Positions 1 through 64,000 of a DNA stretch of 64,000 nt are shown piece after piece. Each line of letters begins with the position of its first letter. Positions within the stretch are counted from its first letter, which is position 1. A program made the translations under genes and the position numbers. The notes beneath the pieces are model-generated. The model had not been told where the DNA came from, did no database searches, and worked only from the letters and a program-made list of their open reading frames with translations. The stretch comes from an uncultured Candidatus Micrarchaeota archaeon (GTDB lineage: Archaea > Micrarchaeota > Micrarchaeia > Micrarchaeales > Micrarchaeaceae): assembly GCA_963741095.1 (NCBI GenBank), contig CAVUGN010000002.1, forward strand, positions 192,001-256,000, read 5' to 3'.

Positions 1-71
1 ATATTATCAAAATCGAAATATTACTGTTAAGCGGGGTGGGCGTGCTGAAGTCAGTACGTCTGGGTGGGTTA

Positions 72-377
72 ATGAAAAATGAAATACAGGGGGTGGACTG
101 TAACCGATGCAAAACGCAGGAGCGCGAGCCGCGCACGGCAGACAATTTCTGCTATGCGTGCAGAAGGACCTTGGCGGGCAGCGACATAAAATTTGTCATG
201 CCATCAAGGGTGCTTGGCGCCAGGGAGCTGCCGCAGCATAAGAGGCTGATGTGCACGCAATGCTACAAGAGGTACGCGACAAGAAGCCGGAACAGGGCAA
301 GCGCCTTTGTGCACATGAGCGCGCACAGGCTGAGCGCGGTACGCAACAGCTTCCTGATACAGGGTGTGCGACTCTAG
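72..377 (+). CDS. Small basic Cys-rich hypothetical protein (three CxxC motifs, putative Zn-binding)
   Basis: ORF from ATG at 72 after a GGTGG RBS-like motif; CNRC, CYAC, CTQC motifs. Confidence 0.5.
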   Translation: MKNEIQGVDCNRCKTQEREPRTADNFCYACRRTLAGSDIKFVMPSRVLGARELPQHKRLMCTQCYKRYATRSRNRASAFVHMSAHRLSAVRNSFLIQGVRL

Positions 378-475
378 CCGCGATGCATCCTTAAACAAGC
401 AGGGCTAGCTACCGCAATGTGTTAGTCATAGGTGCAAGCCGAGGCCGTAACGCTCGTGCAAGCAAAAAGAAGGAA

Positions 476-1129
476 TCACTTCCTTGCCTTTACCGATATC
501 ATGTGGTACTCGTTCTCGTAGCCCAGGGCGGTCTTGAAGACCTGCGGCTCCATAGCTATGGTGCTGTCCGAGTACGGGTCGTTTATGTAGAAGGTGTCCT
601 TGTCGTAGCCCTTGACCACAACCCAGTGCGGCGAAGGCTCCAGATAAGGATTTAGCATGCTTGCATTCACAAGGACTATCGGTATGTTGTTCGAGTTGAT
701 CTGCTTCTTTATCATGTTTATGGTGGTGACCGCGTTGGTCTCCTTTATCTTCAGCGCCTTGACCTTATCCCTTATCTCCTTGAAAGAGGAAGAAAGGGTC
801 TCAAGGTTTATGCCCTCGTAGACCGCGAGCTTCTTCTCGTAGCCCTCGTCCTTGGCGTTGCTTATTATCTGCGTCTTTGCTCCCCTCTTCGCGAGCGCGT
901 AGGCCAATCCGTACCTGGAGCCGTGCCAGACGCTTCCGTTGACCGCCTCCTGCCATATCGAGAACTCGGTCTCCTTCTTCATCTGCATGCCCTTGTTCAG
1001 GTACTTGAGGGTCATCATTGCGCATGCTGCAGAGCTTGTGAATTCCTCCGTCTGAGCGTAATTGGGAACATCGAATATCTTCGATTCTCTGAATTTTGGT
1101 CTGCTGCTCTTGTTGTTCTTTGCCTTCAT
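476..1129 (-). CDS. Peptidase C39-like (DUF3335-type) protein with Ser at the catalytic Cys position
   Basis: VPNYAQTEEFTSSAAC, PHWVVVKGYD and INDPY motifs match the C39 pattern Q-x5-C...H...D. Confidence 0.75.
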   Translation of the reverse strand: MKAKNNKSSRPKFRESKIFDVPNYAQTEEFTSSAACAMMTLKYLNKGMQMKKETEFSIWQEAVNGSVWHGSRYGLAYALAKRGAKTQIISNAKDEGYEKKLAVYEGINLETLSSSFKEIRDKVKALKIKETNAVTTINMIKKQINSNNIPIVLVNASMLNPYLEPSPHWVVVKGYDKDTFYINDPYSDSTIAMEPQVFKTALGYENEYHMISVKARK

Positions 1130-1157
1130 GTGATCACTTCTGCGTTCTTCACTTATG

Positions 1158-1254
1158 TGCAGGGAGGGAGATTTGTTCGTTGTTTTGAACTCCCGTAGGC
1201 CTAAGCCAACAGATTTTGAGTCTGTCGCGTTTGACCAAGCTCCGCCATCCCTGC
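1158..1254 (-). tRNA. tRNA-Leu(CAA) with a 12-nt non-canonical intron in the T-loop (58/59; intron 1173-1184)
   Basis: Reverse complement folds: acceptor GCAGGGA/TCCCTGC, anticodon arm ACAGA-CTCAAAA-TCTGT, long variable arm, T-arm GGGAG-TTCAA[AACAACGAACAA]AT-CTCCC. Confidence 0.92.
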
Positions 1255-1413
1255 ATACCTCTACTTTCTACATACGTTTTAATAAATACGTGAGCATTGC
1301 GGGGTCGTATGCCGCATTCACTCTAGGACTTAGGCGTCTGAGATATATATACCTTCTTAGAGGAATTCCGATAGGTTTAAAAACCTTCTCCCAGGGTACG
1401 CCTTTTCACGTAC

Positions 1414-2544
1414 CTACATCCTGCTTACTTTTCTTACCAACGGGTCGAACGCCTTGAAGAACGAGTTCCAGGAATACCTCGATATCACCCTGCTCCTGCC
1501 CGCCCTGCCCATGTCTTCGGCAAGCGGGCCATGCTCGGTTATGAACTGCATCTTCTTTGCCATCTCATCCACCGAGTTGACCAGGAAGCCGGTCTTGCCG
1601 TCCAGTACGGTCTCCTTCGGGCCGCCTTCATTCACTGATATGACTGGCTTCGAGCTTGCCATGCCCTCAAGAGGCGCAAGGCCGAAATCCTCGTTTATCG
1701 CGCTGAAAAGCACCGCGGTCGAATCAGAATACAGCTTCACGATCTCGTCGTCGCTCGGATTGGGCCTGAAAACGACATTCTTGACGCTCATGGCCTTCAG
1801 TTTTTCATAATACTTCTCGAAATCCGGGTACCTCTTGGACACTGAACCCGCTATCACCAGTTTGTAATCGCTGTTCGTGGCCTTGACAAACTTTTCGAAT
1901 GCGTTTATCACGTACTCCTGCCTCTTCTGTGGCGACACCCGCGAAGGATAAAAGAAATACTTTCCGTCTCCGGTGTTCGTGAATCTCTCATAATCCACAC
2001 CCGGGCTTATTACCTCGCCGCCCCTCGACAGGTACTTGATCAGCCTCTTGTTCGTGTTCTCGCTGTTTGTGGCTATCGCCTCCATCTTCTTTACTATCCT
2101 CTTCTCTTCGATCTCGTACGCCTTGGAAAAGACGCCGTACAGCAGGGCCTCGGTAGCGGATTTTTCCCTTGCCTTGGTGGACCTCAGATCGTAGACCTCC
2201 CTTGGCGGGGTGTGGCAATACCACAGCACTCGCTTGTTCTTGTTCCTTATCCACTCGCTGGGAGAGGCGTGAGCGTTTATAACGTCGTAATCCTCGGTTA
2301 TCTTGGCGTTGTAGAATCCGAAGGCGTAGTATACTGCGTTGGATATCCTCCCGGGCAGCATCGCGTTGACCTTGGGCTTCTTGCCGATCACATCGATGTC
2401 GAGTTTTTCAAACTCCTCAAAGGTGGCATTCTTGTCGTATCCCAAAGTGTATATCTTTGCGTCATAGCGCTGCGCTATCTTCAGTATCACGCGCTCTGCG
2501 CCGCCTCTTTCGTTGAGGTTGTGCTGGGCTATTATCATCTTCAT
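1414..2544 (-). CDS. Glycosyltransferase family 4 (GT-B)
   Basis: GGAERV N-terminal motif, R..PQK, EDFGLAPLEGMASSKPVI, E-x7-E signature. Confidence 0.9.
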   Translation of the reverse strand: MKMIIAQHNLNERGGAERVILKIAQRYDAKIYTLGYDKNATFEEFEKLDIDVIGKKPKVNAMLPGRISNAVYYAFGFYNAKITEDYDVINAHASPSEWIRNKNKRVLWYCHTPPREVYDLRSTKAREKSATEALLYGVFSKAYEIEEKRIVKKMEAIATNSENTNKRLIKYLSRGGEVISPGVDYERFTNTGDGKYFFYPSRVSPQKRQEYVINAFEKFVKATNSDYKLVIAGSVSKRYPDFEKYYEKLKAMSVKNVVFRPNPSDDEIVKLYSDSTAVLFSAINEDFGLAPLEGMASSKPVISVNEGGPKETVLDGKTGFLVNSVDEMAKKMQFITEHGPLAEDMGRAGRSRVISRYSWNSFFKAFDPLVRKVSRM

Positions 2545-2545
2545 T

Positions 2546-4060
2546 CTATCGCGCCAGGTCGAAAAACTTCATTATCATCGGCTTCACGCTGTAGACATCA
2601 GTATCCTTATCATCATGCGCGTCCTTGCCAAGATCATAGTTGTTTGCTATGACGCCGAATATCCCGTTCATGGTGTGGTCGCCGCTCTTGGCCTGCTCCG
2701 GCTCCATGAACGCCTTCGTGACCGAGTAGTTCTTGACATCGATCATGTAGCCGTCCCTCACCGCAAGCAGCAGGTCAGGCGCAATGAAATGCTTCGTTCC
2801 TTTATAATACTCGTCGCCGTCGTATATCGCCGTGATGAGCTTCTCTCCTTCGGCATCTTTCAGCGTCTCCAGCCCGTCTATTATCTCCTTCTTCAGCCTC
2901 TCCTTATCCTTCTTCTGCACGGTCGGCTTGGAGAATCTGTCGTCGTTTATCCATATCATGCCGACGGGGTCGTTGGACACCGATGTGAATGCAACGGTCT
3001 TGCCCATCTCGAAGTCGAAATCGTGGATCCTTGTGTACTCCCCTCCTGAAGCCGAGGCAAATGCGCTTCCCATGAACTTGCCCGTGAGCCTCTTCGCGGA
3101 TGCCGGCAGCTTGTCGTACACTATCTTCCTCGCGTTGTTCTTCAGCATCATCTCCCTCAGTTTGTACTTCGCGCTGCCCTTTGCCTTGCCATCCTGTGGC
3201 GGGTTCTTGTACTGCTCCATTATCTCGGGCTTCAGCGTCGCGTAACCGCTGTTCACAAGCCATGCGTTGAGCAGGAATTTCAGGTGAATGGGCTGCGCAC
3301 CATGGTCGGACACCAGCATTATCAGCGATTGCTCGTTCTTGCGCTTAGTGTAATCCATAACCCACTCAAGGAAATCTGATATGCCCTTGTAGACCGGCGC
3401 CGTGCAGCTCTCCCAGTACGGTTTGTTTAGCGAATAGTGCTGAATCCTGTCTGTCTCGGTGAAGCAAACGAACACGATGTCATAATCGTTGCTCTCTATC
3501 AGTTTCTTGCTCATCTCCGATCTGCTCTCCGTGCTCGCAACGTACCTGCGCGAAGCCTCATCCGGCAGGATCTTCCCATCCTGCAGCTCCTTCTCGATCG
3601 AAGGCTCGCCCTCAAATCCTGCCTTTCTTGCCGCATCCTCGAGCGCCTTGGAGCTGAATCTCGGAGGCAGCGGCCATCCGGTCACCATGTCGACATTCCT
3701 GTTGTTGCTGATCTTCAGCACGTCCGGCGGCGTGACTATCAGCGATTTCAATCCTCTTCCAGCAGCGATGTCCCAGAAGGTCCGGTTCGCCTCAGCATCA
3801 AAATAGAGCAGCTGCTTTGTGTACTCCTTGTCGATGCAGAAGAAGTCCATGACACCGTGCTCCCCGGGTTCGAGGCCGGTGTAGATGCTGGGCCATGCGA
3901 CCGGCGTGAGCGGAGGGAGAGTCGATTTCATGTTCTTAAGAACTCCGTTCTCGAAGAACGCGCCGAAGCCGTCCATTCCATGCTTCCTGTAGAGGTCCTT
4001 TATTATCCACAAGGGCGCGGAGTCTATGCCTATCAGATAAAGTTTCTTTTTGCCAGCCAT
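2546..4060 (-). CDS. Alkaline phosphatase superfamily phosphodiesterase / nucleotide pyrophosphatase
   Basis: IGIDS, STLPPLT..AWPSIYTG..PGEHG, TDRIQH, SDHG, SGDH motifs. Confidence 0.85.
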   Translation of the reverse strand: MAGKKKLYLIGIDSAPLWIIKDLYRKHGMDGFGAFFENGVLKNMKSTLPPLTPVAWPSIYTGLEPGEHGVMDFFCIDKEYTKQLLYFDAEANRTFWDIAAGRGLKSLIVTPPDVLKISNNRNVDMVTGWPLPPRFSSKALEDAARKAGFEGEPSIEKELQDGKILPDEASRRYVASTESRSEMSKKLIESNDYDIVFVCFTETDRIQHYSLNKPYWESCTAPVYKGISDFLEWVMDYTKRKNEQSLIMLVSDHGAQPIHLKFLLNAWLVNSGYATLKPEIMEQYKNPPQDGKAKGSAKYKLREMMLKNNARKIVYDKLPASAKRLTGKFMGSAFASASGGEYTRIHDFDFEMGKTVAFTSVSNDPVGMIWINDDRFSKPTVQKKDKERLKKEIIDGLETLKDAEGEKLITAIYDGDEYYKGTKHFIAPDLLLAVRDGYMIDVKNYSVTKAFMEPEQAKSGDHTMNGIFGVIANNYDLGKDAHDDKDTDVYSVKPMIMKFFDLAR

Positions 4061-4088
4061 AAAACTCAACACCGAATTAATACAGCCT

Positions 4089-5144
4089 TCACTTTAACAT
4101 TTCAAGTATGCCTTCTCTTTCTTGTGCAAATCTGTTCCGTATGGGCGCCATTATGTCTATCAGCGCACCAGCGGCAGCATTCTTTAGATCTACTGGATGC
4201 AGCTTTTTGGCTTCAAAATCTTTTGAAATTTCTGTGTAATTTGTGTATTCGATGTTCCCACCGTACTCTTTCTTCCTCTCCACCGTCAACTTGCCGTTCG
4301 TCGGCAGTATCATGTGCTTGCAAAGGAACATCACGGGGTTGCCTTCTGTTATGCCCATCGGGCACCACGCGTTCTTCATCGCTGCTTTCACCTCCTCTTC
4401 AGTTGCAAGTATCGATATAAAAGAGCCTGGCCGTGACTTGCTCATCTTGTTCGCCGCTACCTGCTCCTCTTTTGACATGCTTTCCGTGATTTTCGGCGGT
4501 TCGAGCAGCGAAGGCACAAGATAATGGTGCAGTGGCACGATGGTCTTCATCTTCATTTCCTTGAATATCTCCTTCGCGAAGACGTGGACCTTCCTCTGGT
4601 CCATGCCCGCATGCGGGAAATCTGCATCCAACGCCCATATGTCTGCAGTCTGCATTATCGGATATATGTACTGCGAGATGTGTAGTGCGTCCTTTTCGCT
4701 CCTACCTTCTATTACAAGCATGCGTGTCGCCCTTGCCACCGTAGCGCGTCTGGCTATTTGTATCATCAGTTTCCAGTATTCGTCATTGCCTTTGTAAAGA
4801 TCCGAACCCAGGACAACTTTCGTGTTCGGGCAGAATGTGTTGAACACCTTTTGGTAGAATTCTGAGACCTTTTTTATCTTTTCCCAGTCGCCTCCAAGCT
4901 TATTGTTGGCCATCGTGTGCCAGTCGGCGAGAAGCACCTGCGTCTCTATGCCCGCCTTGTGGAAATCATTTATCTTCTTGCCGCCCATGAGCAGGTGACC
5001 TATGTGAAGCATGCCGCTTATTTCCAAGCCTATGTAATGTTTCGGCCTGGAGTTCGTCTCCAGTACATTGCGCAGCTCCACGTCCGTTATGACCTCTTCC
5101 AACGGCTCAGACTTAATCAAGTCGAGCCGGGTTTCAATATCCAT
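4089..5144 (-). CDS. tyrS: Tyrosine--tRNA ligase (archaeal type)
   Basis: YIGLEISGMLHIGH, LADWH, YPIMQTAD, GMDQRKVH, KMSKS, LHPVDLK. Confidence 0.95.
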   Translation of the reverse strand: MDIETRLDLIKSEPLEEVITDVELRNVLETNSRPKHYIGLEISGMLHIGHLLMGGKKINDFHKAGIETQVLLADWHTMANNKLGGDWEKIKKVSEFYQKVFNTFCPNTKVVLGSDLYKGNDEYWKLMIQIARRATVARATRMLVIEGRSEKDALHISQYIYPIMQTADIWALDADFPHAGMDQRKVHVFAKEIFKEMKMKTIVPLHHYLVPSLLEPPKITESMSKEEQVAANKMSKSRPGSFISILATEEEVKAAMKNAWCPMGITEGNPVMFLCKHMILPTNGKLTVERKKEYGGNIEYTNYTEISKDFEAKKLHPVDLKNAAAGALIDIMAPIRNRFAQEREGILEMLK

Positions 5145-5205
5145 ACCACTAACCTTGGATTGTTACTAATTTAAACCTAGATGGTGTAAACCAAAAGGTG
5201 GAAGC

Positions 5206-5868
5206 ATGCCACGTTCAAGGTCCCAAAAAAATATGCTTCATCCACGCGAAGTTGTTCTGGCAGCTATAGAATATTTGATACTACTTGCGCTGGTTGCTGC
5301 ACCACTTTTTCTGTTGCAGGTCTATACTTCACGCTTCACCGGATATGTTACCTCAACAGAGAATCTCAGCTTCACGCCTCCTTACATCACAGGCTTGGCA
5401 ATCAATTATTTAGGCGCCATTCTGCCGCTGCTCATATCCATACCTCTTGTGGTATACATAAGACGCAAAGTTCATGTCTTGTCCGAAGGACGTTTCAAGA
5501 ATCTGACGATTATATTCTTGATACTGTATGTGATTGTTGGCATAATGTCCATCAAATTTCCCCTAACAATATCGATATCAACTGGCAGTGGGCTGCTCCC
5601 ACTCGAATTCGTAGCTGGATTGTACCTCTTCTGCATCTCTTTACTGGATTCGCACGAACCAAAACTTATAGTTCCAATTGCGTATGCTGTAGGTGCAGTC
5701 ACGAGTGTTTTGAGCGATCTGATACTGTACGCATCTACAGCTCCAATCAATGGAATGGTCTTGATAGTCGGCGGGTACGGTCTTCTAGATGGGGATTTTA
5801 TAATGCCGATAGTCTTCATGTTAGCGAGTCTTTTATTGATGAAAATCCTAAAAAAGCAGAAGACCTGA
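5206..5868 (+). CDS. Integral membrane protein, DUF1614-like
   Basis: Several hydrophobic segments; AINYLGAILP and IVGGYGLLDGDF resemble DUF1614 motifs. Confidence 0.6.
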   Translation: MPRSRSQKNMLHPREVVLAAIEYLILLALVAAPLFLLQVYTSRFTGYVTSTENLSFTPPYITGLAINYLGAILPLLISIPLVVYIRRKVHVLSEGRFKNLTIIFLILYVIVGIMSIKFPLTISISTGSGLLPLEFVAGLYLFCISLLDSHEPKLIVPIAYAVGAVTSVLSDLILYASTAPINGMVLIVGGYGLLDGDFIMPIVFMLASLLLMKILKKQKT

Positions 5869-5884
5869 TGCTATTATCAACCGG

Positions 5885-6637
5885 TCACGATTTCAGGATT
5901 TCAATAACTTCATCGTGCAATCTTCCGTTCGTGGCTACGTTATGCCCGGAATATATGGTATCCTTACCTCCAAAGTCCGTGAACTTTCCACCCGCTTCCT
6001 CCACAATTATCTTTCCTGGAGCAACGTCCCACGGCTTTCCTCTATCTATGGCAATGTCGACAAAACCCTGCGCAAGAAGAACGTATCCAAGTGCGTCTCC
6101 ATAACCCCTATTGCTATAGCACCTGTTGATTATGCCAAAAATCCCCTTTGTGTACGGTTCTGTGCTTTTCTCATTAATGTCCCCATAAACGACATAAGCG
6201 TCTTCAAGATCTTCTGTTTTTGAGACCCGGACTTTTTTGTTGTTCACGAATGAACCTTCACCCAAGCCGGCATAAGCCAAAATGTCCAGTTCCGGTATGT
6301 TGATGACCCCTGCTATTATTCTTCCGCGTTTCTCCAACGCCACAAAATTTGAGAAGAACGGGACCCCGCGAATGAAATTCCTTGTCATGTCTAAAGGATC
6401 AATTATCCATTTGAATTCGGAATCTGTCTTCTCGTAAGTGAACTCCTCACCAAGGATATTGTGTTCTGGAAAGTGCTTTCTTACAATGGACACTATTTTG
6501 CGCTCGGATTCCTTGTCTGCAACCGTGACTGGGGATGCATCAGACTTCTTTTCGACCTTTATGTTTGTCCTAAAATATTTTTTTAGAATGCGACCAGAAG
6601 CAATCGAAGCTTCTATAGCGATATCAAGTTCCTTCAT
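5885..6637 (-). CDS. Inositol monophosphatase family protein (IMPase / HisN-like)
   Basis: PVTVADKESE, ILGEE, WIIDPLD.T.NF, KPWDVA..IIVEEAGG. Confidence 0.92.
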   Translation of the reverse strand: MKELDIAIEASIASGRILKKYFRTNIKVEKKSDASPVTVADKESERKIVSIVRKHFPEHNILGEEFTYEKTDSEFKWIIDPLDMTRNFIRGVPFFSNFVALEKRGRIIAGVINIPELDILAYAGLGEGSFVNNKKVRVSKTEDLEDAYVVYGDINEKSTEPYTKGIFGIINRCYSNRGYGDALGYVLLAQGFVDIAIDRGKPWDVAPGKIIVEEAGGKFTDFGGKDTIYSGHNVATNGRLHDEVIEILKS

Positions 6638-6668
6638 TATCCCATCCTTTAACTTGAACCATCATAAT

Positions 6669-6775
6669 AGCCCCAAGAGGGAATCAAACCCTCGACCTTT
6701 TGCTCTGTGGCTTTTGATAAAACTTTTACCAAAAGTTTTTACCATGCAAACGCTCTATCACTGAGCTACTGGGGC
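6669..6775 (-). tRNA. tRNA-Thr(GGT) with a 35-nt canonical 37/38 intron (6705-6739)
   Basis: Acceptor GCCCCAG/TTGGGGC, anticodon arm TTTGC-ATGGTA[intron]A-GCAAA, T-arm GAGGG-TTTGATT-CCCTC; intron forms hairpin CTTTTGGTAA/TTATCAAAAG. Confidence 0.9.
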
Positions 6776-6831
6776 AGCAGAATAATGATTGCGCAAGGAA
6801 TTTAATAAAAGTTTGCATAAGCAGCACCGAC

Positions 6832-7986
6832 TCACGGCGCGGTATAACCGGTGTTCCAATTGGAGTTATAAGTCAAACTAGTTGCTATACCATTGTTGCC
6901 AATTCCGCTCGCGTCATTGGGGTTGTTGTTGAGCATCCACCAACCGACACTGTTTGCCTTATTTATCGGAGTACCGCTTATGCCTTCATCATAGAGTTCC
7001 AGTACCTGTGTTGGTGACAGTGCAATGTTGTACATCTGTACGTTCGCCATCTTGCCATTAAAGAGGCTCCCTTCGCTGCCCGCACCTATGTAAATAGGGC
7101 CTGCGGTGTTATACGTAAGCGCTCCGGCGCTGGTATACTGCTGCCCATTGATATACTCATAAGTCGCACTGGCAGTTGAAACCCCCACAACATGATACCA
7201 AACTCCGGGAGTGATCTGTACACCTGGCGGGCTGCCCGCAGTAACGCACCTTTGGCCAAATCTAATGTTAGTGTCTCCTCCATAGTAAAGGAAAAATGCC
7301 CAACCGCCGCAGCTGTTCTGTCCATTAGCATTCGTCTGTTGCATCGGTGCAACTGTGCTCCCACTGTATGCGTTTGTCTGCAACCAAAAACTTACTGTCA
7401 AGCCCTGGGTGATTGCAAGCGAAGGGGTAACTGGAATATTGATATAACTACTTGCACCGTTGAACTGCGCTACGTACTGCGGTAGCGTAGGTGCCTGCGC
7501 CTGGGTCGTGAAGCTGCCAGCAAAGCTGAACGAATTCCCTGACTTGCACGTCGTGTTGGATATGTTGCCCACGCCGTTGGCACAGTAGTTCGCTGTCACG
7601 TTGAAGATGCCGGTGTATATCGTTCCAATTCCGGCCTTGAACGGGAAGGGAGCAATGCATGTAATGGTGTTGCCCGGAAGCACCTCCGTGGGCGAACACG
7701 TGCCTATCACCGCGAAATTGTTTATCTTCGCGTTGAACGAGCCTATGCTGATGACGGCGGGCTGAGCGTCAGTGAGCGATATCTCCAGCACCGAATTTCC
7801 AGCGGTCTGGTACAACACGTCGACACAGCTGAAGCCGCTGAACGCAGAGCACTGGAAGGGCAGTGTCTTGGTCGGGATAGAGGAGAACGCGAAGAGAAGG
7901 AATATCACTATAGCTATGATGAGGAAGACGAAGGCGTACGTCGAGACGAACTCTATCGCCGACTGTGCCTTGCTGTTGCGGTGCAT
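6832..7986 (-). CDS. Class III signal peptide (pilin-like) protein with a C-terminal LamG / concanavalin-like domain
   Basis: KAQSAIEF followed by a hydrophobic helix; C-terminal VAQFNG..SYI, TVSFW, WYHVVG, YING, FNGKMANVQMYN.ALS, GWW.LN. Confidence 0.85.
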   Translation of the reverse strand: MHRNSKAQSAIEFVSTYAFVFLIIAIVIFLLFAFSSIPTKTLPFQCSAFSGFSCVDVLYQTAGNSVLEISLTDAQPAVISIGSFNAKINNFAVIGTCSPTEVLPGNTITCIAPFPFKAGIGTIYTGIFNVTANYCANGVGNISNTTCKSGNSFSFAGSFTTQAQAPTLPQYVAQFNGASSYINIPVTPSLAITQGLTVSFWLQTNAYSGSTVAPMQQTNANGQNSCGGWAFFLYYGGDTNIRFGQRCVTAGSPPGVQITPGVWYHVVGVSTASATYEYINGQQYTSAGALTYNTAGPIYIGAGSEGSLFNGKMANVQMYNIALSPTQVLELYDEGISGTPINKANSVGWWMLNNNPNDASGIGNNGIATSLTYNSNWNTGYTAP

Positions 7987-8036
7987 ACTCTATTATAAAA
8001 TGAATAACTTATTAAAGAATATTAAAAGTGCGGAGC

Positions 8037-8843
8037 ATGGATTACGAAGAATACAAGGCTGCAGTCAAGGGCATCGTGGCCTCAAAAAGGCTGGGTCAGA
8101 GCTTTCTGATGGACAACAGCGTGGCCAAGGCCGAGGCTGAGTACGCAAGAAACAGAACAGTCATAGAGCTTGGGGCAGGCATGGGCGTGCTCACTGGCGA
8201 GCTTTGCAAGGTTGCCAAGAAGGTCATAGCCGTGGAGTACGACGAGCGCCTCTTCGAATTCCTCATCGAGAACGTCAAGAGCAAGAACCTCGAGCTCCTC
8301 AAGGGCGACTTCTTCGAGCTTCAAAGCAAGAAGTTCGAAGCCGCGGACATAATGGTCTCGAACATACCCTACAACCTATCTAGCAAGGTGCTGATGTGGC
8401 TTGCCGACCGCTCCCTACCCGCTGTGCTTTGCCTGCAGAAGGAATTCGTAGAGCACATGCTCGCAAAGCCGGACACGAAGAGCTATTCAAGATTGAGCGT
8501 CGTGTCGAATCTCAGCTTCCAGATGCACAGGCTGATGAGCGTGAGCCCGGACAAGTTCTATCCCCAGCCCAGGGTGACATCGGAGATAGTCTACCTTAGG
8601 CCGACGGGCAAGAAGATCAGCAAAAACGAGTCGGAGATGATAAACCTGCTGATGATGCACAAGAAGAAGAAGCTCAGGAACGCCGTGATAGACTCTGCGC
8701 ACGCGCTGAAGATGGAAAAGAGCCGCGCATCGGAGATAGCGGACGGCATGACGAATAAAGAGACGCGCCCGTTCCAGATGGAACCAGAGAAAATACTGGG
8801 CGCGGCTCGCGAGTTGAGGAAGCTGCTAAAGAAATCAGAATGA
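8037..8843 (+). CDS. rsmA: 16S rRNA (adenine-N6,N6)-dimethyltransferase KsgA/RsmA
   Basis: KRLGQSFL, ELGAGMGVLT, SNIPYNLSS, QKEF, YSRLSV, FYPQP.V.S. Confidence 0.93.
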   Translation: MDYEEYKAAVKGIVASKRLGQSFLMDNSVAKAEAEYARNRTVIELGAGMGVLTGELCKVAKKVIAVEYDERLFEFLIENVKSKNLELLKGDFFELQSKKFEAADIMVSNIPYNLSSKVLMWLADRSLPAVLCLQKEFVEHMLAKPDTKSYSRLSVVSNLSFQMHRLMSVSPDKFYPQPRVTSEIVYLRPTGKKISKNESEMINLLMMHKKKKLRNAVIDSAHALKMEKSRASEIADGMTNKETRPFQMEPEKILGAARELRKLLKKSE

Positions 8844-9497
8844 GAAGGCCGGATTCTGCTCCTTCATTACGCGGCAGTTGGGAAGCTCCCGCATGAACTT
8901 GTCCTCCGCCCTTTTCGCGCCATCCTCGCCGAGCAGCCTCTTGTAATGCATCGGCACGAAGAACTTCGGCTTGATCGCCTTCACCGCCCTTATCGCATCG
9001 TCCTCGTCCATCGTGTACTTGCCTCCTACTGGCAGGAGCGCGGCGTAGATGTTTTTCAGGCTACTCATCTCCGGTATGAAGTCCGTGTCTCCCGCATGGT
9101 AGATTCTCATGCCTTCGACATCCACTATGTAGCCGACGCCCATCTTCGCCCGAGGGTGGAAGCTCTGCTTTTCTGCAGCAATGTTGTAGGCCGGCACGGC
9201 TTCGATGCCGATGCCGTGGAAGTCGGTCTTGAATCCGGGCTCTGCAACCTGCAGGTTCCTGTACTCGCCAGCATCCAGGCAGCCCGGAGCGGCTATTATC
9301 ATCGAATCCTTCTTCATGACTTTTGCTATGTCCTCCTTGCTGCAGTGGTCGAAGTGCGCATGGGTTATCAGCACAAGATCGGCGCGTCCTTTCACGGAAT
9401 CGGGCAGATGGTAAGGGTCTATGAATATGGCATAGCCCTTCGCCTTTATGCAGAAACTCGCATGGCCCAGATAAAAAAGGATGTCCTCAAGCTCCAT
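8835..9497 (-). CDS. MBL-fold metallo-hydrolase
   Basis: LGHASF, IDPY, THAHFDH, YHAGDT, LLPVGG.YTM, PMHY; start inferred from RBS spacing. Confidence 0.9.
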   Translation of the reverse strand: MELEDILFYLGHASFCIKAKGYAIFIDPYHLPDSVKGRADLVLITHAHFDHCSKEDIAKVMKKDSMIIAAPGCLDAGEYRNLQVAEPGFKTDFHGIGIEAVPAYNIAAEKQSFHPRAKMGVGYIVDVEGMRIYHAGDTDFIPEMSSLKNIYAALLPVGGKYTMDEDDAIRAVKAIKPKFFVPMHYKRLLGEDGAKRAEDKFMRELPNCRVMKEQNPAFSF

Positions 9498-9608
9498 CAA
9501 ACCACGCATCACATTCGGCGCCGCAAAAGAAATAACTTTCTCCTCTCCTGCGCACATCGCAAGGGATAAATATATTGGGAGCGTTGTAGAGAGCAAGGGG
9601 GTGCACGG

Positions 9609-12600
9609 ATGAAGAACCTTTTGCGCATTTCGTTCTTTCTGCTGCTATCGCTGCTGGCCCTGTCATCGGTTTCAAAGATTTCCGTGGCTGCACCGGGAAT
9701 AATGGTGCCCTACTACATAGACCTGTCAAATTCGGCATCGCTCAATGAGCTTATCTCGGCGCACACCAGCAATCCCTCCGTGCCCATGATAGTCATAGTC
9801 AATCTGGGCAATCCTGGCGGCCCAGGCACCTCATCAAGCCCAACATCCCTTTCGGCAATACAGCAGATGCAGAATTCCGGCATAACGGTCGTGGGGTACG
9901 TTGACACGGACTACGGCGCGATATCCCAAAGCACGGAAGAGACCGAGATGCAGGAATGGAAAAGCTGGTACGGCGTGACCGGCATATTCTTCGATGAGAT
10001 GGCTGCCAGCTCGGGCTATGAAACATATTACACCACGCTGACGTCATACGCAAAATCCACACTTGGAATGTCCCTTACGATAGGAAACCCCGGCGGACCC
10101 ACACAGTCGAGCTACGTTCATACGGTCGACATCATAACAATATACGAATCTCCAGGCATGCCGAGCACCGGCAGTCTCAACACCTTCGGCGATCCCGCCA
10201 GCAACTTTGCACTCATCGCCTACGGCGTCCCTTCAGCGCCTTCCGCTTCAACACTCAGCAGCTACTCACCGTACGTTAGCTACCTGTATGTCACAGATGC
10301 GAGCGGCGGCAATCCCTACGACGTACTGCCCTCATATTTTTCATCAGAAGTTGCGGCGCTCAACACTGGCGGCGCCACCACCACGTCCACATCCTCTAGT
10401 TCATCATCCTCAACAATCGCGACCAATCCCTGCACCACATGCGAGGACAACTGCCTGGCTGGCTGCGGCAGCGACATCGGCTGCGCCACCAACTGCGGCG
10501 GAGGCGCCGGCGAAACGTGCTATGCTGCTTGCAGCAGCGGCACCACCGCTCCCACAACCACGATTCCAACCGATCCATGCACCGCCTGCGAAGACAATTG
10601 CCTGTCGGGCTGCGGCAGCAACATCGGTTGCGCTACAAACTGCGGCGGCGGCCCGGGCGAGACGTGTTATAATGCCTGCGGCACCACAACCGTGCCCACA
10701 ACCACTATTCCAACCGATTCATGCACCGCCTGCGAGGACAACTGCCTTGCGGACTGCGGCAGCGACCTTGGTTGTGCTGCGAGTTGCGGTGGCAGCTTCG
10801 GCGAGACGTGCTATGTCGCCTGTGGCAGCACTGTAACTTCGATCCCTACAACAACCATTCCCCAGGGCCAGTCTGGAACATGCGTCGGCGGCGATCCTAC
10901 CAGCCCCTGCACCTTCCTCGACGCTGTGGAATCATCCACCACCTACGATGGGGCTGGAGGGGGAACGATAGTGCAATTGCCTCCAAACACAAATCCGAGC
11001 CCGTTGCCGATAATAAGCGAGGTCCTGCAGCAGAACGCGCAGGACGCCCAATTCCTCCTGACCTGCCCCAACAACCCAGATGCTTCGCAGACGTTGGAGT
11101 ACCTCACCTCGGATCTGCCCGGCCAGACGTCCTACATAATGGGCGACAAATGCCTCGCCGAAAGCGCGCCGCTTCAGACATCGGTCGCGCGGCAGATAGT
11201 GGTCTCATGGTCCGGCTATGTGCCCGCGAGCTCGACCGCATCGGTCGCGTTTGACAATCTCGCCATCGGGGCGGTGAGCAATCTGGCCTATTCCGGCGGC
11301 TCCGATACGAACGGGAACAGAAACTACAATCTATCAAACGGTTATGACTCTGCTTCGTACATATCCGGCCAGGTGCCAGCCAGCCCGCAGTACGGCATCT
11401 GGACATGGAATGCGGAGTACGCCAACTTAGCGGCTGTAAATGCGGGCCTGTCTGCTCTCCAGACTCCGGACGCACTGACGAACCTTCAGATACTCGACAT
11501 CAACCAGCACCAGTTCTCCGGAAATCCGTTGTACTGCAAGAGCACGCTCGAATACACCTCTCCATGCGGCGCAACGACCACAAGCACATCAAGCATCGGC
11601 TCCACCACGACGACCTCCTCCACCTATGGTCCCTGCGGTGAATACAGCGTATCCTACATAGATCCCACCACGGGGGAGATAACCTGCGTGAGCGGCCATA
11701 CTACCGCTCCGTTGCCGGTGAGGCAGTACCAACCGGTCAACTCTGTCGCGCCAGCTTCGGTCAACGCCTCGAACCTCCACACACCGAAAACAATGGCTAA
11801 CGTGGGCGACGATTCTGGCGGTGGGGATTGTGTCAGTGATGCCGTTCCAGATTGCGGTGGGAATCCATACTACGTGCGCAGTCTGGTCCCGACAAACTAC
11901 TACTGGAGTTGCAGCTATCTTTACAACTATCAGGTGAACGCGGAGGTCAGCAACCTCGGCAACACCCAGATACCTGTGCCGGTGCAGACCGCCACGCTGC
12001 CGCAAAAGCCCTACCTGCTCATGAACAACTTCCCCTACGGCGGTTTCGTCGAACAAAGTCTGCCAGGCTCTTGCTCGGATCTGGATCTCTTCCACGGAAC
12101 TCCCTGCGACGACTGGACCAAAATATCGAGCTCGGCCACCCTTTATCTGGCGAACGGCAAAAAGTACGGGGTGAACGTCTATGTCGATCCCGCGGATCCA
12201 AGCAACTACTGGACAGTCTATTCGACCAGCTGGTTCGGCTATATCGGCTTCAGCCTCCATACCGGGTTCGTCCCGATCACAAGCCTGACGTACAAATCCG
12301 TGGGTGCGCTGCCCTACCTGCTGTACAACATATCCATGCCCGCGGAAATCGGTGCAATCAACAACAGAGAGGAATACCTCAATCTGTCGTACGACATCTA
12401 CAGCCCGCACAACTATCTCGACCCGGCAAATTACCTAGAACCGTTGCCATTGTCGACGGATTCCGGCTTATTTGCGGCGTACAAGAGTGGCAGTGCAACC
12501 GATCTTGGCATCTTCCCGTCAAACATGCTATCGCTCTCGAATCCGTACGTGGCGGGCCTGGACGAGGCTGTGACCAGCTTCCTGAGCTCGATTATCAACC

Positions 12601-15600
12601 TGCCTGCCGGCCTTTCGTCCTTGGCCATCTTCGGCTCAAATGTCAGGGTGGGCAACTATTACACCGGCGTACTGGCAAACCCGATATACCTGTCGGCGGC
12701 GCCGAACGATTACATATACGCGCTGACGTCCGCAGAGCCCTGCACGTTCTGGATACTCGGCTGCAACCAGCACATATACCTCTACACCATGCGCTTCATA
12801 CCCGCGGGCGACCTTAACCTGACGAACAACCAGCCGAACGCGCTAGGCCCCATAACCTGCGCAGATTCCTCGACCTGCCCCGATGCCTGGAATGCCCTGT
12901 GGACCAGTTCATCCGGCTACTGGGCAAACTCGCTCCGCGAGCAGTCGCAGAACCTCTACGTGACGAACGTTTACCCGATCAGCTCCACCGGCTCATCGTT
13001 CTGGGCGAGCGGCAACTGGCAGCATGATGCCGCAAACAACAATCCATCCATAGCGCCGACGGCGGTCACGACCGATTATGACGATGACCTGTTCATGCTC
13101 GGCTGCGACAACGGCAGCTGCAGCAACTTCAAGTTCGCGGAAATGATTCCGGGCGCCGGAGGAGGCAATTACATATACGATGCCGGCCAAACGCCGGCCG
13201 GTTTCAAGGCCACCGGCGAGCTCGCCGCAGACCCGGACGGGCAGTACGTGTACGTCGCCGGCGAGAACTACGGCAACGTCCTAGTGTACGGCACGCCACC
13301 GAATTCAAACTTCATCTATCTGTCGAGCGTGCCGCTGTCGTTTTCAAATCCAGCCTACAATTTCAACGTGGTGTCCTATCTAGCCAGCGGCGGCCCGTTC
13401 GGCAACGCGCTCATCGCCAGCGCCTACTCCAACATTGCCGGGGTCAACGACGTCTCGTCAAACCACCACCCCCTGGCCATAAGCGAGTATGACGGTTTCC
13501 TGTACGTCCTTGACAATTGGACATTCAAAGTGCCAGTAAACGTGAACGGCGCACTGGAGGAGATGAGCTCTGCGATACTGCTAGTGAGAGCCTTCACCGA
13601 AAACGGCATGGAGGTGCCGATAGACGGATCATCAATGAATTATCTGGTTCCGGCATTCGGGGGCGCGGTAAGCACCACGACCGGCGTATCTGTGCCACAG
13701 GGAGGTTGGGCTCCGTACGGATGGCCTATCTCCGCGAACATAATGGTCACTCCCTTTGCGCCCGATGGCGGCGCCGTACCGACCCACATATCCTACTGCG
13801 CGGCAGGCTGCACCTACTCGCCGAACACGATAAGCACGGGCTATCCGCCGATAGGTCCTGCCATAAGCGAGGATGGGCGCATCGCGGAGTCCGGCAAAAA
13901 TGCGGACCTCGGCTTTTCCACGGACTTCAACGGCACTTCATACATGATAGCGCACGACTACAACTGGGTTGACGGCGTTCCAGGCGTCTCGACCTGCTCT
14001 TCCTGTTCGTCGTCGTACACCGAATTGCTGTCGTTCAAACTCAACCTGCTCAACTACACGACGCTGTCGTACGGGGCCAATTCGCCATACACCTGCTACA
14101 TCGGCGGCAACACCGTCGTGTATCCTAGCACGCCATGCACCTACGACACCACCAGCAACATAGTGGACATATACGCGCCCATACTCGGCGTGCCCAGCTC
14201 ATTCGACTATGTCGAGAGCGAGGGGTCGCCGCAGCAGTTCACTTCGATCACCGGCCTGCTCACTTCAAGCGTGCCCGGCGGCGTCGACACCAGCCAGTAT
14301 AGCGGCAAGGCCACGCAGCAGCCCATCACCGCTTCCTGCGTCGACGGCACCACCGGCGAGAGCACAGGCACGCCCCTATGCGCCAGGAGCAGCGAAACTC
14401 CGGCCTGCGCCAGCTCCACAACCCTGTCCTGCACCTCTGGCGGAACGCCCACCTGCCCCTCCGGGGCTCCAACCTGCACCGATGTGACCACCAACATATT
14501 CTGCTCGAACGGGGACCAGGGCGCGGTTCCGACCTGCGCCGATTTAAGCAACCCCACCTGCGTTTCAACCGGCGGATCCACCAACAAGCCGGAATGCGCG
14601 GACAAAAGCGCGCCACTCTGCACCCCGACTGATCCCAACCAGCCCCTGGGGACTGCGGAGTGCAGCACCCAGGTGCAGCCCCTTTGCCCCGACGGCACCA
14701 CCCTTCCATCGTGCAACACGGAAACTGATCCGTCCAACGCGCCGCAGTGCAACACCGGCCTGCAGGTCCAGTGCCCATCCGGCCTGAGCGCGACGCCATG
14801 CGCTTCGCCTGGCAGCGCGCCGACCTGCCTGTCCCTCAACACCCTGCCCCCTCCGCCCGGCGGCACCGGCGTCTCCGCGATCATGAACACCTATGTCAAC
14901 AGCGTGATAACCGGCTACCTTCTAGTGCCTTACCACTACACCTACCAGATGTGGCAGCAGTGGTCCCCAGATCCGATTCCAACAGGGTCCGTGTACTCCT
15001 CGTACAGCTTCAACCCGGGCGATGACGTGATGGTAAACGGTGCCCTTCCGGGAGACGATTTCTCTGGCACGCTGTGCCCACCGTTCACGCTCCCGCCCCC
15101 TGTGCCCGCACCCAACGCAGGGGTAGCGACCCTGACTGATCAAGCCAATACCATCTACACGATGAACCAGGTCAACATGCAGAGCAACTACCTGCAGGAC
15201 GACATACAGGGTGGGGACACCTACCTGCAACTTGGTGAGCTCTCGCAGATCAACCAGGCCTATTACACCTCAAATCTTTCCGATGCTGGGACGGTCACGT
15301 ATCCGGACCTAAGCTACAACATATTCACCAACAGGTGGTACGGGGAGATGTTCGTAAACCAGACCATCGGCCCACAGAATTTTGTGCCGGTGGTGCTTGC
15401 CGGCGCACAGGTCATGAACGCGGTGCAGACCGACAACTACTGGCTTGAAGACTACGTGCAGCAGGAAGCAAACGGCCAGACCTTCCCTGCCTATGCGGCC
15501 CAGGATGTCCTGCCTTTGGCAAGCCCGAAAATAGGCGCGGACTGCGGAGGCACGGGATGCCCGGCTAACTACTACTACGATCCCCTGCTTTCTCCCCTGT

Positions 15601-16811
15601 CCAGCGCGCTCACCTACGCAAATTCGATGCAGCCCAGCATCATACCAGTCTTCCAGCTCTTCGCCCAGTCGTCGTACCTCTACGGCCTCGACCTCGACCT
15701 GAGCCTGAATCCGAACATCTACGGCTACAACCGGCTCGTCTACACCTTTGTCGACAGCTTCAACAACATCATAACCGCGCCGCTCGACGCAGACCTCGCC
15801 AACATAGCCACAGTCACCGCCTCGGTGCAGACGACGACCAATCCGCTCAACGCGAACGAGACCAACGTCATAGTCTCGGGCACCGCGATGTACACGCTGC
15901 CCTCCGGGATGCAGCCCCTGCCTGCCGGTTCGCCGATATACCTCTACTACGACACCAACATCAACTTTTACAACAGCATAGTCAGCCCAGCAGACTCCGA
16001 TCCGACGAACTACTACCAGTATTCGCTCCAGTGCGCCTTCTCCACAAGCCTACAGGCCTGCCAGTTAGCCAATCCGCTATCGACATTGACGCAGCCTGCC
16101 GGCGCCACAAACCCGAAGACCTTCGGCCCAATCGAAGCCAACGTGATCACCTTCCAGACCCAGTACGATTACAACGCAGTCGACTACCGGGCGGGCAACC
16201 CGCTGGCCGGCACCACTGTGCCCCAATGCGCTGCGACGCCAAGCAGCCTCCTGGACCTGCCGGCCTGCCTGCTGAACAGGGCCAAATGCGAGTGCAACAT
16301 CAACGGCGACTACGGCCTGGATCCGATACGGTCCGACCCCTACAATGCCAAACTTGACGAGTACTGCGAGCCAGTGTACGACGACGGCAACGGCATCTTC
16401 ACCTCGCAGATAGGGCTTGTCGCGATCGCCAACACGCTGCCTGACGGCACGTTCAACGCCGTCTTCGACACCTGCGGCTCCGGCACGCCCTCGATAGTTG
16501 CACAGTACTACGGCTACCCGCCGCCAGAGCCGCTGCCTGTCTTCCAGCCCTCGCTGCCCTACTCGGCCAACGCCTTCCTCTTCGAAGTGCCGCCCTCCGG
16601 CTTCGTGACCTCGAACGAATTCAACTACGCGTACTCTCCTGCCTCGCAGTCGGCATCCTTCAACATAGGCAGCTACGCCCTGCCGTTCGGCGACGTGGAC
16701 CCGGCAGCGCTCATGCTTGCAGCGTTGGCGCTGCTGATCATATCCTACGCAAAGCGCGCCACGCAAAAACCCTCCGGAAAGGCGCAAACGGACGATGTGA
16801 ACAAGGATTAA
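9609..16811 (+). CDS. Giant (2400 aa) secreted, C-terminally membrane-anchored surface protein with an N-terminal spherulin-4/GH135-like domain and Cys-rich repeats
   Basis: N-terminal signal peptide; VP.Y, IVN..GPG, GYV.T.YG, GIFFDE, IGNPG, IITIYE motifs; Ser/Thr linkers; C-terminal TM segment plus basic tail. Confidence 0.8.
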   Translation: MKNLLRISFFLLLSLLALSSVSKISVAAPGIMVPYYIDLSNSASLNELISAHTSNPSVPMIVIVNLGNPGGPGTSSSPTSLSAIQQMQNSGITVVGYVDTDYGAISQSTEETEMQEWKSWYGVTGIFFDEMAASSGYETYYTTLTSYAKSTLGMSLTIGNPGGPTQSSYVHTVDIITIYESPGMPSTGSLNTFGDPASNFALIAYGVPSAPSASTLSSYSPYVSYLYVTDASGGNPYDVLPSYFSSEVAALNTGGATTTSTSSSSSSSTIATNPCTTCEDNCLAGCGSDIGCATNCGGGAGETCYAACSSGTTAPTTTIPTDPCTACEDNCLSGCGSNIGCATNCGGGPGETCYNACGTTTVPTTTIPTDSCTACEDNCLADCGSDLGCAASCGGSFGETCYVACGSTVTSIPTTTIPQGQSGTCVGGDPTSPCTFLDAVESSTTYDGAGGGTIVQLPPNTNPSPLPIISEVLQQNAQDAQFLLTCPNNPDASQTLEYLTSDLPGQTSYIMGDKCLAESAPLQTSVARQIVVSWSGYVPASSTASVAFDNLAIGAVSNLAYSGGSDTNGNRNYNLSNGYDSASYISGQVPASPQYGIWTWNAEYANLAAVNAGLSALQTPDALTNLQILDINQHQFSGNPLYCKSTLEYTSPCGATTTSTSSIGSTTTTSSTYGPCGEYSVSYIDPTTGEITCVSGHTTAPLPVRQYQPVNSVAPASVNASNLHTPKTMANVGDDSGGGDCVSDAVPDCGGNPYYVRSLVPTNYYWSCSYLYNYQVNAEVSNLGNTQIPVPVQTATLPQKPYLLMNNFPYGGFVEQSLPGSCSDLDLFHGTPCDDWTKISSSATLYLANGKKYGVNVYVDPADPSNYWTVYSTSWFGYIGFSLHTGFVPITSLTYKSVGALPYLLYNISMPAEIGAINNREEYLNLSYDIYSPHNYLDPANYLEPLPLSTDSGLFAAYKSGSATDLGIFPSNMLSLSNPYVAGLDEAVTSFLSSIINLPAGLSSLAIFGSNVRVGNYYTGVLANPIYLSAAPNDYIYALTSAEPCTFWILGCNQHIYLYTMRFIPAGDLNLTNNQPNALGPITCADSSTCPDAWNALWTSSSGYWANSLREQSQNLYVTNVYPISSTGSSFWASGNWQHDAANNNPSIAPTAVTTDYDDDLFMLGCDNGSCSNFKFAEMIPGAGGGNYIYDAGQTPAGFKATGELAADPDGQYVYVAGENYGNVLVYGTPPNSNFIYLSSVPLSFSNPAYNFNVVSYLASGGPFGNALIASAYSNIAGVNDVSSNHHPLAISEYDGFLYVLDNWTFKVPVNVNGALEEMSSAILLVRAFTENGMEVPIDGSSMNYLVPAFGGAVSTTTGVSVPQGGWAPYGWPISANIMVTPFAPDGGAVPTHISYCAAGCTYSPNTISTGYPPIGPAISEDGRIAESGKNADLGFSTDFNGTSYMIAHDYNWVDGVPGVSTCSSCSSSYTELLSFKLNLLNYTTLSYGANSPYTCYIGGNTVVYPSTPCTYDTTSNIVDIYAPILGVPSSFDYVESEGSPQQFTSITGLLTSSVPGGVDTSQYSGKATQQPITASCVDGTTGESTGTPLCARSSETPACASSTTLSCTSGGTPTCPSGAPTCTDVTTNIFCSNGDQGAVPTCADLSNPTCVSTGGSTNKPECADKSAPLCTPTDPNQPLGTAECSTQVQPLCPDGTTLPSCNTETDPSNAPQCNTGLQVQCPSGLSATPCASPGSAPTCLSLNTLPPPPGGTGVSAIMNTYVNSVITGYLLVPYHYTYQMWQQWSPDPIPTGSVYSSYSFNPGDDVMVNGALPGDDFSGTLCPPFTLPPPVPAPNAGVATLTDQANTIYTMNQVNMQSNYLQDDIQGGDTYLQLGELSQINQAYYTSNLSDAGTVTYPDLSYNIFTNRWYGEMFVNQTIGPQNFVPVVLAGAQVMNAVQTDNYWLEDYVQQEANGQTFPAYAAQDVLPLASPKIGADCGGTGCPANYYYDPLLSPLSSALTYANSMQPSIIPVFQLFAQSSYLYGLDLDLSLNPNIYGYNRLVYTFVDSFNNIITAPLDADLANIATVTASVQTTTNPLNANETNVIVSGTAMYTLPSGMQPLPAGSPIYLYYDTNINFYNSIVSPADSDPTNYYQYSLQCAFSTSLQACQLANPLSTLTQPAGATNPKTFGPIEANVITFQTQYDYNAVDYRAGNPLAGTTVPQCAATPSSLLDLPACLLNRAKCECNINGDYGLDPIRSDPYNAKLDEYCEPVYDDGNGIFTSQIGLVAIANTLPDGTFNAVFDTCGSGTPSIVAQYYGYPPPEPLPVFQPSLPYSANAFLFEVPPSGFVTSNEFNYAYSPASQSASFNIGSYALPFGDVDPAALMLAALALLIISYAKRATQKPSGKAQTDDVNKD
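10422..10863 (+). repeat. Three in-frame tandem repeats of about 145-150 bp encoding 8-Cys modules (CTxCEDNCLxxCGSxxGCAxxCGGxxGETCYxAC plus PTTTIP linker)
   Basis: Visible directly in both DNA and protein. Confidence 0.9.
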
Positions 16812-16816
16812 ATGCG

Positions 16817-17362
16817 CTACACGCGCCTCAAGAACTCTTCAAGAATCACATTGAGGCTGTCCTTCGCATGGCGGATCGGATCGGGCATCGAGTTCTGCAC
16901 CAGCCAGTACTCATCGCAGAAAGCCGGCAGGCGGTTGTTCATGCGGGAATTCAGGGCCTCCTTGCTGATCGTCGAGGCGATTATGAGGTAAAAGCCATCG
17001 CCGTACCTGAGCCTGAACCTGTGGTATTTGTCCACGGCGATGTGTATCTCATCATCGGTGAGCGTGGACATGGAGTGCGGCTCTATGATCACGCGTTTGC
17101 CATCGACCCTCAACTCGGTCACGAAATCCGGTACGTAATGGTCAACCTCATGCAGGACATTCAGGTGCATGATGAACGGCTCATAATAAGTCTTTATTCT
17201 GTGCTGCCGCAGACAATCCATGAATGCATATTCGTAGCCGGTGGTAACGCTGGTCTTTGCGGATATCGGCGTGATAAATCCCATATCGAGCAGCGTTTTC
17301 GCTTCGTCCGTGCTTAGAATATGCGTTCTTGCGTGATGCACCGCTTCGTGGCACTTCGTCAT
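16817..17362 (-). CDS. Putative PD-(D/E)XK-fold nuclease
   Basis: YYEP...YVPDF...VIIEPH; real start probably ATG at 17362, since the longer ORF overlaps aIF5A. Confidence 0.55.
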   Translation of the reverse strand: MTKCHEAVHHARTHILSTDEAKTLLDMGFITPISAKTSVTTGYEYAFMDCLRQHRIKTYYEPFIMHLNVLHEVDHYVPDFVTELRVDGKRVIIEPHSMSTLTDDEIHIAVDKYHRFRLRYGDGFYLIIASTISKEALNSRMNNRLPAFCDEYWLVQNSMPDPIRHAKDSLNVILEEFLRRV

Positions 17363-17545
17363 GCGAATACCTTTTTCATCCGATAAGCCATCAATTAAAA
17401 TAATACTTATACCTGCCTGATCCGTGGAATACGGCGCATTTCCGGCAGTTTGCGTCCTGCACCGCAACCGCTGCGCCCATGCCGAGAAGGTGTAAGCTAT
17501 ATATACTTTCTTTAACAATTTAATCCAATTTCTCTGGTTGTTCAA

Positions 17546-17947
17546 ATGGCTGACGATATAACCCCAGTGCCAATGAAGGACATGCGCGTTGGCAGGTTCC
17601 TGATGATAGACGGCATAGCGTGCAGGGTCGTGGACATAGACATAAGCTCGCCGGGCAAGCACGGATCCGCGAAGATGAGGATAACCGGCATAGGCATCTT
17701 CGACGGGCAGAAGAAGACACTTCTGACGCCCAGCCACTCTGACGGCGAGGCGCCGGTCATAAAGAAGACCAAGGCACAGGTCGTCTCGGTCGGCGAGAAA
17801 ACGGCGCAGCTCATGGATTCGGAGAGCTTCGAGATATACGAGCTGCCGATCATAGAGGAATTGGCGGGCAAGCTGCATCCGGGCAACGAGGTGGAAGTGA
17901 TAGAGGCGACGGGCAGGAGGGCAATGGCAAGGATACTAGGGGGTTAA
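17546..17947 (+). CDS. eif5a: Translation factor aIF-5A
   Basis: Hypusine loop SSPGKHGSAK. Confidence 0.95.
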   Translation: MADDITPVPMKDMRVGRFLMIDGIACRVVDIDISSPGKHGSAKMRITGIGIFDGQKKTLLTPSHSDGEAPVIKKTKAQVVSVGEKTAQLMDSESFEIYELPIIEELAGKLHPGNEVEVIEATGRRAMARILGG

Positions 17948-17948
17948 C

Positions 17949-18293
17949 ATGGAATTGAGCATAACATCAAACAAGGAGAACAAGCTGTTGGGAAGAAGAG
18001 AGATCGAGTTCAACGTGGTTCAGGAGAGCAGCACCCCATCAAAGAACGAGATAAAGGCGGAGCTGTGCAAGAAGCTCAACCTGGATCCCGATTCCGTGAT
18101 AGTGGTCAAGATGGACCAGAGCACCGGAGTCAAGCAGGGCCGCGGTGTCGCGCACGCTTATCCTTCGAAGGAGATGGTCGAGAAGTTCGAGCCCGCTTAT
18201 CTTGTAAACAGGATGAAGGGCATAAAGGGCGCCAAGGTCGCAAAGGAGAAGAAGGGACCGACCGCGAAGAAGGAGGCTCCGGCTGAGAAGTGA
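17949..18293 (+). CDS. rps24e: 30S ribosomal protein S24e
   Basis: KENKLLGRREI.F, TPSK, G.AHAY, EP.Y. Confidence 0.9.
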   Translation: MELSITSNKENKLLGRREIEFNVVQESSTPSKNEIKAELCKKLNLDPDSVIVVKMDQSTGVKQGRGVAHAYPSKEMVEKFEPAYLVNRMKGIKGAKVAKEKKGPTAKKEAPAEK

Positions 18294-18298
18294 TTCGA

Positions 18299-18448
18299 AT
18301 GGCCGACAAAAAAGACGCGAAGAAAGCCAAAGCCTACAAGGCTGGCAAGATGTGCCCGAAGTGCAACTCAAGGATGGCCGAGCATTCCGACCGCTACACG
18401 TGCGGCAGGTGCAGCTACACTGAGTTCAAGCATGTTGCAAAGCAATGA
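18299..18448 (+). CDS. rps27ae: 30S ribosomal protein S27ae (not in the ORF track)
   Basis: Manual translation MADKKDAKKAKAYKAGKMCPKCNSRMAEHSDRYTCGRCSYTEFKHVAKQ; conserved position after S24e. Confidence 0.92.
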   Translation: MADKKDAKKAKAYKAGKMCPKCNSRMAEHSDRYTCGRCSYTEFKHVAKQ

Positions 18449-19139
18449 TGTAGTGGCATCCAAACGAAAGAGCAAGGCGAAGAGCAAGGGCAGCAGCAAA
18501 CTCGTCAGGTACGCATTCTATTCGATAACAGTATTCATTGCGATTGTGGGGTGGTTCGTGCTCGGGGAACTCTACCTGCACGGGCTGATCACCCAGACCG
18601 CCTTCACCGCCGACGCTTCCATAGAGCTGTCCCTGTTCTTCCCGTTCATAGTGTTCTCGTACCTGCTGGCGAAGAAAAACAAGCTAAAGAACATAGTCAA
18701 CGATCTCGGCCTTTCAAGGAAGAGCCTGACGCTCAAGAACATCCTTATCGGCATATTTCTCTTTGGCCTCATACTGCTTTCGGAGTTCCTCATAGGCCTG
18801 TTCACCACGGTGACTGGAATACAGCTGCCGACCAACGTGAGCGCGGTGCTGGCCGGCATGCCCATCTATTTCCTGGTCTTCACTTTCCTCATAGCGCCGA
18901 TAGACGAAGAGATACTGTTCAGGGGTTTCCTCGTGCCGCGTCTGGGCATAGTCGAGAGCGCCCTGCTGTTCGCGCTGCCGCACCTGCTCACATACGCCTC
19001 CTGGTCCGAGTTCGTAGCGGCCTTCGTGTTCGGCATCCTTGCGGGCTACTTCTTCAAGAAGCAAAAGTCGCTGTACATAACCATCCTCGCCCATCTGCTT
19101 GTCAATTTCCTGACTATAGCGGCGATGATGCTGCTGTGA
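18432..19139 (+). CDS. CPBP (Abi / CAAX type II) intramembrane metalloprotease
   Basis: EEILFRG, FALPH, AHLLVN; start may be GTG at 18453. Confidence 0.9.
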   Translation: MLQSNDVVASKRKSKAKSKGSSKLVRYAFYSITVFIAIVGWFVLGELYLHGLITQTAFTADASIELSLFFPFIVFSYLLAKKNKLKNIVNDLGLSRKSLTLKNILIGIFLFGLILLSEFLIGLFTTVTGIQLPTNVSAVLAGMPIYFLVFTFLIAPIDEEILFRGFLVPRLGIVESALLFALPHLLTYASWSEFVAAFVFGILAGYFFKKQKSLYITILAHLLVNFLTIAAMMLL

Positions 19140-19843
19140 TGGCCGTGGCCCTTATAGACGTAGCCCTGATGGAGCCCAAGTACCAGGTCAACCTCGGCTA
19201 CATCGCAAGAGTAATGAAGAACTTCGGGGTGGAGAGGCTGTACCTGATAAACCCGAGGTGCAACTACAAGGGCAAGGAGGCCATAAAATATTCGAAGCAC
19301 GCCCACTCGCTGCTCGAGCATGCCAGGCTGCCGAAGAGCATAGCCGAGGCGACGAAGGGCGCGTTTGTCATCGGGACGACCGGCCTATGGAGCAAGACGG
19401 ACAAGTCCTTCCACAACGTCTACAGCCTGCAGAACTCCGGACGCCTGCTAAGGAACGCGGGCCGCAGAAAGAAGGTGGTGCTGCTGATAGGCAGGGACGA
19501 CACCGGATTGAGCAAGAACGAGCTGCGGGAGTGCGACGCTACGATATTCATCGGAGCCAGCAGGGACTACCCGGTTCTGAACATCTCGCACGCGCTGGCG
19601 ATAATGCTCTACGAGCTGACCAGAATGAGCTACGGCAAGGAGTACGAATTCATGGACTCGCTCTACGCGGATGCCAAGCGCCAGAGGATGGTCCTCCTGC
19701 TCTTCAAAAGGATGATAAAAGGCAACAAATCGATAAGGGACAAGGAATCCGTGGCGATGGCGTTCAAGCACGTCCTCAGCAGATCCGCTCCGACGAGGAA
19801 GGAGGCGAATGCGATCTCGATAGCGCTTGCGGGGGCGCGCTAA
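19139..19843 (+). CDS. trmJ: SPOUT RNA methyltransferase, TrmJ family
   Basis: EPKYQVNLGYIARVMKNFG, LLIGRDD.GL..EL, YPVLNISHA; ATG overlaps the upstream TGA. Confidence 0.85.
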   Translation: MAVALIDVALMEPKYQVNLGYIARVMKNFGVERLYLINPRCNYKGKEAIKYSKHAHSLLEHARLPKSIAEATKGAFVIGTTGLWSKTDKSFHNVYSLQNSGRLLRNAGRRKKVVLLIGRDDTGLSKNELRECDATIFIGASRDYPVLNISHALAIMLYELTRMSYGKEYEFMDSLYADAKRQRMVLLLFKRMIKGNKSIRDKESVAMAFKHVLSRSAPTRKEANAISIALAGAR

Positions 19844-19915
19844 CGGCGTGCAGCGAAAGCGCCGACTAGGAAAACAAAAAAGGAAAAGAACCAAGGAATG
19901 GATGAAGCAGGCGCT

Positions 19916-20290
19916 TTACTTCGACGGCGCCCTCTTCGTCTTTACGATCTTTATCTTGCCAGGGGTCAGCAGTATCTTCTCTGCGTCGAGCCTCGCAATG
20001 TCTCCGTCAATCTTCTCCGCATAGCCCTTCAGGTCGTCGACAACGCTCTTGAGCGTGTTCGGCCTCTTGGCCATCTCGGTTATGTTAAGCAGGACGATGT
20101 TGCCTGTGCTCAATTCCTTCTTGATGAGATCGACGTCGGTCTGCTGCTGCAGCGAGACCGGCTTGACATAATGGTCTGCAGGTTCGTGCATCACGTCGAC
20201 ATCTTCCATCTCTGCCGCGTTCATGTACTCCTCCAAGTTTATTTCCTTGGACACGCCTAAGGTCTTCCCTAGCTTATCAAAAATGCTCAT
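19916..20290 (-). CDS. sepF: Archaeal cell division protein SepF
   Basis: GNIVLLNI, LK......GDIARL...ILLTP.KIKI. Confidence 0.85.
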   Translation of the reverse strand: MSIFDKLGKTLGVSKEINLEEYMNAAEMEDVDVMHEPADHYVKPVSLQQQTDVDLIKKELSTGNIVLLNITEMAKRPNTLKSVVDDLKGYAEKIDGDIARLDAEKILLTPGKIKIVKTKRAPSK

Positions 20291-20464
20291 TTTTTCACCT
20301 TTTCCGTCGCCTTTAACTAGTATGGTATATCATTTTTAAATACTTTCGTGTTTTGCGGAGCACCTCAACGTAAATGTGCGCCCCAGTCAAAACCCCGAAA
20401 TAGAAGGCGAAATGCGGGCGCGCAAATAGAAAACATTAAAATACTGCGCTGAAATATAGTCCCG

Positions 20465-20821
20465 ATGATAAAGGTAATGCGGGTTTATGTGCGCGCCGAT
20501 ATTACCGACGGCATACGGATTCTTGTTGATAGGTTGTGGCCTCGAGGAATAAGGAGGAACACTCCCAACGTCGACATATGGCTGAAGGACGTTGCCCCCT
20601 CAACGGAACTGAGGAAATGGTTCGCGCACGACCTCCGAAGGTGGAAGTCCTTCAAGTCGAGATACCTGAAGGAACTGGAGGAGAACAAGGCGGTCGCCAA
20701 TCTTCTGCAGGTCATAAGGTCAACTGACACCGTAACCCTAGTCTACGCGACGAAGGACGAGAAGCACAACAACGCCGAGGTTCTGCGCGAGTTCCTCAAG
20801 AGGAAATTCAAGATAGAATAA
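20465..20821 (+). CDS. DUF488 (YeaO-like) protein
   Basis: DG.RILVDRLWPRGI, WLKDVAPSTELRKWF.HD, HNNA.VL. Confidence 0.9.
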   Translation: MIKVMRVYVRADITDGIRILVDRLWPRGIRRNTPNVDIWLKDVAPSTELRKWFAHDLRRWKSFKSRYLKELEENKAVANLLQVIRSTDTVTLVYATKDEKHNNAEVLREFLKRKFKIE

Positions 20822-20834
20822 GGATTAGTCCGGT

Positions 20835-21218
20835 GTGCCATTGAGATACCTGATACTAGACACGAGCTCGATGCTCTTCGGATTCTCCAACAACAGGAAC
20901 GTGTTTGACCTTGCTATCGGCGAATTCCCAAGCCACAGGCCGCTGGTTTCCATCGGCATAGTGAACGAATTGATGGGGCTGTCGCAGAACAAGGGCAAAA
21001 AAGGCGCCTGCGCCAGGGTGGCGCTCGCCGAGATAAGAGCTAAAAAGATTGAGATTGATAATATAAACAGGGCAGACGGCTGGATACTTGAAAAAGCAAG
21101 GCGGAACAGGGGCTCTGTCGTCGTGACGAACGACACACCGCTCGCAAAAAAACTGTTGCGTTTCGGAACCACGGTGCTTAAGATGTCCAGAAGCGGCATG
21201 CTAAGAAGTGCTCGGTGA
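20835..21218 (+). CDS. PIN-domain protein (Fcf1/Utp24-like)
   Basis: ILDTS, EL, AD..I, VVTND; usual position upstream of rpoE'. Confidence 0.8.
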   Translation: MPLRYLILDTSSMLFGFSNNRNVFDLAIGEFPSHRPLVSIGIVNELMGLSQNKGKKGACARVALAEIRAKKIEIDNINRADGWILEKARRNRGSVVVTNDTPLAKKLLRFGTTVLKMSRSGMLRSAR

Positions 21219-21811
21219 ATTTTTTGTACTACATATATAGCGTAAAAGACAGGTTCAAGCTGCCTCCGGAAAGTCTCGCGGAGGACATAGAGTCGGTGGC
21301 AGCGAAGGTGCTGAGGCGAAAGTACGAGGGCGCCATAGACAAGGACATAGGAGTCATAGTGGCGATATTCAACGTGAGGGGCGTCAGCGACGGCATCCTC
21401 TACCCTGGAGATCCGTCGACGCACCACGATGTCGAGTTTGACGTTCTGTCGTTCATGCCGGGCGTCGAGGAGATAGTGAACGGGGAGGTGACCGAGATAG
21501 CTGAATTCGGCGCCTTCGTGAGGATAGGCCCGATCGACGGGCTAGTGCACGTCTCACAGATAACCAACGACTTCCTTTCGTTCGACAGGAAATCTCAGGC
21601 GTTCGTATCAAAGCGCAGCGGAAGGTCACTGAAGAAGGGCGACACCGTGTTCGCGAAGATATCGACGATAAGCATGAAGAACAGCGTAAAGGATTCGAAG
21701 ATAGCGCTAACGATGAAGCCAGAGGGTCTTGGCAAGCCCGAATGGGCCGGCGAGGACGAGAAGTCCAAGGCAAGGTACGGAAAGGGAGGCAAGGGAAGAG
21801 GAAGGAGATGA
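21215..21811 (+). CDS. rpoE1: DNA-directed RNA polymerase subunit E' (Rpo7)
   Basis: S1 domain FGAFVRIGPIDGLVHVSQI; KIALTMK.EGLGK.EW. Confidence 0.95.
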   Translation: MNFLYYIYSVKDRFKLPPESLAEDIESVAAKVLRRKYEGAIDKDIGVIVAIFNVRGVSDGILYPGDPSTHHDVEFDVLSFMPGVEEIVNGEVTEIAEFGAFVRIGPIDGLVHVSQITNDFLSFDRKSQAFVSKRSGRSLKKGDTVFAKISTISMKNSVKDSKIALTMKPEGLGKPEWAGEDEKSKARYGKGGKGRGRR

Positions 21812-21815
21812 TAAC

Positions 21816-22007
21816 ATGGAAGAAAAAGCGTGCAAAAACTGCAGACTGGTGATAAGCCACGGAGACACATGCCCGAGCTGCGGCTCGAAGGAGCTCACGA
21901 CCAAATGGGGCAGCCCGGTGATCATACTCAACGCGGAGAAGTCAGACATAGCGAAGAAGCTGGGATTAAAGATGAACAGCACTTACGCAGTCAACATAAG
22001 CACCTGA
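21816..22007 (+). CDS. spt4: Transcription elongation factor Spt4 (RpoE2)
   Basis: KACKNCR...CPSCGS..LT..W...S.IAKKLG...YAV. Confidence 0.93.
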   Translation: MEEKACKNCRLVISHGDTCPSCGSKELTTKWGSPVIILNAEKSDIAKKLGLKMNSTYAVNIST

Positions 22008-22011
22008 CGGG

Positions 22012-22725
22012 TCATTCCTTCTTTTCGGCGCTCTCTTTCGGCATGTCGTATTCCTCTTCGACCTTCACCTTTTGCACCTTCAGGTTCGCGAAGATGGAAG
22101 CTACGAGGTTCGCCTTGGCTATGAAATAATCAGCGTCCTTCTTTACGGAATTGTTGAACGAGACCGTCACTGTTCCATTGGCCTCTTCGATCTTTGTCGG
22201 GCTTGCGCCGTAGCTCTTGCCCAACCCTTCGACCTTCTCCTTGTCGGACGTGAGCGCCCTGACGACCTTCACCTCATAAATGACATCCCTGCCAGCGTAT
22301 GGGTGGTTGGCGTCGACCACGACCCTGCCGGAGTTTATGCTCTTCACGATGACCGGCATGTTGTCTATGTTAACCTGCATTCCCACGTACGGAGTTATGT
22401 CGTTCTTCCTGAACCCGGCGATGGGCATCACCCTCACTAGCTCCTCGTTCCTGCTGCCGAACGCCTCATCAGGCTTGAAGGTGAACTTCTTCTGCTCGTT
22501 GAGGCCCATCGAATGCAGGGCCTTGTCCAGCCCGCTTATCACGCTGTTGGCTCCAAGAACCACCAGTGTGGGCCCGTAACGGGTTTCCTTATGGTATATG
22601 TTGGCGTCCTTCGCCTTCTGCTCCTCGGTCGTAGCGACAAGCGTGTTGTCAACCGCGTCCCACATGCTGTAGTCTATTTCCAGGAAGTCTCCATCCTTAA
22701 AGGTCATCTTATCACTATCGGACAT
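22012..22725 (-). CDS. slyD: FKBP-type peptidyl-prolyl isomerase (SlyD-like, long archaeal form)
   Basis: GDF..IDY, TT, VISGLD.AL, P.EAFG.R, GRVVVDANHPYAG. Confidence 0.9.
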   Translation of the reverse strand: MSDSDKMTFKDGDFLEIDYSMWDAVDNTLVATTEEQKAKDANIYHKETRYGPTLVVLGANSVISGLDKALHSMGLNEQKKFTFKPDEAFGSRNEELVRVMPIAGFRKNDITPYVGMQVNIDNMPVIVKSINSGRVVVDANHPYAGRDVIYEVKVVRALTSDKEKVEGLGKSYGASPTKIEEANGTVTVSFNNSVKKDADYFIAKANLVASIFANLKVQKVKVEEEYDMPKESAEKKE

Positions 22726-22832
22726 CTGACGAGCGCCGCAATGCGCGGCGAACCGCAAGTGCCAGTAGTGGTTATCTAAAAGCAATGTTTTTAAAGCTTT
22801 CCAAGCCATATTATCGCTGATAAGGCGATCAA

Positions 22833-23378
22833 ATGAAGCAAAAGACAGTTTTGAAGGCGCAGAGCGCCATGGAATACCTGATGACGTACGGTTGGGCAAT
22901 CCTGATCATCTCGGTGGTCTTGGGTGCGCTGTTCTCCCTTGGAGTGTTCAGTGGAGCATCTCTAATCGGAACCACCTGCGTCGCAAGTCCAGGATACTAC
23001 TGCAGCGGTGTTACCTACTCGCACAGCACGGGCAACATACTGTTCACGATAGGCCAGAGCACCGGTCTGAACTGGGTAAACACAGCATTCATATATGCAC
23101 CTCAGGGAACTGCATCCACCACCAACGCCCCATCAGTGACGTTCGCAAACGATATCGGTGGTCTTTATTCCGGCCAGCAGACGACCATCTCATGGGGTGT
23201 GTCCTCAACCAGCACCGCTGTCGGAACAATAACCGCGGGAACAATCTGGGCGTGCTACACAACTACATCTAGTGGTAACGCTATCGCGGGCGCAGTGCAG
23301 GCTGCAGGCTCATGCAATGCAATAGCCAACACCGTCTACTATGTGCAGATTGCAACTCTGACCGCAAAGGCTGTCTAA
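22833..23378 (+). CDS. Type IV pilin-like protein (class III signal peptide), copy 1
   Basis: KAQSAMEYLMTYGWAILII; conserved Cys pairs. Confidence 0.85.
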   Translation: MKQKTVLKAQSAMEYLMTYGWAILIISVVLGALFSLGVFSGASLIGTTCVASPGYYCSGVTYSHSTGNILFTIGQSTGLNWVNTAFIYAPQGTASTTNAPSVTFANDIGGLYSGQQTTISWGVSSTSTAVGTITAGTIWACYTTTSSGNAIAGAVQAAGSCNAIANTVYYVQIATLTAKAV

Positions 23379-23413
23379 TCACAGGCAGCCTTTTTCTTTT
23401 CTTTTTTATTTTT
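23366..23413 (+). terminator. Hairpin plus T-tract terminator of pilin 1
   Basis: AAAGGCTGTCT / AGGCAGCCTTT stem followed by a long T-rich run. Confidence 0.7.
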
Positions 23414-23518
23414 CAACCTCAGCGTGAGGCATGAGCAACCAAACAATTGGCGTTCTCGCAGCAAAAAGGGAAGTATTTATATCTTTGGTTTGTTATATCA
23501 AGCGAATAAGGTGTATTT

Positions 23519-24049
23519 ATGAATAAGCATCCTAAGGCGCAGAGCGCCATGGAATACCTGATGACGTACGGCTGGGCGATCCTGATCATCTCGGTGGTCT
23601 TGGGTGCGCTGTTCTCCCTTGGAGTGTTCAGTGGAGCATCTCTAATCGGAACCACCTGCGTCGCAAGTCCAGGCTTTTACTGCAGCGGTGTGACCTACTC
23701 GCACAGCACAGGAAACGTACTGGTCACGATAGGCCAGAGCACGGGCACGAACTGGGCATCTTCGGCATTCATATATGCCACTCAGGGATCCGCTTCCAGT
23801 GCAGGCATACCTACCGTACTGTTCGCAAACGCACTGCCATCCGGTCTTTATTCCGGCCAGCAGTCAACCATCTCATGGGGTGTATCCTCGACCAGCACCG
23901 CTGTCGGAACAATAACCGCGGGAACGATCTGGGCATGCTATGAAGTGGGAACTTCGGGTAACACCGTTGGTGTGGCTTCGGGATCATGCACAGGAACAGG
24001 CACGATATACTACGTGCAGATTGCAACTCTGACTGCAAAGGCTGTCTAA
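23519..24049 (+). CDS. Type IV pilin-like protein, copy 2
   Basis: Same signal peptide; 5' DNA nearly identical to copy 1; own BRE/TATA (GAAGTATTTATAT). Confidence 0.85.
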   Translation: MNKHPKAQSAMEYLMTYGWAILIISVVLGALFSLGVFSGASLIGTTCVASPGFYCSGVTYSHSTGNVLVTIGQSTGTNWASSAFIYATQGSASSAGIPTVLFANALPSGLYSGQQSTISWGVSSTSTAVGTITAGTIWACYEVGTSGNTVGVASGSCTGTGTIYYVQIATLTAKAV

Positions 24050-24085
24050 TTACAGGCAGCCTTTTTCCTTTCTTTTTTATTTTTT
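24037..24085 (+). terminator. Hairpin plus T-tract terminator of pilin 2
   Basis: Same stem as after pilin 1, followed by a T-run. Confidence 0.7.
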
Positions 24086-24180
24086 ATACCCCAGCCAGGG
24101 GCATGGGCAATCCTTTCCTGCTGGTGCAAAAGAAGCATTTATATCCTTTTAGTGTCGTGTTATAACAAAAAGGCGGCAAC

Positions 24181-24732
24181 ATGCTTACGAGTACAAAAGC
24201 CCAGAGCGCCATGGAATACCTGATGACGTACGGTTGGGCAATCCTGATAATAGCCGTGGTCCTGGGCGCGCTGTTCTCCATAGGGGTATTCGGCGGATCC
24301 TCCTTCGTCGGGACTTCGTGCGTCGCAAGCCCAGGATTCTACTGTGGAGGCATAACCTACTCGCACAGCACGGGCAACATGGTCATCATGATAGGCCAGA
24401 ACACCGGTGCGCTATGGGGCACGGTGGCGTTTCTGTACGCGCCTCAGGGAACCGCTTCGACTGTCAACGCCCCGTCGGTGATGTTCGCGAATGCGCTTGC
24501 TCCTCCGACCGGCTTCTATTCCGGTCAGATCTACGGATTGTATTGGCCCGTATCTGCGCCAGGCACTGCTGTTGGCGCAACGACCTCAGGTGCCGTCTGG
24601 GCATGCTACACGATAGTAAGCCCTGGACTGACTAGCGGAATGCTCATGACCACCTATTCCGGCTCATGCACTGCGGGCACAAACACGGTGTACTACGCGC
24701 AGATGGCGACCCTGACTGCAAAGGCAAGCTAG
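24181..24732 (+). CDS. Type IV pilin-like protein, copy 3 (more divergent)
   Basis: KAQSAMEYLMTYGWAILII; shared TYSHSTGN, WACY and ATLTAKA blocks. Confidence 0.85.
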   Translation: MLTSTKAQSAMEYLMTYGWAILIIAVVLGALFSIGVFGGSSFVGTSCVASPGFYCGGITYSHSTGNMVIMIGQNTGALWGTVAFLYAPQGTASTVNAPSVMFANALAPPTGFYSGQIYGLYWPVSAPGTAVGATTSGAVWACYTIVSPGLTSGMLMTTYSGSCTAGTNTVYYAQMATLTAKAS

Positions 24733-24746
24733 CCAATCAATCCTGA

Positions 24747-25670
24747 TTACTTTTTCTTGGATTGCAGCTCTGCCTTCATCCTCAGAACTTCCGAGAGCTC
24801 ATCTGCGCTCAGCAAAGGCTTCCTCATTCTTGCAGAATCATCGGTTGCCAGCCTCGGGCACGCTGTGTTAACGAAGGCATCGAACTCCATCATGTTGTTA
24901 AGCGATTCGAAGTCGAAGGTGTTCGCGACAACAATCTCGGCATCGAACCCCGCGCTCTCTATCATATGTTTCAGTGTTTTTGCCAGGTCCAGGTTAAACT
25001 GCCCTGTCTTAGTGCTAAGCATAATTGCAAATCTCTTCGCGTCGATCGCGCTAAGCATCCTGCCCTTCTTTTTCTTTGCGTACACCTCTCTTTGCGCATC
25101 GATCCTATCCATCTTGTTCAGGAACGGGTCTGCGACGAAGAAAGGCTTCGTTGTCGCGATCAGCGCGCCCAACGGATGAAAGATCCCGCCGCCGAAATAG
25201 ACAAAGGCATCGACCTTCTCGTTGATGCTTGCAGCGCTGCCCGCATCGCAGCCCAACACCTGCCCCTCATTTTTTGCAGGGCCGTAGGGCTTGCCTATCA
25301 ATACCGTCTTTCCGTTTTTCTCATAAAAAGCCTTGATATCATTCAGCTGGTGCACGTGCTGTATCGTTGTGATGATGCCGATGGCATCGAATTCCTTGAG
25401 CGCATCCAGAGAATTTTTGATGATATCCAGCGGCGCGTCGACATGGTACTCGACGTACTCGACATTGAAACCGGCGCTCTTGAACTCGCAATGGCCGAAA
25501 TGAATGAGCTTGTCAGCCTTTATCGCCCTTGCCTCGTCAAGAGCGAGGTCGCAGGCGCCGAAGGTCGGCGATGCGGATATGAAGACCTCGTTGCCCTCGC
25601 TCTCGAGCGCTTTCGCATGCCTGAGCGCCTCCTGCTTAAGCCCTTCGGGAAACTGCAATAGAATGCGCAT
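24747..25670 (-). CDS. dph2: Diphthamide biosynthesis enzyme Dph2
   Basis: LLQFPEGLK, FGACD, HFGH, GQVLGC, NTACPR. Confidence 0.95.
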   Translation of the reverse strand: MRILLQFPEGLKQEALRHAKALESEGNEVFISASPTFGACDLALDEARAIKADKLIHFGHCEFKSAGFNVEYVEYHVDAPLDIIKNSLDALKEFDAIGIITTIQHVHQLNDIKAFYEKNGKTVLIGKPYGPAKNEGQVLGCDAGSAASINEKVDAFVYFGGGIFHPLGALIATTKPFFVADPFLNKMDRIDAQREVYAKKKKGRMLSAIDAKRFAIMLSTKTGQFNLDLAKTLKHMIESAGFDAEIVVANTFDFESLNNMMEFDAFVNTACPRLATDDSARMRKPLLSADELSEVLRMKAELQSKKK

Positions 25671-25706
25671 GAACTTACCTGAACCTAAAAATGCAAAAAG
25701 AGGGCA

Positions 25707-26246
25707 TCAAAGTTTCGGCATTACCTTCTCGACCGCCTTTACCTTGTAGGTGCCCGAAAGCTTTGCCGTCGATCTCCTCAGCGCCTTCACCGCGACTTCG
25801 CGGTTCGCCTTCATCGTCTGAAGCATGAATATCGGCTGGTTCTCCTTTATCCTGGCTGCAACAGCGACCGGCCTTCCGAACGAGAGGCTCATTCCCCTTG
25901 AGGTTCGGTCTGCACCGGCAGCAGTGGACATCTTGTGCTCCCTTATGACGTTGTGCGGGAAGACCAGCACCTTTAGCGAATAATCCAAAGGTATGTTATT
26001 CTCAAGGTACTTGTTGATGAGCTGCCTTGCGGACTCTATCGCGTTGGAGCGAAGCTGAAGCGATTGCTGCGGCCTGAGCGTCAATTCTAGGTCATATGTG
26101 TCCTTGCGCACGCCCATGTTGAAGACCAACAGGCTGGTGTGCGGCAGTGCCCTGACGTAATTCTTCCTTGGTTTCCTGAGTGAGTACCTCGACCAAGGCT
26201 GCGAAGTGATGTCCCTGCAGGTCCTGGCGGGTCTAAGTCTAGCCAT
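25707..26246 (-). CDS. rpl10e: 50S ribosomal protein L10e (uL16)
   Basis: RPARTCR, AIESARQ, FPH.VIREHKM..AGADR...GM.LSFG.P. Confidence 0.93.
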   Translation of the reverse strand: MARLRPARTCRDITSQPWSRYSLRKPRKNYVRALPHTSLLVFNMGVRKDTYDLELTLRPQQSLQLRSNAIESARQLINKYLENNIPLDYSLKVLVFPHNVIREHKMSTAAGADRTSRGMSLSFGRPVAVAARIKENQPIFMLQTMKANREVAVKALRRSTAKLSGTYKVKAVEKVMPKL

Positions 26247-26421
26247 AATAAACACTAAAGTAGTAGTATACTATTTTGCCAACAAAGATATAAAAAGATG
26301 CCGTAAACCAATGGGGCAGATGCTGCCGACATCGTTGCGGTGCGATACTGAGTGAGAAATTCTCTGTTGCGGGACTACTCTATTTTTATAGTTTCTCAGT
26401 GTCAACATATCAGGTGGTTGC

Positions 26422-27459
26422 ATGGATATGTTGGAAAGCGCTCTGAGCAATGAAAATTCTTCGGAAGACATGTTCAAAGCAAGAATCATGGTGTGCGGCG
26501 CAGGCGGCGGAGGCTCAAACACCATAAACAGGCTCAGCAAGATGGGCGTCATCGGGGCAAGCCTGATGGCAGTCAACACCGATGCAAAGCACCTCAACGG
26601 CATGGATCCATCTATCAAGCGCATTCTCATCGGCGGCGCACTCACGCGCGGCCTGGGAGCAGGCGGATTCCCCGAGATAGGGGCAAAGGCCGCAGAGTAT
26701 TCGAGATCTGAAATAGACAGCGCACTGAGAGGCTGCAATCTTCTCTTCCTCACCGCGGGCATGGGTGGCGGAACGGGCACCGGAGCGGCGCCGATAATCG
26801 CGGACGCCGCAAAGAAGAACGGTGCGATAGTCATAGGCATAATAACATTCCCGTTCAGGCTGGAGCGTGTAAGATTGGAAGTGGCAAAGAAGGGAATAGC
26901 CGAGCTCAGCAAGAACTGCGACACCCTGATAGTCATAGACAACCAGAGGCTCGCCGACGTCTATCCGAACCTCGCATTGGAACAGGCGTTCAAGGTTGCG
27001 GACGAAGTCGCGTCAAGGGCGGTGAAGGGCATAGCCGAGACGATAAATACGCCAAGCTTCATAAACATAGACTTCGCCGACATCAGAAGCATAATGAACA
27101 GGGGCGGAATAGCCATGATAAGCGTCGGGGAGGGCAAGGGCTCGAACAAGGTCAACGACGTCGTCAGGGAAACGCTCAGCAACAAGCTTCTTGACGTGAA
27201 TTATGAAGGCACAAAAGGCATTCTGCTGCACATACGCGGCGGAGAGGACCTCACACTGGGAGAGGCTAACGAGATAGCAGGCAGGCTGACAGAACAGGCC
27301 GCGCCGAACGCAAACGTCATATGGGGCGCAAGAATAGATCCCGCATACAACGGCAGGGTAGAAGTGATAGCGATATTCACCGGCGTCTCAAGCTCGCAGA
27401 TACTCTCCGGAAAGACCGCCGAGAACGAGGCACAAGATTTCGGGCTCGGCTCGATGTGA
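26422..27459 (+). CDS. ftsZ: Cell division GTPase FtsZ (paralog A)
   Basis: GAGGGGSN, NTD, GLGAGG.P, GMGGGTGTG, NIDFAD. Confidence 0.95.
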   Translation: MDMLESALSNENSSEDMFKARIMVCGAGGGGSNTINRLSKMGVIGASLMAVNTDAKHLNGMDPSIKRILIGGALTRGLGAGGFPEIGAKAAEYSRSEIDSALRGCNLLFLTAGMGGGTGTGAAPIIADAAKKNGAIVIGIITFPFRLERVRLEVAKKGIAELSKNCDTLIVIDNQRLADVYPNLALEQAFKVADEVASRAVKGIAETINTPSFINIDFADIRSIMNRGGIAMISVGEGKGSNKVNDVVRETLSNKLLDVNYEGTKGILLHIRGGEDLTLGEANEIAGRLTEQAAPNANVIWGARIDPAYNGRVEVIAIFTGVSSSQILSGKTAENEAQDFGLGSM

Positions 27460-27478
27460 GCGCGGGAATTATCGTCAA

Positions 27479-28321
27479 CTAAAATGCCGTACGCCCAAGC
27501 AAATCCCTCACGCTGTCCGATTTGGCGTGATCAATCGCTTTCTTGCCTAGATTATCAGTCATATTGATATCGGCTCCGTTGCGCATCAACATCTCAACAA
27601 GCTCCTTTCTATCAGCGTTTGCAGCCATCATCAGCGCCGTGAAGTTGCTATAAGTCTTCGCATTAACATCGGCTCCGGCGCGTATCAATGGCTCTACAGC
27701 CTCTCCTCTGGCTTCATGCGAGCCGTACATGATCGCCGTCCTTCCCCAAACATCCTTCATATCAACGTCAGCTCCTCTGCCTATCAATATCTCGGCAACC
27801 CTCTTGCGATCATAATAAGCGGCCAACATCAGCGCCGTCAATCCCTTCTTATTCTTCAAATCAAGATCGGCCCCGTGGCTTATTAACGCTTTGACGCCCT
27901 CTTCATTATCTTCAGACGTGGCCTTCATCAGCGCCGTATCCCCATCCTTATCACCAAGGTTTGCATCTGCCCCGCCATTCAGCAGTATCCTCAGGGTCTC
28001 GATGTATTTTCTGTTCATCGAAACCCACATCAGCGCAGTCATATCCTCGGGGTCCCTCACATTCACGTTCGCCCCTTTTTGTATCAGTTCACCAACCCTG
28101 TCGTTATCTATGTTGGGCAGCATCACTTCCCTGATCAGTTCTCTTCCCAGCTTCTTTGCTTCATCCTCGCTGACGACTAGTTTCCCCGCGCACTCCCTTA
28201 ACCTCGCGATTTTATTGTCGATTGCTGCGCCTGATGGCCCTTCGGTCTGCCTGACGAACGCCTTGATCTCCTCCACCCTCTGCGGAGTCATCCTTCCGTC
28301 CCTGTTCGCGCCGGTTTCCAT
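27479..28321 (-). CDS. Ankyrin repeat protein
   Basis: About 5-6 G.TALM.A...V..L...GAD.N repeats. Confidence 0.9.
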   Translation of the reverse strand: METGANRDGRMTPQRVEEIKAFVRQTEGPSGAAIDNKIARLRECAGKLVVSEDEAKKLGRELIREVMLPNIDNDRVGELIQKGANVNVRDPEDMTALMWVSMNRKYIETLRILLNGGADANLGDKDGDTALMKATSEDNEEGVKALISHGADLDLKNKKGLTALMLAAYYDRKRVAEILIGRGADVDMKDVWGRTAIMYGSHEARGEAVEPLIRAGADVNAKTYSNFTALMMAANADRKELVEMLMRNGADINMTDNLGKKAIDHAKSDSVRDLLGRTAF

Positions 28322-28322
28322 C

Positions 28323-29282
28323 TCACATACCTTTCATTGCGTCCTTGAGCATCTTTTTTATGGCTTTATCATCCGTCTGGTTTATGGTCCTCCTACCCGA
28401 ACGGTCCTTTAACGTCGCATCCGCACCGTTTTTCAACAACACCGCGACAACCTTGCTATGCTCATGAGCAGCTGCCCACATCAGTGCGGTCATGCCTGTG
28501 CGATCACGAATATCTATATCCGCTTGGCTGTTTAGCAACATCTCCGCAACCTCACAATGACCTTCTTTTGCCGCCCGTATCAATGCAGTCTTGTGCGTAT
28601 CATCCTGCATGTCCACATTTGCGCCGCCGCGTATCAATCTCTCGACAACCGCCTTTTTGCCCTGTGATGACGCCCACATAAGTGCGGTGCCGCCCGCTCT
28701 ATCCCTCAATTCTGTATCTGCGCCATCGCCTATCAGAATATCAACAACGTCCACGTGGCCGTTTTGCGAAGCCCACATCATTGCCGTCATCCCCGTCATA
28801 TCCCTCAAATCCGGATTACTGGGTGGTTCCAACATCTCTACAATATCTGTGAATCCACGCGCGGAGGCGTGCATTAGCGCCGTCATCCTCTTGTTGTCCT
28901 CCGCGTTCACATCCATCAAGCGTGGAACGAACAGCAGCAGGAGCTCCACGACATCCTTGTGGTTGTTGCACGAAGCCTTCATCAGCGCCGTCTGGCCCGC
29001 TTTATCCTTCGCATTCAAGTCGGCCCCTTTGTTTATCAGCTTCTTGATCTTATCGATGTCTATAATCTTCTTTTTTGCCTCGTTGATGAGCTGCATCCCC
29101 CATGTCTGCTCGTTTTCTTCCTTTGCAATAGACTCCCTTAATCTAATTTTCATGCCCTCGATCTGTTTGCCGATCGGATGACCAGGAGTTTCATCTATCC
29201 CTCTCAGATAAGCCCTTAGCGCGTCCACTCTCGCTACGGTTATCCTTCCGTCGTTTGCCGCGCTCTCAGATTTCCCGACCAT
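28323..29282 (-). CDS. Ankyrin repeat protein
   Basis: About 6-7 G.TALM.AS..GH..VV..L...GA repeats. Confidence 0.9.
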   Translation of the reverse strand: MVGKSESAANDGRITVARVDALRAYLRGIDETPGHPIGKQIEGMKIRLRESIAKEENEQTWGMQLINEAKKKIIDIDKIKKLINKGADLNAKDKAGQTALMKASCNNHKDVVELLLLFVPRLMDVNAEDNKRMTALMHASARGFTDIVEMLEPPSNPDLRDMTGMTAMMWASQNGHVDVVDILIGDGADTELRDRAGGTALMWASSQGKKAVVERLIRGGANVDMQDDTHKTALIRAAKEGHCEVAEMLLNSQADIDIRDRTGMTALMWAAAHEHSKVVAVLLKNGADATLKDRSGRRTINQTDDKAIKKMLKDAMKGM

Positions 29283-29412
29283 GAATCCAACCTATCTCAA
29301 TGATAGTCCATTTTGCCAGATATATATGGACTGCTTTTGGGTTCGTTTTGCGACGTAAATGCGTTCTTCGGCAAAACAACAGAATCAGACACCAAACCCT
29401 CTTTATGTGAAG

Positions 29413-31722
29413 TTAGGGCTCCACGACCTTGGTGTGGCCGTTGCTGTCCTTGTCCCTCTCTAATTGGTAGATACGCGCGGCGCTGACCTGCTTCAGCTCG
29501 CTCTCGTGGGTTATCACGAAGACCTGCTCCACCACCTTAGGCAGCGAGTCCCCCAACATCTCAACGAACTTCGCTATGCCGTTCTCGTCTATGTTGTGTG
29601 TCGGCTCGTCGAGTATCAGCCATTTCAGATTCGGCACCACCACCATGGCGAACGCTATCCTCATAGCAAGGCATGCCATGCTACGCTCGCCGCCGCTTGC
29701 CATGCCGTCCACCTCCGACCATTTTGCCTCCTCTCCGTTCAAGGTGCGGGCCTCTAGTTTGTAATCATCCTTGCCCGCCTCGAGCCTTATGCCGCTGTAA
29801 TCGGCGTAGGGGTATATCTCAGACCAGATGCTCTGCATCATACTGTTTATCGATGTTATGAGCCTGTTCCTAAGCATGCCTTCAGTATCTACAAGAGCGC
29901 TCTTGAACTTGTTCATCTCGCCGACCTGCTGCCTCCTCTTCTCCACCCTTTCCTTTATCTGGTTTATGTTGGCAATCTGTTTCGCCTTCTCCTCTATCTG
30001 CGTGTCCACGCTTGCAAGGTACCTCTTACCGCTCTCAATCTTCGAATTGACCTCGCTGAGACGTGAGCTCTCCTTTGTTATCCTATCCTGGAGCTCGTAG
30101 AGCGCGCTCTCGTCGACCTTCGTCGCTGCCAATCCCTCCTTCTTAGTTACAAGGAGCTCAGAATCCTTCTTGACCTCCAATTCGTGGCTCTGCCTCCTCT
30201 TCGCCGCTTCAAGATCGGTGTCGAGCGACTTTATATCCTTTCTAATTATTTCAAGCTCCGCCTCCGCCTTTTCGATGTCCTTCGAGAATATCGCCGATGC
30301 CTTCCTCGAGACTTCGGCCCTCTCGGTCGCCCTTTTAACCAATTCCTCGATGCCCTTGTAATCCTCCAGCTTCTTGCTCGACAGCAGCAGCGCGTTGCGC
30401 TCCTTCGTCGCAACCTCTATCCTGGCGGCCAATTCGGCCACGGCCTTGGAAGACCGGTCTATGCTGCTTGAAATTTCTGCCGAAAGCGCAACCTTGCCCT
30501 TCAACAATCTGTGCCTCAGCTCGTCGTCCAACTCGCGCTCGCAGACCGGGCACTTGCTCACCTCTTTGCTCAGCTCGTCGACGCTCTTCTCGAGCTCTTG
30601 CCTGCTGCCCTTCAATGCCGCAAGATCCTTCCTGAGCTCTTGGAGCGTGTCATCGTCTTTCTTCAGCGCTTTCTCAATCGAAGAGAGGTCCTTGCCCTTC
30701 ATCTTATCAAGAATCTGGTCGCGCTCCTTCACCTTTGCGAGGCCGCTCTTCAATTCCGCTTCTGCCTGGGCTGCTTCCCTAATTGCAGCGTCTCCTTTTG
30801 CCTTCTGGCTTTTGAGTTCCGCAATCGCCGTTTTCTCCTTTTCGCCAGACTCCTTCCTGTCCTTCTCGAGTTTATCAGGCCCGTGCGGCACCACAGTCTT
30901 CTCTATCTCCTTCTTCAGCGTGAGTATCCTGCTTTCCAACTCTGCAACTTCCTTTGACAGCTTTGTCCTCTTCTCGTAACTCAACTTTAGCTCAGCCAGC
31001 TCCTTTTTGCGCTTCTCCATGCCCTCCTTTGCGATGACCGCCTCCTTGCCCAGCACCGCCTGCTCCTTCACTACGGTTTCCTTCTCCTTTGACAGCGCCT
31101 CCAACTGTTTCTTGGATTCGTCCACGTCCATTTGCGTCAGGGTCTGCTCCTCTCCGCTTATCAGGGATTTCATCCAGTTGATCAGCGATGTGGCATTGAC
31201 CTCAGCATTGGCGAACCTGTCAAGACCCAGCATTTGGTCTATCTGCCTCTTCCTGTCGCCCTTCGGCAGTTCAAGGAAATAATCGAGCCTGTTCTGTTCG
31301 GAATAGACCACCCTTGAGAAGGTGTCGTAATCGACGCTAAGCAGCCTCTCTATCTCCTCGTTCACCCTCTCGGGCTGCGCCTGTATATAGGATCCGTTCT
31401 TCTCCAGCTTCGCGGTCGTGCCCTGCTCCCGCGTTATCTTCCTCGTCACCGTGTAGGAGTCGTCGCCGCTGGTGAAATTCACTTTCACGGTCGCTTCGTT
31501 CTCCTGGTCTGGTTTGTTAAGTATAAGTCCGTCAAGGCTAGTGCGCCTGTGCACCAGAGCAGGAAAGGTTCCGAACAATCCGAAAGAAAGGGCATCCATG
31601 ACCGAGCTCTTGCCTGCTCCCATTATGCCTATGAGTACGTTAACCCCCTTCTGGAAGCCGAGCACGTTGTGCTTATGGCTTCTCCAGTTAACCAGCTCTA
31701 TGGAGCTTATCACGTAAACCAC
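29413..31722 (-). CDS. rad50: Rad50/SbcC-type SMC ATPase
   Basis: Walker A GIMGAGKSS, Q-loop, coiled coil with zinc hook CPVC, SGGE signature, LDEPT, ITH. Confidence 0.88.
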   Translation of the reverse strand: MVYVISSIELVNWRSHKHNVLGFQKGVNVLIGIMGAGKSSVMDALSFGLFGTFPALVHRRTSLDGLILNKPDQENEATVKVNFTSGDDSYTVTRKITREQGTTAKLEKNGSYIQAQPERVNEEIERLLSVDYDTFSRVVYSEQNRLDYFLELPKGDRKRQIDQMLGLDRFANAEVNATSLINWMKSLISGEEQTLTQMDVDESKKQLEALSKEKETVVKEQAVLGKEAVIAKEGMEKRKKELAELKLSYEKRTKLSKEVAELESRILTLKKEIEKTVVPHGPDKLEKDRKESGEKEKTAIAELKSQKAKGDAAIREAAQAEAELKSGLAKVKERDQILDKMKGKDLSSIEKALKKDDDTLQELRKDLAALKGSRQELEKSVDELSKEVSKCPVCERELDDELRHRLLKGKVALSAEISSSIDRSSKAVAELAARIEVATKERNALLLSSKKLEDYKGIEELVKRATERAEVSRKASAIFSKDIEKAEAELEIIRKDIKSLDTDLEAAKRRQSHELEVKKDSELLVTKKEGLAATKVDESALYELQDRITKESSRLSEVNSKIESGKRYLASVDTQIEEKAKQIANINQIKERVEKRRQQVGEMNKFKSALVDTEGMLRNRLITSINSMMQSIWSEIYPYADYSGIRLEAGKDDYKLEARTLNGEEAKWSEVDGMASGGERSMACLAMRIAFAMVVVPNLKWLILDEPTHNIDENGIAKFVEMLGDSLPKVVEQVFVITHESELKQVSAARIYQLERDKDSNGHTKVVEP

Positions 31723-31783
31723 CGGCAGGCATTATGTACATTAAGGACGTGCAGATTTATTAGACAAGCAGGCGTGAAAAAGA

Positions 31784-32032
31784 TCAGAGCAGGCTTTCCT
31801 CCTCAACCTCGACCTCCCGTACCCCGTCTATCTTCTTCAGGGCTTCCTCCACGTTCGATGACGCCTTGTCGACGTCCTCGAAGGTGAAGAGCACTCGAAT
31901 GACCTTGATGCCGAACGCGACCTCATCGGCCTGGATGCCGGCGGGCTTGAGCTGCTCCTTTATGTTGCTCATCGCCTTTTCCAGTGCGCCGTCGTTCGGA
32001 TAGACCTTGAATATTATCCCGATTTTTCCCAT
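31784..32032 (-). CDS. ef1b: Translation elongation factor aEF-1beta
   Basis: KVYP, VAFGIK, VEEAL..IDGV..VEV. Confidence 0.88.
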   Translation of the reverse strand: MGKIGIIFKVYPNDGALEKAMSNIKEQLKPAGIQADEVAFGIKVIRVLFTFEDVDKASSNVEEALKKIDGVREVEVEEESLL

Positions 32033-32206
32033 CTATGGCCCCTGGAACGCGCACGTCCCGCACTTGTATTCGTTCGATATCTCCCTGCAGTGCTTGCACC
32101 TTATTATCGCGTCCTTTCCGCATGACGGGCACTTGAACTCAGTGTACTCACTGGTCATCCTGCCGCATGAGATACAGACTTTTCCCGGTAGAACTCTTGC
32201 TATCAA
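32033..32206 (-). CDS. Zn-ribbon protein, DUF1610 / HVO_2753-like (not in the ORF track; start TTG 32206 or ATA 32203)
   Basis: Manual translation ...CISCG...FKCPSCG..IIRCKHCR...YKCGTCAFQGP; conserved position upstream of aEF-1beta. Confidence 0.9.
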   Translation of the reverse strand: MIARVLPGKVCISCGRMTSEYTEFKCPSCGKDAIIRCKHCREISNEYKCGTCAFQGP

Positions 32207-32221
32207 ATCACCTAAGTGTAA

Positions 32222-34111
32222 TCATCTGCGCCTTCTCCTCTTGTTAGGACGTGCTGCCCTCCTTCTAGTGACTTTTGGAGCCTTGCGCCTTACCTCTCTT
32301 CTATTCTGTTTGGAAGCAGACCTTTTTATCAGTATCGCTATCATGGTGAGCACGGCCGCAAACGTCAGGATCGCGAAGACCAGCACCATCACCACCAGCT
32401 TCTCTATCTCCTCGAGCTGGGCGACGATCTCGATCAGGGCGGAATTCTGCAGCGGGGTGCCCGTGCCGGAGCTTGTCGAAGGCACGCCGTTCTGGTATAT
32501 CAGCTTCATGTCCGAGCCGACATGCTGCGCGAGCAGCGCAGACGTGTACGCCTCTACGGCATTGCTGTGCGCCTGGGTCGAATTGACGGACTCTCCGGCC
32601 TCGTAGGCATAGAACTGCGCCTCCTTCGCGAATTCGGTGGCCCAGACCCCGTAGGTCGAGTTGGAATCCTGCGCCAGCGCCTGCGCCGCGCTCAGCAGCT
32701 GCTGGGTGCTCGCCGTGTCGCCGTAAATGGAGCTGTTGGATATCGCAAAGTCGTAATCCGCTCCGAGTATTGCAAGCGGATAGTTGTTGCTCTTGTAGGC
32801 CTGCTGCGCCACGTCATAGTACATGCCCGGATAGCCGTACTGGACGTCCCTGTTGAGCCTGTCCATCGCTATGCTGGACAGTGCCGGTGCGAAGGTTATC
32901 GGTGTGCCTGTAGAGCTGGCGAAGTAGCCGTAGGTGAAGCCTGCCGCGTTGCACCATCCCTTCGCCTCAGTGCCGACATACACCTCGTTCAGAACAGTGT
33001 CCGTGTCGGTTGCCGAGGTGTTGTATGAAGACAGCGTCTGGTTTATCGTGTAGGTGCCCCACTCCTGCCTAAGCTCCGCGCCCATCAAGTATTCGTAATT
33101 GTTCGTTGTGAACTGCGGCTGCACGAGCGACGAGCAGAAGGTTTCCGTGTTCTCCAAACTCGAGAGCGTCTGGCTCTTGGTGGTGTCATGCGCGTCGAAA
33201 TACTCCGCGTTCAGGTAATCCAGGAAGGCCTCGTTCGCCGCGGTGTAGAAATAGCCGCGATCCATCGTCTGGGCGCTCTGCCCGAGGGCCTGTGAAAGCT
33301 GCTGGCTTATGCTGCCGAATTTTGTCCCGCCCAGCAGGCCTATCGCGTCCCTGGTGTTGGCTATGGTGTAGTTCGCCAGCGCCGCGAAGGCGCTCTCGTT
33401 GCACTGATTAGAGCATGTCGCGCTGGCTTCCGGAAGATTGTCGACGCTGTAATTGGTGCTGACATTGTACGCGAACTGGTGCGATGTGACGTTTATGCCC
33501 GGGGTGAAGGCGAAGACAGAGGCCTGCACTATGTTGGCGGCCTGCACCAGTGGTATCCCGAATTCGGTCTGGATCAGCAGGTAGAGCTTCGACTCGCCGC
33601 TGTAGGTGGCATCGGGCACCAGGGCAAAGCGCTTGCCCGCCTGTGCTGCTGCGGCTACCTTGTTGTACACGCCGCCCACTTCTCCTATGGATCCGTCGCT
33701 GCCTATCGTGCCTGTGACCGCGAAATCGCTGCTCAGCTTCCTGTTGCTGAGCGCGGATATCGCCAACAGGGTCAATGCGGCTCCGCCGCTCGGCCCGCTG
33801 ACATCAGTGTTCAGGTCCTCTATGGTGTAAGCAAAATTGTAACTTTTGAAATCGAGCCCAAGATAGTTCGCCGCGTACTGCGCTGCGGTCTGCGCCGATT
33901 GCAGCGTGTCGGACCCGACCGTGGCCGGCCCCGAAACGGTCACGTTGCCGATGCCGCTGCTCACAGTGAGGTTTATCGTGACCAACGAGCCAGTGCTGTT
34001 GGGTATGACCGCCACCGACGATATGGATGCTGTGCCGACGGTGTACGCGCTCGCGCAGCCCACCGCAATCATTGAAACCAGTATCGCAACCAGGAGATAT
34101 TTTCCCATCAT
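32222..34111 (-). CDS. Secreted, membrane-anchored archaeal Lon-like S16 serine protease
   Basis: Signal peptide; VSGPSGG (Ser) and TGTI..DGSIGEVGGV.NK (Lys) dyad; C-terminal TM segment and Arg-rich tail; no AAA domain. Confidence 0.85.
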   Translation of the reverse strand: MMGKYLLVAILVSMIAVGCASAYTVGTASISSVAVIPNSTGSLVTINLTVSSGIGNVTVSGPATVGSDTLQSAQTAAQYAANYLGLDFKSYNFAYTIEDLNTDVSGPSGGAALTLLAISALSNRKLSSDFAVTGTIGSDGSIGEVGGVYNKVAAAAQAGKRFALVPDATYSGESKLYLLIQTEFGIPLVQAANIVQASVFAFTPGINVTSHQFAYNVSTNYSVDNLPEASATCSNQCNESAFAALANYTIANTRDAIGLLGGTKFGSISQQLSQALGQSAQTMDRGYFYTAANEAFLDYLNAEYFDAHDTTKSQTLSSLENTETFCSSLVQPQFTTNNYEYLMGAELRQEWGTYTINQTLSSYNTSATDTDTVLNEVYVGTEAKGWCNAAGFTYGYFASSTGTPITFAPALSSIAMDRLNRDVQYGYPGMYYDVAQQAYKSNNYPLAILGADYDFAISNSSIYGDTASTQQLLSAAQALAQDSNSTYGVWATEFAKEAQFYAYEAGESVNSTQAHSNAVEAYTSALLAQHVGSDMKLIYQNGVPSTSSGTGTPLQNSALIEIVAQLEEIEKLVVMVLVFAILTFAAVLTMIAILIKRSASKQNRREVRRKAPKVTRRRAARPNKRRRRR

Positions 34112-34169
34112 CGTATCGTCCCATTTATTTTTGAATTAAAGTATAAAAGCCTATTGATGTTTCACTGCC

Positions 34170-35129
34170 TCATTTCAGGTTTTCAAGCTTCGTCGAGTTT
34201 ATCCAGAGCCTGTTGAACCGCTCCTCGGCCTCCCGGTGGTTGATGCTGACTATGTGCTCGCTCTTCCTGTTTATGATGTTCAATGGGGGTATCTTGTAGG
34301 CCGTGCTGCTGTCGATGAGCATGCGCTCGTGCTGCTCGTTCGCGTCGCTGTCGCTCAGGACCTTCAGCTCGAAAGCGATGCCCTTGTTGCCGAGCTCGTT
34401 CCTGAAGTCGCTGTAGCTCCGCATGAACTCGTTGCCGAGCCGGTCGCGCTTCGCCAGCACAGAGACGCTCTTGCACCTCTCGAGATTCCCGTTGAGCAGC
34501 CTCGACAGGTTCTCCAGCCCGTTCGCGTCGAAGTGCATGTCCAGTATCTTCAGGTCGCCCTCCAATTTCGACATCAGCCTCTTCGAGAGGATCATCACGT
34601 TCGTGTAGGGCGTCTGCGGGTCTATGCTTATCGGCCTAGCTGCCCTTGCCGCACTGGGCTTCCTGCGCACCTCGACAAAAAGGTACGCCCCGATCAGGAA
34701 GGGGATTATTCCTCCAAGATAGGATATCGCGAATATGAGGTAGCCGAAGTTGACCATGGTCTCGATTATCGCGGTCGCGACAATCACCATCAGTGATGAG
34801 AGCGCCAGCGCGGCGGCGCTGAGGACCATGCGCGATCTGGAAAAGAGCCACATCGCCCCAATAGTGAACACTATGATGGCGAACGGCAGCATCATGAACG
34901 TAAGATACAGCGCGACGGTCAGTGTCGTGGACTGCGATATCAGCGACACTATCGAAGAGGTGGGGCTGATGTTGTAGGCGCCTATTATGCCTAGGGCTTC
35001 GTGGTAGGATCCAACAGAGAAGGCGAGCTTCTCCATGAAATGGCACGCTGAGAGTATCGATAGTGTGCCGCCTGCCAGCGCCAGCAGCGGCATCAGCTGT
35101 TCCTTGCTTATCCTGGCCATCGTTACCAA
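34170..35129 (-). CDS. Membrane protein (about 4 TM) with a C-terminal PLD-like domain
   Basis: Hydrophobic N-half; C-half ILDMHFD...HERMLID...AY...LN...F.RLW resembles a single-motif PLD/Nuc fold. Confidence 0.55.
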   Translation of the reverse strand: MVTMARISKEQLMPLLALAGGTLSILSACHFMEKLAFSVGSYHEALGIIGAYNISPTSSIVSLISQSTTLTVALYLTFMMLPFAIIVFTIGAMWLFSRSRMVLSAAALALSSLMVIVATAIIETMVNFGYLIFAISYLGGIIPFLIGAYLFVEVRRKPSAARAARPISIDPQTPYTNVMILSKRLMSKLEGDLKILDMHFDANGLENLSRLLNGNLERCKSVSVLAKRDRLGNEFMRSYSDFRNELGNKGIAFELKVLSDSDANEQHERMLIDSSTAYKIPPLNIINRKSEHIVSINHREAEERFNRLWINSTKLENLK

Positions 35130-35165
35130 TTCTACGTTAAAACTTAAAGCATGTAGCCTTTGTGT

Positions 35166-36149
35166 TCAAAGCAGCATCAGTCCGTAGTAGGCGAGCAGCG
35201 CGATCACTATGCCTGCGAGGAGCAGAGGTATCGCGGGCAGCGCCTTCTTGTACCTCCTGAGCACGAGCATGTTCAGCATCAGGCCCAGCACGGACCCGAA
35301 GACGACCACGAAGCTCAGCACGAAGTTGAGGTTGACCTTGTACGCTGCGACCGCAAGCATCAGCGGCACCGCCAGGTCGCCGGTTCCAAGCGCGGTCATC
35401 GCCGGCATGAGCGCCATGTTCTCCCTTGTCAGCTTGTCGACAAGGCCACCCTGCTTTTCAAGCGCAGGCTTGTTCTTCGCGTACTCCTTCTGCTCCTTGG
35501 GGGTGAGGTAGCTCATCGGAACAGCCTTCGTCTCCCTGACCATTATCAAAAAGGAGAGGTTGTTCTGCACCGCCATGTCGCCCAGGGCTATCATGTGCTT
35601 CGTTATGAAGACCGCTATGAAGTCGTAGACCCCGAGCAGGGCCATGAAGACGAGCGCGAGCGGGAAGCTGAAGCTCAACCCCAGCGCCACTCCAACGCCG
35701 GCGCTCGCTATTATCGCTGTAGTGTTCCTCAATCTCGGCATCCTGTTCTTGGCTACGACAAGTGCTATCGCAGGTATCAGCGCGGCGAGGAAGTACCAGA
35801 TGCTGCCCGAGCCGAATATGCCGGACTGCGCCGAGCCCGCAAGCACCGCGACTATGATCGAGAAGACTATGAAAGAGGACAGCAGGACTATGGCGCCCTC
35901 GAACACAACGAAGAGCTTCTTGCCCTTGTACACCTTGAATATCAACAACAGCACTACGGAGAAGACCACTATGTAGACGATGTAGAACAGCGCATTGACC
36001 GGCGACGATATGACCTGGGCGCTGGTTATCTCCTGGTAGGTCGCGCCGCTGAAGAGCGGGATGGAAAGCAGAAGGCCGAGGAACTGCACGATCATGAACA
36101 TCGTCAGTATCTGAGCGAGCTGCCTGAACTCTATCACTTTCGGCGGCAA
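35166..36149 (-). CDS. Presenilin / signal-peptide-peptidase family intramembrane aspartyl protease (PSH)
   Basis: YD, LGTGD and PAIP motifs; 9 TM-like segments. Confidence 0.92.
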   Translation of the reverse strand: MPPKVIEFRQLAQILTMFMIVQFLGLLLSIPLFSGATYQEITSAQVISSPVNALFYIVYIVVFSVVLLLIFKVYKGKKLFVVFEGAIVLLSSFIVFSIIVAVLAGSAQSGIFGSGSIWYFLAALIPAIALVVAKNRMPRLRNTTAIIASAGVGVALGLSFSFPLALVFMALLGVYDFIAVFITKHMIALGDMAVQNNLSFLIMVRETKAVPMSYLTPKEQKEYAKNKPALEKQGGLVDKLTRENMALMPAMTALGTGDLAVPLMLAVAAYKVNLNFVLSFVVVFGSVLGLMLNMLVLRRYKKALPAIPLLLAGIVIALLAYYGLMLL

Positions 36150-36314
36150 GAAACCACTCTATCATTTACGCAAAAGCATTTAATAAACAGCGAGGCTGTG
36201 ACCCGCATTGCAAGCCTTTTTCACGCCGAATACGACATCTGACGAAGCGAATTAAACTTATATATATCTGGAAACGTTCATGGATAATGACACGGTGTGT
36301 CAAAAAGCGATAAT

Positions 36315-36503
36315 ATGGAAATAAATAACGTTGGATCTTCTGTTGCAAAGTATACTGCGGCCGTTGTGGCAATCGGTGTAGTTGATACCTTGATTTGCGC
36401 TGGAGTAAAGGTGGTATTTCATCCACCAAGCAATGTCATTGATCATCTTGCTTTAGGAATCGGCATAGGCGCTGGAGGAATGTTCGCGCTGCTAAGGAAA
36501 TGA
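36315..36503 (+). CDS. Small two-TM hypothetical protein
   Basis: ATG at 36315 with RBS-like motif and upstream TATA; two hydrophobic segments. Confidence 0.45.
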   Translation: MEINNVGSSVAKYTAAVVAIGVVDTLICAGVKVVFHPPSNVIDHLALGIGIGAGGMFALLRK

Positions 36504-36528
36504 GCCAACATCGCTGCCGCTAAGCCTT

Positions 36529-36565
36529 TAAAAAAGAAAAAAAGAGGGCAGACCTTTCGGTCTGC
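36529..36565 (-). terminator. Hairpin plus T-tract terminator after the tandem ftsZ genes
   Basis: GCAGACC-GAAA-GGTCTGC followed by TCTTTTTTTCTTTTTT on the minus strand. Confidence 0.7.
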
Positions 36566-36566
36566 T

Positions 36567-37577
36567 TTATATCATCTCTATGCCAGAAACGAAGCTCGTG
36601 TCTACAACCGCGTCGCGGTCGATCTTTGCGGTCCCAAATCTCGGCTTCACGCCCGTGACTATGGACATGACCTTTATCTGGTCGCCCATCTCGGGTATCA
36701 GCCTTGCGCCGAATATCACGTTCGCCTTTGCGTCAAGGTTGTCCGTGACACCAGAGCCGACGCGCGTCGCCTCCTCTATGGTCAGGGAGTCGCTGCCGGT
36801 GACGTGGACCATCGCGCTCTTCGCGCCTTCAAGATCAACGTCAAGCATCGGGTGGTTCAGAGTAGACTTTATCGCCTTCTCTACCCTGTCTGAGCCATGG
36901 CCGTAGCCAAGGTTTATGACAGCAGTGCCCGCATCGCGCATGACCGATCTCACGTCAGCGAAGTCGAGGTTTATCAGGCTCGGAAGCATTATCGTGTCTG
37001 CGATTCCGCGCACCGCGTTGGTCGCGATGCTGTCTATCAGCTCGAAAGACTTCTCGATCTGAAGGTTGGGCGCATAGCTCATAAGCCTGTCGTTCTCGAT
37101 CACTATCGTAGTGTCGGCGTTCTTGCTCAACTGCTGCAGGCTCCAGTCTGCCTTGACCTTCCTGCTCCTCTCAAGCGAGAACGGGTAGGTGACGAAAGCG
37201 ACGACCAGAGAGCCCTGCTCCTTCGCGAGCTGGGCGACGACCGAGGCTCCTCCGCCTCCTGTTCCTCCGCCCATTCCTGCGCAGACGAAGACCATGTCAT
37301 AGCCGGAGATGACATTCCTGATCTCCTCCCTGCTAGCGTCAGCGGCCTTCATTCCCAGTTCCGGGAATCCGCCTGCACCGAGCCCTCTTGTCAGCTCCTT
37401 TCCTATCAGCATGCGGGTGTCGGCCCTTATGGTGTTGAGATGCTTCGCGTCCGTGTTGAGCGCTATTGTCCTGGCGCTCTTTATGCCGCTCTTGTAGAGT
37501 CTGTTGACCAGGTTTGATCCCTGGCCTCCTATCCCTACCACTGCCAGTTTCGCGACGAATGAATCCATATCTTCCAT
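36567..37577 (-). CDS. ftsZ: FtsZ paralog B (divergent GTP-binding loops)
   Basis: GIGGQGSN, NTD, GLGAGG.P, GMGGGTGGG, NLDFAD. Confidence 0.9.
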   Translation of the reverse strand: MEDMDSFVAKLAVVGIGGQGSNLVNRLYKSGIKSARTIALNTDAKHLNTIRADTRMLIGKELTRGLGAGGFPELGMKAADASREEIRNVISGYDMVFVCAGMGGGTGGGGASVVAQLAKEQGSLVVAFVTYPFSLERSRKVKADWSLQQLSKNADTTIVIENDRLMSYAPNLQIEKSFELIDSIATNAVRGIADTIMLPSLINLDFADVRSVMRDAGTAVINLGYGHGSDRVEKAIKSTLNHPMLDVDLEGAKSAMVHVTGSDSLTIEEATRVGSGVTDNLDAKANVIFGARLIPEMGDQIKVMSIVTGVKPRFGTAKIDRDAVVDTSFVSGIEMI

Positions 37578-37589
37578 TCAAACACCCTA

Positions 37590-38642
37590 TTAACCAACCA
37601 TCTCAAGGTCGCCGTATTGTGGCTCCTTCTTCTCTCCTAGCTTGCCCACAATGCTCGCTCCCTTGACCCCGCAGACTATCGCGACTATCTCTATCTGGTC
37701 GTCGTAGCCCGGCATCAGCCTAGCGCCCCACTTTATGTTGGCCTTCTGGTCCATGCGCTCCGTTATTATCTCTCCGGCCTTTATCGCATCGCCTATGGTC
37801 ATCGATGCTCCTCCAGAGATGTGTATCAATGCTCCCGAAGCTCCCTCGAAGTCAACATCAAGCAGCCTGTTCTTCAGCACCGATTCCGCCGCAAGGCCCA
37901 CCTTGTCGGTTCCCTTGCCGCTTCCGACAGCGATGAAGCCGACTCCGCCGCCGCCCATTATGCTTCTGACATCGGCAAAGTCTATGTTTATCAGGCTTGG
38001 CTGGGTTATTGTCCACACCAGTCCGCCTATTGCTTTTGCCATGACCTCGTCCGCAAGCGCGAACGCGTCGTTCATCGGCAGGTTAGGCACCAGCTTAACC
38101 AACCTGTTGTTGTCCAATATGATTACGCTGTCGCTGAAGTTCCTGAGCTTCGCGATGCCCTCCTCGGCCTTTACCTTTCTCACTCTCTCGAGGTCGAACG
38201 GGTAGGTTACCATTGCAACAACGATCGCTCCCTGCTCCTTCGCGATCTGTGCCGCTATCGGAATGGAACCAGTTCCGGTTCCGCCTCCCATACCGCAGCA
38301 TAGGAATGCTATCTGTGCACCAGAGAAGATGTTTTCAAGCGCCTGCCTGTCCATCTCCGCAGCCTTTGCGCCCAAATTCGGGTCTCCGCCCGCACCCAGA
38401 CCCCTTGTCAAGGTCTTTCCGATAAGCACCTTCTTTATGCGCTCGTCGATTATCTTGAAGTGCTGCGCATCCGTGTTAACAGCATAGAATTCCGTGCCCT
38501 TCACGCCGACTTTTATCAATCGGTTCACTATGTTGCATCCTGCGCCACCCAAACCCACAGTAACAATCTTTATTTCCGTGGAGCTGAATTGCTCATCCGC
38601 GTCCTTCGTCTGACCTAATACTTCACTTACCATGTCGCTCAT
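37590..38642 (-). CDS. ftsZ: FtsZ paralog C
   Basis: GLGGAGCN, NTD, GMGGGTGTG, NIDFAD; start inferred at ATG 38642. Confidence 0.93.
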   Translation of the reverse strand: MSDMVSEVLGQTKDADEQFSSTEIKIVTVGLGGAGCNIVNRLIKVGVKGTEFYAVNTDAQHFKIIDERIKKVLIGKTLTRGLGAGGDPNLGAKAAEMDRQALENIFSGAQIAFLCCGMGGGTGTGSIPIAAQIAKEQGAIVVAMVTYPFDLERVRKVKAEEGIAKLRNFSDSVIILDNNRLVKLVPNLPMNDAFALADEVMAKAIGGLVWTITQPSLINIDFADVRSIMGGGGVGFIAVGSGKGTDKVGLAAESVLKNRLLDVDFEGASGALIHISGGASMTIGDAIKAGEIITERMDQKANIKWGARLMPGYDDQIEIVAIVCGVKGASIVGKLGEKKEPQYGDLEMVG

Positions 38643-39011
38643 CTGATCGCCAGTGAAATTTAATCTGATAACCTTTAAATGCTTTATGTTTTTTTCTGTG
38701 TTAATGGCTGTCTTGAAGTAAAGGGGCTCAGAATGACTTTTTCCACCTTTTATTGTAGTAAAATACACGACGAGTGGGTTAGAGAAAAGGGCATTTTCAT
38801 TTACTTAAGTAATGAAAAAATCACTCTACTACTGTAATATTACATTATTCCATGCTCCCAATCTGCAGTTTCATCAGCCAAACAGCAACAGCCTAAAAAC
38901 GAACAAAAATATTTTAATGCACGCCTTTTTTGCAGTTCCATGCCCCCAAAAAGTGTAACATTATTTAAATACTGCCTTGGATAATGTCTTGAAACACAAG
39001 CTCGTGATGAC

Positions 39012-40277
39012 ATGGTCGAAGAACTAAACCCTTTCAAAATAGCACAGAGCCAGTTGGACGAAGCTGCAGGCATAATGGGCCTCGACAAACAGGCCCACGC
39101 GATACTCAGGGAGCCGATGAGAACCGTGGTCGCAAACATACCCGTCAAGATGAGAAACGGAACCACAAAGACCTTCACCGGCTTCCGCGTCATGTACAAC
39201 AACGCAAGAGGGCCGGGGAAGGGGGGAATCCGTTTTCACCCGCAGGAGAATCTCGACACGGTCAAAGCACTCTCCGCATGGATGACCTGGAAATGTTCGC
39301 TTGCAAACATACCGTTCGGCGGTGCGAAGGGCGGAGTCATCTGCGACACCAAGACAATGAACCCGCAGGAACTCGAGAACCTTTCAAGAGCGTATCTTCG
39401 CGCATTCAAAAACGTCATCGGCCCGAACATAGACGTTCCTGCACCTGATGTCTACACCACGCCGCAGATAATGGCGTGGATGATGGACGAGTACAGCCGA
39501 ATGGCTGGACAAGATGAATTCGGAATGATAACCGGGAAGCCTCTAGAAATCTGGGGCTCTGAAGGCCGGTTCGATTCTACCGCATTGGGTGGCATGTATG
39601 TTCTCAGGGAAGCAGCAAAGCTGAAGAAGATGAACCTGAAGAATGCAAAAGTTGTGGTGCAAGGGTTCGGCAACGCCGGAACCTTCGCCTTCGACCTTTC
39701 GACGAAGATGTTCGGCGCGAAGGTCGTTGCGATAAGCGACTCGACCGGCGGGGTGTACTCGGAAAAGGGTCTCGATTACGCCAAGCTGAAAAAAGCAAAG
39801 GATGAGACTGGCAGCGTTCAGGGCTACAAAGGAGCGCAGAGCGTGACCAACGAGGAACTTCTGGAGCTCGATGCGGATGTGCTGATACCTGCGGCTATAG
39901 AGAACCAGATAACACAGAAGAACGCGAGCAAGATAAACGCAAAAATACTACTGGAGCTTGCGAACGGCCCGGTCACCCCTTCAGCAGATGAGATACTGAT
40001 CCAAAATGGCGTTTTCGACCTGCCTGATTTCCTGGTAAATTCCGGGGGTGTGATAGTCTCATACTTCGAGTGGGCGCAGAACAGGGGCGGATACTACTGG
40101 CGCGAGGACGAAGTCTACAACAAGCTGGACACGATAATAACGAAGTCCTTCAACGACATGATCCGGACGCAGAAGGATTACGCGGGCAAGGGCAAAAAGA
40201 TAAGCCCGAGGATGGCTGCCTACATAATCGCAGTGGGCAGAGTCGCCAGCGCGATGAAGGTCAGAGGCTGGTACTGA
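39012..40277 (+). CDS. gdhA: Glutamate dehydrogenase (NAD(P)-dependent)
   Basis: GPGKGGIRFHP, MTWK, GGAKGG, VPAPDV.T, QGFGNAG, ELANGP, GGVIVSYFEW. Confidence 0.95.
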   Translation: MVEELNPFKIAQSQLDEAAGIMGLDKQAHAILREPMRTVVANIPVKMRNGTTKTFTGFRVMYNNARGPGKGGIRFHPQENLDTVKALSAWMTWKCSLANIPFGGAKGGVICDTKTMNPQELENLSRAYLRAFKNVIGPNIDVPAPDVYTTPQIMAWMMDEYSRMAGQDEFGMITGKPLEIWGSEGRFDSTALGGMYVLREAAKLKKMNLKNAKVVVQGFGNAGTFAFDLSTKMFGAKVVAISDSTGGVYSEKGLDYAKLKKAKDETGSVQGYKGAQSVTNEELLELDADVLIPAAIENQITQKNASKINAKILLELANGPVTPSADEILIQNGVFDLPDFLVNSGGVIVSYFEWAQNRGGYYWREDEVYNKLDTIITKSFNDMIRTQKDYAGKGKKISPRMAAYIIAVGRVASAMKVRGWY

Positions 40278-40845
40278 CACCCTTCTTGGAAAGGAACTTT
40301 TTCACACTGCGCATCAGCTTGGCCGATGTGGTGCGGTCCGTAAACAGTATGCGGAACCATCCGGTGTAAGTTTCGGGATTCTTGCTGACATCATCCTTCA
40401 GGAATTCCATGGTGGCCCACTTCCAGTCCTTCGCCTCTTCTGGGCTCGGTTCGGGCTCGCCATCGTACATGCCGAACATCACGTGGTCGAACTCCCATTC
40501 GGTCAGGCCGTTGCCGACCGCGGTCTTGTAAATGAACGAAAATACCTCTTCCATCTCGCAGTCGAAGCCCATCTCCTGCTCCAATCGGCGATGCGCTGCA
40601 TCTACGGCGCTCTCGCCCTTGAACGGGTGCGAGCAGCAGGTGTTGGTCCATAAACCCTGAGAATGGTACTTGGTTTCTGCCCTCTGCTGGAGCATGGTCT
40701 GGCCTTCTTTGTTGAATACGAATACGGATATCGCCCGGTGCAGAGTGCCGCCGTTCTGGTGCGCCTTCATTTTTTCCTCCAGGCCAACCTCGTTGTCGTG
40801 ATCGTCGACGAGAAGCACCATCTGCTTGACGTTCTCCTTTGCCAT
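40261..40845 (-). CDS. idi: Type 1 isopentenyl-diphosphate delta-isomerase (Nudix fold)
   Basis: K..AH, LHRAISVF, QQRA..KY, WTNTCCSHP, RRL..EMG, EWEFDHV. Confidence 0.93.
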   Translation of the reverse strand: MAKENVKQMVLLVDDHDNEVGLEEKMKAHQNGGTLHRAISVFVFNKEGQTMLQQRAETKYHSQGLWTNTCCSHPFKGESAVDAAHRRLEQEMGFDCEMEEVFSFIYKTAVGNGLTEWEFDHVMFGMYDGEPEPSPEEAKDWKWATMEFLKDDVSKNPETYTGWFRILFTDRTTSAKLMRSVKKFLSKKGVSTSL

Positions 40846-40894
40846 CCTAGCACCAATTTACACTGGGCAGGCAAAAACTAAAAAGCTGCGCAAG

Positions 40895-40978
40895 TACAAC
40901 GACGCAAGTCGTTGTATCCATGCGCTACTCCACGCAGTAATGACTAATTAATTGCATAGATACGAATATTTAAATATT
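40895..40978. promoter_or_regulatory. Perfect hairpin (40895-40916) and 14-bp palindrome AATATTTAAATATT (40965-40978) over the putative TATA box upstream of the secretion-like operon
   Basis: TACAACGAC-GCAA-GTCGTTGTA; the palindrome contains TTTAAATA. Confidence 0.5.
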
Positions 40979-41055
40979 TATCTGAGTAAAATAGTTATAC
41001 TAAAGTAAAAGATGAAGTAGCTGATTACATAAAGAATGTTTTGTGGGTGAGTGAA

Positions 41056-41412
41056 TTGGGATATGGATACAAAATCGCAAAGTACGTAACGATACCTCTG
41101 ATGGCATTGGCGCTCTCAACCAGGAGCGTCACTGCGGCGTCCGCGCCCGTGGTGTCTGAGATAAACAGCATAAAGTTGGTACTCATGCAGGTTGGACCGG
41201 CACTGAGCGCAGTGCTCTTTGTGCTTGCCGGCATATTCTATGCTATAGGCCAGATGCTGCCGCCCGACAAAAAGGCAAATTTCCATACCGCGGCAGTCAA
41301 CATAATAATTGGCGCTGTGGTTGTCGGTGCGCTGAGCGTTGCGTCGACTTCGCTTGCCATTGCTTCTACGCATTTGATCGGGAACCTGACCGCAATCAAT
41401 TCAAGCATCTAA
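41056..41412 (+). CDS. Small membrane protein, VirB2/TrbC/CedA1-like pilin candidate
   Basis: Signal-like N-terminus, then two hydrophobic helices joined by a short basic loop (PPDKKA); first gene of an operon with VirB4-like ATPases. Confidence 0.55.
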   Translation: MGYGYKIAKYVTIPLMALALSTRSVTAASAPVVSEINSIKLVLMQVGPALSAVLFVLAGIFYAIGQMLPPDKKANFHTAAVNIIIGAVVVGALSVASTSLAIASTHLIGNLTAINSSI

Positions 41413-41424
41413 CAAGGTTTCTAC

Positions 41425-42474
41425 ATGAGCGGCGTTGGCATCTATGGCGTGTCCGTAGGCATAATAGCAATAATGCTTGCGGTCTCGGGCATTGTTCTTG
41501 GCCTAGGATATGCGCTTGACGACAAAAGGCTGAAGGAATTCGGGCGCGACGAGCTGCTCCAATCCCTGATAAACGGCGCGATAGTCGGCTTCCTCTTCGT
41601 GGCATTCGGCAGTTCCGGATTCTTCACGCTTCTGGTGAACTCGCTCGCGAGCAGCCAATCCGTTGTGGCCTCGTGCCCTGCGTCAATCAATGCAAACTAC
41701 GCCATATGCTTCGCCTACAACTACCTCGTCGGCGTCTCCCCGGTCCGCATAAACGGGGCAAGCTACCCCTCCCTGATGGATGTGTCTTTGCCGTTGCTCG
41801 TTGGCGTATCCGCCTCTTACACCGCGCTTAGCCTCATAGGATCCATGCAATTCAGTATCGGGGTGTTCAGCATAAGCCTGACGAGTGCGCTTTCGCCGCT
41901 TCTGACGCAACTCAGCTACCTGATGAACGTGCTTACCTTCGCAATAACCGGCATAGAGGTGCAGGCAATACTGCTCGAGTTCATAGCAATAACCGCGGTG
42001 CCCGTGCTGTTGCCCGTGGGCATCGCGCTCAGGGCGCTGTACCTCACACGGAAGCTCGGCGGCGCGATGATAGCGATCACCATAGGGCTTTTCGGCGTCT
42101 TCCCACTGACGTACCTGCTCAACGCCGGGCTCACAAACAGCTATTTCAACACCACAAGCGCGTCCACCACCGATTCGCTTATCTCAAGCCTTGGCACAAT
42201 GAATGACAACCTTATGAACACAGTGTCCAGCGCAAGCACCTCGCAGAACAGCACGGTGCGCAACGGCATGCTAAATTCATTGTCGGGCACCATAAGCGGG
42301 CTGATGGGCGGCGCCGAGACAATCATAAAGGAACTCCTAAACGTTATCGCCTTCCTGATAATCGACATCTTCTTCCTCCCGGTTTTCAGCCTTATACTCA
42401 CCGCGATATCTATCAGGGAATTCGCAAGGATACTCGGCTCAGAGGTGTCCTTCGGGAAACTGTTCATATACTAG
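41425..42474 (+). CDS. Polytopic membrane protein, VirB6/CedA-like candidate
   Basis: About 6-7 TM segments; LLP.GI.LR....TRKLGG..IAI.IGL motif; extracellular Cys pair. Confidence 0.55.
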   Translation: MSGVGIYGVSVGIIAIMLAVSGIVLGLGYALDDKRLKEFGRDELLQSLINGAIVGFLFVAFGSSGFFTLLVNSLASSQSVVASCPASINANYAICFAYNYLVGVSPVRINGASYPSLMDVSLPLLVGVSASYTALSLIGSMQFSIGVFSISLTSALSPLLTQLSYLMNVLTFAITGIEVQAILLEFIAITAVPVLLPVGIALRALYLTRKLGGAMIAITIGLFGVFPLTYLLNAGLTNSYFNTTSASTTDSLISSLGTMNDNLMNTVSSASTSQNSTVRNGMLNSLSGTISGLMGGAETIIKELLNVIAFLIIDIFFLPVFSLILTAISIREFARILGSEVSFGKLFIY

Positions 42475-42481
42475 TGGTCGC

Positions 42482-43204
42482 TTGAACGATGTGATCTTTT
42501 ATGGAATGCTTGCCGCGGTGCTGATCCTATCATTGTCAAGCCTCCTGAGCCTTAACGTCTTCCTGATCGCACTGAGCCTGTTGGCCGTGCTTACGTTGAT
42601 CCTGACGCAAAAACTTTGGTTCGTGGTCGAGGCCTTGGTGTTCAAGCACACAAGCCTCATACAAGTGCTTGGCGATCAGCAACTGAGCGGAGACCGTTCG
42701 GCCGCCATAAGGCGGGCGAAGGGCGGGTTTGTTGCAACAACAATGGCCCTCCTCAGGGGCGATGCCCGGGAGAATGTGGACCGGGAAAAGATAGAGGCGA
42801 TAATAGCGCACCTGAACTACCCATTCCGGTTTGTGCTTGACGTAAAACGGCTTGACGCAAACAAACTACTCGATAAGCTCCAAACCAAAAGAAGCCTCAA
42901 GGAGATAGCCCTTTCAAAAATGAGCGCAAACGGTCCGAGCGCCGCAAAAATGAGCGCGATCAAGCGTGAGATAGAAGAGATAGAGCGGGACATAAGCAAC
43001 ATAAGCGCGAGCACGCCCGTGAGCCTTGCAAGGTACATAGCCACCAGCGCAAAATCCGAAAGCCGATTTGCAGCAGAAGAGCATGCAAAATCCCAGATAA
43101 GGGCACTTGCAAGCGAATTCGGCACGCTGCTCAACTCGGAGGCTCAAATATTGGCTGGCACCGACCTGCTGGAATGCCTTGAAATCGATTCGATGGTCCG
43201 ATGA
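42482..43204 (+). CDS. Membrane-anchored coiled-coil protein (possibly equivalent to a VirB3/PrgI or VirB4 N-terminal module)
   Basis: Two N-terminal TM segments, central coiled coil; stop overlaps the ATPase start. Confidence 0.5.
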   Translation: MNDVIFYGMLAAVLILSLSSLLSLNVFLIALSLLAVLTLILTQKLWFVVEALVFKHTSLIQVLGDQQLSGDRSAAIRRAKGGFVATTMALLRGDARENVDREKIEAIIAHLNYPFRFVLDVKRLDANKLLDKLQTKRSLKEIALSKMSANGPSAAKMSAIKREIEEIERDISNISASTPVSLARYIATSAKSESRFAAEEHAKSQIRALASEFGTLLNSEAQILAGTDLLECLEIDSMVR

Positions 43205-44583
43205 GCGCAAACTTCATATCCAATTCGGGCGTTGTCGCGGGATGCGTGTGCATGTCTGCAATGTCTGAGCCGCAAGCAGAGCAAAGCGAAGCTGGGGTGT
43301 ACCTGGGCAACACAAAGATCTATCGCACGCCCTTCTATCTGGACACAACAAAATTGGTAAACCCCCACGTGGTGGTGCTCGGGATGTCCGGCTCCGGAAA
43401 GACCTACCTCCTGAAAAGCATCGTGGCAAGAAGCCGGATGTACAATTCAACAAGAGTTCTTGTGGTGGATTGGAACGGGGAATACAAGGAGCTTGTGTCC
43501 TTCCTGGGCGGCAAGACGCTACGGCTGGGTGCGGATTCGCGCATGAACATGTTTGAACTATTCGATGTCGGAAAAGACAAAGGCGCCAGGGCCGTACTCG
43601 ATGCAATGGACAAGATAGTCAGATTCAACCGAAAAGAGCGCGCAATCGTATACCGGTTTATGCTCGATTCAACAAAAAGCGCGAATGCGGCTCTGAACCT
43701 AAAAATGCTGATAAAGCAGCTCAATGTCGATCCACAGAACACCTATGCCGATTCAAAGCTTAGGCAGCTTATGGGAAATCCCCTTTTTGCCGACCACACC
43801 AATTTCGACATCAAGAGCATTCTGGACGGGGTTACCAGCATAGACCTCTCCGGTTTAAAGGATGACGGGCAAAGGGGCGAGGTGGCCAGGGCCGTACTCG
43901 GCATACTGATCAGGGCGATGCATCGTTCAGAAATGACCAGCTCTGCCAGGACCCTCATAGTGCTCGACGAGGGGTGGCGCCTGCTTGGAGATTCGGAAGA
44001 AGTTTCAACCCTATTCAGGGAGGGACGAAAGTACGGGTTTGGCCTTGCAATTGCAACCCAACTGGCAAAGGATGTGAACAACGAAGCGATGGCAAACGCG
44101 GCTTTTATCGCCATTTTCAAGCTCCAGAGCGGCGAGGATTATGACCTATTGACCGAGGCTGGAATCATATCCGGAAACGACATCCCGCTATTGTCTGGAT
44201 TGGACGTGGGCAAATGCATGATCCGCCTGGCGAAGAAAGAATCTTCAGAAGATGCAAGAAAATTTCTCATGGGCAGGATAGAAGGTGTGCACACTGAAAT
44301 TTACAATCTTGTGTGTGAGCGTATGGACATCTCTGTTTCAGGAAGAAAATTCCTCGAGGAGACGGAAAGGCTGACTGCAAACATCGAAACAAAAAGCAGG
44401 ATAATCGATTTTGCGAACGAGAATGGGCGAAACATCGATCTAACCGCTTTGGTAAAGTTAACGCTCCGATTGGGCATGAAACGGCCCGAAATAGTGCCGT
44501 ACTTGAAGGCGCTGGGGGTGGACGACCTATCAATAATCAAATCGTGTGAGGCAGCCGATTTTGCGGCTCTAGAATTCATGTGA
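43201..44583 (+). CDS. VirB4/HerA/FtsK-superfamily ATPase (CedB-like)
   Basis: NPHVVVLGMSGSGKT, VDWNGEY, Walker B LIVLDEGW, REGRKYG, ATQ. Confidence 0.85.
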   Translation: MSANFISNSGVVAGCVCMSAMSEPQAEQSEAGVYLGNTKIYRTPFYLDTTKLVNPHVVVLGMSGSGKTYLLKSIVARSRMYNSTRVLVVDWNGEYKELVSFLGGKTLRLGADSRMNMFELFDVGKDKGARAVLDAMDKIVRFNRKERAIVYRFMLDSTKSANAALNLKMLIKQLNVDPQNTYADSKLRQLMGNPLFADHTNFDIKSILDGVTSIDLSGLKDDGQRGEVARAVLGILIRAMHRSEMTSSARTLIVLDEGWRLLGDSEEVSTLFREGRKYGFGLAIATQLAKDVNNEAMANAAFIAIFKLQSGEDYDLLTEAGIISGNDIPLLSGLDVGKCMIRLAKKESSEDARKFLMGRIEGVHTEIYNLVCERMDISVSGRKFLEETERLTANIETKSRIIDFANENGRNIDLTALVKLTLRLGMKRPEIVPYLKALGVDDLSIIKSCEAADFAALEFM

Positions 44584-44587
44584 TGCC

Positions 44588-45268
44588 GTGGAAAATGACA
44601 ATACGCTGATATGCGGCGCTTTTCATGCTCGTGCAGAGCCGCGCAGCTCCCTCATTGACATACGAAACGCTATGAAAGGCATGCCGGAAGCGAAACACAC
44701 CTCAACGGGCACAAGAATGTTATACTCCATCGGAGTGGCTGGCGACCGAAATGCACCAGAAGCGATGCTAGAACTGGCGCCCAAAGGGATAACCTTTACC
44801 TTCTATTTCAAAGAACCAAATCATCGTGTGTATAAACACAACCTGCTTCGATTCCTTTCGATCCTGGCGTACTTGAAAGACGAATACTCCGTGGACATCA
44901 GCGAAATCTACGGTTATGTGATAGAAGCACTGAGATACGAAGATTACACGTTGACACAAGAAGCCGCCAGCATCGTCTACCAACCGAACGAACGCATGGA
45001 CGTGCTTAACCGTGTGAACGTTTCGCTATCCCACGAGCTTTCATTGAAAAACGAGCGCATCAGAACGATGGACAAGCAGCTTGCTGCATACTTCTCTTTT
45101 AGCAAAAAGCTGATCCAAAAACTTTCAGTAAGCTGCAGCAGCGCGTCCCCCAACACAAATGAAATATTGAAAATTGCCGGAATAGATGAGGGTCTCGCAA
45201 AAGATATTCTACTGTTGATCGATGGAAACATCGGTGGCGACAAAAAAGATGGCGATAAACATGATTAA
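44588..45268 (+). CDS. Hypothetical protein with a coiled-coil segment
   Basis: Co-oriented; RBS GTGA 4 nt before GTG start. Confidence 0.6.
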   Translation: MENDNTLICGAFHARAEPRSSLIDIRNAMKGMPEAKHTSTGTRMLYSIGVAGDRNAPEAMLELAPKGITFTFYFKEPNHRVYKHNLLRFLSILAYLKDEYSVDISEIYGYVIEALRYEDYTLTQEAASIVYQPNERMDVLNRVNVSLSHELSLKNERIRTMDKQLAAYFSFSKKLIQKLSVSCSSASPNTNEILKIAGIDEGLAKDILLLIDGNIGGDKKDGDKHD

Positions 45269-45965
45269 TCTTGACTTCATGCTCTATGCTGCAAGTCCAA
45301 ACGCGTACAATGGCAGTTATTACGCGCTACTGATACCAATCGGTGCAATAATCTTCTTATTAATCAAGGAGATGTCCGATTTTGATTCGGTAAACAAAGG
45401 AATATCAATTCGAACCTGTTGCGAAGCAGAACACGCCGAAGTGATCAAAGTCGACAAGAAACTCTTCCAAGCCGTTCTGAATCGCACCAAAAGACTAGAC
45501 GATGGTACGCTTGCCGTTAAAGATATGGCCGTGAACCTTGGCACATTCGCCAACACGATGTCTGCAGAAATAGGGGCGACCTCCCGTACAGATCCGATCC
45601 GATACACAAAACTGATAAAAAACTGCAACAAGGTCGTACATGGAAACCTAATCTGCTTTTCGGATACGCCCTACCTGGAAGCCAATGCAAGATCATACTA
45701 TGACTGGGCAATCAAAAACAGCACGATAAAAATAAAAAAGAGATCGAACGCCAAAAATTTCCTAGATTCGTGCGGATTTGTATGCTATGCTGAACTTTGC
45801 CAGGATTCGATCAGACCCGGGGCAAAAACAAAAGATGTGAAGATAGGCGTCCTAAACAAAGCGGAGTTAGGCGCCATGTCCTGTTTAGAAAGCTTATACG
45901 ACAAGGGTAGTGCATTGCTGTTGTTGCAGAAACTAAACAAAACAGTGCAGGTGATTAACTGCTGA
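45261..45965 (+). CDS. Hypothetical protein with an N-terminal TM anchor
   Basis: YYALLIPIGAIIFLLI; overlaps neighbouring genes. Confidence 0.55.
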   Translation: MINLDFMLYAASPNAYNGSYYALLIPIGAIIFLLIKEMSDFDSVNKGISIRTCCEAEHAEVIKVDKKLFQAVLNRTKRLDDGTLAVKDMAVNLGTFANTMSAEIGATSRTDPIRYTKLIKNCNKVVHGNLICFSDTPYLEANARSYYDWAIKNSTIKIKKRSNAKNFLDSCGFVCYAELCQDSIRPGAKTKDVKIGVLNKAELGAMSCLESLYDKGSALLLLQKLNKTVQVINC

Positions 45966-46147
45966 ACTTTGCGAAATATTTTGCTAAGATTGGGCTTTCC
46001 ATTGCCCTGTTGCTGTTTAATGCTGGTGCCATATCCCTTCTATCCGGCCATACCCTGGGAGTCAAGCCCCTCAACTCGTTAGCCACGAACATTCTCCTCG
46101 GAGCAACAATACTTACTGCATTTTCAACGCTTGCCTTTATTCTGTGA
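45959..46147 (+). CDS. Small two-TM protein with an apparent CTG start (not in the ORF track)
   Basis: GGTGA RBS, 4 nt, CTG; LLNFAKYFAKIGLSIALLLFNAGAISLLSGHTLGVKPLNSLATNILLGATILTAFSTLAFIL; fills the operon gap exactly. Confidence 0.55.
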   Translation: MLNFAKYFAKIGLSIALLLFNAGAISLLSGHTLGVKPLNSLATNILLGATILTAFSTLAFIL

Positions 46148-46151
46148 TGGT

Positions 46152-46442
46152 ATGCTAAAAAATGTGAAATCATTCTATGCAAAAAACAACGCATACGAGA
46201 TGTTATTCGCATCGTTCACTGCAGGCATAACTGCGTTTTTCATGATTTTTGGCATCACGAAACTTGCAGGATTCCAACCAACCCCCTTCATCGGATATTT
46301 TGCCTCAATTGTTTTGCTTCTTGTCATCCTTTCCACCGCATCAGCGTCAACAAGAAAAGCGTTTGTCATACCAAGAGCATCCAAAGTCCTGCTGCTCGCC
46401 ACGCTTTCAATATCCCTCATAATATTCCACGCGATAATATGA
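46152..46442 (+). CDS. Small three-TM membrane protein
   Basis: Three hydrophobic segments; ATGA overlap with the next ATPase. Confidence 0.6.
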   Translation: MLKNVKSFYAKNNAYEMLFASFTAGITAFFMIFGITKLAGFQPTPFIGYFASIVLLLVILSTASASTRKAFVIPRASKVLLLATLSISLIIFHAII

Positions 46443-48724
46443 CAAACAAACTGCTTTTTTACCAATTTTCCACAATGCCTTCAAAAGGTATTGAAAAGGA
46501 CAAGTTTTTTGCTGGAATTGGCAAAAAAGAGTTCATCCTGGTTTACGACACAACAAACCGCACTACTCTCATGGGCATCCCAGAAGATATAGCAGAAGAT
46601 AAGATCGAAGAACTTCAGAAAATAATTCCTGGCATGACCATGGAAAAGAGCAACAACCCTATCGGGGAATCGCAACTACTTGACGCAATATCTTTTTATA
46701 AAAAGCCGAAAGAGCAAATAACTTATGATGTGCCTGACCCTCACGATATCCACGACGTTTTTGAGCTTGCACGCGGTGATTTTCTCGCGGTAGCATTCAT
46801 ACCTGTTAGCGATAAAGAACTAGACCAAACAAAAAACTATCTTGAGAAAACGCTAAGCAGAAGGAACGTGAAGGAAACCTACTCCGTAATAAAGAATTCG
46901 CTTCAATCACGTGTAAACGTTTCATCACAGCGGGACATGTTTATTGAATCAGAAGAGGCCGTAATGCTCAACGACGTGCTAGAGTCGATTAACAATGCAG
47001 TACTAACCAAAAGCCCAATCTATAAACCTTTTTTTATAGTGCCCTATGGTCCAAGCAAAGTCCGCGAATTCATAAGTACGAGGTTCCTTATACTTGATAC
47101 CTACGAAAGCAATGATTCATTAGAGTTGCTATTGTCGAAGCTGATTAACAAGAAGTCTTTCCCTCTCGGATTAGAGCATCTCAAACCCCTACTTGATCCA
47201 TACGGCGCTCAGAAGCTTAGCTATGCCCTACCAACAATGATGCCTACCCCAAGAAGCGGGATAGCGGTGGGCACATTCATGAAAGACGGGGCTGTAGATA
47301 CCCCTCTCGATATCAAGATAGAACCATCCACGATAAATCTCGGTTTTATCATAACTGGTTTACCTGGCTCCGGCAAAACAACCGAAGCCATGGCAATAAT
47401 CGATACTCTATTAAATGAAAAAAACAGGCCGCGGGTGGTCGTAATAACTCCAACCACTGAATGGGATAAATTTGCTATTTCACATGGCATGTACCTGATC
47501 AAACTATACGATGACAAAACTCCAATAAATCTTTTCAGAAAGCCACCGTGCATAAACCGGGAAAAATTCTACGAGAGTCTTGCAACGGTGCTTTCTAGTG
47601 CGTCTAATGCTGGTCCATACCAAAACCCTATGGAAAAATGTATGCTTAATGCTTTTAGGAAAATTTATGCGAAAGAAGAGGAACCCGACCCAGTAGCAGT
47701 GTATGAAGAAATAGAAAATTCAATAATAGAATTGCATGCAAAAAGGACCAATACGGGTGTGAAATACACAAAACATGGGGAAAACATACGATCCGCACTC
47801 GAAAATCTAAGAAGCATACTATGCAGGCCCGAATTTTCTGTGCAGTCTGGCATAAAAATCGAAGACCTATTGAGTAGTGGAGTTATCTACAACATATCGA
47901 GCGCAAGTGGTACAACAAGAGCGTACCTGTATGCACTCCTCCTGAATCAGATTTATGCAATAACCTCTAGTCTCGATGCAAAAGGCGACGGCGAATTAAG
48001 GTTGCTGGTCTGTCTCGAAGAAGCCCAGACGATGTTCAGTGACAAGGACTCTGCCGCAGTAGTAGACATAAAACAGCGAATACAGGATTTCAGAAGGCAG
48101 GGGGTGGGGCTGATGATATTAACACACAACGTCAATGACATAGATTCTGGAGTAAGACGATTATGCCAATTGAAACTCTACCTAAAACAAGCATCTGATG
48201 TTGCAGTAGTTGCATCAAAGGATCTTGTATTTACGTACGCTAATGAAGATGATGTCACATTGAAATTAAAACTGCTTGATTCTAGAATCGGAGCATTCAG
48301 TTACATTACAAAGTCGGGCTTAGAAAAAATGACGCAGGACACAATATTCATCCGGACTAAAGAGTACAACAACAAGAGTGATAAATCCTATGAAAATCCA
48401 TTAGATTTGCTATTAAAAAATAATCTATTTAAATTATCCTGCAAACTAGATGTGATTGTGCATATAGCTGTAGATAGAACTAATGAGAATGCTTGCCGAA
48501 TTGCGGCGTCAATGTGCACTTTAAAATTTAGATATCTGGGTGAAGTGATAGCAGAGCATTCAATCGAAATGAACCGGGATATAATACAACCCTTGTTTGA
48601 GGGTAAAACATACAAAATCCAGATATTAGATAAAAAAGGAAAAACCATGAAAGAATTTGATCTAAAAGTCAAAGATAAAATATTCATCACAGTATCCGAA
48701 GACCGGATTAATATAAACAACTGA
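46439..48724 (+). CDS. Second VirB4/HerA/VirD4-like ATPase (761 aa)
   Basis: Walker A ITGLPGSGKT, Walker B LVCLEEAQ, FRRQGVGLMILTH; long N-terminal domain. Confidence 0.75.
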   Translation: MTNKLLFYQFSTMPSKGIEKDKFFAGIGKKEFILVYDTTNRTTLMGIPEDIAEDKIEELQKIIPGMTMEKSNNPIGESQLLDAISFYKKPKEQITYDVPDPHDIHDVFELARGDFLAVAFIPVSDKELDQTKNYLEKTLSRRNVKETYSVIKNSLQSRVNVSSQRDMFIESEEAVMLNDVLESINNAVLTKSPIYKPFFIVPYGPSKVREFISTRFLILDTYESNDSLELLLSKLINKKSFPLGLEHLKPLLDPYGAQKLSYALPTMMPTPRSGIAVGTFMKDGAVDTPLDIKIEPSTINLGFIITGLPGSGKTTEAMAIIDTLLNEKNRPRVVVITPTTEWDKFAISHGMYLIKLYDDKTPINLFRKPPCINREKFYESLATVLSSASNAGPYQNPMEKCMLNAFRKIYAKEEEPDPVAVYEEIENSIIELHAKRTNTGVKYTKHGENIRSALENLRSILCRPEFSVQSGIKIEDLLSSGVIYNISSASGTTRAYLYALLLNQIYAITSSLDAKGDGELRLLVCLEEAQTMFSDKDSAAVVDIKQRIQDFRRQGVGLMILTHNVNDIDSGVRRLCQLKLYLKQASDVAVVASKDLVFTYANEDDVTLKLKLLDSRIGAFSYITKSGLEKMTQDTIFIRTKEYNNKSDKSYENPLDLLLKNNLFKLSCKLDVIVHIAVDRTNENACRIAASMCTLKFRYLGEVIAEHSIEMNRDIIQPLFEGKTYKIQILDKKGKTMKEFDLKVKDKIFITVSEDRININN

Positions 48725-48750
48725 TGCAACCCCATAAATTTGCAAGAGTA

Positions 48751-48791
48751 TTTATATTTATCAGTTGATATATTAATCAGTTGATTAATAT
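48751..48791 (+). promoter_or_regulatory. TATA box plus palindromic operator of the wHTH/RelE-like module
   Basis: TTTATAT at 48751; ATCAGTTGAT twice; perfect inverted repeat ATATTAATCA-GT-TGATTAATAT (48770-48791). Confidence 0.65.
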
Positions 48792-49080
48792 GTACCCAAA
48801 AACAACCGTAATCTTCAAACCCAGATTGATTGATCGGTCGCCACGTTTAGAGACAATATTGATGATAGAATCGATGCTTTACTTACACCGAAGTGATAAA
48901 ACTATAACTCAAATTTGGAGATTGTTGCCAAAGAAAGTTATGTGGACCACCTTCACAACAGTTTTAAAATACCTGGAACATTCTGGTAAAATCTATGTTG
49001 AAAAAGACAAAACCATAACATGGCTCTGGGATCCAAAAGGCGTGGAAAAATTCAAGAAAAGTAAGTTAGTGATAAAATAA
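48790..49080 (+). CDS. Small winged-helix protein (putative antitoxin / autoregulator)
   Basis: SPRLETILMIE, TQIW..LPKKVMW.TF..VL.YLE.SGKI, W.W.P. Confidence 0.65.
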   Translation: MYPKTTVIFKPRLIDRSPRLETILMIESMLYLHRSDKTITQIWRLLPKKVMWTTFTTVLKYLEHSGKIYVEKDKTITWLWDPKGVEKFKKSKLVIK

Positions 49081-49427
49081 ACGACAATAGAATAAAAAAA
49101 GTTAGTTTTGCAGATGAAAAACTTCTTAATGCATTTAATAAACTCAAAACTGGCAAATTCGAAGACAAAAAATTAGCGTCCGAAATAAACGACGTTATCA
49201 ATAAACTCAAAGAAGACCCTCTTTGTGGTATTGAAATAGCAAAACTATTGTGGCCTATAAAATATATACGAGAATATGATATAAAAAATCTGAAAAAGTA
49301 TAATCTACGGAATGGGTGGGGATTAATGTATACCGTTAAAGAAGATCCGGTAGAAATTATATCCATAATACTAGAATGGCTGGATCACAAAAATTATGAA
49401 AGACGATTTGGTTATAAAAGTCATTAA
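49077..49427 (+). CDS. RelE/ParE-like toxin homolog with an apparent ATA start (not in the ORF track)
   Basis: Manual translation INDNRIKKVSFADEKL...LKEDPLCG..I...LWP.KY...NL.KYNL.NGWGLMYTV...IILEWLDHKNYERRFGY; ATAA overlap with the upstream stop. Confidence 0.65.
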   Translation: MNDNRIKKVSFADEKLLNAFNKLKTGKFEDKKLASEINDVINKLKEDPLCGIEIAKLLWPIKYIREYDIKNLKKYNLRNGWGLMYTVKEDPVEIISIILEWLDHKNYERRFGYKSH

Positions 49428-49443
49428 CCAATAACAATCAAAA

Positions 49444-50880
49444 TCAGCCTTTCGCGACGCCCATCGGGACTAATTTAGCAACGATATCAGAGATCTTCGC
49501 GCCTTCTATACTGTTTACCACATCATCCACGTTCTTGTAAGCCCACTCAGCCTCTTCACTGACGAGCCTGATGTTCCTGACACGCAATTCTATACCTTTG
49601 CTCTTCAGATCGTCCAATATCCTCGATACAGGTATCTCCCTCTGTGCCTGGTGCCTTGACATAACCCTTCCCGAGCCATGGCATGACGAGCCGAACGTCT
49701 CCTTCATCGCCTCGTCCCTGCCCGCAAGGACGTAGCTTGCGGTGCCCATGCTGCCCGGTATGATCACCGGCTGGCCATACTGCCTGTAATCCGCTGAAAT
49801 CTCATTCCTTCCGGGCCCGAACGCCCTTGTCGCCCCCTTCCTGTGCACATAAAGCTTCATGCGCTTGCCATCGACGTCGTGCTCCTCCAACTTAACTATG
49901 TTGTGCGTAACGTCATACACCAGCTCCATGCCGAGCGCGTCGGCACTCTTGCCGAACACCTCAGCGAAGCTCTTCCTTATCGAGTTCGTCATTATCTGCC
50001 TGTTCACGAATGCGAAATTGACCGCGGATTTCATCGCTTTGAGATAATCGTCCGCCTCCTTCGTGTTTGCGTAAGCGTAAACCAACTCTGGATCTGGCGG
50101 TATTATGTTATTCTTCGCCTGATAATCCGCAAATATCCGTAGGTAGTCGCTGCAGACCTGATGGCCGAAGCCTCTGGAGCCGCTGTGAACGAGTATGACC
50201 ACATTGCCCTTCTCGAGTCCGAACGCCTTCGCGTCCCTTTCGTTTAGTACGCTATCGACCTTCTGGACCTCAAGGAAATGATTTCCTGCGCCAAGCGTGC
50301 CGAGCTCATGGGTCCCTCTCTTCGCTGCAAAGGGACTGACCTTGCTTATGTCTGCGCCTGGCATACAGCCACGCTCCTCAATGTGCTCAACATCCTCCTT
50401 GAAGCCGAATCCTTTGTCTATTATGTACTGTACTCCTTCGCTGCAGACCTTCTCGAGATCATTCTTCGTGAAACCAAGGTTTATCCTGCTGCCCACTCCG
50501 CTAGGTATGTTCTTGAACAGCGTGTCCATGAGCTGCGAAAGCTTCGGCTTTACCTCCTCCACTTTCAAATCGGTTCTTATCAGCCTTACCCCGCAGTTTA
50601 TGTCGTAGCCGACGACTCCAGGCGATATTATGCCGTTCTCCGCATCGAAAGCCGCAACCCCCCCAACCGGAAAGCCGTAGCCCTCGTGTGCGTCCGGCAT
50701 CAGGAGCATGTGCTTAACTATCGATGGCAGCGAAGCCGCGTTCATCGCCTGCTTGAGCGTCCTGTCCTTGCCTATGGTGTTGGCTACTTTTTCGTTTGCG
50801 TATATGTGAACGGGCACCTTCATGCCCGGCTGCGCTTCGGTGCCAACCTCCCACAAGAAGTCGCTTATCTTGTTTGCCAT
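49444..50880 (-). CDS. rtcB: RNA-splicing ligase RtcB (no intein)
   Basis: MPDAHEGYGFPVGG, GYDINCG, GAGNHFLE, HSGSRG, HRKGAT, IPGSMG, HGSGR. Confidence 0.96.
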   Translation of the reverse strand: MANKISDFLWEVGTEAQPGMKVPVHIYANEKVANTIGKDRTLKQAMNAASLPSIVKHMLLMPDAHEGYGFPVGGVAAFDAENGIISPGVVGYDINCGVRLIRTDLKVEEVKPKLSQLMDTLFKNIPSGVGSRINLGFTKNDLEKVCSEGVQYIIDKGFGFKEDVEHIEERGCMPGADISKVSPFAAKRGTHELGTLGAGNHFLEVQKVDSVLNERDAKAFGLEKGNVVILVHSGSRGFGHQVCSDYLRIFADYQAKNNIIPPDPELVYAYANTKEADDYLKAMKSAVNFAFVNRQIMTNSIRKSFAEVFGKSADALGMELVYDVTHNIVKLEEHDVDGKRMKLYVHRKGATRAFGPGRNEISADYRQYGQPVIIPGSMGTASYVLAGRDEAMKETFGSSCHGSGRVMSRHQAQREIPVSRILDDLKSKGIELRVRNIRLVSEEAEWAYKNVDDVVNSIEGAKISDIVAKLVPMGVAKG

Positions 50881-50950
50881 GGAAATATCTACTTACGATT
50901 GCGTAATCATAAGAATTACGGCGGGAAGCTATTAATAAGTGCACCTGCCC

Positions 50951-52897
50951 TCAGTGCCTTATGGGCAGGTCGATCAACGTCTTCCCATCAGAATAGGCAT
51001 ACCTGCCTGTGCCGTCTATATTCCTGCGTTCCACGTAGAACCCTTCCGGCAGTATCCCATCCTTCATGAGTTTCCTTTGTTTCTCTATCAGGTCGAGCCC
51101 ATCCACTTTTCTGTGCCTTATGGCTTCACCCCTGATCAAGTGAGCATACAGTTCAAGATATTGGCCATGTTTTATCTTGTTTTCGGTGTCTATACTCACA
51201 ACCAGGCGGTCCTTGACTACCTCCTGCGTTGCGACTATGCGCATGACCGATGCCTGTGCCATCGCGCCGCTGCCGTAATAACACACGGCGCACGTCTTCG
51301 GCTTGTCCAAACCGGTTTTCAGCGCAGCATTCTGCAACAGACTCGCCAAAGCAACGAATGTAGCGCCCGAATAAGAGTTACCGACTATGGATGGAAGTTT
51401 CAGCGCCTCATTCAGACGTATCCTCTTGATGAATGCCTTGCATTCATCCTGCGCCCTCACATCACTCAGCCATTGCCAATAACTCGTTATGTCGGAGTCC
51501 TTGTCAATGTGATCGACTATCTCGTCCTCATTCCTGATGCCTGTTGAAGAATTGCGGTTGAATTCATACAACTTATCGTCAAGCATATCCGTCAATTTCT
51601 TGTAGCCGGCCAGAGGCTCTTTGCCGATAACCCTTCCTGGCTCACCTGGGATTTTACTTGGAACAACCCTCTTCCCAATCTCATCAAGCAGTTTTGGGTC
51701 CTTGAGTCTCAAGTAATGCACGAACAGCGATCCTGCAAATTTCTTCGCCTGCATCGGGAAAGGTACATGGCTTACAAAATAATCAATGCATTCTACAAGG
51801 TCTCTACCGTTGTTTTTGTATTCCTTCTCAAGAGCTTCGACGACTTTTGCAACCATAAGCACATACGTCTTTTCGGAGAAAGTTCCATGTACAAAAGGCA
51901 TCTCCTCACCAAATTTCGTAAAGTCCGGCATGGACATGTGCCTGAATTTGCTCTCACCCATTACAACTGCAAGTTCCGGATTTTTTGTGACCCACAATAG
52001 CGTTGCCGCAGCGCCCTGTGTAGAATCCGCACCTGCGGCTCTCTTGGAATCGTAGATTGCAGTATCCGAAGTAATGACGAGCGCAGAGCAATTTTCGCCC
52101 CTATCTATCGCCGCATGCACGTTATTCACGGCCTGCGTCAGAGCTATTCCTCCACCCGCGCAGGCATAAGTAATCGGTACTGGCTGTGCCCCTTTCATCA
52201 TTTGTATAATCTTCATCTGTATGCTTTTAGGATCCTGATCCTCCATCAGAAGTTTAGAATACACCATCTGTAGCGCTGTGGTAAGTTCCGGTTTGCTTCT
52301 GTCCGGATTGCTCTCGGTCGCATAATATATGTACCTTATCGGTTGCTCCTCCAGCTCGTTCATTGCTTCCTTGCTCGATGTCGCATTCTTGATGAACTGG
52401 TATACTGCGTTTGCCGCATAAGTCGCATTGCCCTCCGCGTAGCCTGGAAGTTTTGTATTTTCAATGCCCAAGCCATCTCTTATCAAGCCAGCCTCAACTT
52501 TCTTCACCGTATGCAATACTCCATCGGGGTTTTTCACCGGTTCTATCGACTTTACCCACTCCGGAGTCACCAACCCTTTCGTAACCATATCCTCGAGCAC
52601 TTTATTCAACTCTGCTCTTGAAAAGGTGTTCTCCACCACTTCGACAAGCTCCGCCCGGATGCCATCAACAACGTACTTCATCGCATTCTTATTTTGCCCC
52701 ATAACTCCCAAGGCAATTCCTGCAAGACCACCATAACAGAGTATGCTGTTGTTGTCCATCCTATGCAGATGATTGACAACCTCGTTCTGCATGTTCCTTA
52801 TGGTGATTGCTTGCGCAAGCTCTTCTGGTGATATGCTAAGAGTGGGGGTCGTCACGACCATCCTGTCAATTCCAACGGGGACTGATTTCTCTGCCAT
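50951..52897 (-). CDS. mvaS: HMG-CoA synthase-like protein with large insertions (about 650 aa)
   Basis: VGID, GLG, ATES (Glu), YACAGG (Cys), D.A.Y, TQGAAA, SHVPF (His), VGNSYSG, YGSG. Confidence 0.75.
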   Translation of the reverse strand: MAEKSVPVGIDRMVVTTPTLSISPEELAQAITIRNMQNEVVNHLHRMDNNSILCYGGLAGIALGVMGQNKNAMKYVVDGIRAELVEVVENTFSRAELNKVLEDMVTKGLVTPEWVKSIEPVKNPDGVLHTVKKVEAGLIRDGLGIENTKLPGYAEGNATYAANAVYQFIKNATSSKEAMNELEEQPIRYIYYATESNPDRSKPELTTALQMVYSKLLMEDQDPKSIQMKIIQMMKGAQPVPITYACAGGGIALTQAVNNVHAAIDRGENCSALVITSDTAIYDSKRAAGADSTQGAAATLLWVTKNPELAVVMGESKFRHMSMPDFTKFGEEMPFVHGTFSEKTYVLMVAKVVEALEKEYKNNGRDLVECIDYFVSHVPFPMQAKKFAGSLFVHYLRLKDPKLLDEIGKRVVPSKIPGEPGRVIGKEPLAGYKKLTDMLDDKLYEFNRNSSTGIRNEDEIVDHIDKDSDITSYWQWLSDVRAQDECKAFIKRIRLNEALKLPSIVGNSYSGATFVALASLLQNAALKTGLDKPKTCAVCYYGSGAMAQASVMRIVATQEVVKDRLVVSIDTENKIKHGQYLELYAHLIRGEAIRHRKVDGLDLIEKQRKLMKDGILPEGFYVERRNIDGTGRYAYSDGKTLIDLPIRH

Positions 52898-53050
52898 AAT
52901 ATCACTACGACTTAATCTATTCACTATTTAAATGTCGTTCTGGCATTAGTCAATTGTCGTAGTACACCGAAAAAGTGGAAAACAAGGAAAAGATTGCGAT
53001 TGGGCGCCCAAACAAAAGAGCAAATCCCAATCGCGCCATAGATCGCCCGC

Positions 53051-53617
53051 TCACAACGACACGCTCAGCCTGGAAAGGTAAGCCCAGACCTTGCTGTCGT
53101 CGAACCACGCGTTTGTCAGCACCTCTTTGTCCAGCAGCGGCGTGACCACCAGTATGAACGCGCACGTTGTGAGCAGGTGCATCGCGGTGAACGGTATCTG
53201 GCCTATGAATGCTGCCTGGAAGGTCATCCCGAACATGAGCGGCGTAGCCAAAACTCCAGTGACAAAGTCGAAGGCCAGCACCCCAAGAATGCCGCAGCCC
53301 AGATACGTCTTTATCCCTACCTTGTCTTTGTTCTTGAAGTAATAATGGAATGCGAGCCCTATCACTCCGTAAGTGACGGCAGTAACCAGCGTCCAGGATC
53401 CGAGCAGGTTTGTGATGAAATCAAACGAGACCATCGTTATGAACGGAAATATGAACGAGGTCAGCGCCGAGCTCCTTTTCGAATAGGGCAGCGCCATCGA
53501 CATTATGGGGTCGTTGTTCGGTATTATCCTAAGCAATCGTATCCCGTTGGCTATCAGGATGGACAGTACCATCCTGATCTTGTTGCTGTTGCTCATCCTC
53601 TTGTTCGGTTTTTCCAT
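53051..53617 (-). CDS. Solitary ECF S-component, BtuM/CbrT-like (putative cobalamin uptake)
   Basis: About 190 aa with about 6 TM; RLL..IPN.DPI..MAL motif, QIPF..H; cobalamin riboswitch upstream. Confidence 0.7.
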   Translation of the reverse strand: MEKPNKRMSNSNKIRMVLSILIANGIRLLRIIPNNDPIMSMALPYSKRSSALTSFIFPFITMVSFDFITNLLGSWTLVTAVTYGVIGLAFHYYFKNKDKVGIKTYLGCGILGVLAFDFVTGVLATPLMFGMTFQAAFIGQIPFTAMHLLTTCAFILVVTPLLDKEVLTNAWFDDSKVWAYLSRLSVSL

Positions 53618-53745
53618 ATCATCTCCATTCTAGATTTTTTATCGTAACGGCTCGTTGCAAATCCCTGAGAAAGTGGATGCGAAGACTTCCAGTTAAAAAA
53701 AAGGCCATTCAGCGTTTCCATCTCTACCATGCTCGTGGGCATATA

Positions 53746-53853
53746 CCGGACCCAGGCAGACTGGCTTACCCATTATGGGATTACAGTTGCGGCACAGCAG
53801 TGGATTTTCACCACTTTCCCCTGACTTCCACTGGATCTGAACCCAGTTGTCCG
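53746..53853 (-). promoter_or_regulatory. Cobalamin riboswitch aptamer
   Basis: Minus strand CGGAC...AGGGGAAAGTGGTGAAAATCCACTGCTGTGCCGCAACTGTAATCCCATAATGGGTAAGCCAGTCTGCCTGGGTCCG; matches the B12-element core and B12 box; P1 CGGAC/GTCCG. Confidence 0.88.
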
Positions 53854-53933
53854 TTAATTAGCCTTCATAAACAATATCTATAAAACTATCTCCGCTCCGC
53901 GGAACACAAAAAGAGTCGTAACTAAGCGACAGA

Positions 53934-54007
53934 CGCCCCTGCCGGGATTTGAACCCGGATCACAGGCTCCGGAAGCCCGCGTTCTATCCAAGTTATACCA
54001 CAAGGGC
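53934..54007 (-). tRNA. tRNA-Arg(CCG)
   Basis: Cloverleaf with anticodon arm CGGGC-TTCCGGA-GCCTG and T-loop TTCAAAT. Confidence 0.95.
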
Positions 54008-54041
54008 AGAAGACCGAAGACACCATCTGACAAGAATGTTA

Positions 54042-54115
54042 CGCCCTTGTCGGGATTTGAACCCGAATCACAGGCTCCGCAAGCCCGTGTTCTATCCAAG
54101 TTATACTACAAGGGC
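54042..54115 (-). tRNA. tRNA-Arg(GCG)
   Basis: Cloverleaf with anticodon arm CGGGC-TTGCGGA-GCCTG and T-loop TTCAAAT. Confidence 0.95.
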
Positions 54116-54183
54116 ACAAAGATTTTAATATGCCTTATGCTTTATACACTTTACACATTAATGCTTTAAAGTCCGCTGATTTG

Positions 54184-55224
54184 ATGGTCCATACCTACCT
54201 GACGCTGATCATTCCTGCAATCTGCACATTCATAATAACGATCATCACCATGCTCTTCATCAAATCCTACATGCTCGAGTCCGGAGTCACAATAATAGAC
54301 CACAACAAGAGAAGGAAGACCGTGCTGCCGAGCGGCGGAGGCGTCGCGGTCGCCTTCGGCTTCACTGCCGGCATGCTTGTCTACATATTCGGCAGTAGCT
54401 TCTCGTTCTACACGCCTGTTGCCTCGTTGGAATACCTATTCGCCACCGTGCTTTCGGTCATGCTGATAGCCTTCGGCGGGTTCTTGGACGACATCAACGT
54501 GAAGAAGGAGATGACAAAGACAACTGACATGATGGACACCCACAAAGGGCTGCACCAGTGGCAGAAGCCTCTTCTTTCACTGATAGGCGCGATACCTCTG
54601 ATCGCAATAAACGCAGGCGTCTCAACCATAAGAATACCCTTCCTGGGCGCGTTCAACTTCGGCATACTCTACCCGCTTGTCATAATACCGCTCGCGATCG
54701 TATTTTCGGCAAATGCGTTCAACCTGCTTGGCGGCTTCGACGGGATCTCTTCAGGCTGCGGATTGATAATGAGCCTAAGCATGCTGGTGTACAGCCTTGT
54801 CTTTGGCACTTACACCGGTGCTTTGGTGTCGGGAATACTTTTTGCGGCGATACTTGCCTTCATGTTCTTCAATCTTTATCCGGCGAAGGTGATAGGCGGC
54901 GACAGCTTCTCCTACTGCGTGGGCGGGGCGCTCGTGGCTGTAATGATAATAGGCAACATGGAATCATTCGGTTTCGTGATCCTGGTTCCTTTCATAATAG
55001 AGTTCCTTCTGCATGCGAGGCGGAAATTCAACGTCACCGACCTCGGGAAAAGGAGAAGCGATGGCACCTTCGAGGCGCCTTACGGCAAAAAGATATACAG
55101 CTGGACGCATCTGATCATGAACCTCAGGCACCAGAAGGAATGGGAAGTATCACTATACATGTGGTGCATAGAATTGGGCTTCGTGGCACTGGCTTTTGCG
55201 ATGAAGCTGCTCTTACTGCTCTAG
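54184..55224 (+). CDS. aglH: UDP-GlcNAc:dolichyl-phosphate GlcNAc-1-phosphotransferase (AglH/Alg7, MraY-like family)
   Basis: D.NK, P.GGG, GFLDD, NAFNLLGGFDG, FN.YPAKV..GD. Confidence 0.85.
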   Translation: MVHTYLTLIIPAICTFIITIITMLFIKSYMLESGVTIIDHNKRRKTVLPSGGGVAVAFGFTAGMLVYIFGSSFSFYTPVASLEYLFATVLSVMLIAFGGFLDDINVKKEMTKTTDMMDTHKGLHQWQKPLLSLIGAIPLIAINAGVSTIRIPFLGAFNFGILYPLVIIPLAIVFSANAFNLLGGFDGISSGCGLIMSLSMLVYSLVFGTYTGALVSGILFAAILAFMFFNLYPAKVIGGDSFSYCVGGALVAVMIIGNMESFGFVILVPFIIEFLLHARRKFNVTDLGKRRSDGTFEAPYGKKIYSWTHLIMNLRHQKEWEVSLYMWCIELGFVALAFAMKLLLLL

Positions 55225-55560
55225 CATGCGCACTTGGACGAGCTCGTCCAGCCTCTGCATCCTGGCCTTTCTGCTGCTGACGATCCTTTTAGGCCGCTGC
55301 CTCAGGGCGTGCGCTCTTATGCTCGGGCGTCTGGCTCCGATCCTTCCTCCATTGTGCTGCGCAAGCTCTATGTCCGAGCTGTCTATCAGGCTCTTCCTGC
55401 CCGCATAGCTGGCGTACATGCTTGCCTCATCGACCAACTCCTTGACCGTGTCCTCTATCTCCTTCTCAAGGCTTATCACCGCCTTCTCGTTGATCCGCTC
55501 GGCTCCAGCTTCCCTAAGGAATTGTTCAATATCATAAAGGCTGAACTCTCTCTTCTTCAT
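55213..55560 (-). CDS. Archaeal histone with a long basic C-terminal extension
   Basis: Histone fold LREAGAERI.EKA...A...A..AGRKS....DIELA followed by about 45 Arg-rich residues. Confidence 0.8.
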   Translation of the reverse strand: MKKREFSLYDIEQFLREAGAERINEKAVISLEKEIEDTVKELVDEASMYASYAGRKSLIDSSDIELAQHNGGRIGARRPSIRAHALRQRPKRIVSSRKARMQRLDELVQVRMLEQ

Positions 55561-55769
55561 AACTTACCCACCAAGGGAATCATTATCCCAAGTAAACGCT
55601 ATAAATAGCCCTGTTTTCTCCCGATTAGTGGCACTCCTGCTGCGCTGCAACCGAGTCTGAAAGTGAACCTTTATATATCTTAATCTAATTCCAGCCCGCA
55701 TTGCTCCGTTCAGGTTCTTACGCGTTCATCGTGGCTGGGTTTTTTACTGTTTTCAGCCACTATAATACC

Positions 55770-56624
55770 ATGATAAAGCTGGGTTTCCACATGTCCATCG
55801 CCGGCTCCGTGGCGAACGCGCCAAGAGCAGCCGCAGAGATGGGTTACGGCGACTTCCAGATGTTCACAACCAGCGCGAGAGCGTGGGCGAACACGCAGAT
55901 ACCTGAAAAGGACCGCCTTGAATTCATCGAGCTGAACAAGAAGCACTCATTGACCCCTTTTGCACACATACCATACCTGTGCAACGTAGCATCGACAAAT
56001 CCATTGGTGTATGAAAAGAGCAAGGCGATGCTGATCGACAACATAAGGAACTGCATGTCCCTTGAGATTGGCGGCTTGGTGATACATCTCGGCTCGCATC
56101 TGGGCAAAGGCGCAAAGTACGGCATCGAGAATGTCTGCAATGCCCTCAGCTATGCGCTTGACCGGACGAGCAAGGTCGAGATACTTCTTGAGAACACCTC
56201 CGGTTACAAGAACAGCGTCGGATCGAAGCTTGATGAGATCGGCACCATAATAGACCGCCTGGGCAGCGACCGCATCGGCGTCTGTTTCGATACGTGCCAC
56301 GCATTTGCCGCGGGCTACGATCTTAGGACCAAAGGCGAAGTTGAAAGAGTGGCGGACGAGTTCATTTCGCACATCGGCGCAAAGAAACTCAGGCTCATAC
56401 ACCTTAACGATGCCAAATTCCCGCTTGGCAGCGGCCTAGACCGCCACTGGAACATCGGGAAGGGTCACATAGGCAGGGATGGATTCGTAAACTTCTTCCA
56501 AAACAAGCTTTTCGGCCACGGCTTCTTCGTTCTTGAGACGCCAATGAGCGAGGACGGCAACAGCGAGACGGACATGGCTGAGACAAAGAGCATAATAAAG
56601 GCGGCAACCGGAGTCAGCCCATAA
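55770..56624 (+). CDS. nfo: Endonuclease IV (AP endonuclease)
   Basis: GFHMSIAG, QMFT, H.PYL.N, LEN..G, CFDTCH.FAAGY, HLND, DRH..IG.G, LETP. Confidence 0.93.
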   Translation: MIKLGFHMSIAGSVANAPRAAAEMGYGDFQMFTTSARAWANTQIPEKDRLEFIELNKKHSLTPFAHIPYLCNVASTNPLVYEKSKAMLIDNIRNCMSLEIGGLVIHLGSHLGKGAKYGIENVCNALSYALDRTSKVEILLENTSGYKNSVGSKLDEIGTIIDRLGSDRIGVCFDTCHAFAAGYDLRTKGEVERVADEFISHIGAKKLRLIHLNDAKFPLGSGLDRHWNIGKGHIGRDGFVNFFQNKLFGHGFFVLETPMSEDGNSETDMAETKSIIKAATGVSP

Positions 56625-57612
56625 CAAAGACAAAATGCAGGAGCGCGTAGGCGATCACAACAACCATTGCAAGGCTGACGTTGTCATCAAGCTTTATATC
56701 AACACTCTCAACAATCGCGAGCAGCGCGCCCAAACCAATCGCCGTAAAACCTATAAGCGGATAACCCAACAACGCGGTCACAAGGAAAAAAGCAAGACTT
56801 CCAAAGACGCTCTTTTTCTTGTTGTACGGCAGTTTCACTTGATCAAAATTGACGCCCACGATGGTCGCTATCGAATCCGCAAAAAATAGCGTTACAAGGC
56901 CGAACATCATGAACGCCTGATTGCTCACGAAACCCACCATCATCGCGGTGCCTGCGGCCATGTACAACGCGCCCGAACCATAAACAACCCCGGAACGCTC
57001 CAATCTAGAGTCCAGGATCCTGTACACGCCTCTGAGCCTCCTTTCGCTTGAAAGGTCGTTGACAACGTAACCAAGGATTATCAGTGCGAACACGATCGCG
57101 ACGGCGGTGCTGGACTTCAGGAATATGAGTATGGCCAATACCACCAAACCCAGCGCTATTTGTATTATATCCCGGTGCACCTCCTTGGCTTTATCCTTGT
57201 TCACCGTCTTCATCCCTCTTTTCTGAAGGCTGTCCCGATAGACCAAGCCGTACATGGTCGAGAGGCCGAACACACCCACCGGCGCGAATCCGCCGAAATT
57301 GCCGTAGCAATAGACCAGAAAGCCCACGAGCATCAGCACCGTTAGCGCGATGAACGCCTTCGGCCTTAGCATGTACATCTGCACGAGCACGGTTGCGAGG
57401 AGTGCAATGCCATACTCTATCCCAAGAAGGTAATAGCCTCCAGCAAGCTGCTGTTGCCATAGAAGATAGATCGCAGACACCGTAACGATGGCCGCAAGCG
57501 CGGGCAGCAGGTCCATTGCCCTTTTCTTTGCCACGAGCCATGCGAAGTAGGCTGACGACGAGACGAGCGCAGCCGCAAAGAAGATCAAGGAATAAGCGAT
57601 GTCCATAATCAT
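56614..57612 (-). CDS. Dolichol/phytol kinase (SEC59-like) membrane protein
   Basis: E.HR..IQ, AD..A..VG, P.N.KKS..GS, VES....DDN. Confidence 0.75.
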   Translation of the reverse strand: MIMDIAYSLIFFAAALVSSSAYFAWLVAKKRAMDLLPALAAIVTVSAIYLLWQQQLAGGYYLLGIEYGIALLATVLVQMYMLRPKAFIALTVLMLVGFLVYCYGNFGGFAPVGVFGLSTMYGLVYRDSLQKRGMKTVNKDKAKEVHRDIIQIALGLVVLAILIFLKSSTAVAIVFALIILGYVVNDLSSERRLRGVYRILDSRLERSGVVYGSGALYMAAGTAMMVGFVSNQAFMMFGLVTLFFADSIATIVGVNFDQVKLPYNKKKSVFGSLAFFLVTALLGYPLIGFTAIGLGALLAIVESVDIKLDDNVSLAMVVVIAYALLHFVFVMG

Positions 57613-57629
57613 GCATGGGTTGTTTTCGT

Positions 57630-58589
57630 TTATAAGCGTTGATGTGCTGCGTTATCCTTGTTGTGCAGGTACTCCTCGACTATCTCCTTCGCGGCTTTTT
57701 CATAACCAACTTTCGGTTCGAAACCCAGCTCCCTCTTCGCCTTGGAGATGTCGAAAGTCCTGTTGTCCGTTATCCTTGTAATGTGCTCCGGCACCAGCCT
57801 CGACTTTTTGCCGGTCATCCTGGCCTCAAACATCCTATAGTACGCCAGAGTTTTTGCGACCGTTTTGGGGATCTTCTTCTTGGGTGATTCAACTTTCAAG
57901 TACTTTGCGAGCAGCGAGAGCAACTCGCTCTGCGTCATGATCTCTTTCCCTCCGACGAGATACGCCTCGCCTGGCTTGCCACTGTCCTTCGCCAGCAGCA
58001 GCGCTTCGATAAGGTCGCTTATGTGTATCCACTGTATCCTGTTCTCCCCGTTTCCTATCAGCTGCATGCGTCCCTTCTCAAGTTGCGACAGGACAAAATC
58101 GAAGCCCTGGTCGAAACCATGGCCGAATATCGGGGGCGACCTGATCACCATGCCTCCCTTCTGCAAGACCATCTTCTCGGCCATCATCTTTGTCTTCCCA
58201 TAGTAGCTGTGGGGATTGTACCCTGTCGTCTCGTTCGCGGGGTTCTCTTTCATGTTCTTACCGTAGACCCCCGTGGTGGACAGATAAATGAACTTCTTTC
58301 CGTCGAAGTGCTCAAGAAGGACTTTGGTCCCAATGACATTCACATTGTACATGACCTCGTCCGGAACCGGAAAATAATCAACAATCGCTGCCAGGTGGTA
58401 GACGACATCAACGTCCTTCATCGCCCTTTCCACTGTTTCCGTATCGAGGATGTCTCCCTGCACCACCTCGATGCCTTCCAGCTTTGCGCCCTCCCTTTTT
58501 TCCAACGCCCTGACCTTCTCCTTCCTCTCCAGCAATGCCGCGACAAGCGCGCTGCCCACACGGCCCATAGAACCAGTTACAAGTATCAT
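57630..58589 (-). CDS. NAD-dependent epimerase/dehydratase (extended SDR)
   Basis: ILVTGSMGRVG, YHLAA, NV.GT, Y..TK. Confidence 0.88.
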   Translation of the reverse strand: MILVTGSMGRVGSALVAALLERKEKVRALEKREGAKLEGIEVVQGDILDTETVERAMKDVDVVYHLAAIVDYFPVPDEVMYNVNVIGTKVLLEHFDGKKFIYLSTTGVYGKNMKENPANETTGYNPHSYYGKTKMMAEKMVLQKGGMVIRSPPIFGHGFDQGFDFVLSQLEKGRMQLIGNGENRIQWIHISDLIEALLLAKDSGKPGEAYLVGGKEIMTQSELLSLLAKYLKVESPKKKIPKTVAKTLAYYRMFEARMTGKKSRLVPEHITRITDNRTFDISKAKRELGFEPKVGYEKAAKEIVEEYLHNKDNAAHQRL

Positions 58590-58618
58590 AAGATTACCCT
58601 GGCATGCGCGCGCATGCC

Positions 58619-60469
58619 CTACACTATCAGTATAACCCAGGCCGCAACTATAAAACCAAGCGCTGCGAGTATCGGCACGAGCACCCTCGCCATCTCGATC
58701 ACCGAAGCCGCAACGACCGTCAGCCTTTCCTTCACGTTTGGGCCCCACACCATGAACTCCTTCATCACGTCCCTCTTGTGGTAGACGCTGACCGGCGCCA
58801 CGTCAAGCATCGCCTTCTCGACCACCTCGTCGACCGCATCCATGAGCCTCTTCCGGTTCACGTGCCTCCCTAGCACGTTGCCCTCTATCGCCCCGGGCGA
58901 ATTAACCGCATGGGTGTCCGTGGTGTACACCTCGACGTCAGTCCTGAACTTCCTCTTGACGTGCTCCACTATATCATTCCTCAAATTCGGAAGCATGTTG
59001 TTGCAGTTGAACTGCAGCATGGTGTACTTGAATCCATTGAACGAGAACACCGCTGCATTGAGGTTGCCTTCGGCAAGATCTCGCGGTCTGCCCAGCCGGT
59101 TGTAAAGTTCTGTGCTGTAAGCGCCAACCCGTATGCCGCTGCTCTTGTGCTGCGGCTTTCCTGAAAGCGCTATCGCCTTTTCATACTCACCGACAATGGG
59201 CGAATCAGGATTGACGCAGTCCAGTTCATTTTTCGGCGCGGTTTCGTACCTGGAGTTGTGCGCATCTATCAGTATGGCCGCATCGGTGCCCTGCTCTATT
59301 ATGCCCTTAAACAGATAGGCAACTTCCGGAGCGATATCCTCTGTAACGTGCGGCGCCCTTGTCAGCGTGACGAGCTGTATGTTGTCCAGCCACAGCCTTA
59401 TGGCAAAAGAGTTCCCGTACTTTGACCGCGAGAAGAGCATCCCAGGGCCTTTAGCGGCCTTCACCGCGCTTTTGACGCTGTTGTCAAAGGTGCTCTGGAA
59501 CCGGCCGAACTGGTTTATCGATATCGGATTGTGATCGAGGTTCACCGGCTTGTGCATCACGAAGGTCACTGCATGGTACTTCAGCATGGAGTGCTTCTCA
59601 AGCATGAATGGGAAATTGCTGCCCGCAATGGTGCCGGAAGGCCCATAGTGTATGTCCGGCGCGAAGAATATCACCTTTATCCTGCCGCTCTTGTCCTTCA
59701 TGACCACGGTGTCTGTGCTTATGTCCGTGGGCACCCCAAGCTTGCCGCCGAACGTGGTGGATATGTTTATATCGAAGAGCCAGTTCTGCATCATCTGCGA
59801 TACCGCTTCGAGCCCGTGGAAGCCGCCCAGCCCCTTTTCTATAGGCTTGTCGAACACGAACAGTATGGCGTAGGTCACCACGAGGAAGACGAAGATGCCC
59901 GCGTACAGCTTTATGAGAAGTATGTACAACGGGGTCGAGAAGGAAAATATGAAGGTGCTGTAAGGTATGTAGAGCAGTATGTTGAGGGTCGGCTGAATGA
60001 GCGCGAGCAGTATCGCCTTCTTCTTCTGCCCGAGCACGAACTTCGCGGCGAAGACCCACCACGCGAATATGCTTGCATCCCCGACAAGTATGACCACGCT
60101 GGCTATGGTGTACGCGTTGCCGAAAGCGTAGGCCGCACTGCCAAGCAGTATGAAAAGGGAATACACCACCGTACCTATCATGGTGAGGAAGAACACGTAC
60201 TTCAGGGCAACGTAGCGCTTCAGCGCCTTGAAGACTATTATCGTCAGCAGCGTGGGCAGAGTTATTATGAGGATGCCCGTTGTGGTGCCGTTGACTATCA
60301 CATAGGACAGCCTCGTGCCCACCGTTTTGATGTTGAGCAGGGCCACGGCCGTCATCCCTATCGCAAGGCTGAAGAAGATAAGAAGCACGAAAAGCGCAGA
60401 CGCTTTGGGTATGCTCCTGTAGAAGAACGGGTTCACTTCCTTGAAGAAATCTCTATACTTTGAGGGCAT
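58619..60469 (-). CDS. DUF2070 family membrane protein
   Basis: N-terminal TM bundle; IH.GP, DAHNS, NNM, EVYTTDTH; lies next to uppS as in many archaea. Confidence 0.8.
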   Translation of the reverse strand: MPSKYRDFFKEVNPFFYRSIPKASALFVLLIFFSLAIGMTAVALLNIKTVGTRLSYVIVNGTTTGILIITLPTLLTIIVFKALKRYVALKYVFFLTMIGTVVYSLFILLGSAAYAFGNAYTIASVVILVGDASIFAWWVFAAKFVLGQKKKAILLALIQPTLNILLYIPYSTFIFSFSTPLYILLIKLYAGIFVFLVVTYAILFVFDKPIEKGLGGFHGLEAVSQMMQNWLFDINISTTFGGKLGVPTDISTDTVVMKDKSGRIKVIFFAPDIHYGPSGTIAGSNFPFMLEKHSMLKYHAVTFVMHKPVNLDHNPISINQFGRFQSTFDNSVKSAVKAAKGPGMLFSRSKYGNSFAIRLWLDNIQLVTLTRAPHVTEDIAPEVAYLFKGIIEQGTDAAILIDAHNSRYETAPKNELDCVNPDSPIVGEYEKAIALSGKPQHKSSGIRVGAYSTELYNRLGRPRDLAEGNLNAAVFSFNGFKYTMLQFNCNNMLPNLRNDIVEHVKRKFRTDVEVYTTDTHAVNSPGAIEGNVLGRHVNRKRLMDAVDEVVEKAMLDVAPVSVYHKRDVMKEFMVWGPNVKERLTVVAASVIEMARVLVPILAALGFIVAAWVILIV

Positions 60470-60481
60470 CTAAACACAAAC

Positions 60482-61204
60482 CTATTTGCCGAATCTCCTC
60501 TTCCTCTTGGCGAAAACGTTCAACGCCCTGACCAGGTCCTCCCTCTCGAAGTCCGGCCAGTACTTCTTCGCGAAGTACAGCTCAGAATAGCTCGATTGAA
60601 TGGGCAAGAATCCCGAGAGCCTCATCTCTCCGGACGTCCTTATTATCAAGTCGACGTCCGGTATGGCCGCGGTCCTTATGTGCTGCCTGATAAATTCTTC
60701 GTCAACGCTGACCAGGCTGCGGTTCATGACTCCGCTGCACAGCTTCCTGAATGCGTAAAGAAGATCGTCCCTGCCACCATAGCCAACGAGTAGGTTTATC
60801 GTAAAGTCCTTGTAAGTCTTGGTCTTGTTCTCCAGATGCCTGAACGCCTTTATCACCTTGACCGGCAGCACGCTCAGGTTGCCCACGATTATGACCTTCG
60901 CGCCATTCTTCCTGAGCGTCTCCAGGATCTTCGGATCATTGGCAACGTTTATGTACACCTTGTACAACGCCGCGAGCTCGCTCTTGCTCCTGTTCCTTAT
61001 GTTCTCGGTCGAGAGCGCCCAGACCGTCAGGGTCTTTATCCCGAAGCTCTTCGCCCACACGCTGAAATCCGCGAATTTCTTAGCCCCCCGGTCATAGCCT
61101 TTCAGGAGTTCGAACCGGTGCAGAAATGACCAGCGCCTGTTCCCGTCAGGTATGAGCGCGACGTGGCTGGGGACCGAACGCACTCTAGCACTAGATTTTA
61201 CCAT
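60482..61204 (-). CDS. uppS: cis-prenyltransferase (undecaprenyl/dolichyl diphosphate synthase)
   Basis: HVALIPDGNRRW, LSTEN..R, YGGR, IRTSGE.RLSGFL, WPDF, R.RRFG. Confidence 0.95.
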   Translation of the reverse strand: MVKSSARVRSVPSHVALIPDGNRRWSFLHRFELLKGYDRGAKKFADFSVWAKSFGIKTLTVWALSTENIRNRSKSELAALYKVYINVANDPKILETLRKNGAKVIIVGNLSVLPVKVIKAFRHLENKTKTYKDFTINLLVGYGGRDDLLYAFRKLCSGVMNRSLVSVDEEFIRQHIRTAAIPDVDLIIRTSGEMRLSGFLPIQSSYSELYFAKKYWPDFEREDLVRALNVFAKRKRRFGK

Positions 61205-61382
61205 TGGCGCACCACAAAACAGGTTTGTAGTCATTACTATTATCCAAGACTCTTTAAATAACTTATCCTGGGGCGAAACCGCGCCGTGGACACGACGTCT
61301 TTAAATAATTCTAACCGCCATGCGCAGGTATAAATATTTTCAAAAGAATGCATTAATGCAAGGGGCAAAATCTCTGGTTTGC

Positions 61383-62621
61383 ATGCAAAAGCAATACGAT
61401 CTCTACGAGATCTCCTCGCTGCGGGAGATAATCGGCAACGACGACGCCATTCGCAGATTGGTGGGTTTCTCCAGCGACATAGACGACGGGAAAACCAGGA
61501 CGCCGCTCCTCATTTTCGGCCCTCCGGGCACCGGCAAAACCGCCGCAATCCACGCGCTTGCAAGGGAACGCGGATGGAACGTTGTCGAGCTCAACGCGAG
61601 CGACTACAGGGACCGGGAGAGCATAGAAAAGAACCTTGTTGCCGCATCCAAATCGAGAACGCTGTTCCACGAGCGCAACCTCATACTGCTTGACGAGATA
61701 GACGAGCTCGCGCCACGTTTCGACAAGGGCGCCGGAGCCGCCATAGCCGGACTGATTGCAAACTCAAAGAACCCGGTCATACTGATAGCGAACGACATGT
61801 GGGACCAGAGCATATCCTTCCTCCGGGGGAAGGTAGAGCCCGTGGAGTTCAAGCGGCTTGCGCCACTCACGATAGCGAGGGTCATATCAAACATCTGCAA
61901 GAAATTCTCCATAACGCTTGACGCAGAGGTCGCGGACATAATAGCGAACAGGTCGAACGGGGACGCCAGGAGCGCGATCAACGACGTGTCGGTCATGATG
62001 GACTCGAAGGACGACATCACCGAGGTCATAGGCCTGAGGGACAGGAAGGTCGATGTCTTCAGGGTGCTGGACAAGATATTCCTCACTGATGCAAGCAGGG
62101 CGATGGATTCGCAGCTCAGGTCGATACCAAACACCGACCTCACCAACGAGATGCTGATCAACTGGATAGACGAGAACGTGCCCAAGAGGTACGTGCGCAA
62201 GGAGGAGATGAAAAGGGCATTCGATTCCCTGTCGCGAGCATCGATGTTCTCAACAAGGGCCGCCAGGTCGCAGTATTACACCTACTGGAGATACATGAAC
62301 GTGTTCATGCTCAGCGGCGTCGCTCTGTCGAAGAAGGGCGCTCCGGAAACGCGGGAGCGCTACACCTTCCCTAAATTCATAAAGGATCTCAGCACCTCAA
62401 AGACCGAGCGCAGGAAAGAGATAGAGATCGCGGAGAAGCTGCAGAGGCACTTCCATTCCAGCGTGAGCAGCATAAGGAACAACGAGATGAGGGTGCTGGC
62501 AAAGATCATCAAGGGCATGCGGGCTGATGGCGTGGCCAAAGGAGAACTTGAGGACGAGTTCATGCGGCGCTTCCAGCTCGACGAGAAGGAAGTGGAGTAC
62601 GTTGCCGGAATGCACGGCTAA
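61383..62621 (+). CDS. rfcL: Replication factor C large subunit
   Basis: GPPGTGKT, ELNASD.R, DEID, IAND, GDARSAIND, WIDEN.P. Confidence 0.9.
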   Translation: MQKQYDLYEISSLREIIGNDDAIRRLVGFSSDIDDGKTRTPLLIFGPPGTGKTAAIHALARERGWNVVELNASDYRDRESIEKNLVAASKSRTLFHERNLILLDEIDELAPRFDKGAGAAIAGLIANSKNPVILIANDMWDQSISFLRGKVEPVEFKRLAPLTIARVISNICKKFSITLDAEVADIIANRSNGDARSAINDVSVMMDSKDDITEVIGLRDRKVDVFRVLDKIFLTDASRAMDSQLRSIPNTDLTNEMLINWIDENVPKRYVRKEEMKRAFDSLSRASMFSTRAARSQYYTYWRYMNVFMLSGVALSKKGAPETRERYTFPKFIKDLSTSKTERRKEIEIAEKLQRHFHSSVSSIRNNEMRVLAKIIKGMRADGVAKGELEDEFMRRFQLDEKEVEYVAGMHG

Positions 62622-64000
62622 ACCGCCTTCACGCCAAACTCGGTCAGCAGGGCCTTCATGACCTCCTGCGTTCCTTTCTCCCCGATCCTTATGCTCGCGG
62701 CCTCGCTGTGCCCTCCGCCTGAAAGCACATCTCCTGATTCTTTCATCCTTTCTATAATCTCAAGAAGCCTGATCTTTTTTGATATGTCCCTGCTCTCCCT
62801 TATCGAGATGTAGTTGCCGTAGTGTATCACCGTTATGGTGCTGCCGTTGTTCAATGCCTCCATGTGCGCCTGCAGCTTCGAGCTGTACCTGCCCGGCAAC
62901 GGATAACTGTAGCCAAGCTTCGCGATGTGGCTGAAGTCGAGCACGTGCACGTTCACCGGACCGCTCCTGTAGCTCCGTATGTTCTTCAATCCCACGTTCA
63001 GCGCCTCGTCGAGCAGCTTGGTCGCGAAGCCGAACACCTCCTCGAACCTTTCATTGTCGTTGATTATGCTCTCCACCTGCTTCGGGGTCGTCCCCTGGCT
63101 GTCGTACCTGCTCTTCCCCGAGGTGAGGAAGTCCATGACCAAGGCCAGCTTGTACGCCCTTTTGTTGCCCAGATCGGCGTACTCGCTGTAGTCGCTTATC
63201 AGCGAAGACTGCTTCAGCAATTCAACGTCGACGTCGCTTATGACCTGCGCGAACACGCAGGTCAGCAGGCCTGCCGTGGTGTTCGAATCCCCGCCGAAGC
63301 CCCACGAATTCATGTAGTGCCTCGTGAGGTCTTTCGGGAACCCCTCATACGGCAGGTGATGGTCCAGCCACACCAGCTCGCACTGGTCCTTTATCCTGTT
63401 TATCGCGTCCATGCTCTCCGGCGACGTGCCGAAGTCGGTTATCAGCAGCAGCGGCTTCTCGATGCTCCTGTAGGAGCCGAAGAGCATGCCGTCCCCGTAC
63501 ATTGATTCGACGGTGTATGCTATGCTCCTGTTCATGTGCCACAGAACGCTACGCTCGTTGACGAAGAGCTTCTCCTGCAGCGCCATGACCGACCTGTACA
63601 GCGCCGTGGCCCCGCTTGTCCCGTCGCCGTCGTTGTGGAACCTGATGACCATCGGTGCGCCAGAGGCGAAGCAGCGTCCGAATGTCTTTGCGGCGTCGAC
63701 GAGCCTGGGCATGGCCTTGGAAATGACGCCGCTGTACCTCTTGTCATCAAGGCCTATCTTCTTCAGGTTTGCTTCTATGCCCATCCGGTCGACGAGCCTC
63801 CCCATCACCGCTTCATAATCGTCCTTGCCCGAGCCCTTTATCTCCACATCGCCGCACACGTCCGCCTCGGCCATGTCAAACGATACCTTGTCGTAAAGAT
63901 CAAGCACGAGCTTGCTCCTGATCTGGACAACCCGGTCGGAAACGACGGTGTAGAGGTTATCGGCGGGCCTGACCGATGCCTTTATCGAAGAGACTATGCC
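62618..64000 (-). CDS. DHH-family phosphoesterase, archaeal RecJ-like (5' end lies beyond the window)
   Basis: RFHNDGDG, ITDFG, LDHH, GGGH..AA; frame is open to the window edge. Confidence 0.8.
   Translation of the reverse strand, partial: GIVSSIKASVRPADNLYTVVSDRVVQIRSKLVLDLYDKVSFDMAEADVCGDVEIKGSGKDDYEAVMGRLVDRMGIEANLKKIGLDDKRYSGVISKAMPRLVDAAKTFGRCFASGAPMVIRFHNDGDGTSGATALYRSVMALQEKLFVNERSVLWHMNRSIAYTVESMYGDGMLFGSYRSIEKPLLLITDFGTSPESMDAINRIKDQCELVWLDHHLPYEGFPKDLTRHYMNSWGFGGDSNTTAGLLTCVFAQVISDVDVELLKQSSLISDYSEYADLGNKRAYKLALVMDFLTSGKSRYDSQGTTPKQVESIINDNERFEEVFGFATKLLDEALNVGLKNIRSYRSGPVNVHVLDFSHIAKLGYSYPLPGRYSSKLQAHMEALNNGSTITVIHYGNYISIRESRDISKKIRLLEIIERMKESGDVLSGGGHSEAASIRIGEKGTQEVMKALLTEFGVKAV

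Follow-up and report, generated by a model that had tools for sequence, protein, structure and literature searches.

A probably conjugation-derived chromosomal operon with a VirB2-like pilin gene and two HerA/VirB4-superfamily ATPase genes in a Micrarchaeota archaeon

Domesticated transfer systems and the micrarchaeal locus

Ced and Ted have been described as domesticated type IV secretion systems (T4SS) that import DNA (PMC9905601). According to the same account, the Ced system of the Sulfolobales (CedA, CedA1, CedA2, CedB, CedD and CedE) is chromosomal, lacks a relaxase and combines a small two-helix VirB2-like pilin with a polytopic protein of 6-7 transmembrane helices (TM), all of which is also seen in the operon described here. 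A further likeness lies in the two paralogous ATPases of the HerA/VirB4 clade, CedB and CedD, which are reported to replace VirB4 jointly (PMC11868833). For Ted of the Thermoproteales (TedA, TedB and TedC), the published account (PMC9905601) lists a VirB2-like pilin from which signal peptidase I removes the N-terminal signal sequence, a VirB4-like ATPase, a membrane protein of the VirB6/CedA type and a further HerA-like ATPase encoded at the locus; Ted resembles our operon in architecture only, and a ParA/MinD or Rad50 gene is absent inside the operon. The ultra-small, host-dependent Patescibacteria (CPR) carry near-universal chromosomal T4SS from monoderm MPF-FATA conjugation systems, which are reported to have VirB2-like pilins and neither relaxase nor coupling protein and for which repurposing for the epibiotic lifestyle has been proposed (PMC12102498, PMC10633639). 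These systems are bacterial and possess a full-length VirB4 that is found by a VirB4 HMM, whereas the ATPases of our operon are CedB/CedD-like and split from the membrane parts. Among other DPANN, the giant nanohaloarchaeal 'SPEARE' proteins contain VirB4/TraG-like domains, and an action on the host has been proposed for this T4SS-type ATPase; there, it forms one polypeptide with a giant surface protein of Ig repeats, and a pilin operon does not figure in the description drawn on here (PMC10266531), in contrast to the compact set of pilin, membrane protein and two ATPases reported below.

The operon occupies positions 41041-48724 on the plus strand of the window, i.e. the complete stretch of 64,000 nucleotides that was analyzed, and consists of nine tightly packed co-directional genes (g1 to g9). 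It belongs to a genome of 1.08 Mb that is 94% complete and whose relatives carry the label Candidatus Micrarchaeota, in agreement with the DPANN affiliation that had been read from the DNA beforehand; the organism is a small-genome archaeon and probably a symbiont. Apart from the different phylum, the arrangement departs from Ced in that a single operon takes the place of dispersed genes and contains the extra conserved slots g5-g8. What is new is thus a Ced/Ted-like system with a composition of its own, while the kind of machinery is already known. Literature searches retrieved no description of the operon, and databases annotate its genes as hypothetical.

Gene layout and conservation

The first-pass annotation had listed nine packed genes on one strand, and our gene calls agree with it, as does the layout of slots in relatives; its start at 41056, an in-frame TTG within g1, was replaced, and g1 is taken from 41041. 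The gaps from g1 to g9 measure 12, 7, -4, 4, -47, 44, -17 and -4 nt, with ATGA overlaps at the g3/g4 and g8/g9 junctions. All TM counts were obtained with our own Kyte-Doolittle script and not with a trained predictor. Upstream, a divergent NUDIX gene ends at 40845 and is followed by an AT-rich intergenic stretch (40846..41040, plus strand). Near 40968-40981 this stretch shows a TTTAAATA-type box, and as read from the sequence it is probably the archaeal promoter of the operon.

The order g1-g2-g3-g4 is adjacent in all 15 fetched relatives, which represent two families, and g9 is linked in 11 of them, so that the synteny check came out in favor of a conserved gene order. When the 15 stretches were searched by tblastn, g1, g2, g3 and g4 were detected in 15, g9 in 11 and g5 in 10, the value for g4 being given by construction because the loci had been picked for carrying a g4-type match. 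The nine-slot layout, in size and TM count, repeats in other genera, which indicates that the operon is more than a chance arrangement. Among the genomes sampled, g9 is present as a single copy in 56/74 of one family (f1), in 45/54 of another (f3) and in 106/301 of the phylum, where it is concentrated in two families; the pilin family reaches 230/301 of the phylum sample. By our own count, 55 of the 74 f1 genomes have both g1 and g9, 16 have neither and 3 have one alone, and the two genes therefore appear to be kept or lost together.

Pilin, membrane proteins and paired ATPases

The g1 protein (41041..41412, plus strand, 123 aa) combines a signal-like segment with an Ala-rich end, two hydrophobic TM helices, a conserved loop PPDKKANFH between them and a C-terminal N-x-T sequon. 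Its match to PF18895 (T4SS_pilin; E = 1.7e-4, 22.1 bits) stays below the cut-off of 26.6 bits. Still, PF18895 is matched by 14/15 orthologues (best 4.8e-7) and PF04956 (TrbC/VirB2) by 9/15 (best 4.2e-6). In the orthologue alignment 22 columns, N115 among them, are invariant and T117 is nearly so, and the basic loop is invariant as well. At 48-78% identity by tblastn in the fetched loci, g1 exceeds all other genes of the operon in conservation. Judged from these sequence features it is a VirB2/TrbC-type pilin precursor, and the two-helix pilin proposed at the outset is borne out. A cleavable signal-like N-terminus sets it apart from Ced pilins, which are reported to be unprocessed (PMC9905601).

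The polytopic g2 protein (41425..42474, plus strand, 349 aa) has about 6-7 TM and a small Cys-bearing loop, and its AF2 model is all-helical (pLDDT 75). The gene adjoins g1 in 15/15 loci with identities of 36-56% (tblastn). All of its 175 database relatives are 'hypothetical' and none has a Pfam domain; in Pfam and NCBIfam searches none of 17 family members matched any family, VirB6, TrbL and CedA included, and detectable CedA similarity, as in Ced, is thus lacking. The PDB sequence-profile search gave no match, Foldseek of the model against a PDB library that includes R388 T4SS entries gave a best E of 0.18, and hhalign of the pilin with the g2 N-terminus returned 1.6%, so that the VirB2-VirB6 link known from Ced is not reproduced. 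The assignment of g2 as VirB6/CedA-like in the first-pass annotation did not hold up in these searches. The one indication in its favor comes from the ESM-Atlas, where a cluster annotated 'CedA1 domain-containing' turned up at rank 11 with a score of 0.91, the family being present on 23% of the members. We regard g2 as a candidate channel or platform in the VirB6/CedA/TedA position.

Downstream of g2 lies g3 (42482..43204, plus strand, 240 aa), with TM at residues 1-19 and 24-42 followed by a long helical/coiled cytoplasmic part. It is present in 15/15 loci, matches no family in Pfam or NCBIfam searches and is translationally coupled to the ATPase gene g4 by the ATGA overlap; on contig C1, a g3 paralogue resides beside a second VirB4-like ATPase. 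We propose that g3 may be a membrane anchor or stator for g4. An equivalent position before the second ATPase gene, g9, is taken by g8 (46131..46442, plus strand, 103 aa), a small membrane protein with 3 TM that is likewise coupled by an ATGA overlap. It retains 60% identity in the same-genus genome, and its alignment has zero invariant columns and one nearly invariant Tyr. A proposed role of g8 would be that of a membrane anchor for g9; it may be called VirB3-like by position only, a small TM gene directly before a large ATPase gene as in virB3-virB4. In Ced, CedD is described with a fused TM domain (PMC11868833), whereas the membrane parts are here the separate coupled genes g3 and g8.

Three further genes lie between g4 and g8. 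The soluble g5 protein (44588..45268, plus strand, 226 aa) has an N-terminal alpha/beta part, a coiled coil and a small C-terminal helical part; it reached no family at significant E in Pfam, NCBIfam or PHROG, only mREase_II in PADLOC at E = 0.0023 and nothing beyond coiled-coil noise in the PDB profile search, and four columns are invariant in its orthologue alignment. The bitopic g6 protein (45222..45965, plus strand, 247 aa, 1 TM) finds a sequence match only in the same-genus genome (54%) and a weak one in relative L021 (24%). In other genomes its slot holds a gene of 200-270 aa, mostly with 1-2 TM (0 TM in L023), none of six positional equivalents matched Pfam, and the Atlas was uninformative; g6 is a fast-evolving slot. 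The small hydrophobic g7 protein (46010..46147, plus strand, 45 aa, 1 TM) may in truth be a product of about 60 aa with 2 TM, because the frame is open from 45966, albeit without canonical start codon, and positional equivalents are mostly of 60-68 aa with 2 TM (46 aa and 1 TM in L029).

The ATPase g4 (43201..44583, plus strand, 460 aa) carries the HerA/VirB4-superfamily motifs GMSGSGKT (Walker A), VLDEGW (Walker B) and REGRKYG...ATQ and ends in a helical part of about 110 aa. Its P-loop domain begins at about residue 30, and it therefore possesses neither the VirB4 N-terminal domain nor the HerA barrel. It matches DUF87 (2.3e-14), AAA_10 and P-loop_TraG in Pfam, and in NCBIfam CedB (1.4e-23, 83 bits against a cut-off of 700), the CD1110 VirB4 (8.5e-18), CedD (1.7e-15) and repair HerA (about 7e-6). 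The orthologues match CedB (16/16, best 1.3e-23), CedD (15/16, 1.2e-23) and CD1110 VirB4 (16/16). In PDB profile searches, HerA-type chains (9.5e-19 to 1e-15), headed by SIR2-HerA, DptH and repair HerA, rank over VirB4 4ag5 (7.8e-11).

The soluble g9 protein (46439..48724, plus strand, 761 aa) begins with an alpha/beta domain of about 270 aa, continues with a P-loop domain into which a conserved subdomain is inserted and ends in a beta-rich domain; Walker A (GLPGSGKT) and Walker B (LVCLEEAQ) are intact as in g4, and RRQGVGLMILTHN is a further motif. CedD is matched by 6/12 orthologues (best 1.9e-7) and VirB4_plasma by 4/12. Its AF2 model (pLDDT 77) found in Foldseek against the PDB chains of 8rtd, the R388 T4SS, at the top (E = 6.3e-14, 875 columns), these R388/TrwK chains matching over nearly the whole length, with HerA 4d2i near-tied in second place (2.3e-13) and VirB4 4ag5 at a TM score of 0.69; the predicted fold thus fits TrwK/VirB4 best, while a HerA is the sole clear match of the PDB sequence profile. 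A viral structure library yielded large VirB4-like proteins (E to 4e-21), with A32-type packaging ATPases at 4e-4 or worse. hhalign aligns the g9 and g4 families at 96.8% (E = 2.3e-10, 249 columns), and by this measure g4 and g9 are paralogues within the HerA/VirB4 superfamily. At the sequence level their best curated matches are CedB and CedD for g4 and CedD for g9, besides Gram-positive VirB4, all far under cut-off; neither these nor the pilin match reached a curated threshold. Two ATPases of the VirB4/CedB/HerA clade, as anticipated, are hence present, but their assignment to VirB4 over HerA is not clear-cut. A grouping with DNA-repair HerA had been named in advance as speaking against a transfer machine, and the outcome is mixed, as the PDB profile of g4 puts HerA over VirB4. 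The VirD4-like character ascribed to g9 found no support: the protein is soluble, models of CedD and VirB4 as well as a VirB4 structure are among its matches, and PF02534 has no match in the genome.

Origin and possible task

A reading of the operon as the transfer part of a conjugative plasmid or ICE that has integrated, or as a provirus remnant, and not as a host function, draws on a drop of GC from about 0.52 to 0.40-0.46 and of GC3 from 0.60-0.73 to 0.41-0.53 across 44-50 kb, on flanking genes that differ between genera, on a low-GC gene pair with a weak YoeB-like toxin frame immediately downstream and on tRNA-Arg genes 5 kb downstream. In addition, a relaxase is likewise absent from archaeal conjugative plasmids as described, which show only genes of the VirB4 and VirD4 type (PMC12857230). 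The low GC is, on the other hand, seen at the corresponding site of the same-genus genome as well; housekeeping genes border the operon directly on both sides (NUDIX, GDH and ftsZ on one, RtcB on the other), it is single-copy in most genomes of two families, and identities drop as taxonomic distance grows. The genome's single PF00589 integrase match lies on another contig with none in the operon's contig region, positions 40200-49500 contain only short chance-level repeats and no att repeat, and neither relaxase PF03432 nor TraG/VirD4 PF02534 was matched in the genome, in line with the mobile-element hallmarks reported missing beforehand. PHROG and PADLOC revealed no phage or defense partners, with PHROG matches limited to ATPase folds; searches of plasmids gave no match for g9 and 48 records for g4, of which the 25 listed all fall under VirB4/TraC/DUF87-type genes and represent distant bacterial VirB4 only. 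We consider the plasmid/ICE reading largely refuted and highly improbable. Equally remote is the idea that g4 and g9 belong, as HerA-type helicases, to a module for DNA repair or phage defense, with unrelated membrane genes as neighbors. The structural matches to HerA mentioned above and PADLOC HerA models (to 7e-18; mad8 at 8.5e-16 for g4 and 2.2e-11 for g9) point that way, but CedB and CedD, once placed in the HerA clade themselves (PMC11868833), outscore all HerA models, the barrel is missing from g4, each ATPase is coupled to a membrane protein, a VirB2-type pilin is linked in 15/15 loci, and NurA, Mre11, Rad50, SIR2, DUF4297 and Dnd partners are all absent from the operon.

Given the conserved order and the missing hallmarks, 'domesticated' is a fair word. 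The operon is apparently a chromosomal, vertically inherited T4SS-derived system, and since most close relatives retain it, it looks like a resident transfer machine and not a stray mobile element. As relaxase, VirD4 and integrase are lacking and a single copy is kept across two families, it would serve the cell itself and not the spread of a plasmid. With good confidence we see in it a T4SS-derived pilus or translocation machine and, somewhat less firmly but still as the probable case, a lineage-inherited conjugation derivative of the Ced/Ted kind in function. With conjugative T4SS (VirB/D4, R388 Trw) it shares the VirB2/TrbC-type pilin; it differs in having no match for VirD4, relaxase, VirB6/TrbL, VirB8, VirB10 or VirB11 and in not residing on a mobile element. 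The prepilin would be inserted via Sec, cut after the Ala-rich site and kept in the membrane as a hairpin of two helices. By analogy with VirB2 and TedC pili, it would then be polymerized, probably with lipid, to a hollow conjugative-type pilus with the invariant basic loop lining the lumen and the glycosylatable C-terminus outside. Conserved linkage and topology suggest a base built from g2, which is polytopic, together with g3, g6, g7 and g8, which are small or bitopic. The ATPases, both of hexameric type, may drive the extraction of pilin and the translocation of substrate in the manner of the CedB/CedD pair or VirB4.

What the substrate is and which way it moves is purely a matter of inference. 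The task that suggests itself most is the movement of DNA between cells, imported as in Ced/Ted from kin or host; that DNA is taken in can be put forward only tentatively, and the roles first envisaged, in which host DNA or nucleotides are taken up or effectors delivered, are conceivable. Rather unlikely is a different cargo for the same machine, namely a host-interaction organelle that exports proteins or effectors or serves attachment or lipid/metabolite exchange and would be closer to the relaxase-less patescibacterial T4SS than to a DNA importer. The absence of relaxase and coupling protein repeats the pattern in Saccharibacteria, for whose T4SS the suggestion was made that it may 'export proteins or serve in an alternative capacity' (PMC10633639); that system is reported to possess pilins and to be essential for epibiotic growth (PMC10633639, PMC12102498). 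The micrarchaeal genome is, moreover, small, and the pilin is the most conserved part, with relatives in 230/301 phylum genomes. Yet Ced and Ted, as described, move DNA without relaxase and VirD4 (PMC9905601), both ATPases find their best curated matches in DNA-import proteins, and the operon has no conserved effector-like gene, g5 and g6 evolving fast. Essentiality has been demonstrated for the patescibacterial system, whereas g1 and g9 are both missing from 16/74 f1 genomes, one of them a one-contig genome, which makes the micrarchaeal system dispensable. Within the genus, the distal half of the operon has anomalously low GC3, and part of the operon may thus have been exchanged.

Gene arrangement of the operon and the pilin g1

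The operon encodes a VirB2-type pilin and two ATPases of the CedB/CedD/VirB4/HerA group, which are intact and paralogous to each other, tightly and conservedly linked to five membrane proteins in a chromosomal setting without transfer-initiation genes. It consists of nine co-directional ORFs on the plus strand (g1 to g9, 41041-48724), spaced by -47 to +44 nt. A NUDIX gene in divergent orientation borders it on one side and RtcB on the other; upstream, on the NUDIX side, are also the gene for glutamate dehydrogenase and two copies of ftsZ. The pilin g1 is followed by the polytopic g2, g3 with two transmembrane segments, the ATPase g4, the soluble g5, the bitopic g6, the small membrane proteins g7 and g8 and the second ATPase, g9; transmembrane segments were counted with a simple hydropathy script. 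ATGA overlaps are present at the g3/g4 and g8/g9 junctions and imply that each of the soluble ATPases is translationally coupled to a membrane protein. Database annotation of the nine genes does not at present go beyond 'hypothetical' or a generic 'ATP-binding', so that surveys of DPANN genomes for symbiosis genes overlook them.

The genome (G000; 1.08 Mb, 94% complete) is archaeal and contains intron-bearing tRNA genes, and proteins closely related to its own carry the database labels Candidatus Micrarchaeota, Micrarchaeia or Micrarchaeaceae. The phylum Micrarchaeota is named Microcaldota in current NCBI taxonomy and belongs to the DPANN kingdom Nanobdellati. The window lies on contig C2. Two intron-containing tRNAs in it, at 1158-1254 and 6669-6775, are detected by Rfam and missed by ARAGORN, and a cobalamin riboswitch (53732-53869; Rfam, 40 bits) precedes a gene for a DUF6580 membrane protein.

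The VirB2-like pilin proposed in the first-pass annotation is borne out by the g1 family. At E <= 0.01, Pfam family PF18895 (T4SS_pilin) is matched by 14 of 15 g1 orthologues and PF04956 (TrbC/VirB2) by nine of them; the window's own g1 scores 22.1 bits with PF18895, under the gathering score of 26.6. Precomputed matches to either family are found on about 37 of the 120 relatives listed, and a sequence search of solved structures gave no match for g1. The alignment features a hydrophobic signal-like segment with an Ala-rich end, then a pair of hydrophobic helices, the loop PPDKKANFH, which hardly varies, and an invariant Asn within a C-terminal N-x-T sequon. This layout is the same as that of VirB2 and of TedC, the latter being processed by signal peptidase (PMC9905601). 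With 48-78% identity across genera, g1 is conserved better than any other gene in the operon (tblastn; g2 36-56%, g9 36-46%, g4 about 29-40%, g3 25-45%), as fits a tightly packed filament subunit.

The two halves of the operon differ in composition, with a GC3 of 0.60-0.73 in g1-g4 versus 0.41-0.53 in g5-g9 and 0.40 in the downstream gene g10. The low-GC distal stretch (44500-49450) is also present in a genome of the same genus and absent from six other genera, which suggests either that the distal half was replaced at some earlier time or lineage-specific drift. Downstream of g9, a gene for a 99-aa protein (48781-49080, GC 0.34), with paralogues on contigs C5 and C6, has its start within a tandem repeat of 16 nt (48753-48784). 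The open frame that follows (49086-49427) has a weak match to YoeB toxin (E = 0.009) and contains no ATG, GTG or TTG before 49248. The two may form a toxin-antitoxin pair in which a non-canonical start is used.

The two ATPases and their membrane partners

Walker A and B motifs are intact in g4 (460 aa) and a REGRKYG...ATQ motif is present. In the alignment of g4 orthologues the P-loop domain begins near residue 30, and the protein is thus devoid of the VirB4 N-terminal domain and of the HerA barrel. When orthologues were compared with NCBIfam, CedB was matched by 16 of 16 (best E = 1.3e-23) and CedD by 15 of 16 (best 1.2e-23), followed by Gram-positive VirB4 (3.4e-18), anti-phage HerA (1.7e-17) and then TraC and VirB4_CagE, with repair HerA weaker; all of these matches are far under the curated cut-offs. 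For the window's own g4 the scores are 83.4 bits for CedB (NF041017, cut-off 700), 56.7 bits for CedD (NF053655, cut-off 600), 56.8 bits for VirB4_CagE (TIGR00929, E = 1.2e-15, cut-off 643) and 24.8 bits for repair HerA models with cut-offs of 800-970, and CD1110 (VirB4) is matched at 8.5e-18. CedB and CedD are the best-matching named families, although g4 stays below the level at which either name would be assigned. Its plasmid matches fall on VirB4/TraC genes. By contrast, when its profile was run against PDB sequences, HerA-type chains (9.5e-19 to about 1e-15) outranked the sole VirB4 C-terminal domain (7.8e-11), and Ced proteins were absent among the matches. CedB and CedD themselves were formerly placed in the HerA clade (PMC11868833, section 9). 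From these results taken together we read g4 as a CedB/CedD-like protein on the HerA-VirB4 border. Behind the Walker A region, seven of 16 orthologues carry an insert of roughly 90 residues (g4 residues about 110-200; 43500-43830) that is missing in nine, the lengths being about 460 versus 365 aa.

The second ATPase, g9 (761 aa), is remotely paralogous to g4 (hhalign 96.8%, 249 columns) and carries a highly conserved inserted subdomain at the position equivalent to that insert. Six of 12 g9 orthologues match CedD (best E = 1.9e-7) and four match the mycoplasma VirB4 model in NCBIfam, the family again remaining below the CedD equivalog level; a plasmid search gave no match. A Foldseek search with the AF2 model (pLDDT 77) is headed by chains from 8rtd, the inner-membrane complex of the R388 T4SS (E = 6.3e-14, 875 aligned columns); to judge from their length and from the named entries, these are probably VirB4. 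Sulfolobus HerA comes second at 2.3e-13 and is followed by named TrwK/VirB4 entries; superposition with the VirB4 C-terminal domain 4ag5 yields a TM score of 0.69. The top ranks in a viral structure library go to large proteins of phages and to a 'conjugal transfer protein', whereas packaging ATPases of the A32 type do no better than 4e-4, which rules out a capsid-packaging enzyme. Both g4 and g9 belong with certainty to the HerA/VirB4 superfamily; their placement in the VirB4 clade is not certain, and the rankings of curated HMMs and of structures partly conflict. In about 16 genomes g9 matches contain a single in-frame stop (TAG, TGA or TAA), which may be an overhang of the match at the gene end or a real interruption.

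By position and topology (349 aa, about seven hydrophobic segments) g2 is the evident candidate for a VirB6/CedA/TedA counterpart. Agreement with VirB6 is limited to topology, size and position, homology searches being negative. Neither Pfam nor NCBIfam recognizes the window's g2, and the 17-member family hits no relevant Pfam family even at E <= 1. Its PDB sequence profile picks up only ABC-transporter transmembrane noise at 0.002, its AF2 model reaches a best Foldseek E value of 0.18 against the PDB without a T4SS chain among the matches listed, and hhalign of the pilin g1 with g2 arrives at 1.6% only. All 175 database relatives are 'hypothetical'. Identification as VirB6/CedA is thus unsupported by any of these approaches and the one remaining lead comes from the ESM Atlas, where a cluster labelled 'CedA1 domain-containing' appears at rank 11 (score 0.91), the family being assigned to 23% of its members.

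Pfam, NCBIfam and other family searches revealed no informative family for g3, g5, g6, g7 and g8. For g5, the PDB profile gave coiled-coil noise and hhalign with g4 nothing; for g6, the Atlas returned nothing but plant DUFs, scored below 0.9 and poorly recognized. Fast evolution is evident for g6, g7 and g8, which find a sequence match in the genome of the same genus only, and genes of similar size and transmembrane count occupy their slots in other genera. Upstream of its TTG, the g7 frame (45966-46147) stays open over 15 codons that encode an extra hydrophobic stretch and include no canonical start, which makes g7 a candidate for an unusual start codon; positional equivalents in relatives mostly have 60-68 aa and two transmembrane segments. 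Complex prediction for g8 and g9 scored 0.02 against a mark of 0.32 and returned no answer, and is evidence neither for nor against an interaction.

Distribution, inheritance and relation to known systems

A g4-type match (E <= 1e-20) is found in 34 of 41 relatives, G000 included. In 15 loci selected for carrying a window-type g4, the g1-g2-g3-g4 arrangement is conserved throughout, and g9 resides on the same stretch in 11; in the remaining four genomes it is found at a distance of 70-310 kb or on a different contig. Of 301 genomes that sample the phylum evenly, 106 contain g9, almost always as a single copy. Two families of this order account for 56/74 and 45/54, weak partial matches exist in two other families (3/7 and 1/2), and the rest have none (e.g. 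0/65 and 0/23). High-scoring g1 orthologues show the same distribution (57/74 and 47/54), and weaker, often multi-copy pilin relatives are present in most other families (23/23, 62/65, 7/7), adding up to 230 of 301; the tallies for both genes take in two unpublished genomes (G054 and G202). Comparison of genome lists for the family with 74 genomes shows g1 and g9 together in 55, neither in 16 and one alone in three, which is consistent with a functional unit being lost in its entirety, with the reservation that these kin are not independent. Almost all of the best 80 of 132 pilin loci from 185,579 species genomes are labelled Micrarchaeota, the other labels being Marsarchaeota, Acidoferrum, Acidiferrales and 'uncultured archaeon' in a few bins.

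Genes flanking the operon differ among genera. Given the conservation, the single copy and the absence of mobile-element genes, we attribute this to genome rearrangement. As noted in the first-pass annotation, integrase genes and att-like flanking repeats are not found near the operon, nor is a relaxase, and the latter result extends to the whole genome: neither PF03432 (relaxase) nor PF02534 (VirD4/TraG) has a match in the 94%-complete assembly, while control genomes respond. A VirD4-like nature of the second ATPase is accordingly not supported. Viral or defence partners are likewise absent among the operon genes. An integrative/conjugative or viral element is at variance with the missing integrase, att repeats and hallmark genes and with the single copy in most genomes of the two families. 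A HerA-NurA or HerA anti-phage module, to which the HerA-type PDB matches of g4 might point, would require the N-terminal barrel that g4 lacks with its P-loop near residue 30, and no NurA, SIR2, DUF4297 or Dnd partner is encoded by the nine genes.

With canonical T4SS the operon shares the pilin and differs in having no recognizable VirB6, VirD4 or relaxase. In its probable way of working it resembles Ced and Ted, yet because its ATPases fall short of the CedB and CedD equivalog levels and CedA is not matched, we do not file it as a member of the Ced systems. It is best called a system of the domesticated-T4SS type with a composition of its own. After processing, the g1 pilin would polymerise as a hollow pilus based on a membrane platform with g2 at its centre, g3 would tether g4 and g8 would tether g9, and the two motors would drive pilus growth and substrate passage. 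Import of DNA is our tentative first choice for the cargo, since Ced and Ted, the closest characterised systems, import DNA and do so also without relaxase and VirD4. The main rival, export of proteins or effectors, or attachment to the host as has been proposed for the T4SS of CPR bacteria, appears somewhat less probable.

In the literature searched, outside subscription journals, no T4SS-, Ced- or VirB2-type system is described for Micrarchaeota. The searches turned up only the giant proteins of nanohaloarchaea with VirB4-like domains (PMC10266531) and the T4SS of CPR bacteria (PMC12102498, PMC10633639); archaeal plasmids are treated in a recent review of T4SS (PMC12857230), of which the passages searched mention neither Ced nor DPANN. 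No dedicated transfer machine is known to have been assigned to Micrarchaeota. The operon, with two motor ATPases and defined membrane partners, offers a concrete, testable candidate for a route by which DPANN archaea take up host nucleotides, lipids and genes, and g1 is conserved enough for antibodies or a search by cryo-ET. With it, the cellular domestication of conjugation machinery known from Ced and Ted would reach beyond Thermoproteota into DPANN, and it has a parallel in the essential T4SS of CPR bacteria. A more far-reaching and rather unlikely idea is that Micrarchaeota, and perhaps other DPANN, possess an ancestral, vertically inherited, lipid-containing hollow pilus of conjugative type with two CedB/CedD-like motors, a conduit that draws host DNA, as a source of nucleotides and genes, or lipids into biosynthetically poor cells. 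If true, the conduit would be the archaeal counterpart of the CPR T4SS, and conjugation machinery would have been domesticated for symbiosis independently in both ultra-small radiations.

A second cluster and further ATPases in the genome

A larger paralogous cluster is located on contig C1 of the same genome (minus strand, about 1.4-19 kb, 1400-19300). It encodes a 507-aa VirB4-like ATPase (DUF87, AAA_10, TraG P-loop). The other products are a pair of g3-like proteins, three or more polytopic proteins resembling g2 (353, 446 and 548 aa; 25-30% identity), a coiled-coil protein, a 799-aa protein of no known family and two proteins of 178 and 182 aa with a weak pilin-like helix-loop-helix. The latter reach 7-13% probability in hhalign and match nothing in Pfam, and as putative pilins they are a weak lead. 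ATPases of the size class of about 505 aa are matched in many relatives. In a genome from another family (L050), a g1-type pilin gene is situated directly beside genes for g2-like and g3-like proteins and a C1-type ATPase (48% identity). From this arrangement, the C1 type may be the older, class-wide form and the window operon an order-level duplicate that gained g9.

The curated repair-HerA cut-off is reached by no protein of G000. Three more genes or fragments for ATPases of the HerA/VirB4 superfamily are present, encoding proteins of 717 aa (C6:1178-3331) and 587 aa (C2:24836-26599) and a fragment at a contig edge (C7:26-232).

Follow-up and report, generated by a model that had tools for sequence, protein, structure and literature searches.

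Genomic setting of the element

The 64-kb stretch of DNA analysed here (the window, 64,000 nucleotides) comes from a Micrarchaeota-like (DPANN) genome of 1.08 Mb that is 94% complete. On its minus strand, on which all features described below lie, it carries an archaeal TATA-like box, a cobalamin aptamer, a small invariant hairpin, a stretch with a short putative upstream open reading frame (uORF) and a T8 tract, and the gene for a DUF6580 membrane protein of 188 aa that may import corrinoids on its own. The element sits on a 265-kb contig, where its neighbours are tRNA genes, some of them with introns, and genes of archaeal type such as those for RtcB and a histone-fold protein. An earlier sequence-only reading of this DNA had judged bacterial contamination unlikely, and the intron-bearing tRNAs, homologues named Micrarchaeota or Micrarchaeales, and archaeal 16S genes in two related genomes all agree with an archaeal origin.

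The element is not confined to this locus. A second RF00174 copy (36 bits) lies elsewhere in the same genome, and a survey of related genomes gave above-cut-off RF00174 matches in 13 of the 151 genomes of the order; the window copy (40 bits), with all invariant positions intact, is among the higher-scoring archaeal copies. The archaeal set used for the comparisons below comprises 18 loci, of which 15 were aligned and three are metagenome loci (L189, L142, and L141).

The cobalamin aptamer and its probable promoter

The aptamer extends from the 5′ strand to the 3′ strand of P1 (bp 53,747–53,853). An Rfam covariance model search with RF00174 (Cobalamin) matched bp 53,732–53,869 over the full model (positions 1–189) with 40.0 bits (E 1.2e-6; gathering score 31.5 bits), and this sole riboswitch match within the 64-kb window bears out the cobalamin riboswitch that had been read from the letters alone. 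P1 pairs CGGAC (53,853–53,849) with GTCCG (53,751–53,747), as had been proposed, and the B12-element core is in place; GGGAA..GGUG..UCC, GCCGCAACUGU, and the B12 box AGCCAG..GCC all align to the model. P2 is retained and P6 is a short hairpin only; the P6 extension found in the class-I, AdoCbl-selective members is missing, with 58 consensus positions reduced to 2 nt in the alignment to RF00174. As a member of this family, the compact aptamer should bind a cobalamin.

Among the 15 aligned archaeal copies, 93.0% of the cells pair on the canonical fold, and 11 of the 31 pairs are altered on both sides, compared with 4.7 ± 1.3 in shuffled alignments; none of 500 shuffles attains 11 such compensatory changes, and slid controls reach at most five. 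These counts used the Rfam-derived structure. RNAalifold on a MAFFT alignment was tried as the source of the structure and discarded, as it shifted P4 and missed P1. Folding the leader by minimum free energy gave no useful signal (z-scores 0.29, −0.68, 0.67, and 1.03).

The TATA-like box reported earlier, TTTTATAG, is present at bp 53,879–53,886, ~30 nt before P1, and is kept at the same spacing in relatives; a TTATA, TTTAT, or ATATAA match lies 57–66 nt 5′ of the GGGAA core in all 15 aligned archaeal loci. From the archaeal TATA-to-start distance of ~26 nt, transcription is predicted to begin at or within ~3 nt of P1, near bp 53,854–53,857. In a peat metatranscriptome assembled into contigs, one 203-nt contig of a relative spans bp 53,715–53,824 and may be DNA carry-over; further pieces fall over the tRNA region, and the ORF is uncovered. 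Since these contigs come without ends or strand information, they are uninformative on transcription start and termination.

L5, P13, and the nearby start codon

The Rfam alignment puts the L5 loop at UGCCG (bp 53,790–53,794), and not at the TGTG that had been taken for it; this loop is invariant in the 15 aligned copies, and the closing pair of P5 changes from G-C to A-U in L189. Downstream of P1 lies the P13/L13 hairpin CCA-CGAGCA-UGG (bp 53,727–53,738), the putative regulatory hairpin of the platform. CCACGAGCAUGG is unchanged across the 15 aligned loci and recurs in the three metagenome loci, once with a U-G pair; L189 and L142 carry the P13/L13 hairpin and the L141 version is UCA-CGAGCA-UGG. 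The hairpin first proposed here, ATGC-CCACGA-GCAT, can form in the window (−3.3 kcal/mol), but the register kept in 18 of 18 archaeal copies is CCA-CGAGCA-UGG (UCA in one), and the suggested pairing of the CCACGA loop with TGTG gives way to one between L13 CGAGCA and L5 UGCCG. These two loops can form five pairs with one bulged A. Neither of them ever varies among the archaeal copies, so that conservation and the bacterial parallel, rather than covariation, speak for this proposed kissing loop. Bacterial switches with an identical L5 carry a hairpin loop of the form CG-N(1–2)-GC-N in 59 of 78 cases (15% in shuffles); CGAGCA is the commonest such L13-type loop (19 of the 59), and the 3′ arm there is often the Shine-Dalgarno (SD) sequence GGAG.

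In all 18 archaeal loci an AUG lies 4–7 nt 3′ of P13, and in 15 of them it is the first codon of an ORF that is 177 codons or longer. A role of the invariant UGG(U) as an SD element is unproven; GGUGA follows P13 in only 3 of the 18 loci. The motifs AGTGA, GGTGA, and GTGAT are enriched before ORF starts in the host genome, and in two related genomes the 16S 3′ end is ...GAUCACCUC (also given as ...GGAUAGAUCACCUC); a search for a 16S 3′ end in the window's own assembly found none.

The insert, the uORF, and the T8 tract

The window locus differs from the other archaeal loci in a ~104-nt insert between P13 and the transporter ORF. The P13-proximal AUG, here 5 nt after P13, opens a putative 42-codon uORF (bp 53,593–53,721) that is unique to this locus; its stop codon UGA shares bases with the in-frame AUG at codon 8 of the transporter ORF (AUGA). 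Translation of the uORF is a prediction, and 45 stop-free codons are not unusual by chance. The insert was considered as a repeat or mobile element, and no other copy was found in the genome or in the archaeal loci compared. A frameshift error in the T8 tract, which would make uORF and ORF parts of a single gene, was rejected, because the ORF frame has three stops upstream of its AUG.

The T8 tract (bp 53,695–53,702) lies 24 nt after P13, inside the uORF, and may be an archaeal oligo-U termination or attenuation site. It is present where the sequence-only reading had placed it, but it is not part of a conserved design: a run of five or more Ts in the 150 nt that follow P13 occurs in 2 of the 18 archaeal loci, the window locus and L011 (a T5). 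A census with crude ORF calls, which was not used as evidence for terminator function, counted 14 T≥8 runs on both strands of the 1.08-Mb genome. Farther downstream, GGAGAUGAU (bp 53,618–53,626) directly precedes the transporter's first AUG and is SD-like when set beside the 16S 3′ ends quoted above, and an A/T-rich stretch, GATAAAAAAT, lies ~20–29 nt before the same AUG. Because the ORF has its own SD-like element, the transporter could escape control. The earlier claim that the switch controls the transporter gene is sustained in its direct form in 7 of the 8 loci with a DUF6580 gene, but in the window control would be indirect, with the uORF-bearing insert lying between.

The DUF6580 membrane protein

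The predicted ORF (bp 53,051–53,617, 188 aa) was confirmed, and its gene is single copy in the genome. The protein matches Pfam DUF6580 (PF20221) with 28.7 bits (gathering score 27), as do 29 of 42 homologues, and 8 of the 42, distant family members, match Pfam ECF-ribofla_trS. One NCBI record calls the family "DUF6580 family putative transport protein," and a literature search by family name found no paper on it. Its conserved motifs include IPNNDPIM and GQIPFT..HL. The AF2 model (pLDDT 93.3, pTM 0.86) agrees with the six-helix ECF S-component fold suggested earlier; the top 14 Foldseek matches are all ECF S-components (TMq 0.49–0.64, probability 0.90–1.00, every E at least 0.016), foremost those for folate, thiamine, riboflavin, and pantothenate (FolT, ThiT, RibU, and PanT). 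A profile of the 42 homologues run against the PDB gave a single, borderline match, 6FNP_A (ECF-CbrT; E 0.003, 20.4 bits), which aligns residues 10–149 with 15–158.

The label "BtuM-like," if meant as family membership, could not be upheld. Cysteine is absent among the 18 invariant and 12 nearly invariant columns of the 42 homologues; BtuM was matched neither by phmmer nor by the PDB profile search at E ≤ 10, and it is absent among the 50 Foldseek matches listed. CbrT is the only solved relative by sequence. The statement that no ECF A/T genes adjoin the gene fared better, in that a search for the T component, PF02361 (EcfT/CbiQ), found no match in the 94%-complete genome, with positive control genomes. 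The protein most likely imports B12 or a corrinoid, a link that is drawn by association. Distant DUF6580 homologues adjoin an AdoCbl riboswitch and a DUF4430 gene in 3 of 20 loci; a cobalamin riboswitch was found in 0 of 20 loci with DUF6580 homologues of 48–62% identity. DUF6580 was not found with the window query in four other riboswitch-bearing genomes, an empty answer that shows little.

Genes behind the switch and the demand for B12

A DUF6580 gene lies behind the switch in eight archaeal loci, a B12-binding-domain protein in five (L002, L003, L005, L006, and L009), and a BtuF-type Peripla_BP_2 binding protein in one (L007). The switch also points to B12-linked genes of unknown function, those for a ~750-aa B12-binding-domain protein and for two unknown families.

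The host genome encodes B12-dependent enzymes of the kind for which a survey had been suggested. NrdJ (TIGR02504; 555.5 bits vs 399.95) is the only ribonucleotide reductase detected in the genome, and a PduO adenosyltransferase (173.9 bits), four matches to PF02310, and three B12-radical-SAM-type proteins are also present; the organism appears to depend on B12. NrdD, CobA, and CbiB, the three marker families searched for biosynthesis or alternative routes, were not found, which is not the same as absent, because the genome is 94% complete.

A model for the switch and its alternatives

We consider it likely that this is a switch of the bacterial RF00174 family that functions in a Micrarchaeota archaeon as a kissing-loop translational OFF switch, and that the DUF6580 product imports B12 or a corrinoid. 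The archaeal TATA promoter would start transcription at P1 or a few nt upstream, and the compact aptamer would bind cobalamin. Ligand binding would let L5 UGCCG kiss the loop of the weak 3-bp hairpin P13/L13, and this contact would lock the RNA just 5′ of the AUG that lies 4–7 nt behind P13 and block the ribosome from starting, as in bacterial kissing-loop cobalamin switches. The AUG so affected should be the start of the regulated gene in 15 of the 18 archaeal loci, and that of the 42-codon uORF in the window. Since the ~104-nt insert with the uORF and the T8 tract lies between switch and gene there, control of the transporter must pass through the uORF; speculatively, lost ribosome cover might lead to termination at the T8 tract, or the two frames might be coupled at the AUGA overlap. 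The DUF6580 protein would be a solitary protein of the S-component fold, distantly CbrT-like, that brings in B12 or a corrinoid, which the organism would need to produce DNA precursors with NrdJ, its only detected ribonucleotide reductase.

In the window the read-out might instead be mainly transcriptional, with the switch gating termination at the T8 tract, likely via the uORF, so that the U-tract, left bare of ribosomes, halts polymerase ahead of the transporter gene. Oligo-T is a termination signal for archaeal RNA polymerase, and in archaea the factor FttA/aCPSF1 makes untranslated RNA subject to polarity; both would suit a T8 tract that lies so close behind P13 and within a uORF whose AUG is the very one under P13 control, and T≥8 runs are rare in the crude genome census. 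However, a T≥5 run is missing at this place in 16 of the 18 archaeal loci, the gene's own AUG directly follows P13 in 7 of 8 DUF6580 loci, and the insert is unique to the window locus, and we regard such a read-out as unlikely. A full archaeal attenuator, in which B12 blocks translation of the leader ORF and polymerase ends transcription at the T8 tract, either by an intrinsic mechanism or with FttA/aCPSF1, short of the transporter gene, and in which the translated leader carries polymerase through when B12 is scarce, is unlikely; if true, it would be a case of ligand-controlled, translation-coupled transcription attenuation in Archaea. The same unique insert could also have uncoupled the switch from the transporter, in which case the switch would control no more than a short uORF, or have no useful target at all, and the DUF6580 gene would depend on signals of its own. 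The SD-like GGAGAUGAU, the A/T-rich GATAAAAAAT, and a T8 tract that could end a leader transcript are all compatible with this, but the aptamer is fully intact, with 40 bits and every invariant position kept, and the end of the uORF and an in-frame AUG of the ORF share bases in the AUGA arrangement typical of coupled genes; we find uncoupling very doubtful.

Two further alternatives bear on the substrate and on the origin of the DNA. That the substrate of the DUF6580 protein is something other than B12 (cobinamide, a lower-ligand base, and an unrelated vitamin are examples) seems improbable to us. FolT, ThiT, RibU, and PanT are its closest folds, the ECF-ribofla_trS matches fall within its own family, and most homologues outside Micrarchaeota have no riboswitch (found in 0 of 20 homologue loci), but a cobalamin riboswitch stands directly upstream in eight loci and CbrT is the sole relative by sequence with a solved structure. 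The searches found neither CbiB nor CobA, with which incomplete corrinoids could be used, and other genes behind the switch encode B12-binding and BtuF-type proteins. It is exceedingly improbable that the segment is bacterial DNA, through contamination, mis-binning, or a very recent transfer without expression in the archaeon. The aptamer family and the L5 and L13 motifs are otherwise bacterial, 79 of the 80 genome matches listed for the L5 pattern carry bacterial labels, and a Saccharibacteria MAG is the best non-archaeal match to a model built from the archaeal copies (86.4 bits); yet on that model the archaeal copies score 111–136 bits and bacteria at most 86, 13 genomes of the order have the element, with TATA boxes in front and compensatory changes in its helices, and tRNA genes (some with introns), RtcB, and the histone-fold protein surround it on its 265-kb contig.

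Riboswitches are rare in Archaea, and a cobalamin switch under selection in Micrarchaeota would be a model for a bacterial-type aptamer coupled to archaeal expression. Its parts are concrete, namely a TATA promoter of fixed spacing and an invariant hairpin 4–7 nt before a start codon, and the RNA is small enough to test. The same reading offers the uncharacterised DUF6580 family a first testable function, putative corrinoid uptake without an ECF module, and it suggests that reduced symbionts may sense and ration an essential cofactor that they seemingly cannot make.

Comparison with known systems

A cobalamin riboswitch in an archaeon was not found described in the literature searched; supplementary survey tables could list archaeal cases. 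The archaeal classes named in the consulted part of the survey by McCown et al. 2017 are TPP, fluoride, FMN, Mg2+-I, and guanidine-II, and cobalamin is not among them there (PMC5473149); archaeal riboswitches are also the subject of Gupta and Swati 2019 ("Riboswitches in archaea"), as cited in a passage of PMC8281238. The fluoride riboswitch of Thermococcus kodakarensis is described in an excerpt of PMC8241225 as the only experimentally determined natural archaeal riboswitch. It resembles the present element in being a bacterial-type class in an archaeon that presumably acts on translation, and differs from it in ligand and fold.

The closest parallels are the bacterial L5–L13 kissing-loop translational cobalamin switches (RF00174, clan CL00101), among them E. 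coli btuB and the marine env8 class-IIa switch, as presented in the available sections of PMC6158498 and PMC9600662. The archaeal switches share with them the aptamer core, the helices, the B12 box, and, putatively, a read-out hairpin near the start site; many copies from Chloroflexota, Cyanobacteria, and Patescibacteria have the same L5 (GCUGUGCCGCA), and the L13 loop CGAGCA is shared as well. They differ in their archaeal host and in a TATA promoter that is predicted to put the transcription start at P1. The archaeal P13 is a stem of just 3 bp whose 3′ strand reads UGG in place of an SD such as GGAG; the AUG follows 4–7 nt later, and in most copies no SD can be recognised before it. P6 is unextended despite the presence of P2, and the window has in addition its interposed uORF with the T8 tract.

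For the protein, the two nearest systems are CbrT and BtuM. CbrT is the B12-specific S-component of ECF-CbrT from Lactobacillus delbrueckii (PDB 6FNP), and the portion of PMC5997447 drawn on here reports that solitary CbrT gave no B12 uptake in E. coli. DUF6580 has in common with it the small six-helix fold class and a genomic link to nrdJ and pduO-type B12 use, but the similarity is very weak, the IPNNDPIM and GQIPFT..HL motifs are specific to the DUF6580 family, and CbrT, by the same portion, needs an ECF module, of which EcfT was not found in the host genome. BtuM of Thiobacillus denitrificans is, in the sections of PMC6072759 used here, a solitary S-component-like B12 transporter of a mostly proteobacterial family, with an invariant cobalt-ligating cysteine (Cys80 in BtuM-Td). 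As those sections portray BtuM, the DUF6580 family differs in having no invariant counterpart of that cysteine and no detectable sequence match, and both are small S-component-fold proteins with a link to B12 uptake in organisms without an ECF module (EcfT not found in the present case).

Identification and fold of the aptamer

The sole riboswitch match returned by cmscan (Rfam 15) in the whole window is to the Cobalamin family RF00174, which matches bp 53732-53869 on the minus strand as a full model (40.0 bits; gathering score 31.5; E = 1.2e-6). The core motifs GGGAA, GGUG and UCC and the box AGCCAG..GCC lie within this segment, and helix P1 is formed by CGGAC (53853-53849) with GTCCG (53751-53747), so the B12 element recognized in the sequence-only reading was correctly identified. 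The 58 model positions of the P6 extension are replaced by 2 nt in the window copy; the aptamer is thus compact, with P2 present and P6 a short hairpin.

The archaeal host

The window lies in a 265-kb contig from an assembly of 1.08 Mb (94% complete, 1% contamination), and its host is an archaeon, as first proposed. Of the four tRNAs that Rfam finds in the window, two (minus strand, 1158-1254 and 6669-6775; both missed by ARAGORN) have insertions of the archaeal intron type, one of 38 nt in the anticodon loop and the other of 11 + 13 nt, and are probably intron-bearing archaeal tRNAs. Genes nearby code for RtcB, a histone-fold protein and a GT4 glycosyltransferase, the homologues of the putative transporter (below) are labelled by their sources as Candidatus Micrarchaeota, Micrarchaeales, Diapherotrites or "archaeon," and two related genomes with the same riboswitch carry archaeal 16S rRNA (RF01959; 1415 and 1325 bits). 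The 16S gene of one related genome (L222, genome G126) is 1999 nt long against a 1478-position model and probably contains an insertion or intron. A 657-aa ORF in the window (50951-52924, minus strand) has weak matches to the N- and C-domains of HMG-CoA synthase, for which it is unusually long, with a long extra N-terminal region.

Conservation and distribution

A second RF00174 copy (36 bits) is present on another contig of the same genome. The family scores above its cut-off in four of the 41 nearest relatives and, in a 151-genome sample of the order, in 13 genomes (by family, f1 4/74 with the window's own genome left out, f3 8/75 and f2 0/1); in a sample of the phylum it occurs in 4 of 151 genomes, and in none of the 80 from 18 other families. 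The distribution is therefore patchy and, among the genomes searched, confined to two families. Fifteen archaeal copies were aligned, 14 from the order sample and one from a "Candidatus Micrarchaeota archaeon" record, and pairs were counted with the Rfam-derived structure. In this alignment 93.0% of cells pair, and 11 of 31 pairs have changed on both sides, where shuffles give 4.7 ± 1.3 (none of 500 shuffles reaches 11); the covariation score of 0.190 exceeds that of the shuffles (0.100), and sliding the 3′ partners as a control gives at most five such pairs. The compensatory changes fall in P4, P2, P6b, P1 and the lone P3 pair, and in a metagenome copy (L189) the P5 closing pair is A-U in place of G-C. 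As judged from these aligned sequences, the cobalamin switch of these archaea is conserved and under selection.

The expression platform

Directly 3′ of P1 lies a 12-mer, CCACGAGCAUGG, that is invariant in all 15 aligned copies and also kept in three metagenome copies, one of which reads UCACGAGCAUGG and so retains the pair as U-G. It folds into a 3-bp stem (CCA/UGG) with a 6-nt loop, CGAGCA. The hairpin originally drawn here, ATGC-CCACGA-GCAT, can form (−3.3 kcal/mol), but its AUGC/GCAU register occurs in the window only; the suggested pairing of its loop with TGTG in L5 had to be abandoned, since L5 is UGCCG in the Rfam alignment. With its A bulged, CG(A)GCA is able to pair with every one of the five L5 bases, and an L5-L13 pairing, of which neither side varies, is proposed for the archaeal copies; excerpts of two papers describe the L5-L13 kissing loop as the regulatory switch of the cobalamin class (PMC6158498, PMC9600662). 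A scan for the P4-L5 motif with one genome per species found at least 80 loci, and among the matches listed 79 of 80 are labelled bacterial (Chloroflexota, Cyanobacteria, Patescibacteria, actinomycetes and others). A hairpin with the loop CG-N(1-2)-GC-N and at least three closing pairs is present in 59 of the 78 bacterial matches listed with enough downstream sequence, against 15% of shuffles, and CGAGCA is the commonest loop (19) among these. This shared loop class argues that the archaeal hairpin is the counterpart of the bacterial P13/L13.

An AUG lies 4-7 nt 3′ of the hairpin in all 18 archaeal loci (the 15 aligned and three metagenome copies) and is the start of an ORF with 177 codons or more in 15 of them and with 39 codons in locus L013, locus L031 not being included in the length count. 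Two relatives have ...GGAUAGAUCACCUC at the 3′ end of the 16S in place of the usual GGAUCACCUCC, and AGTGA, GGTGA and GTGAT are enriched upstream of ORF starts; GGUGA is found in only three of the 18 platforms, so most have no clear Shine-Dalgarno (SD) sequence. Binding of B12 would promote the kissing loop and so stabilize the weak P13 hairpin, which in turn would occlude the start region.

In seven of eight loci with a DUF6580 gene, the AUG behind P13 is the gene's own. The window is the exception: its AUG at 53721 (minus strand) opens a 42-codon uORF within a stretch of ∼104 nt that has no other copy in the genome or the collected loci, and the uORF's UGA stop overlaps the AUG at codon 8 of the transporter ORF (AUGA), which has an SD-like GGAGAUGAU of its own at 53626-53618. 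A simple frameshift artefact is ruled out as the cause of this split by three in-frame stops upstream of the transporter AUG. The T8 tract noted earlier as a possible oligo-T terminator does lie in this stretch (53695-53702), but a run of at least five Ts within 150 nt after P13 occurs in only two of the 18 archaeal loci, and such termination is thus not part of the conserved mechanism. At most it would have been added at this locus, where T8 may serve an attenuator coupled to the uORF or else mark an uncoupling.

Upstream of the aptamer, the TATA-like box already seen on the minus strand, TTTTATAG (53879-53886), has equivalents elsewhere: in each of the 15 aligned loci a TTATA/TTTAT/ATATAA match is found 57-66 nt 5′ of the GGGAA core and ∼30 nt 5′ of P1. 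Archaeal TATA boxes are usually centred ∼26 nt upstream of the start, so transcription is predicted to begin at or just before P1. The RNA-library evidence is one contig, which comes from a relative and is proof of neither transcription nor the ends of a transcript. Most riboswitch promoters of loci L001-L012 also have a TTG 4-6 nt after the TATA hexamer (TTATAAnnnTTG; alignment columns ∼37-52), which could be a promoter element shared across the lineage or a site bound by a protein. Tandem tRNA-Arg genes with anticodons CCG and GCG (53932-54008 and 54041-54116) immediately precede the promoter in the same orientation, and their transcription may read through into the aptamer.

The regulated protein

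The transporter ORF (188 aa; 53051-53617, minus strand) matches Pfam DUF6580 (28.7 bits against 27) and is present in single copy in the genome. Oligo-T runs (T4, T3, T4, T4, T5) follow its stop at 52960-53050 and TTTAAATA precedes the next gene, so it looks monocistronic. An AlphaFold model from 42 homologues (pLDDT 93.3, pTM 0.86) has seven helices, and the 14 PDB entries that Foldseek ranks best against it are ECF S-components without exception (FolT, ThiT, RibU, PanT; TMq 0.49-0.64, probability 0.90-1.00, all with E of at least 0.016). The S-component fold first suggested thus stands, but membership of the BtuM family does not: BtuM is absent from the 50 Foldseek matches listed, and whereas the defining feature of BtuM is an invariant Cys that ligates cobalt (an excerpt of PMC6072759), none of the 18 columns invariant in the 42 homologues (R27, P33, D66, Y83, D117, Q140, H147 and others) is a cysteine. 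The profile of these homologues matches only one solved sequence, 6FNP chain A (E = 0.003; 182 residues, "membrane protein"), which is presumably CbrT, 6FNP being the ECF-CbrT vitamin-B12 transporter according to part of PMC5997447. EcfT (PF02361), found in 11 of 14 control genomes, was not found anywhere in this 94% complete genome, which extends the earlier observation that no such gene lies beside the ORF. The DUF6580 protein, a predicted transporter, would work in a BtuM-like manner as a solitary S-component but is not a BtuM.

Relatives of the transporter occur at 80 metagenome loci. A model built from the archaeal copies finds the switch directly upstream in three loci of the closest relatives (64-75% identity), and no Rfam riboswitch is found at 20 loci of 48-62% identity. 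In three of 20 more distant loci (L208, L210 and L214, from a low-GC organism) an AdoCbl riboswitch (RF01482; 54-58 bits) lies just downstream of an S-component gene (PF07155, 35-42% identical to the window protein); in L210 it separates an RNR-like gene and the S-component gene from a DUF4430 gene.

B12 economy and other targets

The only PF02867 match in the genome, an 807-aa protein, scores 555.5 bits (cut-off 399.95) with TIGR02504, the adenosylcobalamin-dependent ribonucleotide reductase NrdJ, as would suit the B12 use foreseen; NrdD, CobA and CbiB were not found in the 94% complete genome. It also encodes a PduO-type adenosyltransferase (173.9 bits) and four B12-binding-domain matches, three in radical-SAM-like proteins and one in the ORF behind the second riboswitch (contig C4:114792-117189, loci L002/L018). 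That ORF is cut off by the end of the contig after at least 750 aa, and its only recognizable domain is a central PF02310 (residues 294-400, with a GADHHDRG motif); its family lies behind the switch in L002, L003, L005, L006 and L009. In locus L007 (a related genome, G052) the target has a signal peptide, an Ig-like N-terminal part and a BtuF-type Peripla_BP_2 domain (38.1 bits); within this order it may serve as the binding protein for another route of B12 uptake. The regulon is as expected for a B12 switch. The targets without known function in L010 (402 aa), L012 (177 aa), L013 (39 aa) and L031 are candidate new B12-linked proteins; the L010 and L012 ORFs have no Pfam match, and the L012 and L031 ORFs resemble each other at the N-terminus.

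Comparison with known systems

The riboswitch classes that an excerpt of McCown et al. (2017; PMC5473149) gives for Archaea are TPP, fluoride, FMN, Mg2+-I and guanidine-II, and part of PMC8241225 calls the fluoride switch the only one experimentally determined there. An excerpt of PMC9600662 says in passing, without example, that the cobalamin class is widespread "in bacteria and archaea"; our search of the literature, which covered main texts, found no paper describing a cobalamin riboswitch in an archaeon, and none on DUF6580. The window adds the DUF6580 target, the L13 match with bacterial copies and the uORF/T8 insert. CbrT needs an ECF module, of which no EcfT was found in the 94% complete genome that encodes the distantly CbrT-like DUF6580 protein, and the L210 gene order recalls the nrdJ-cbrS-cbrT-pduO cluster of L. 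delbrueckii (in an excerpt of PMC5997447). The archaeal switches share the L13-type loop CGAGCA with bacterial cobalamin switches, but the 3′ hairpin arm, often a GGAG or GGA bacterial SD sequence in the latter, is UGG in the archaeal copies.
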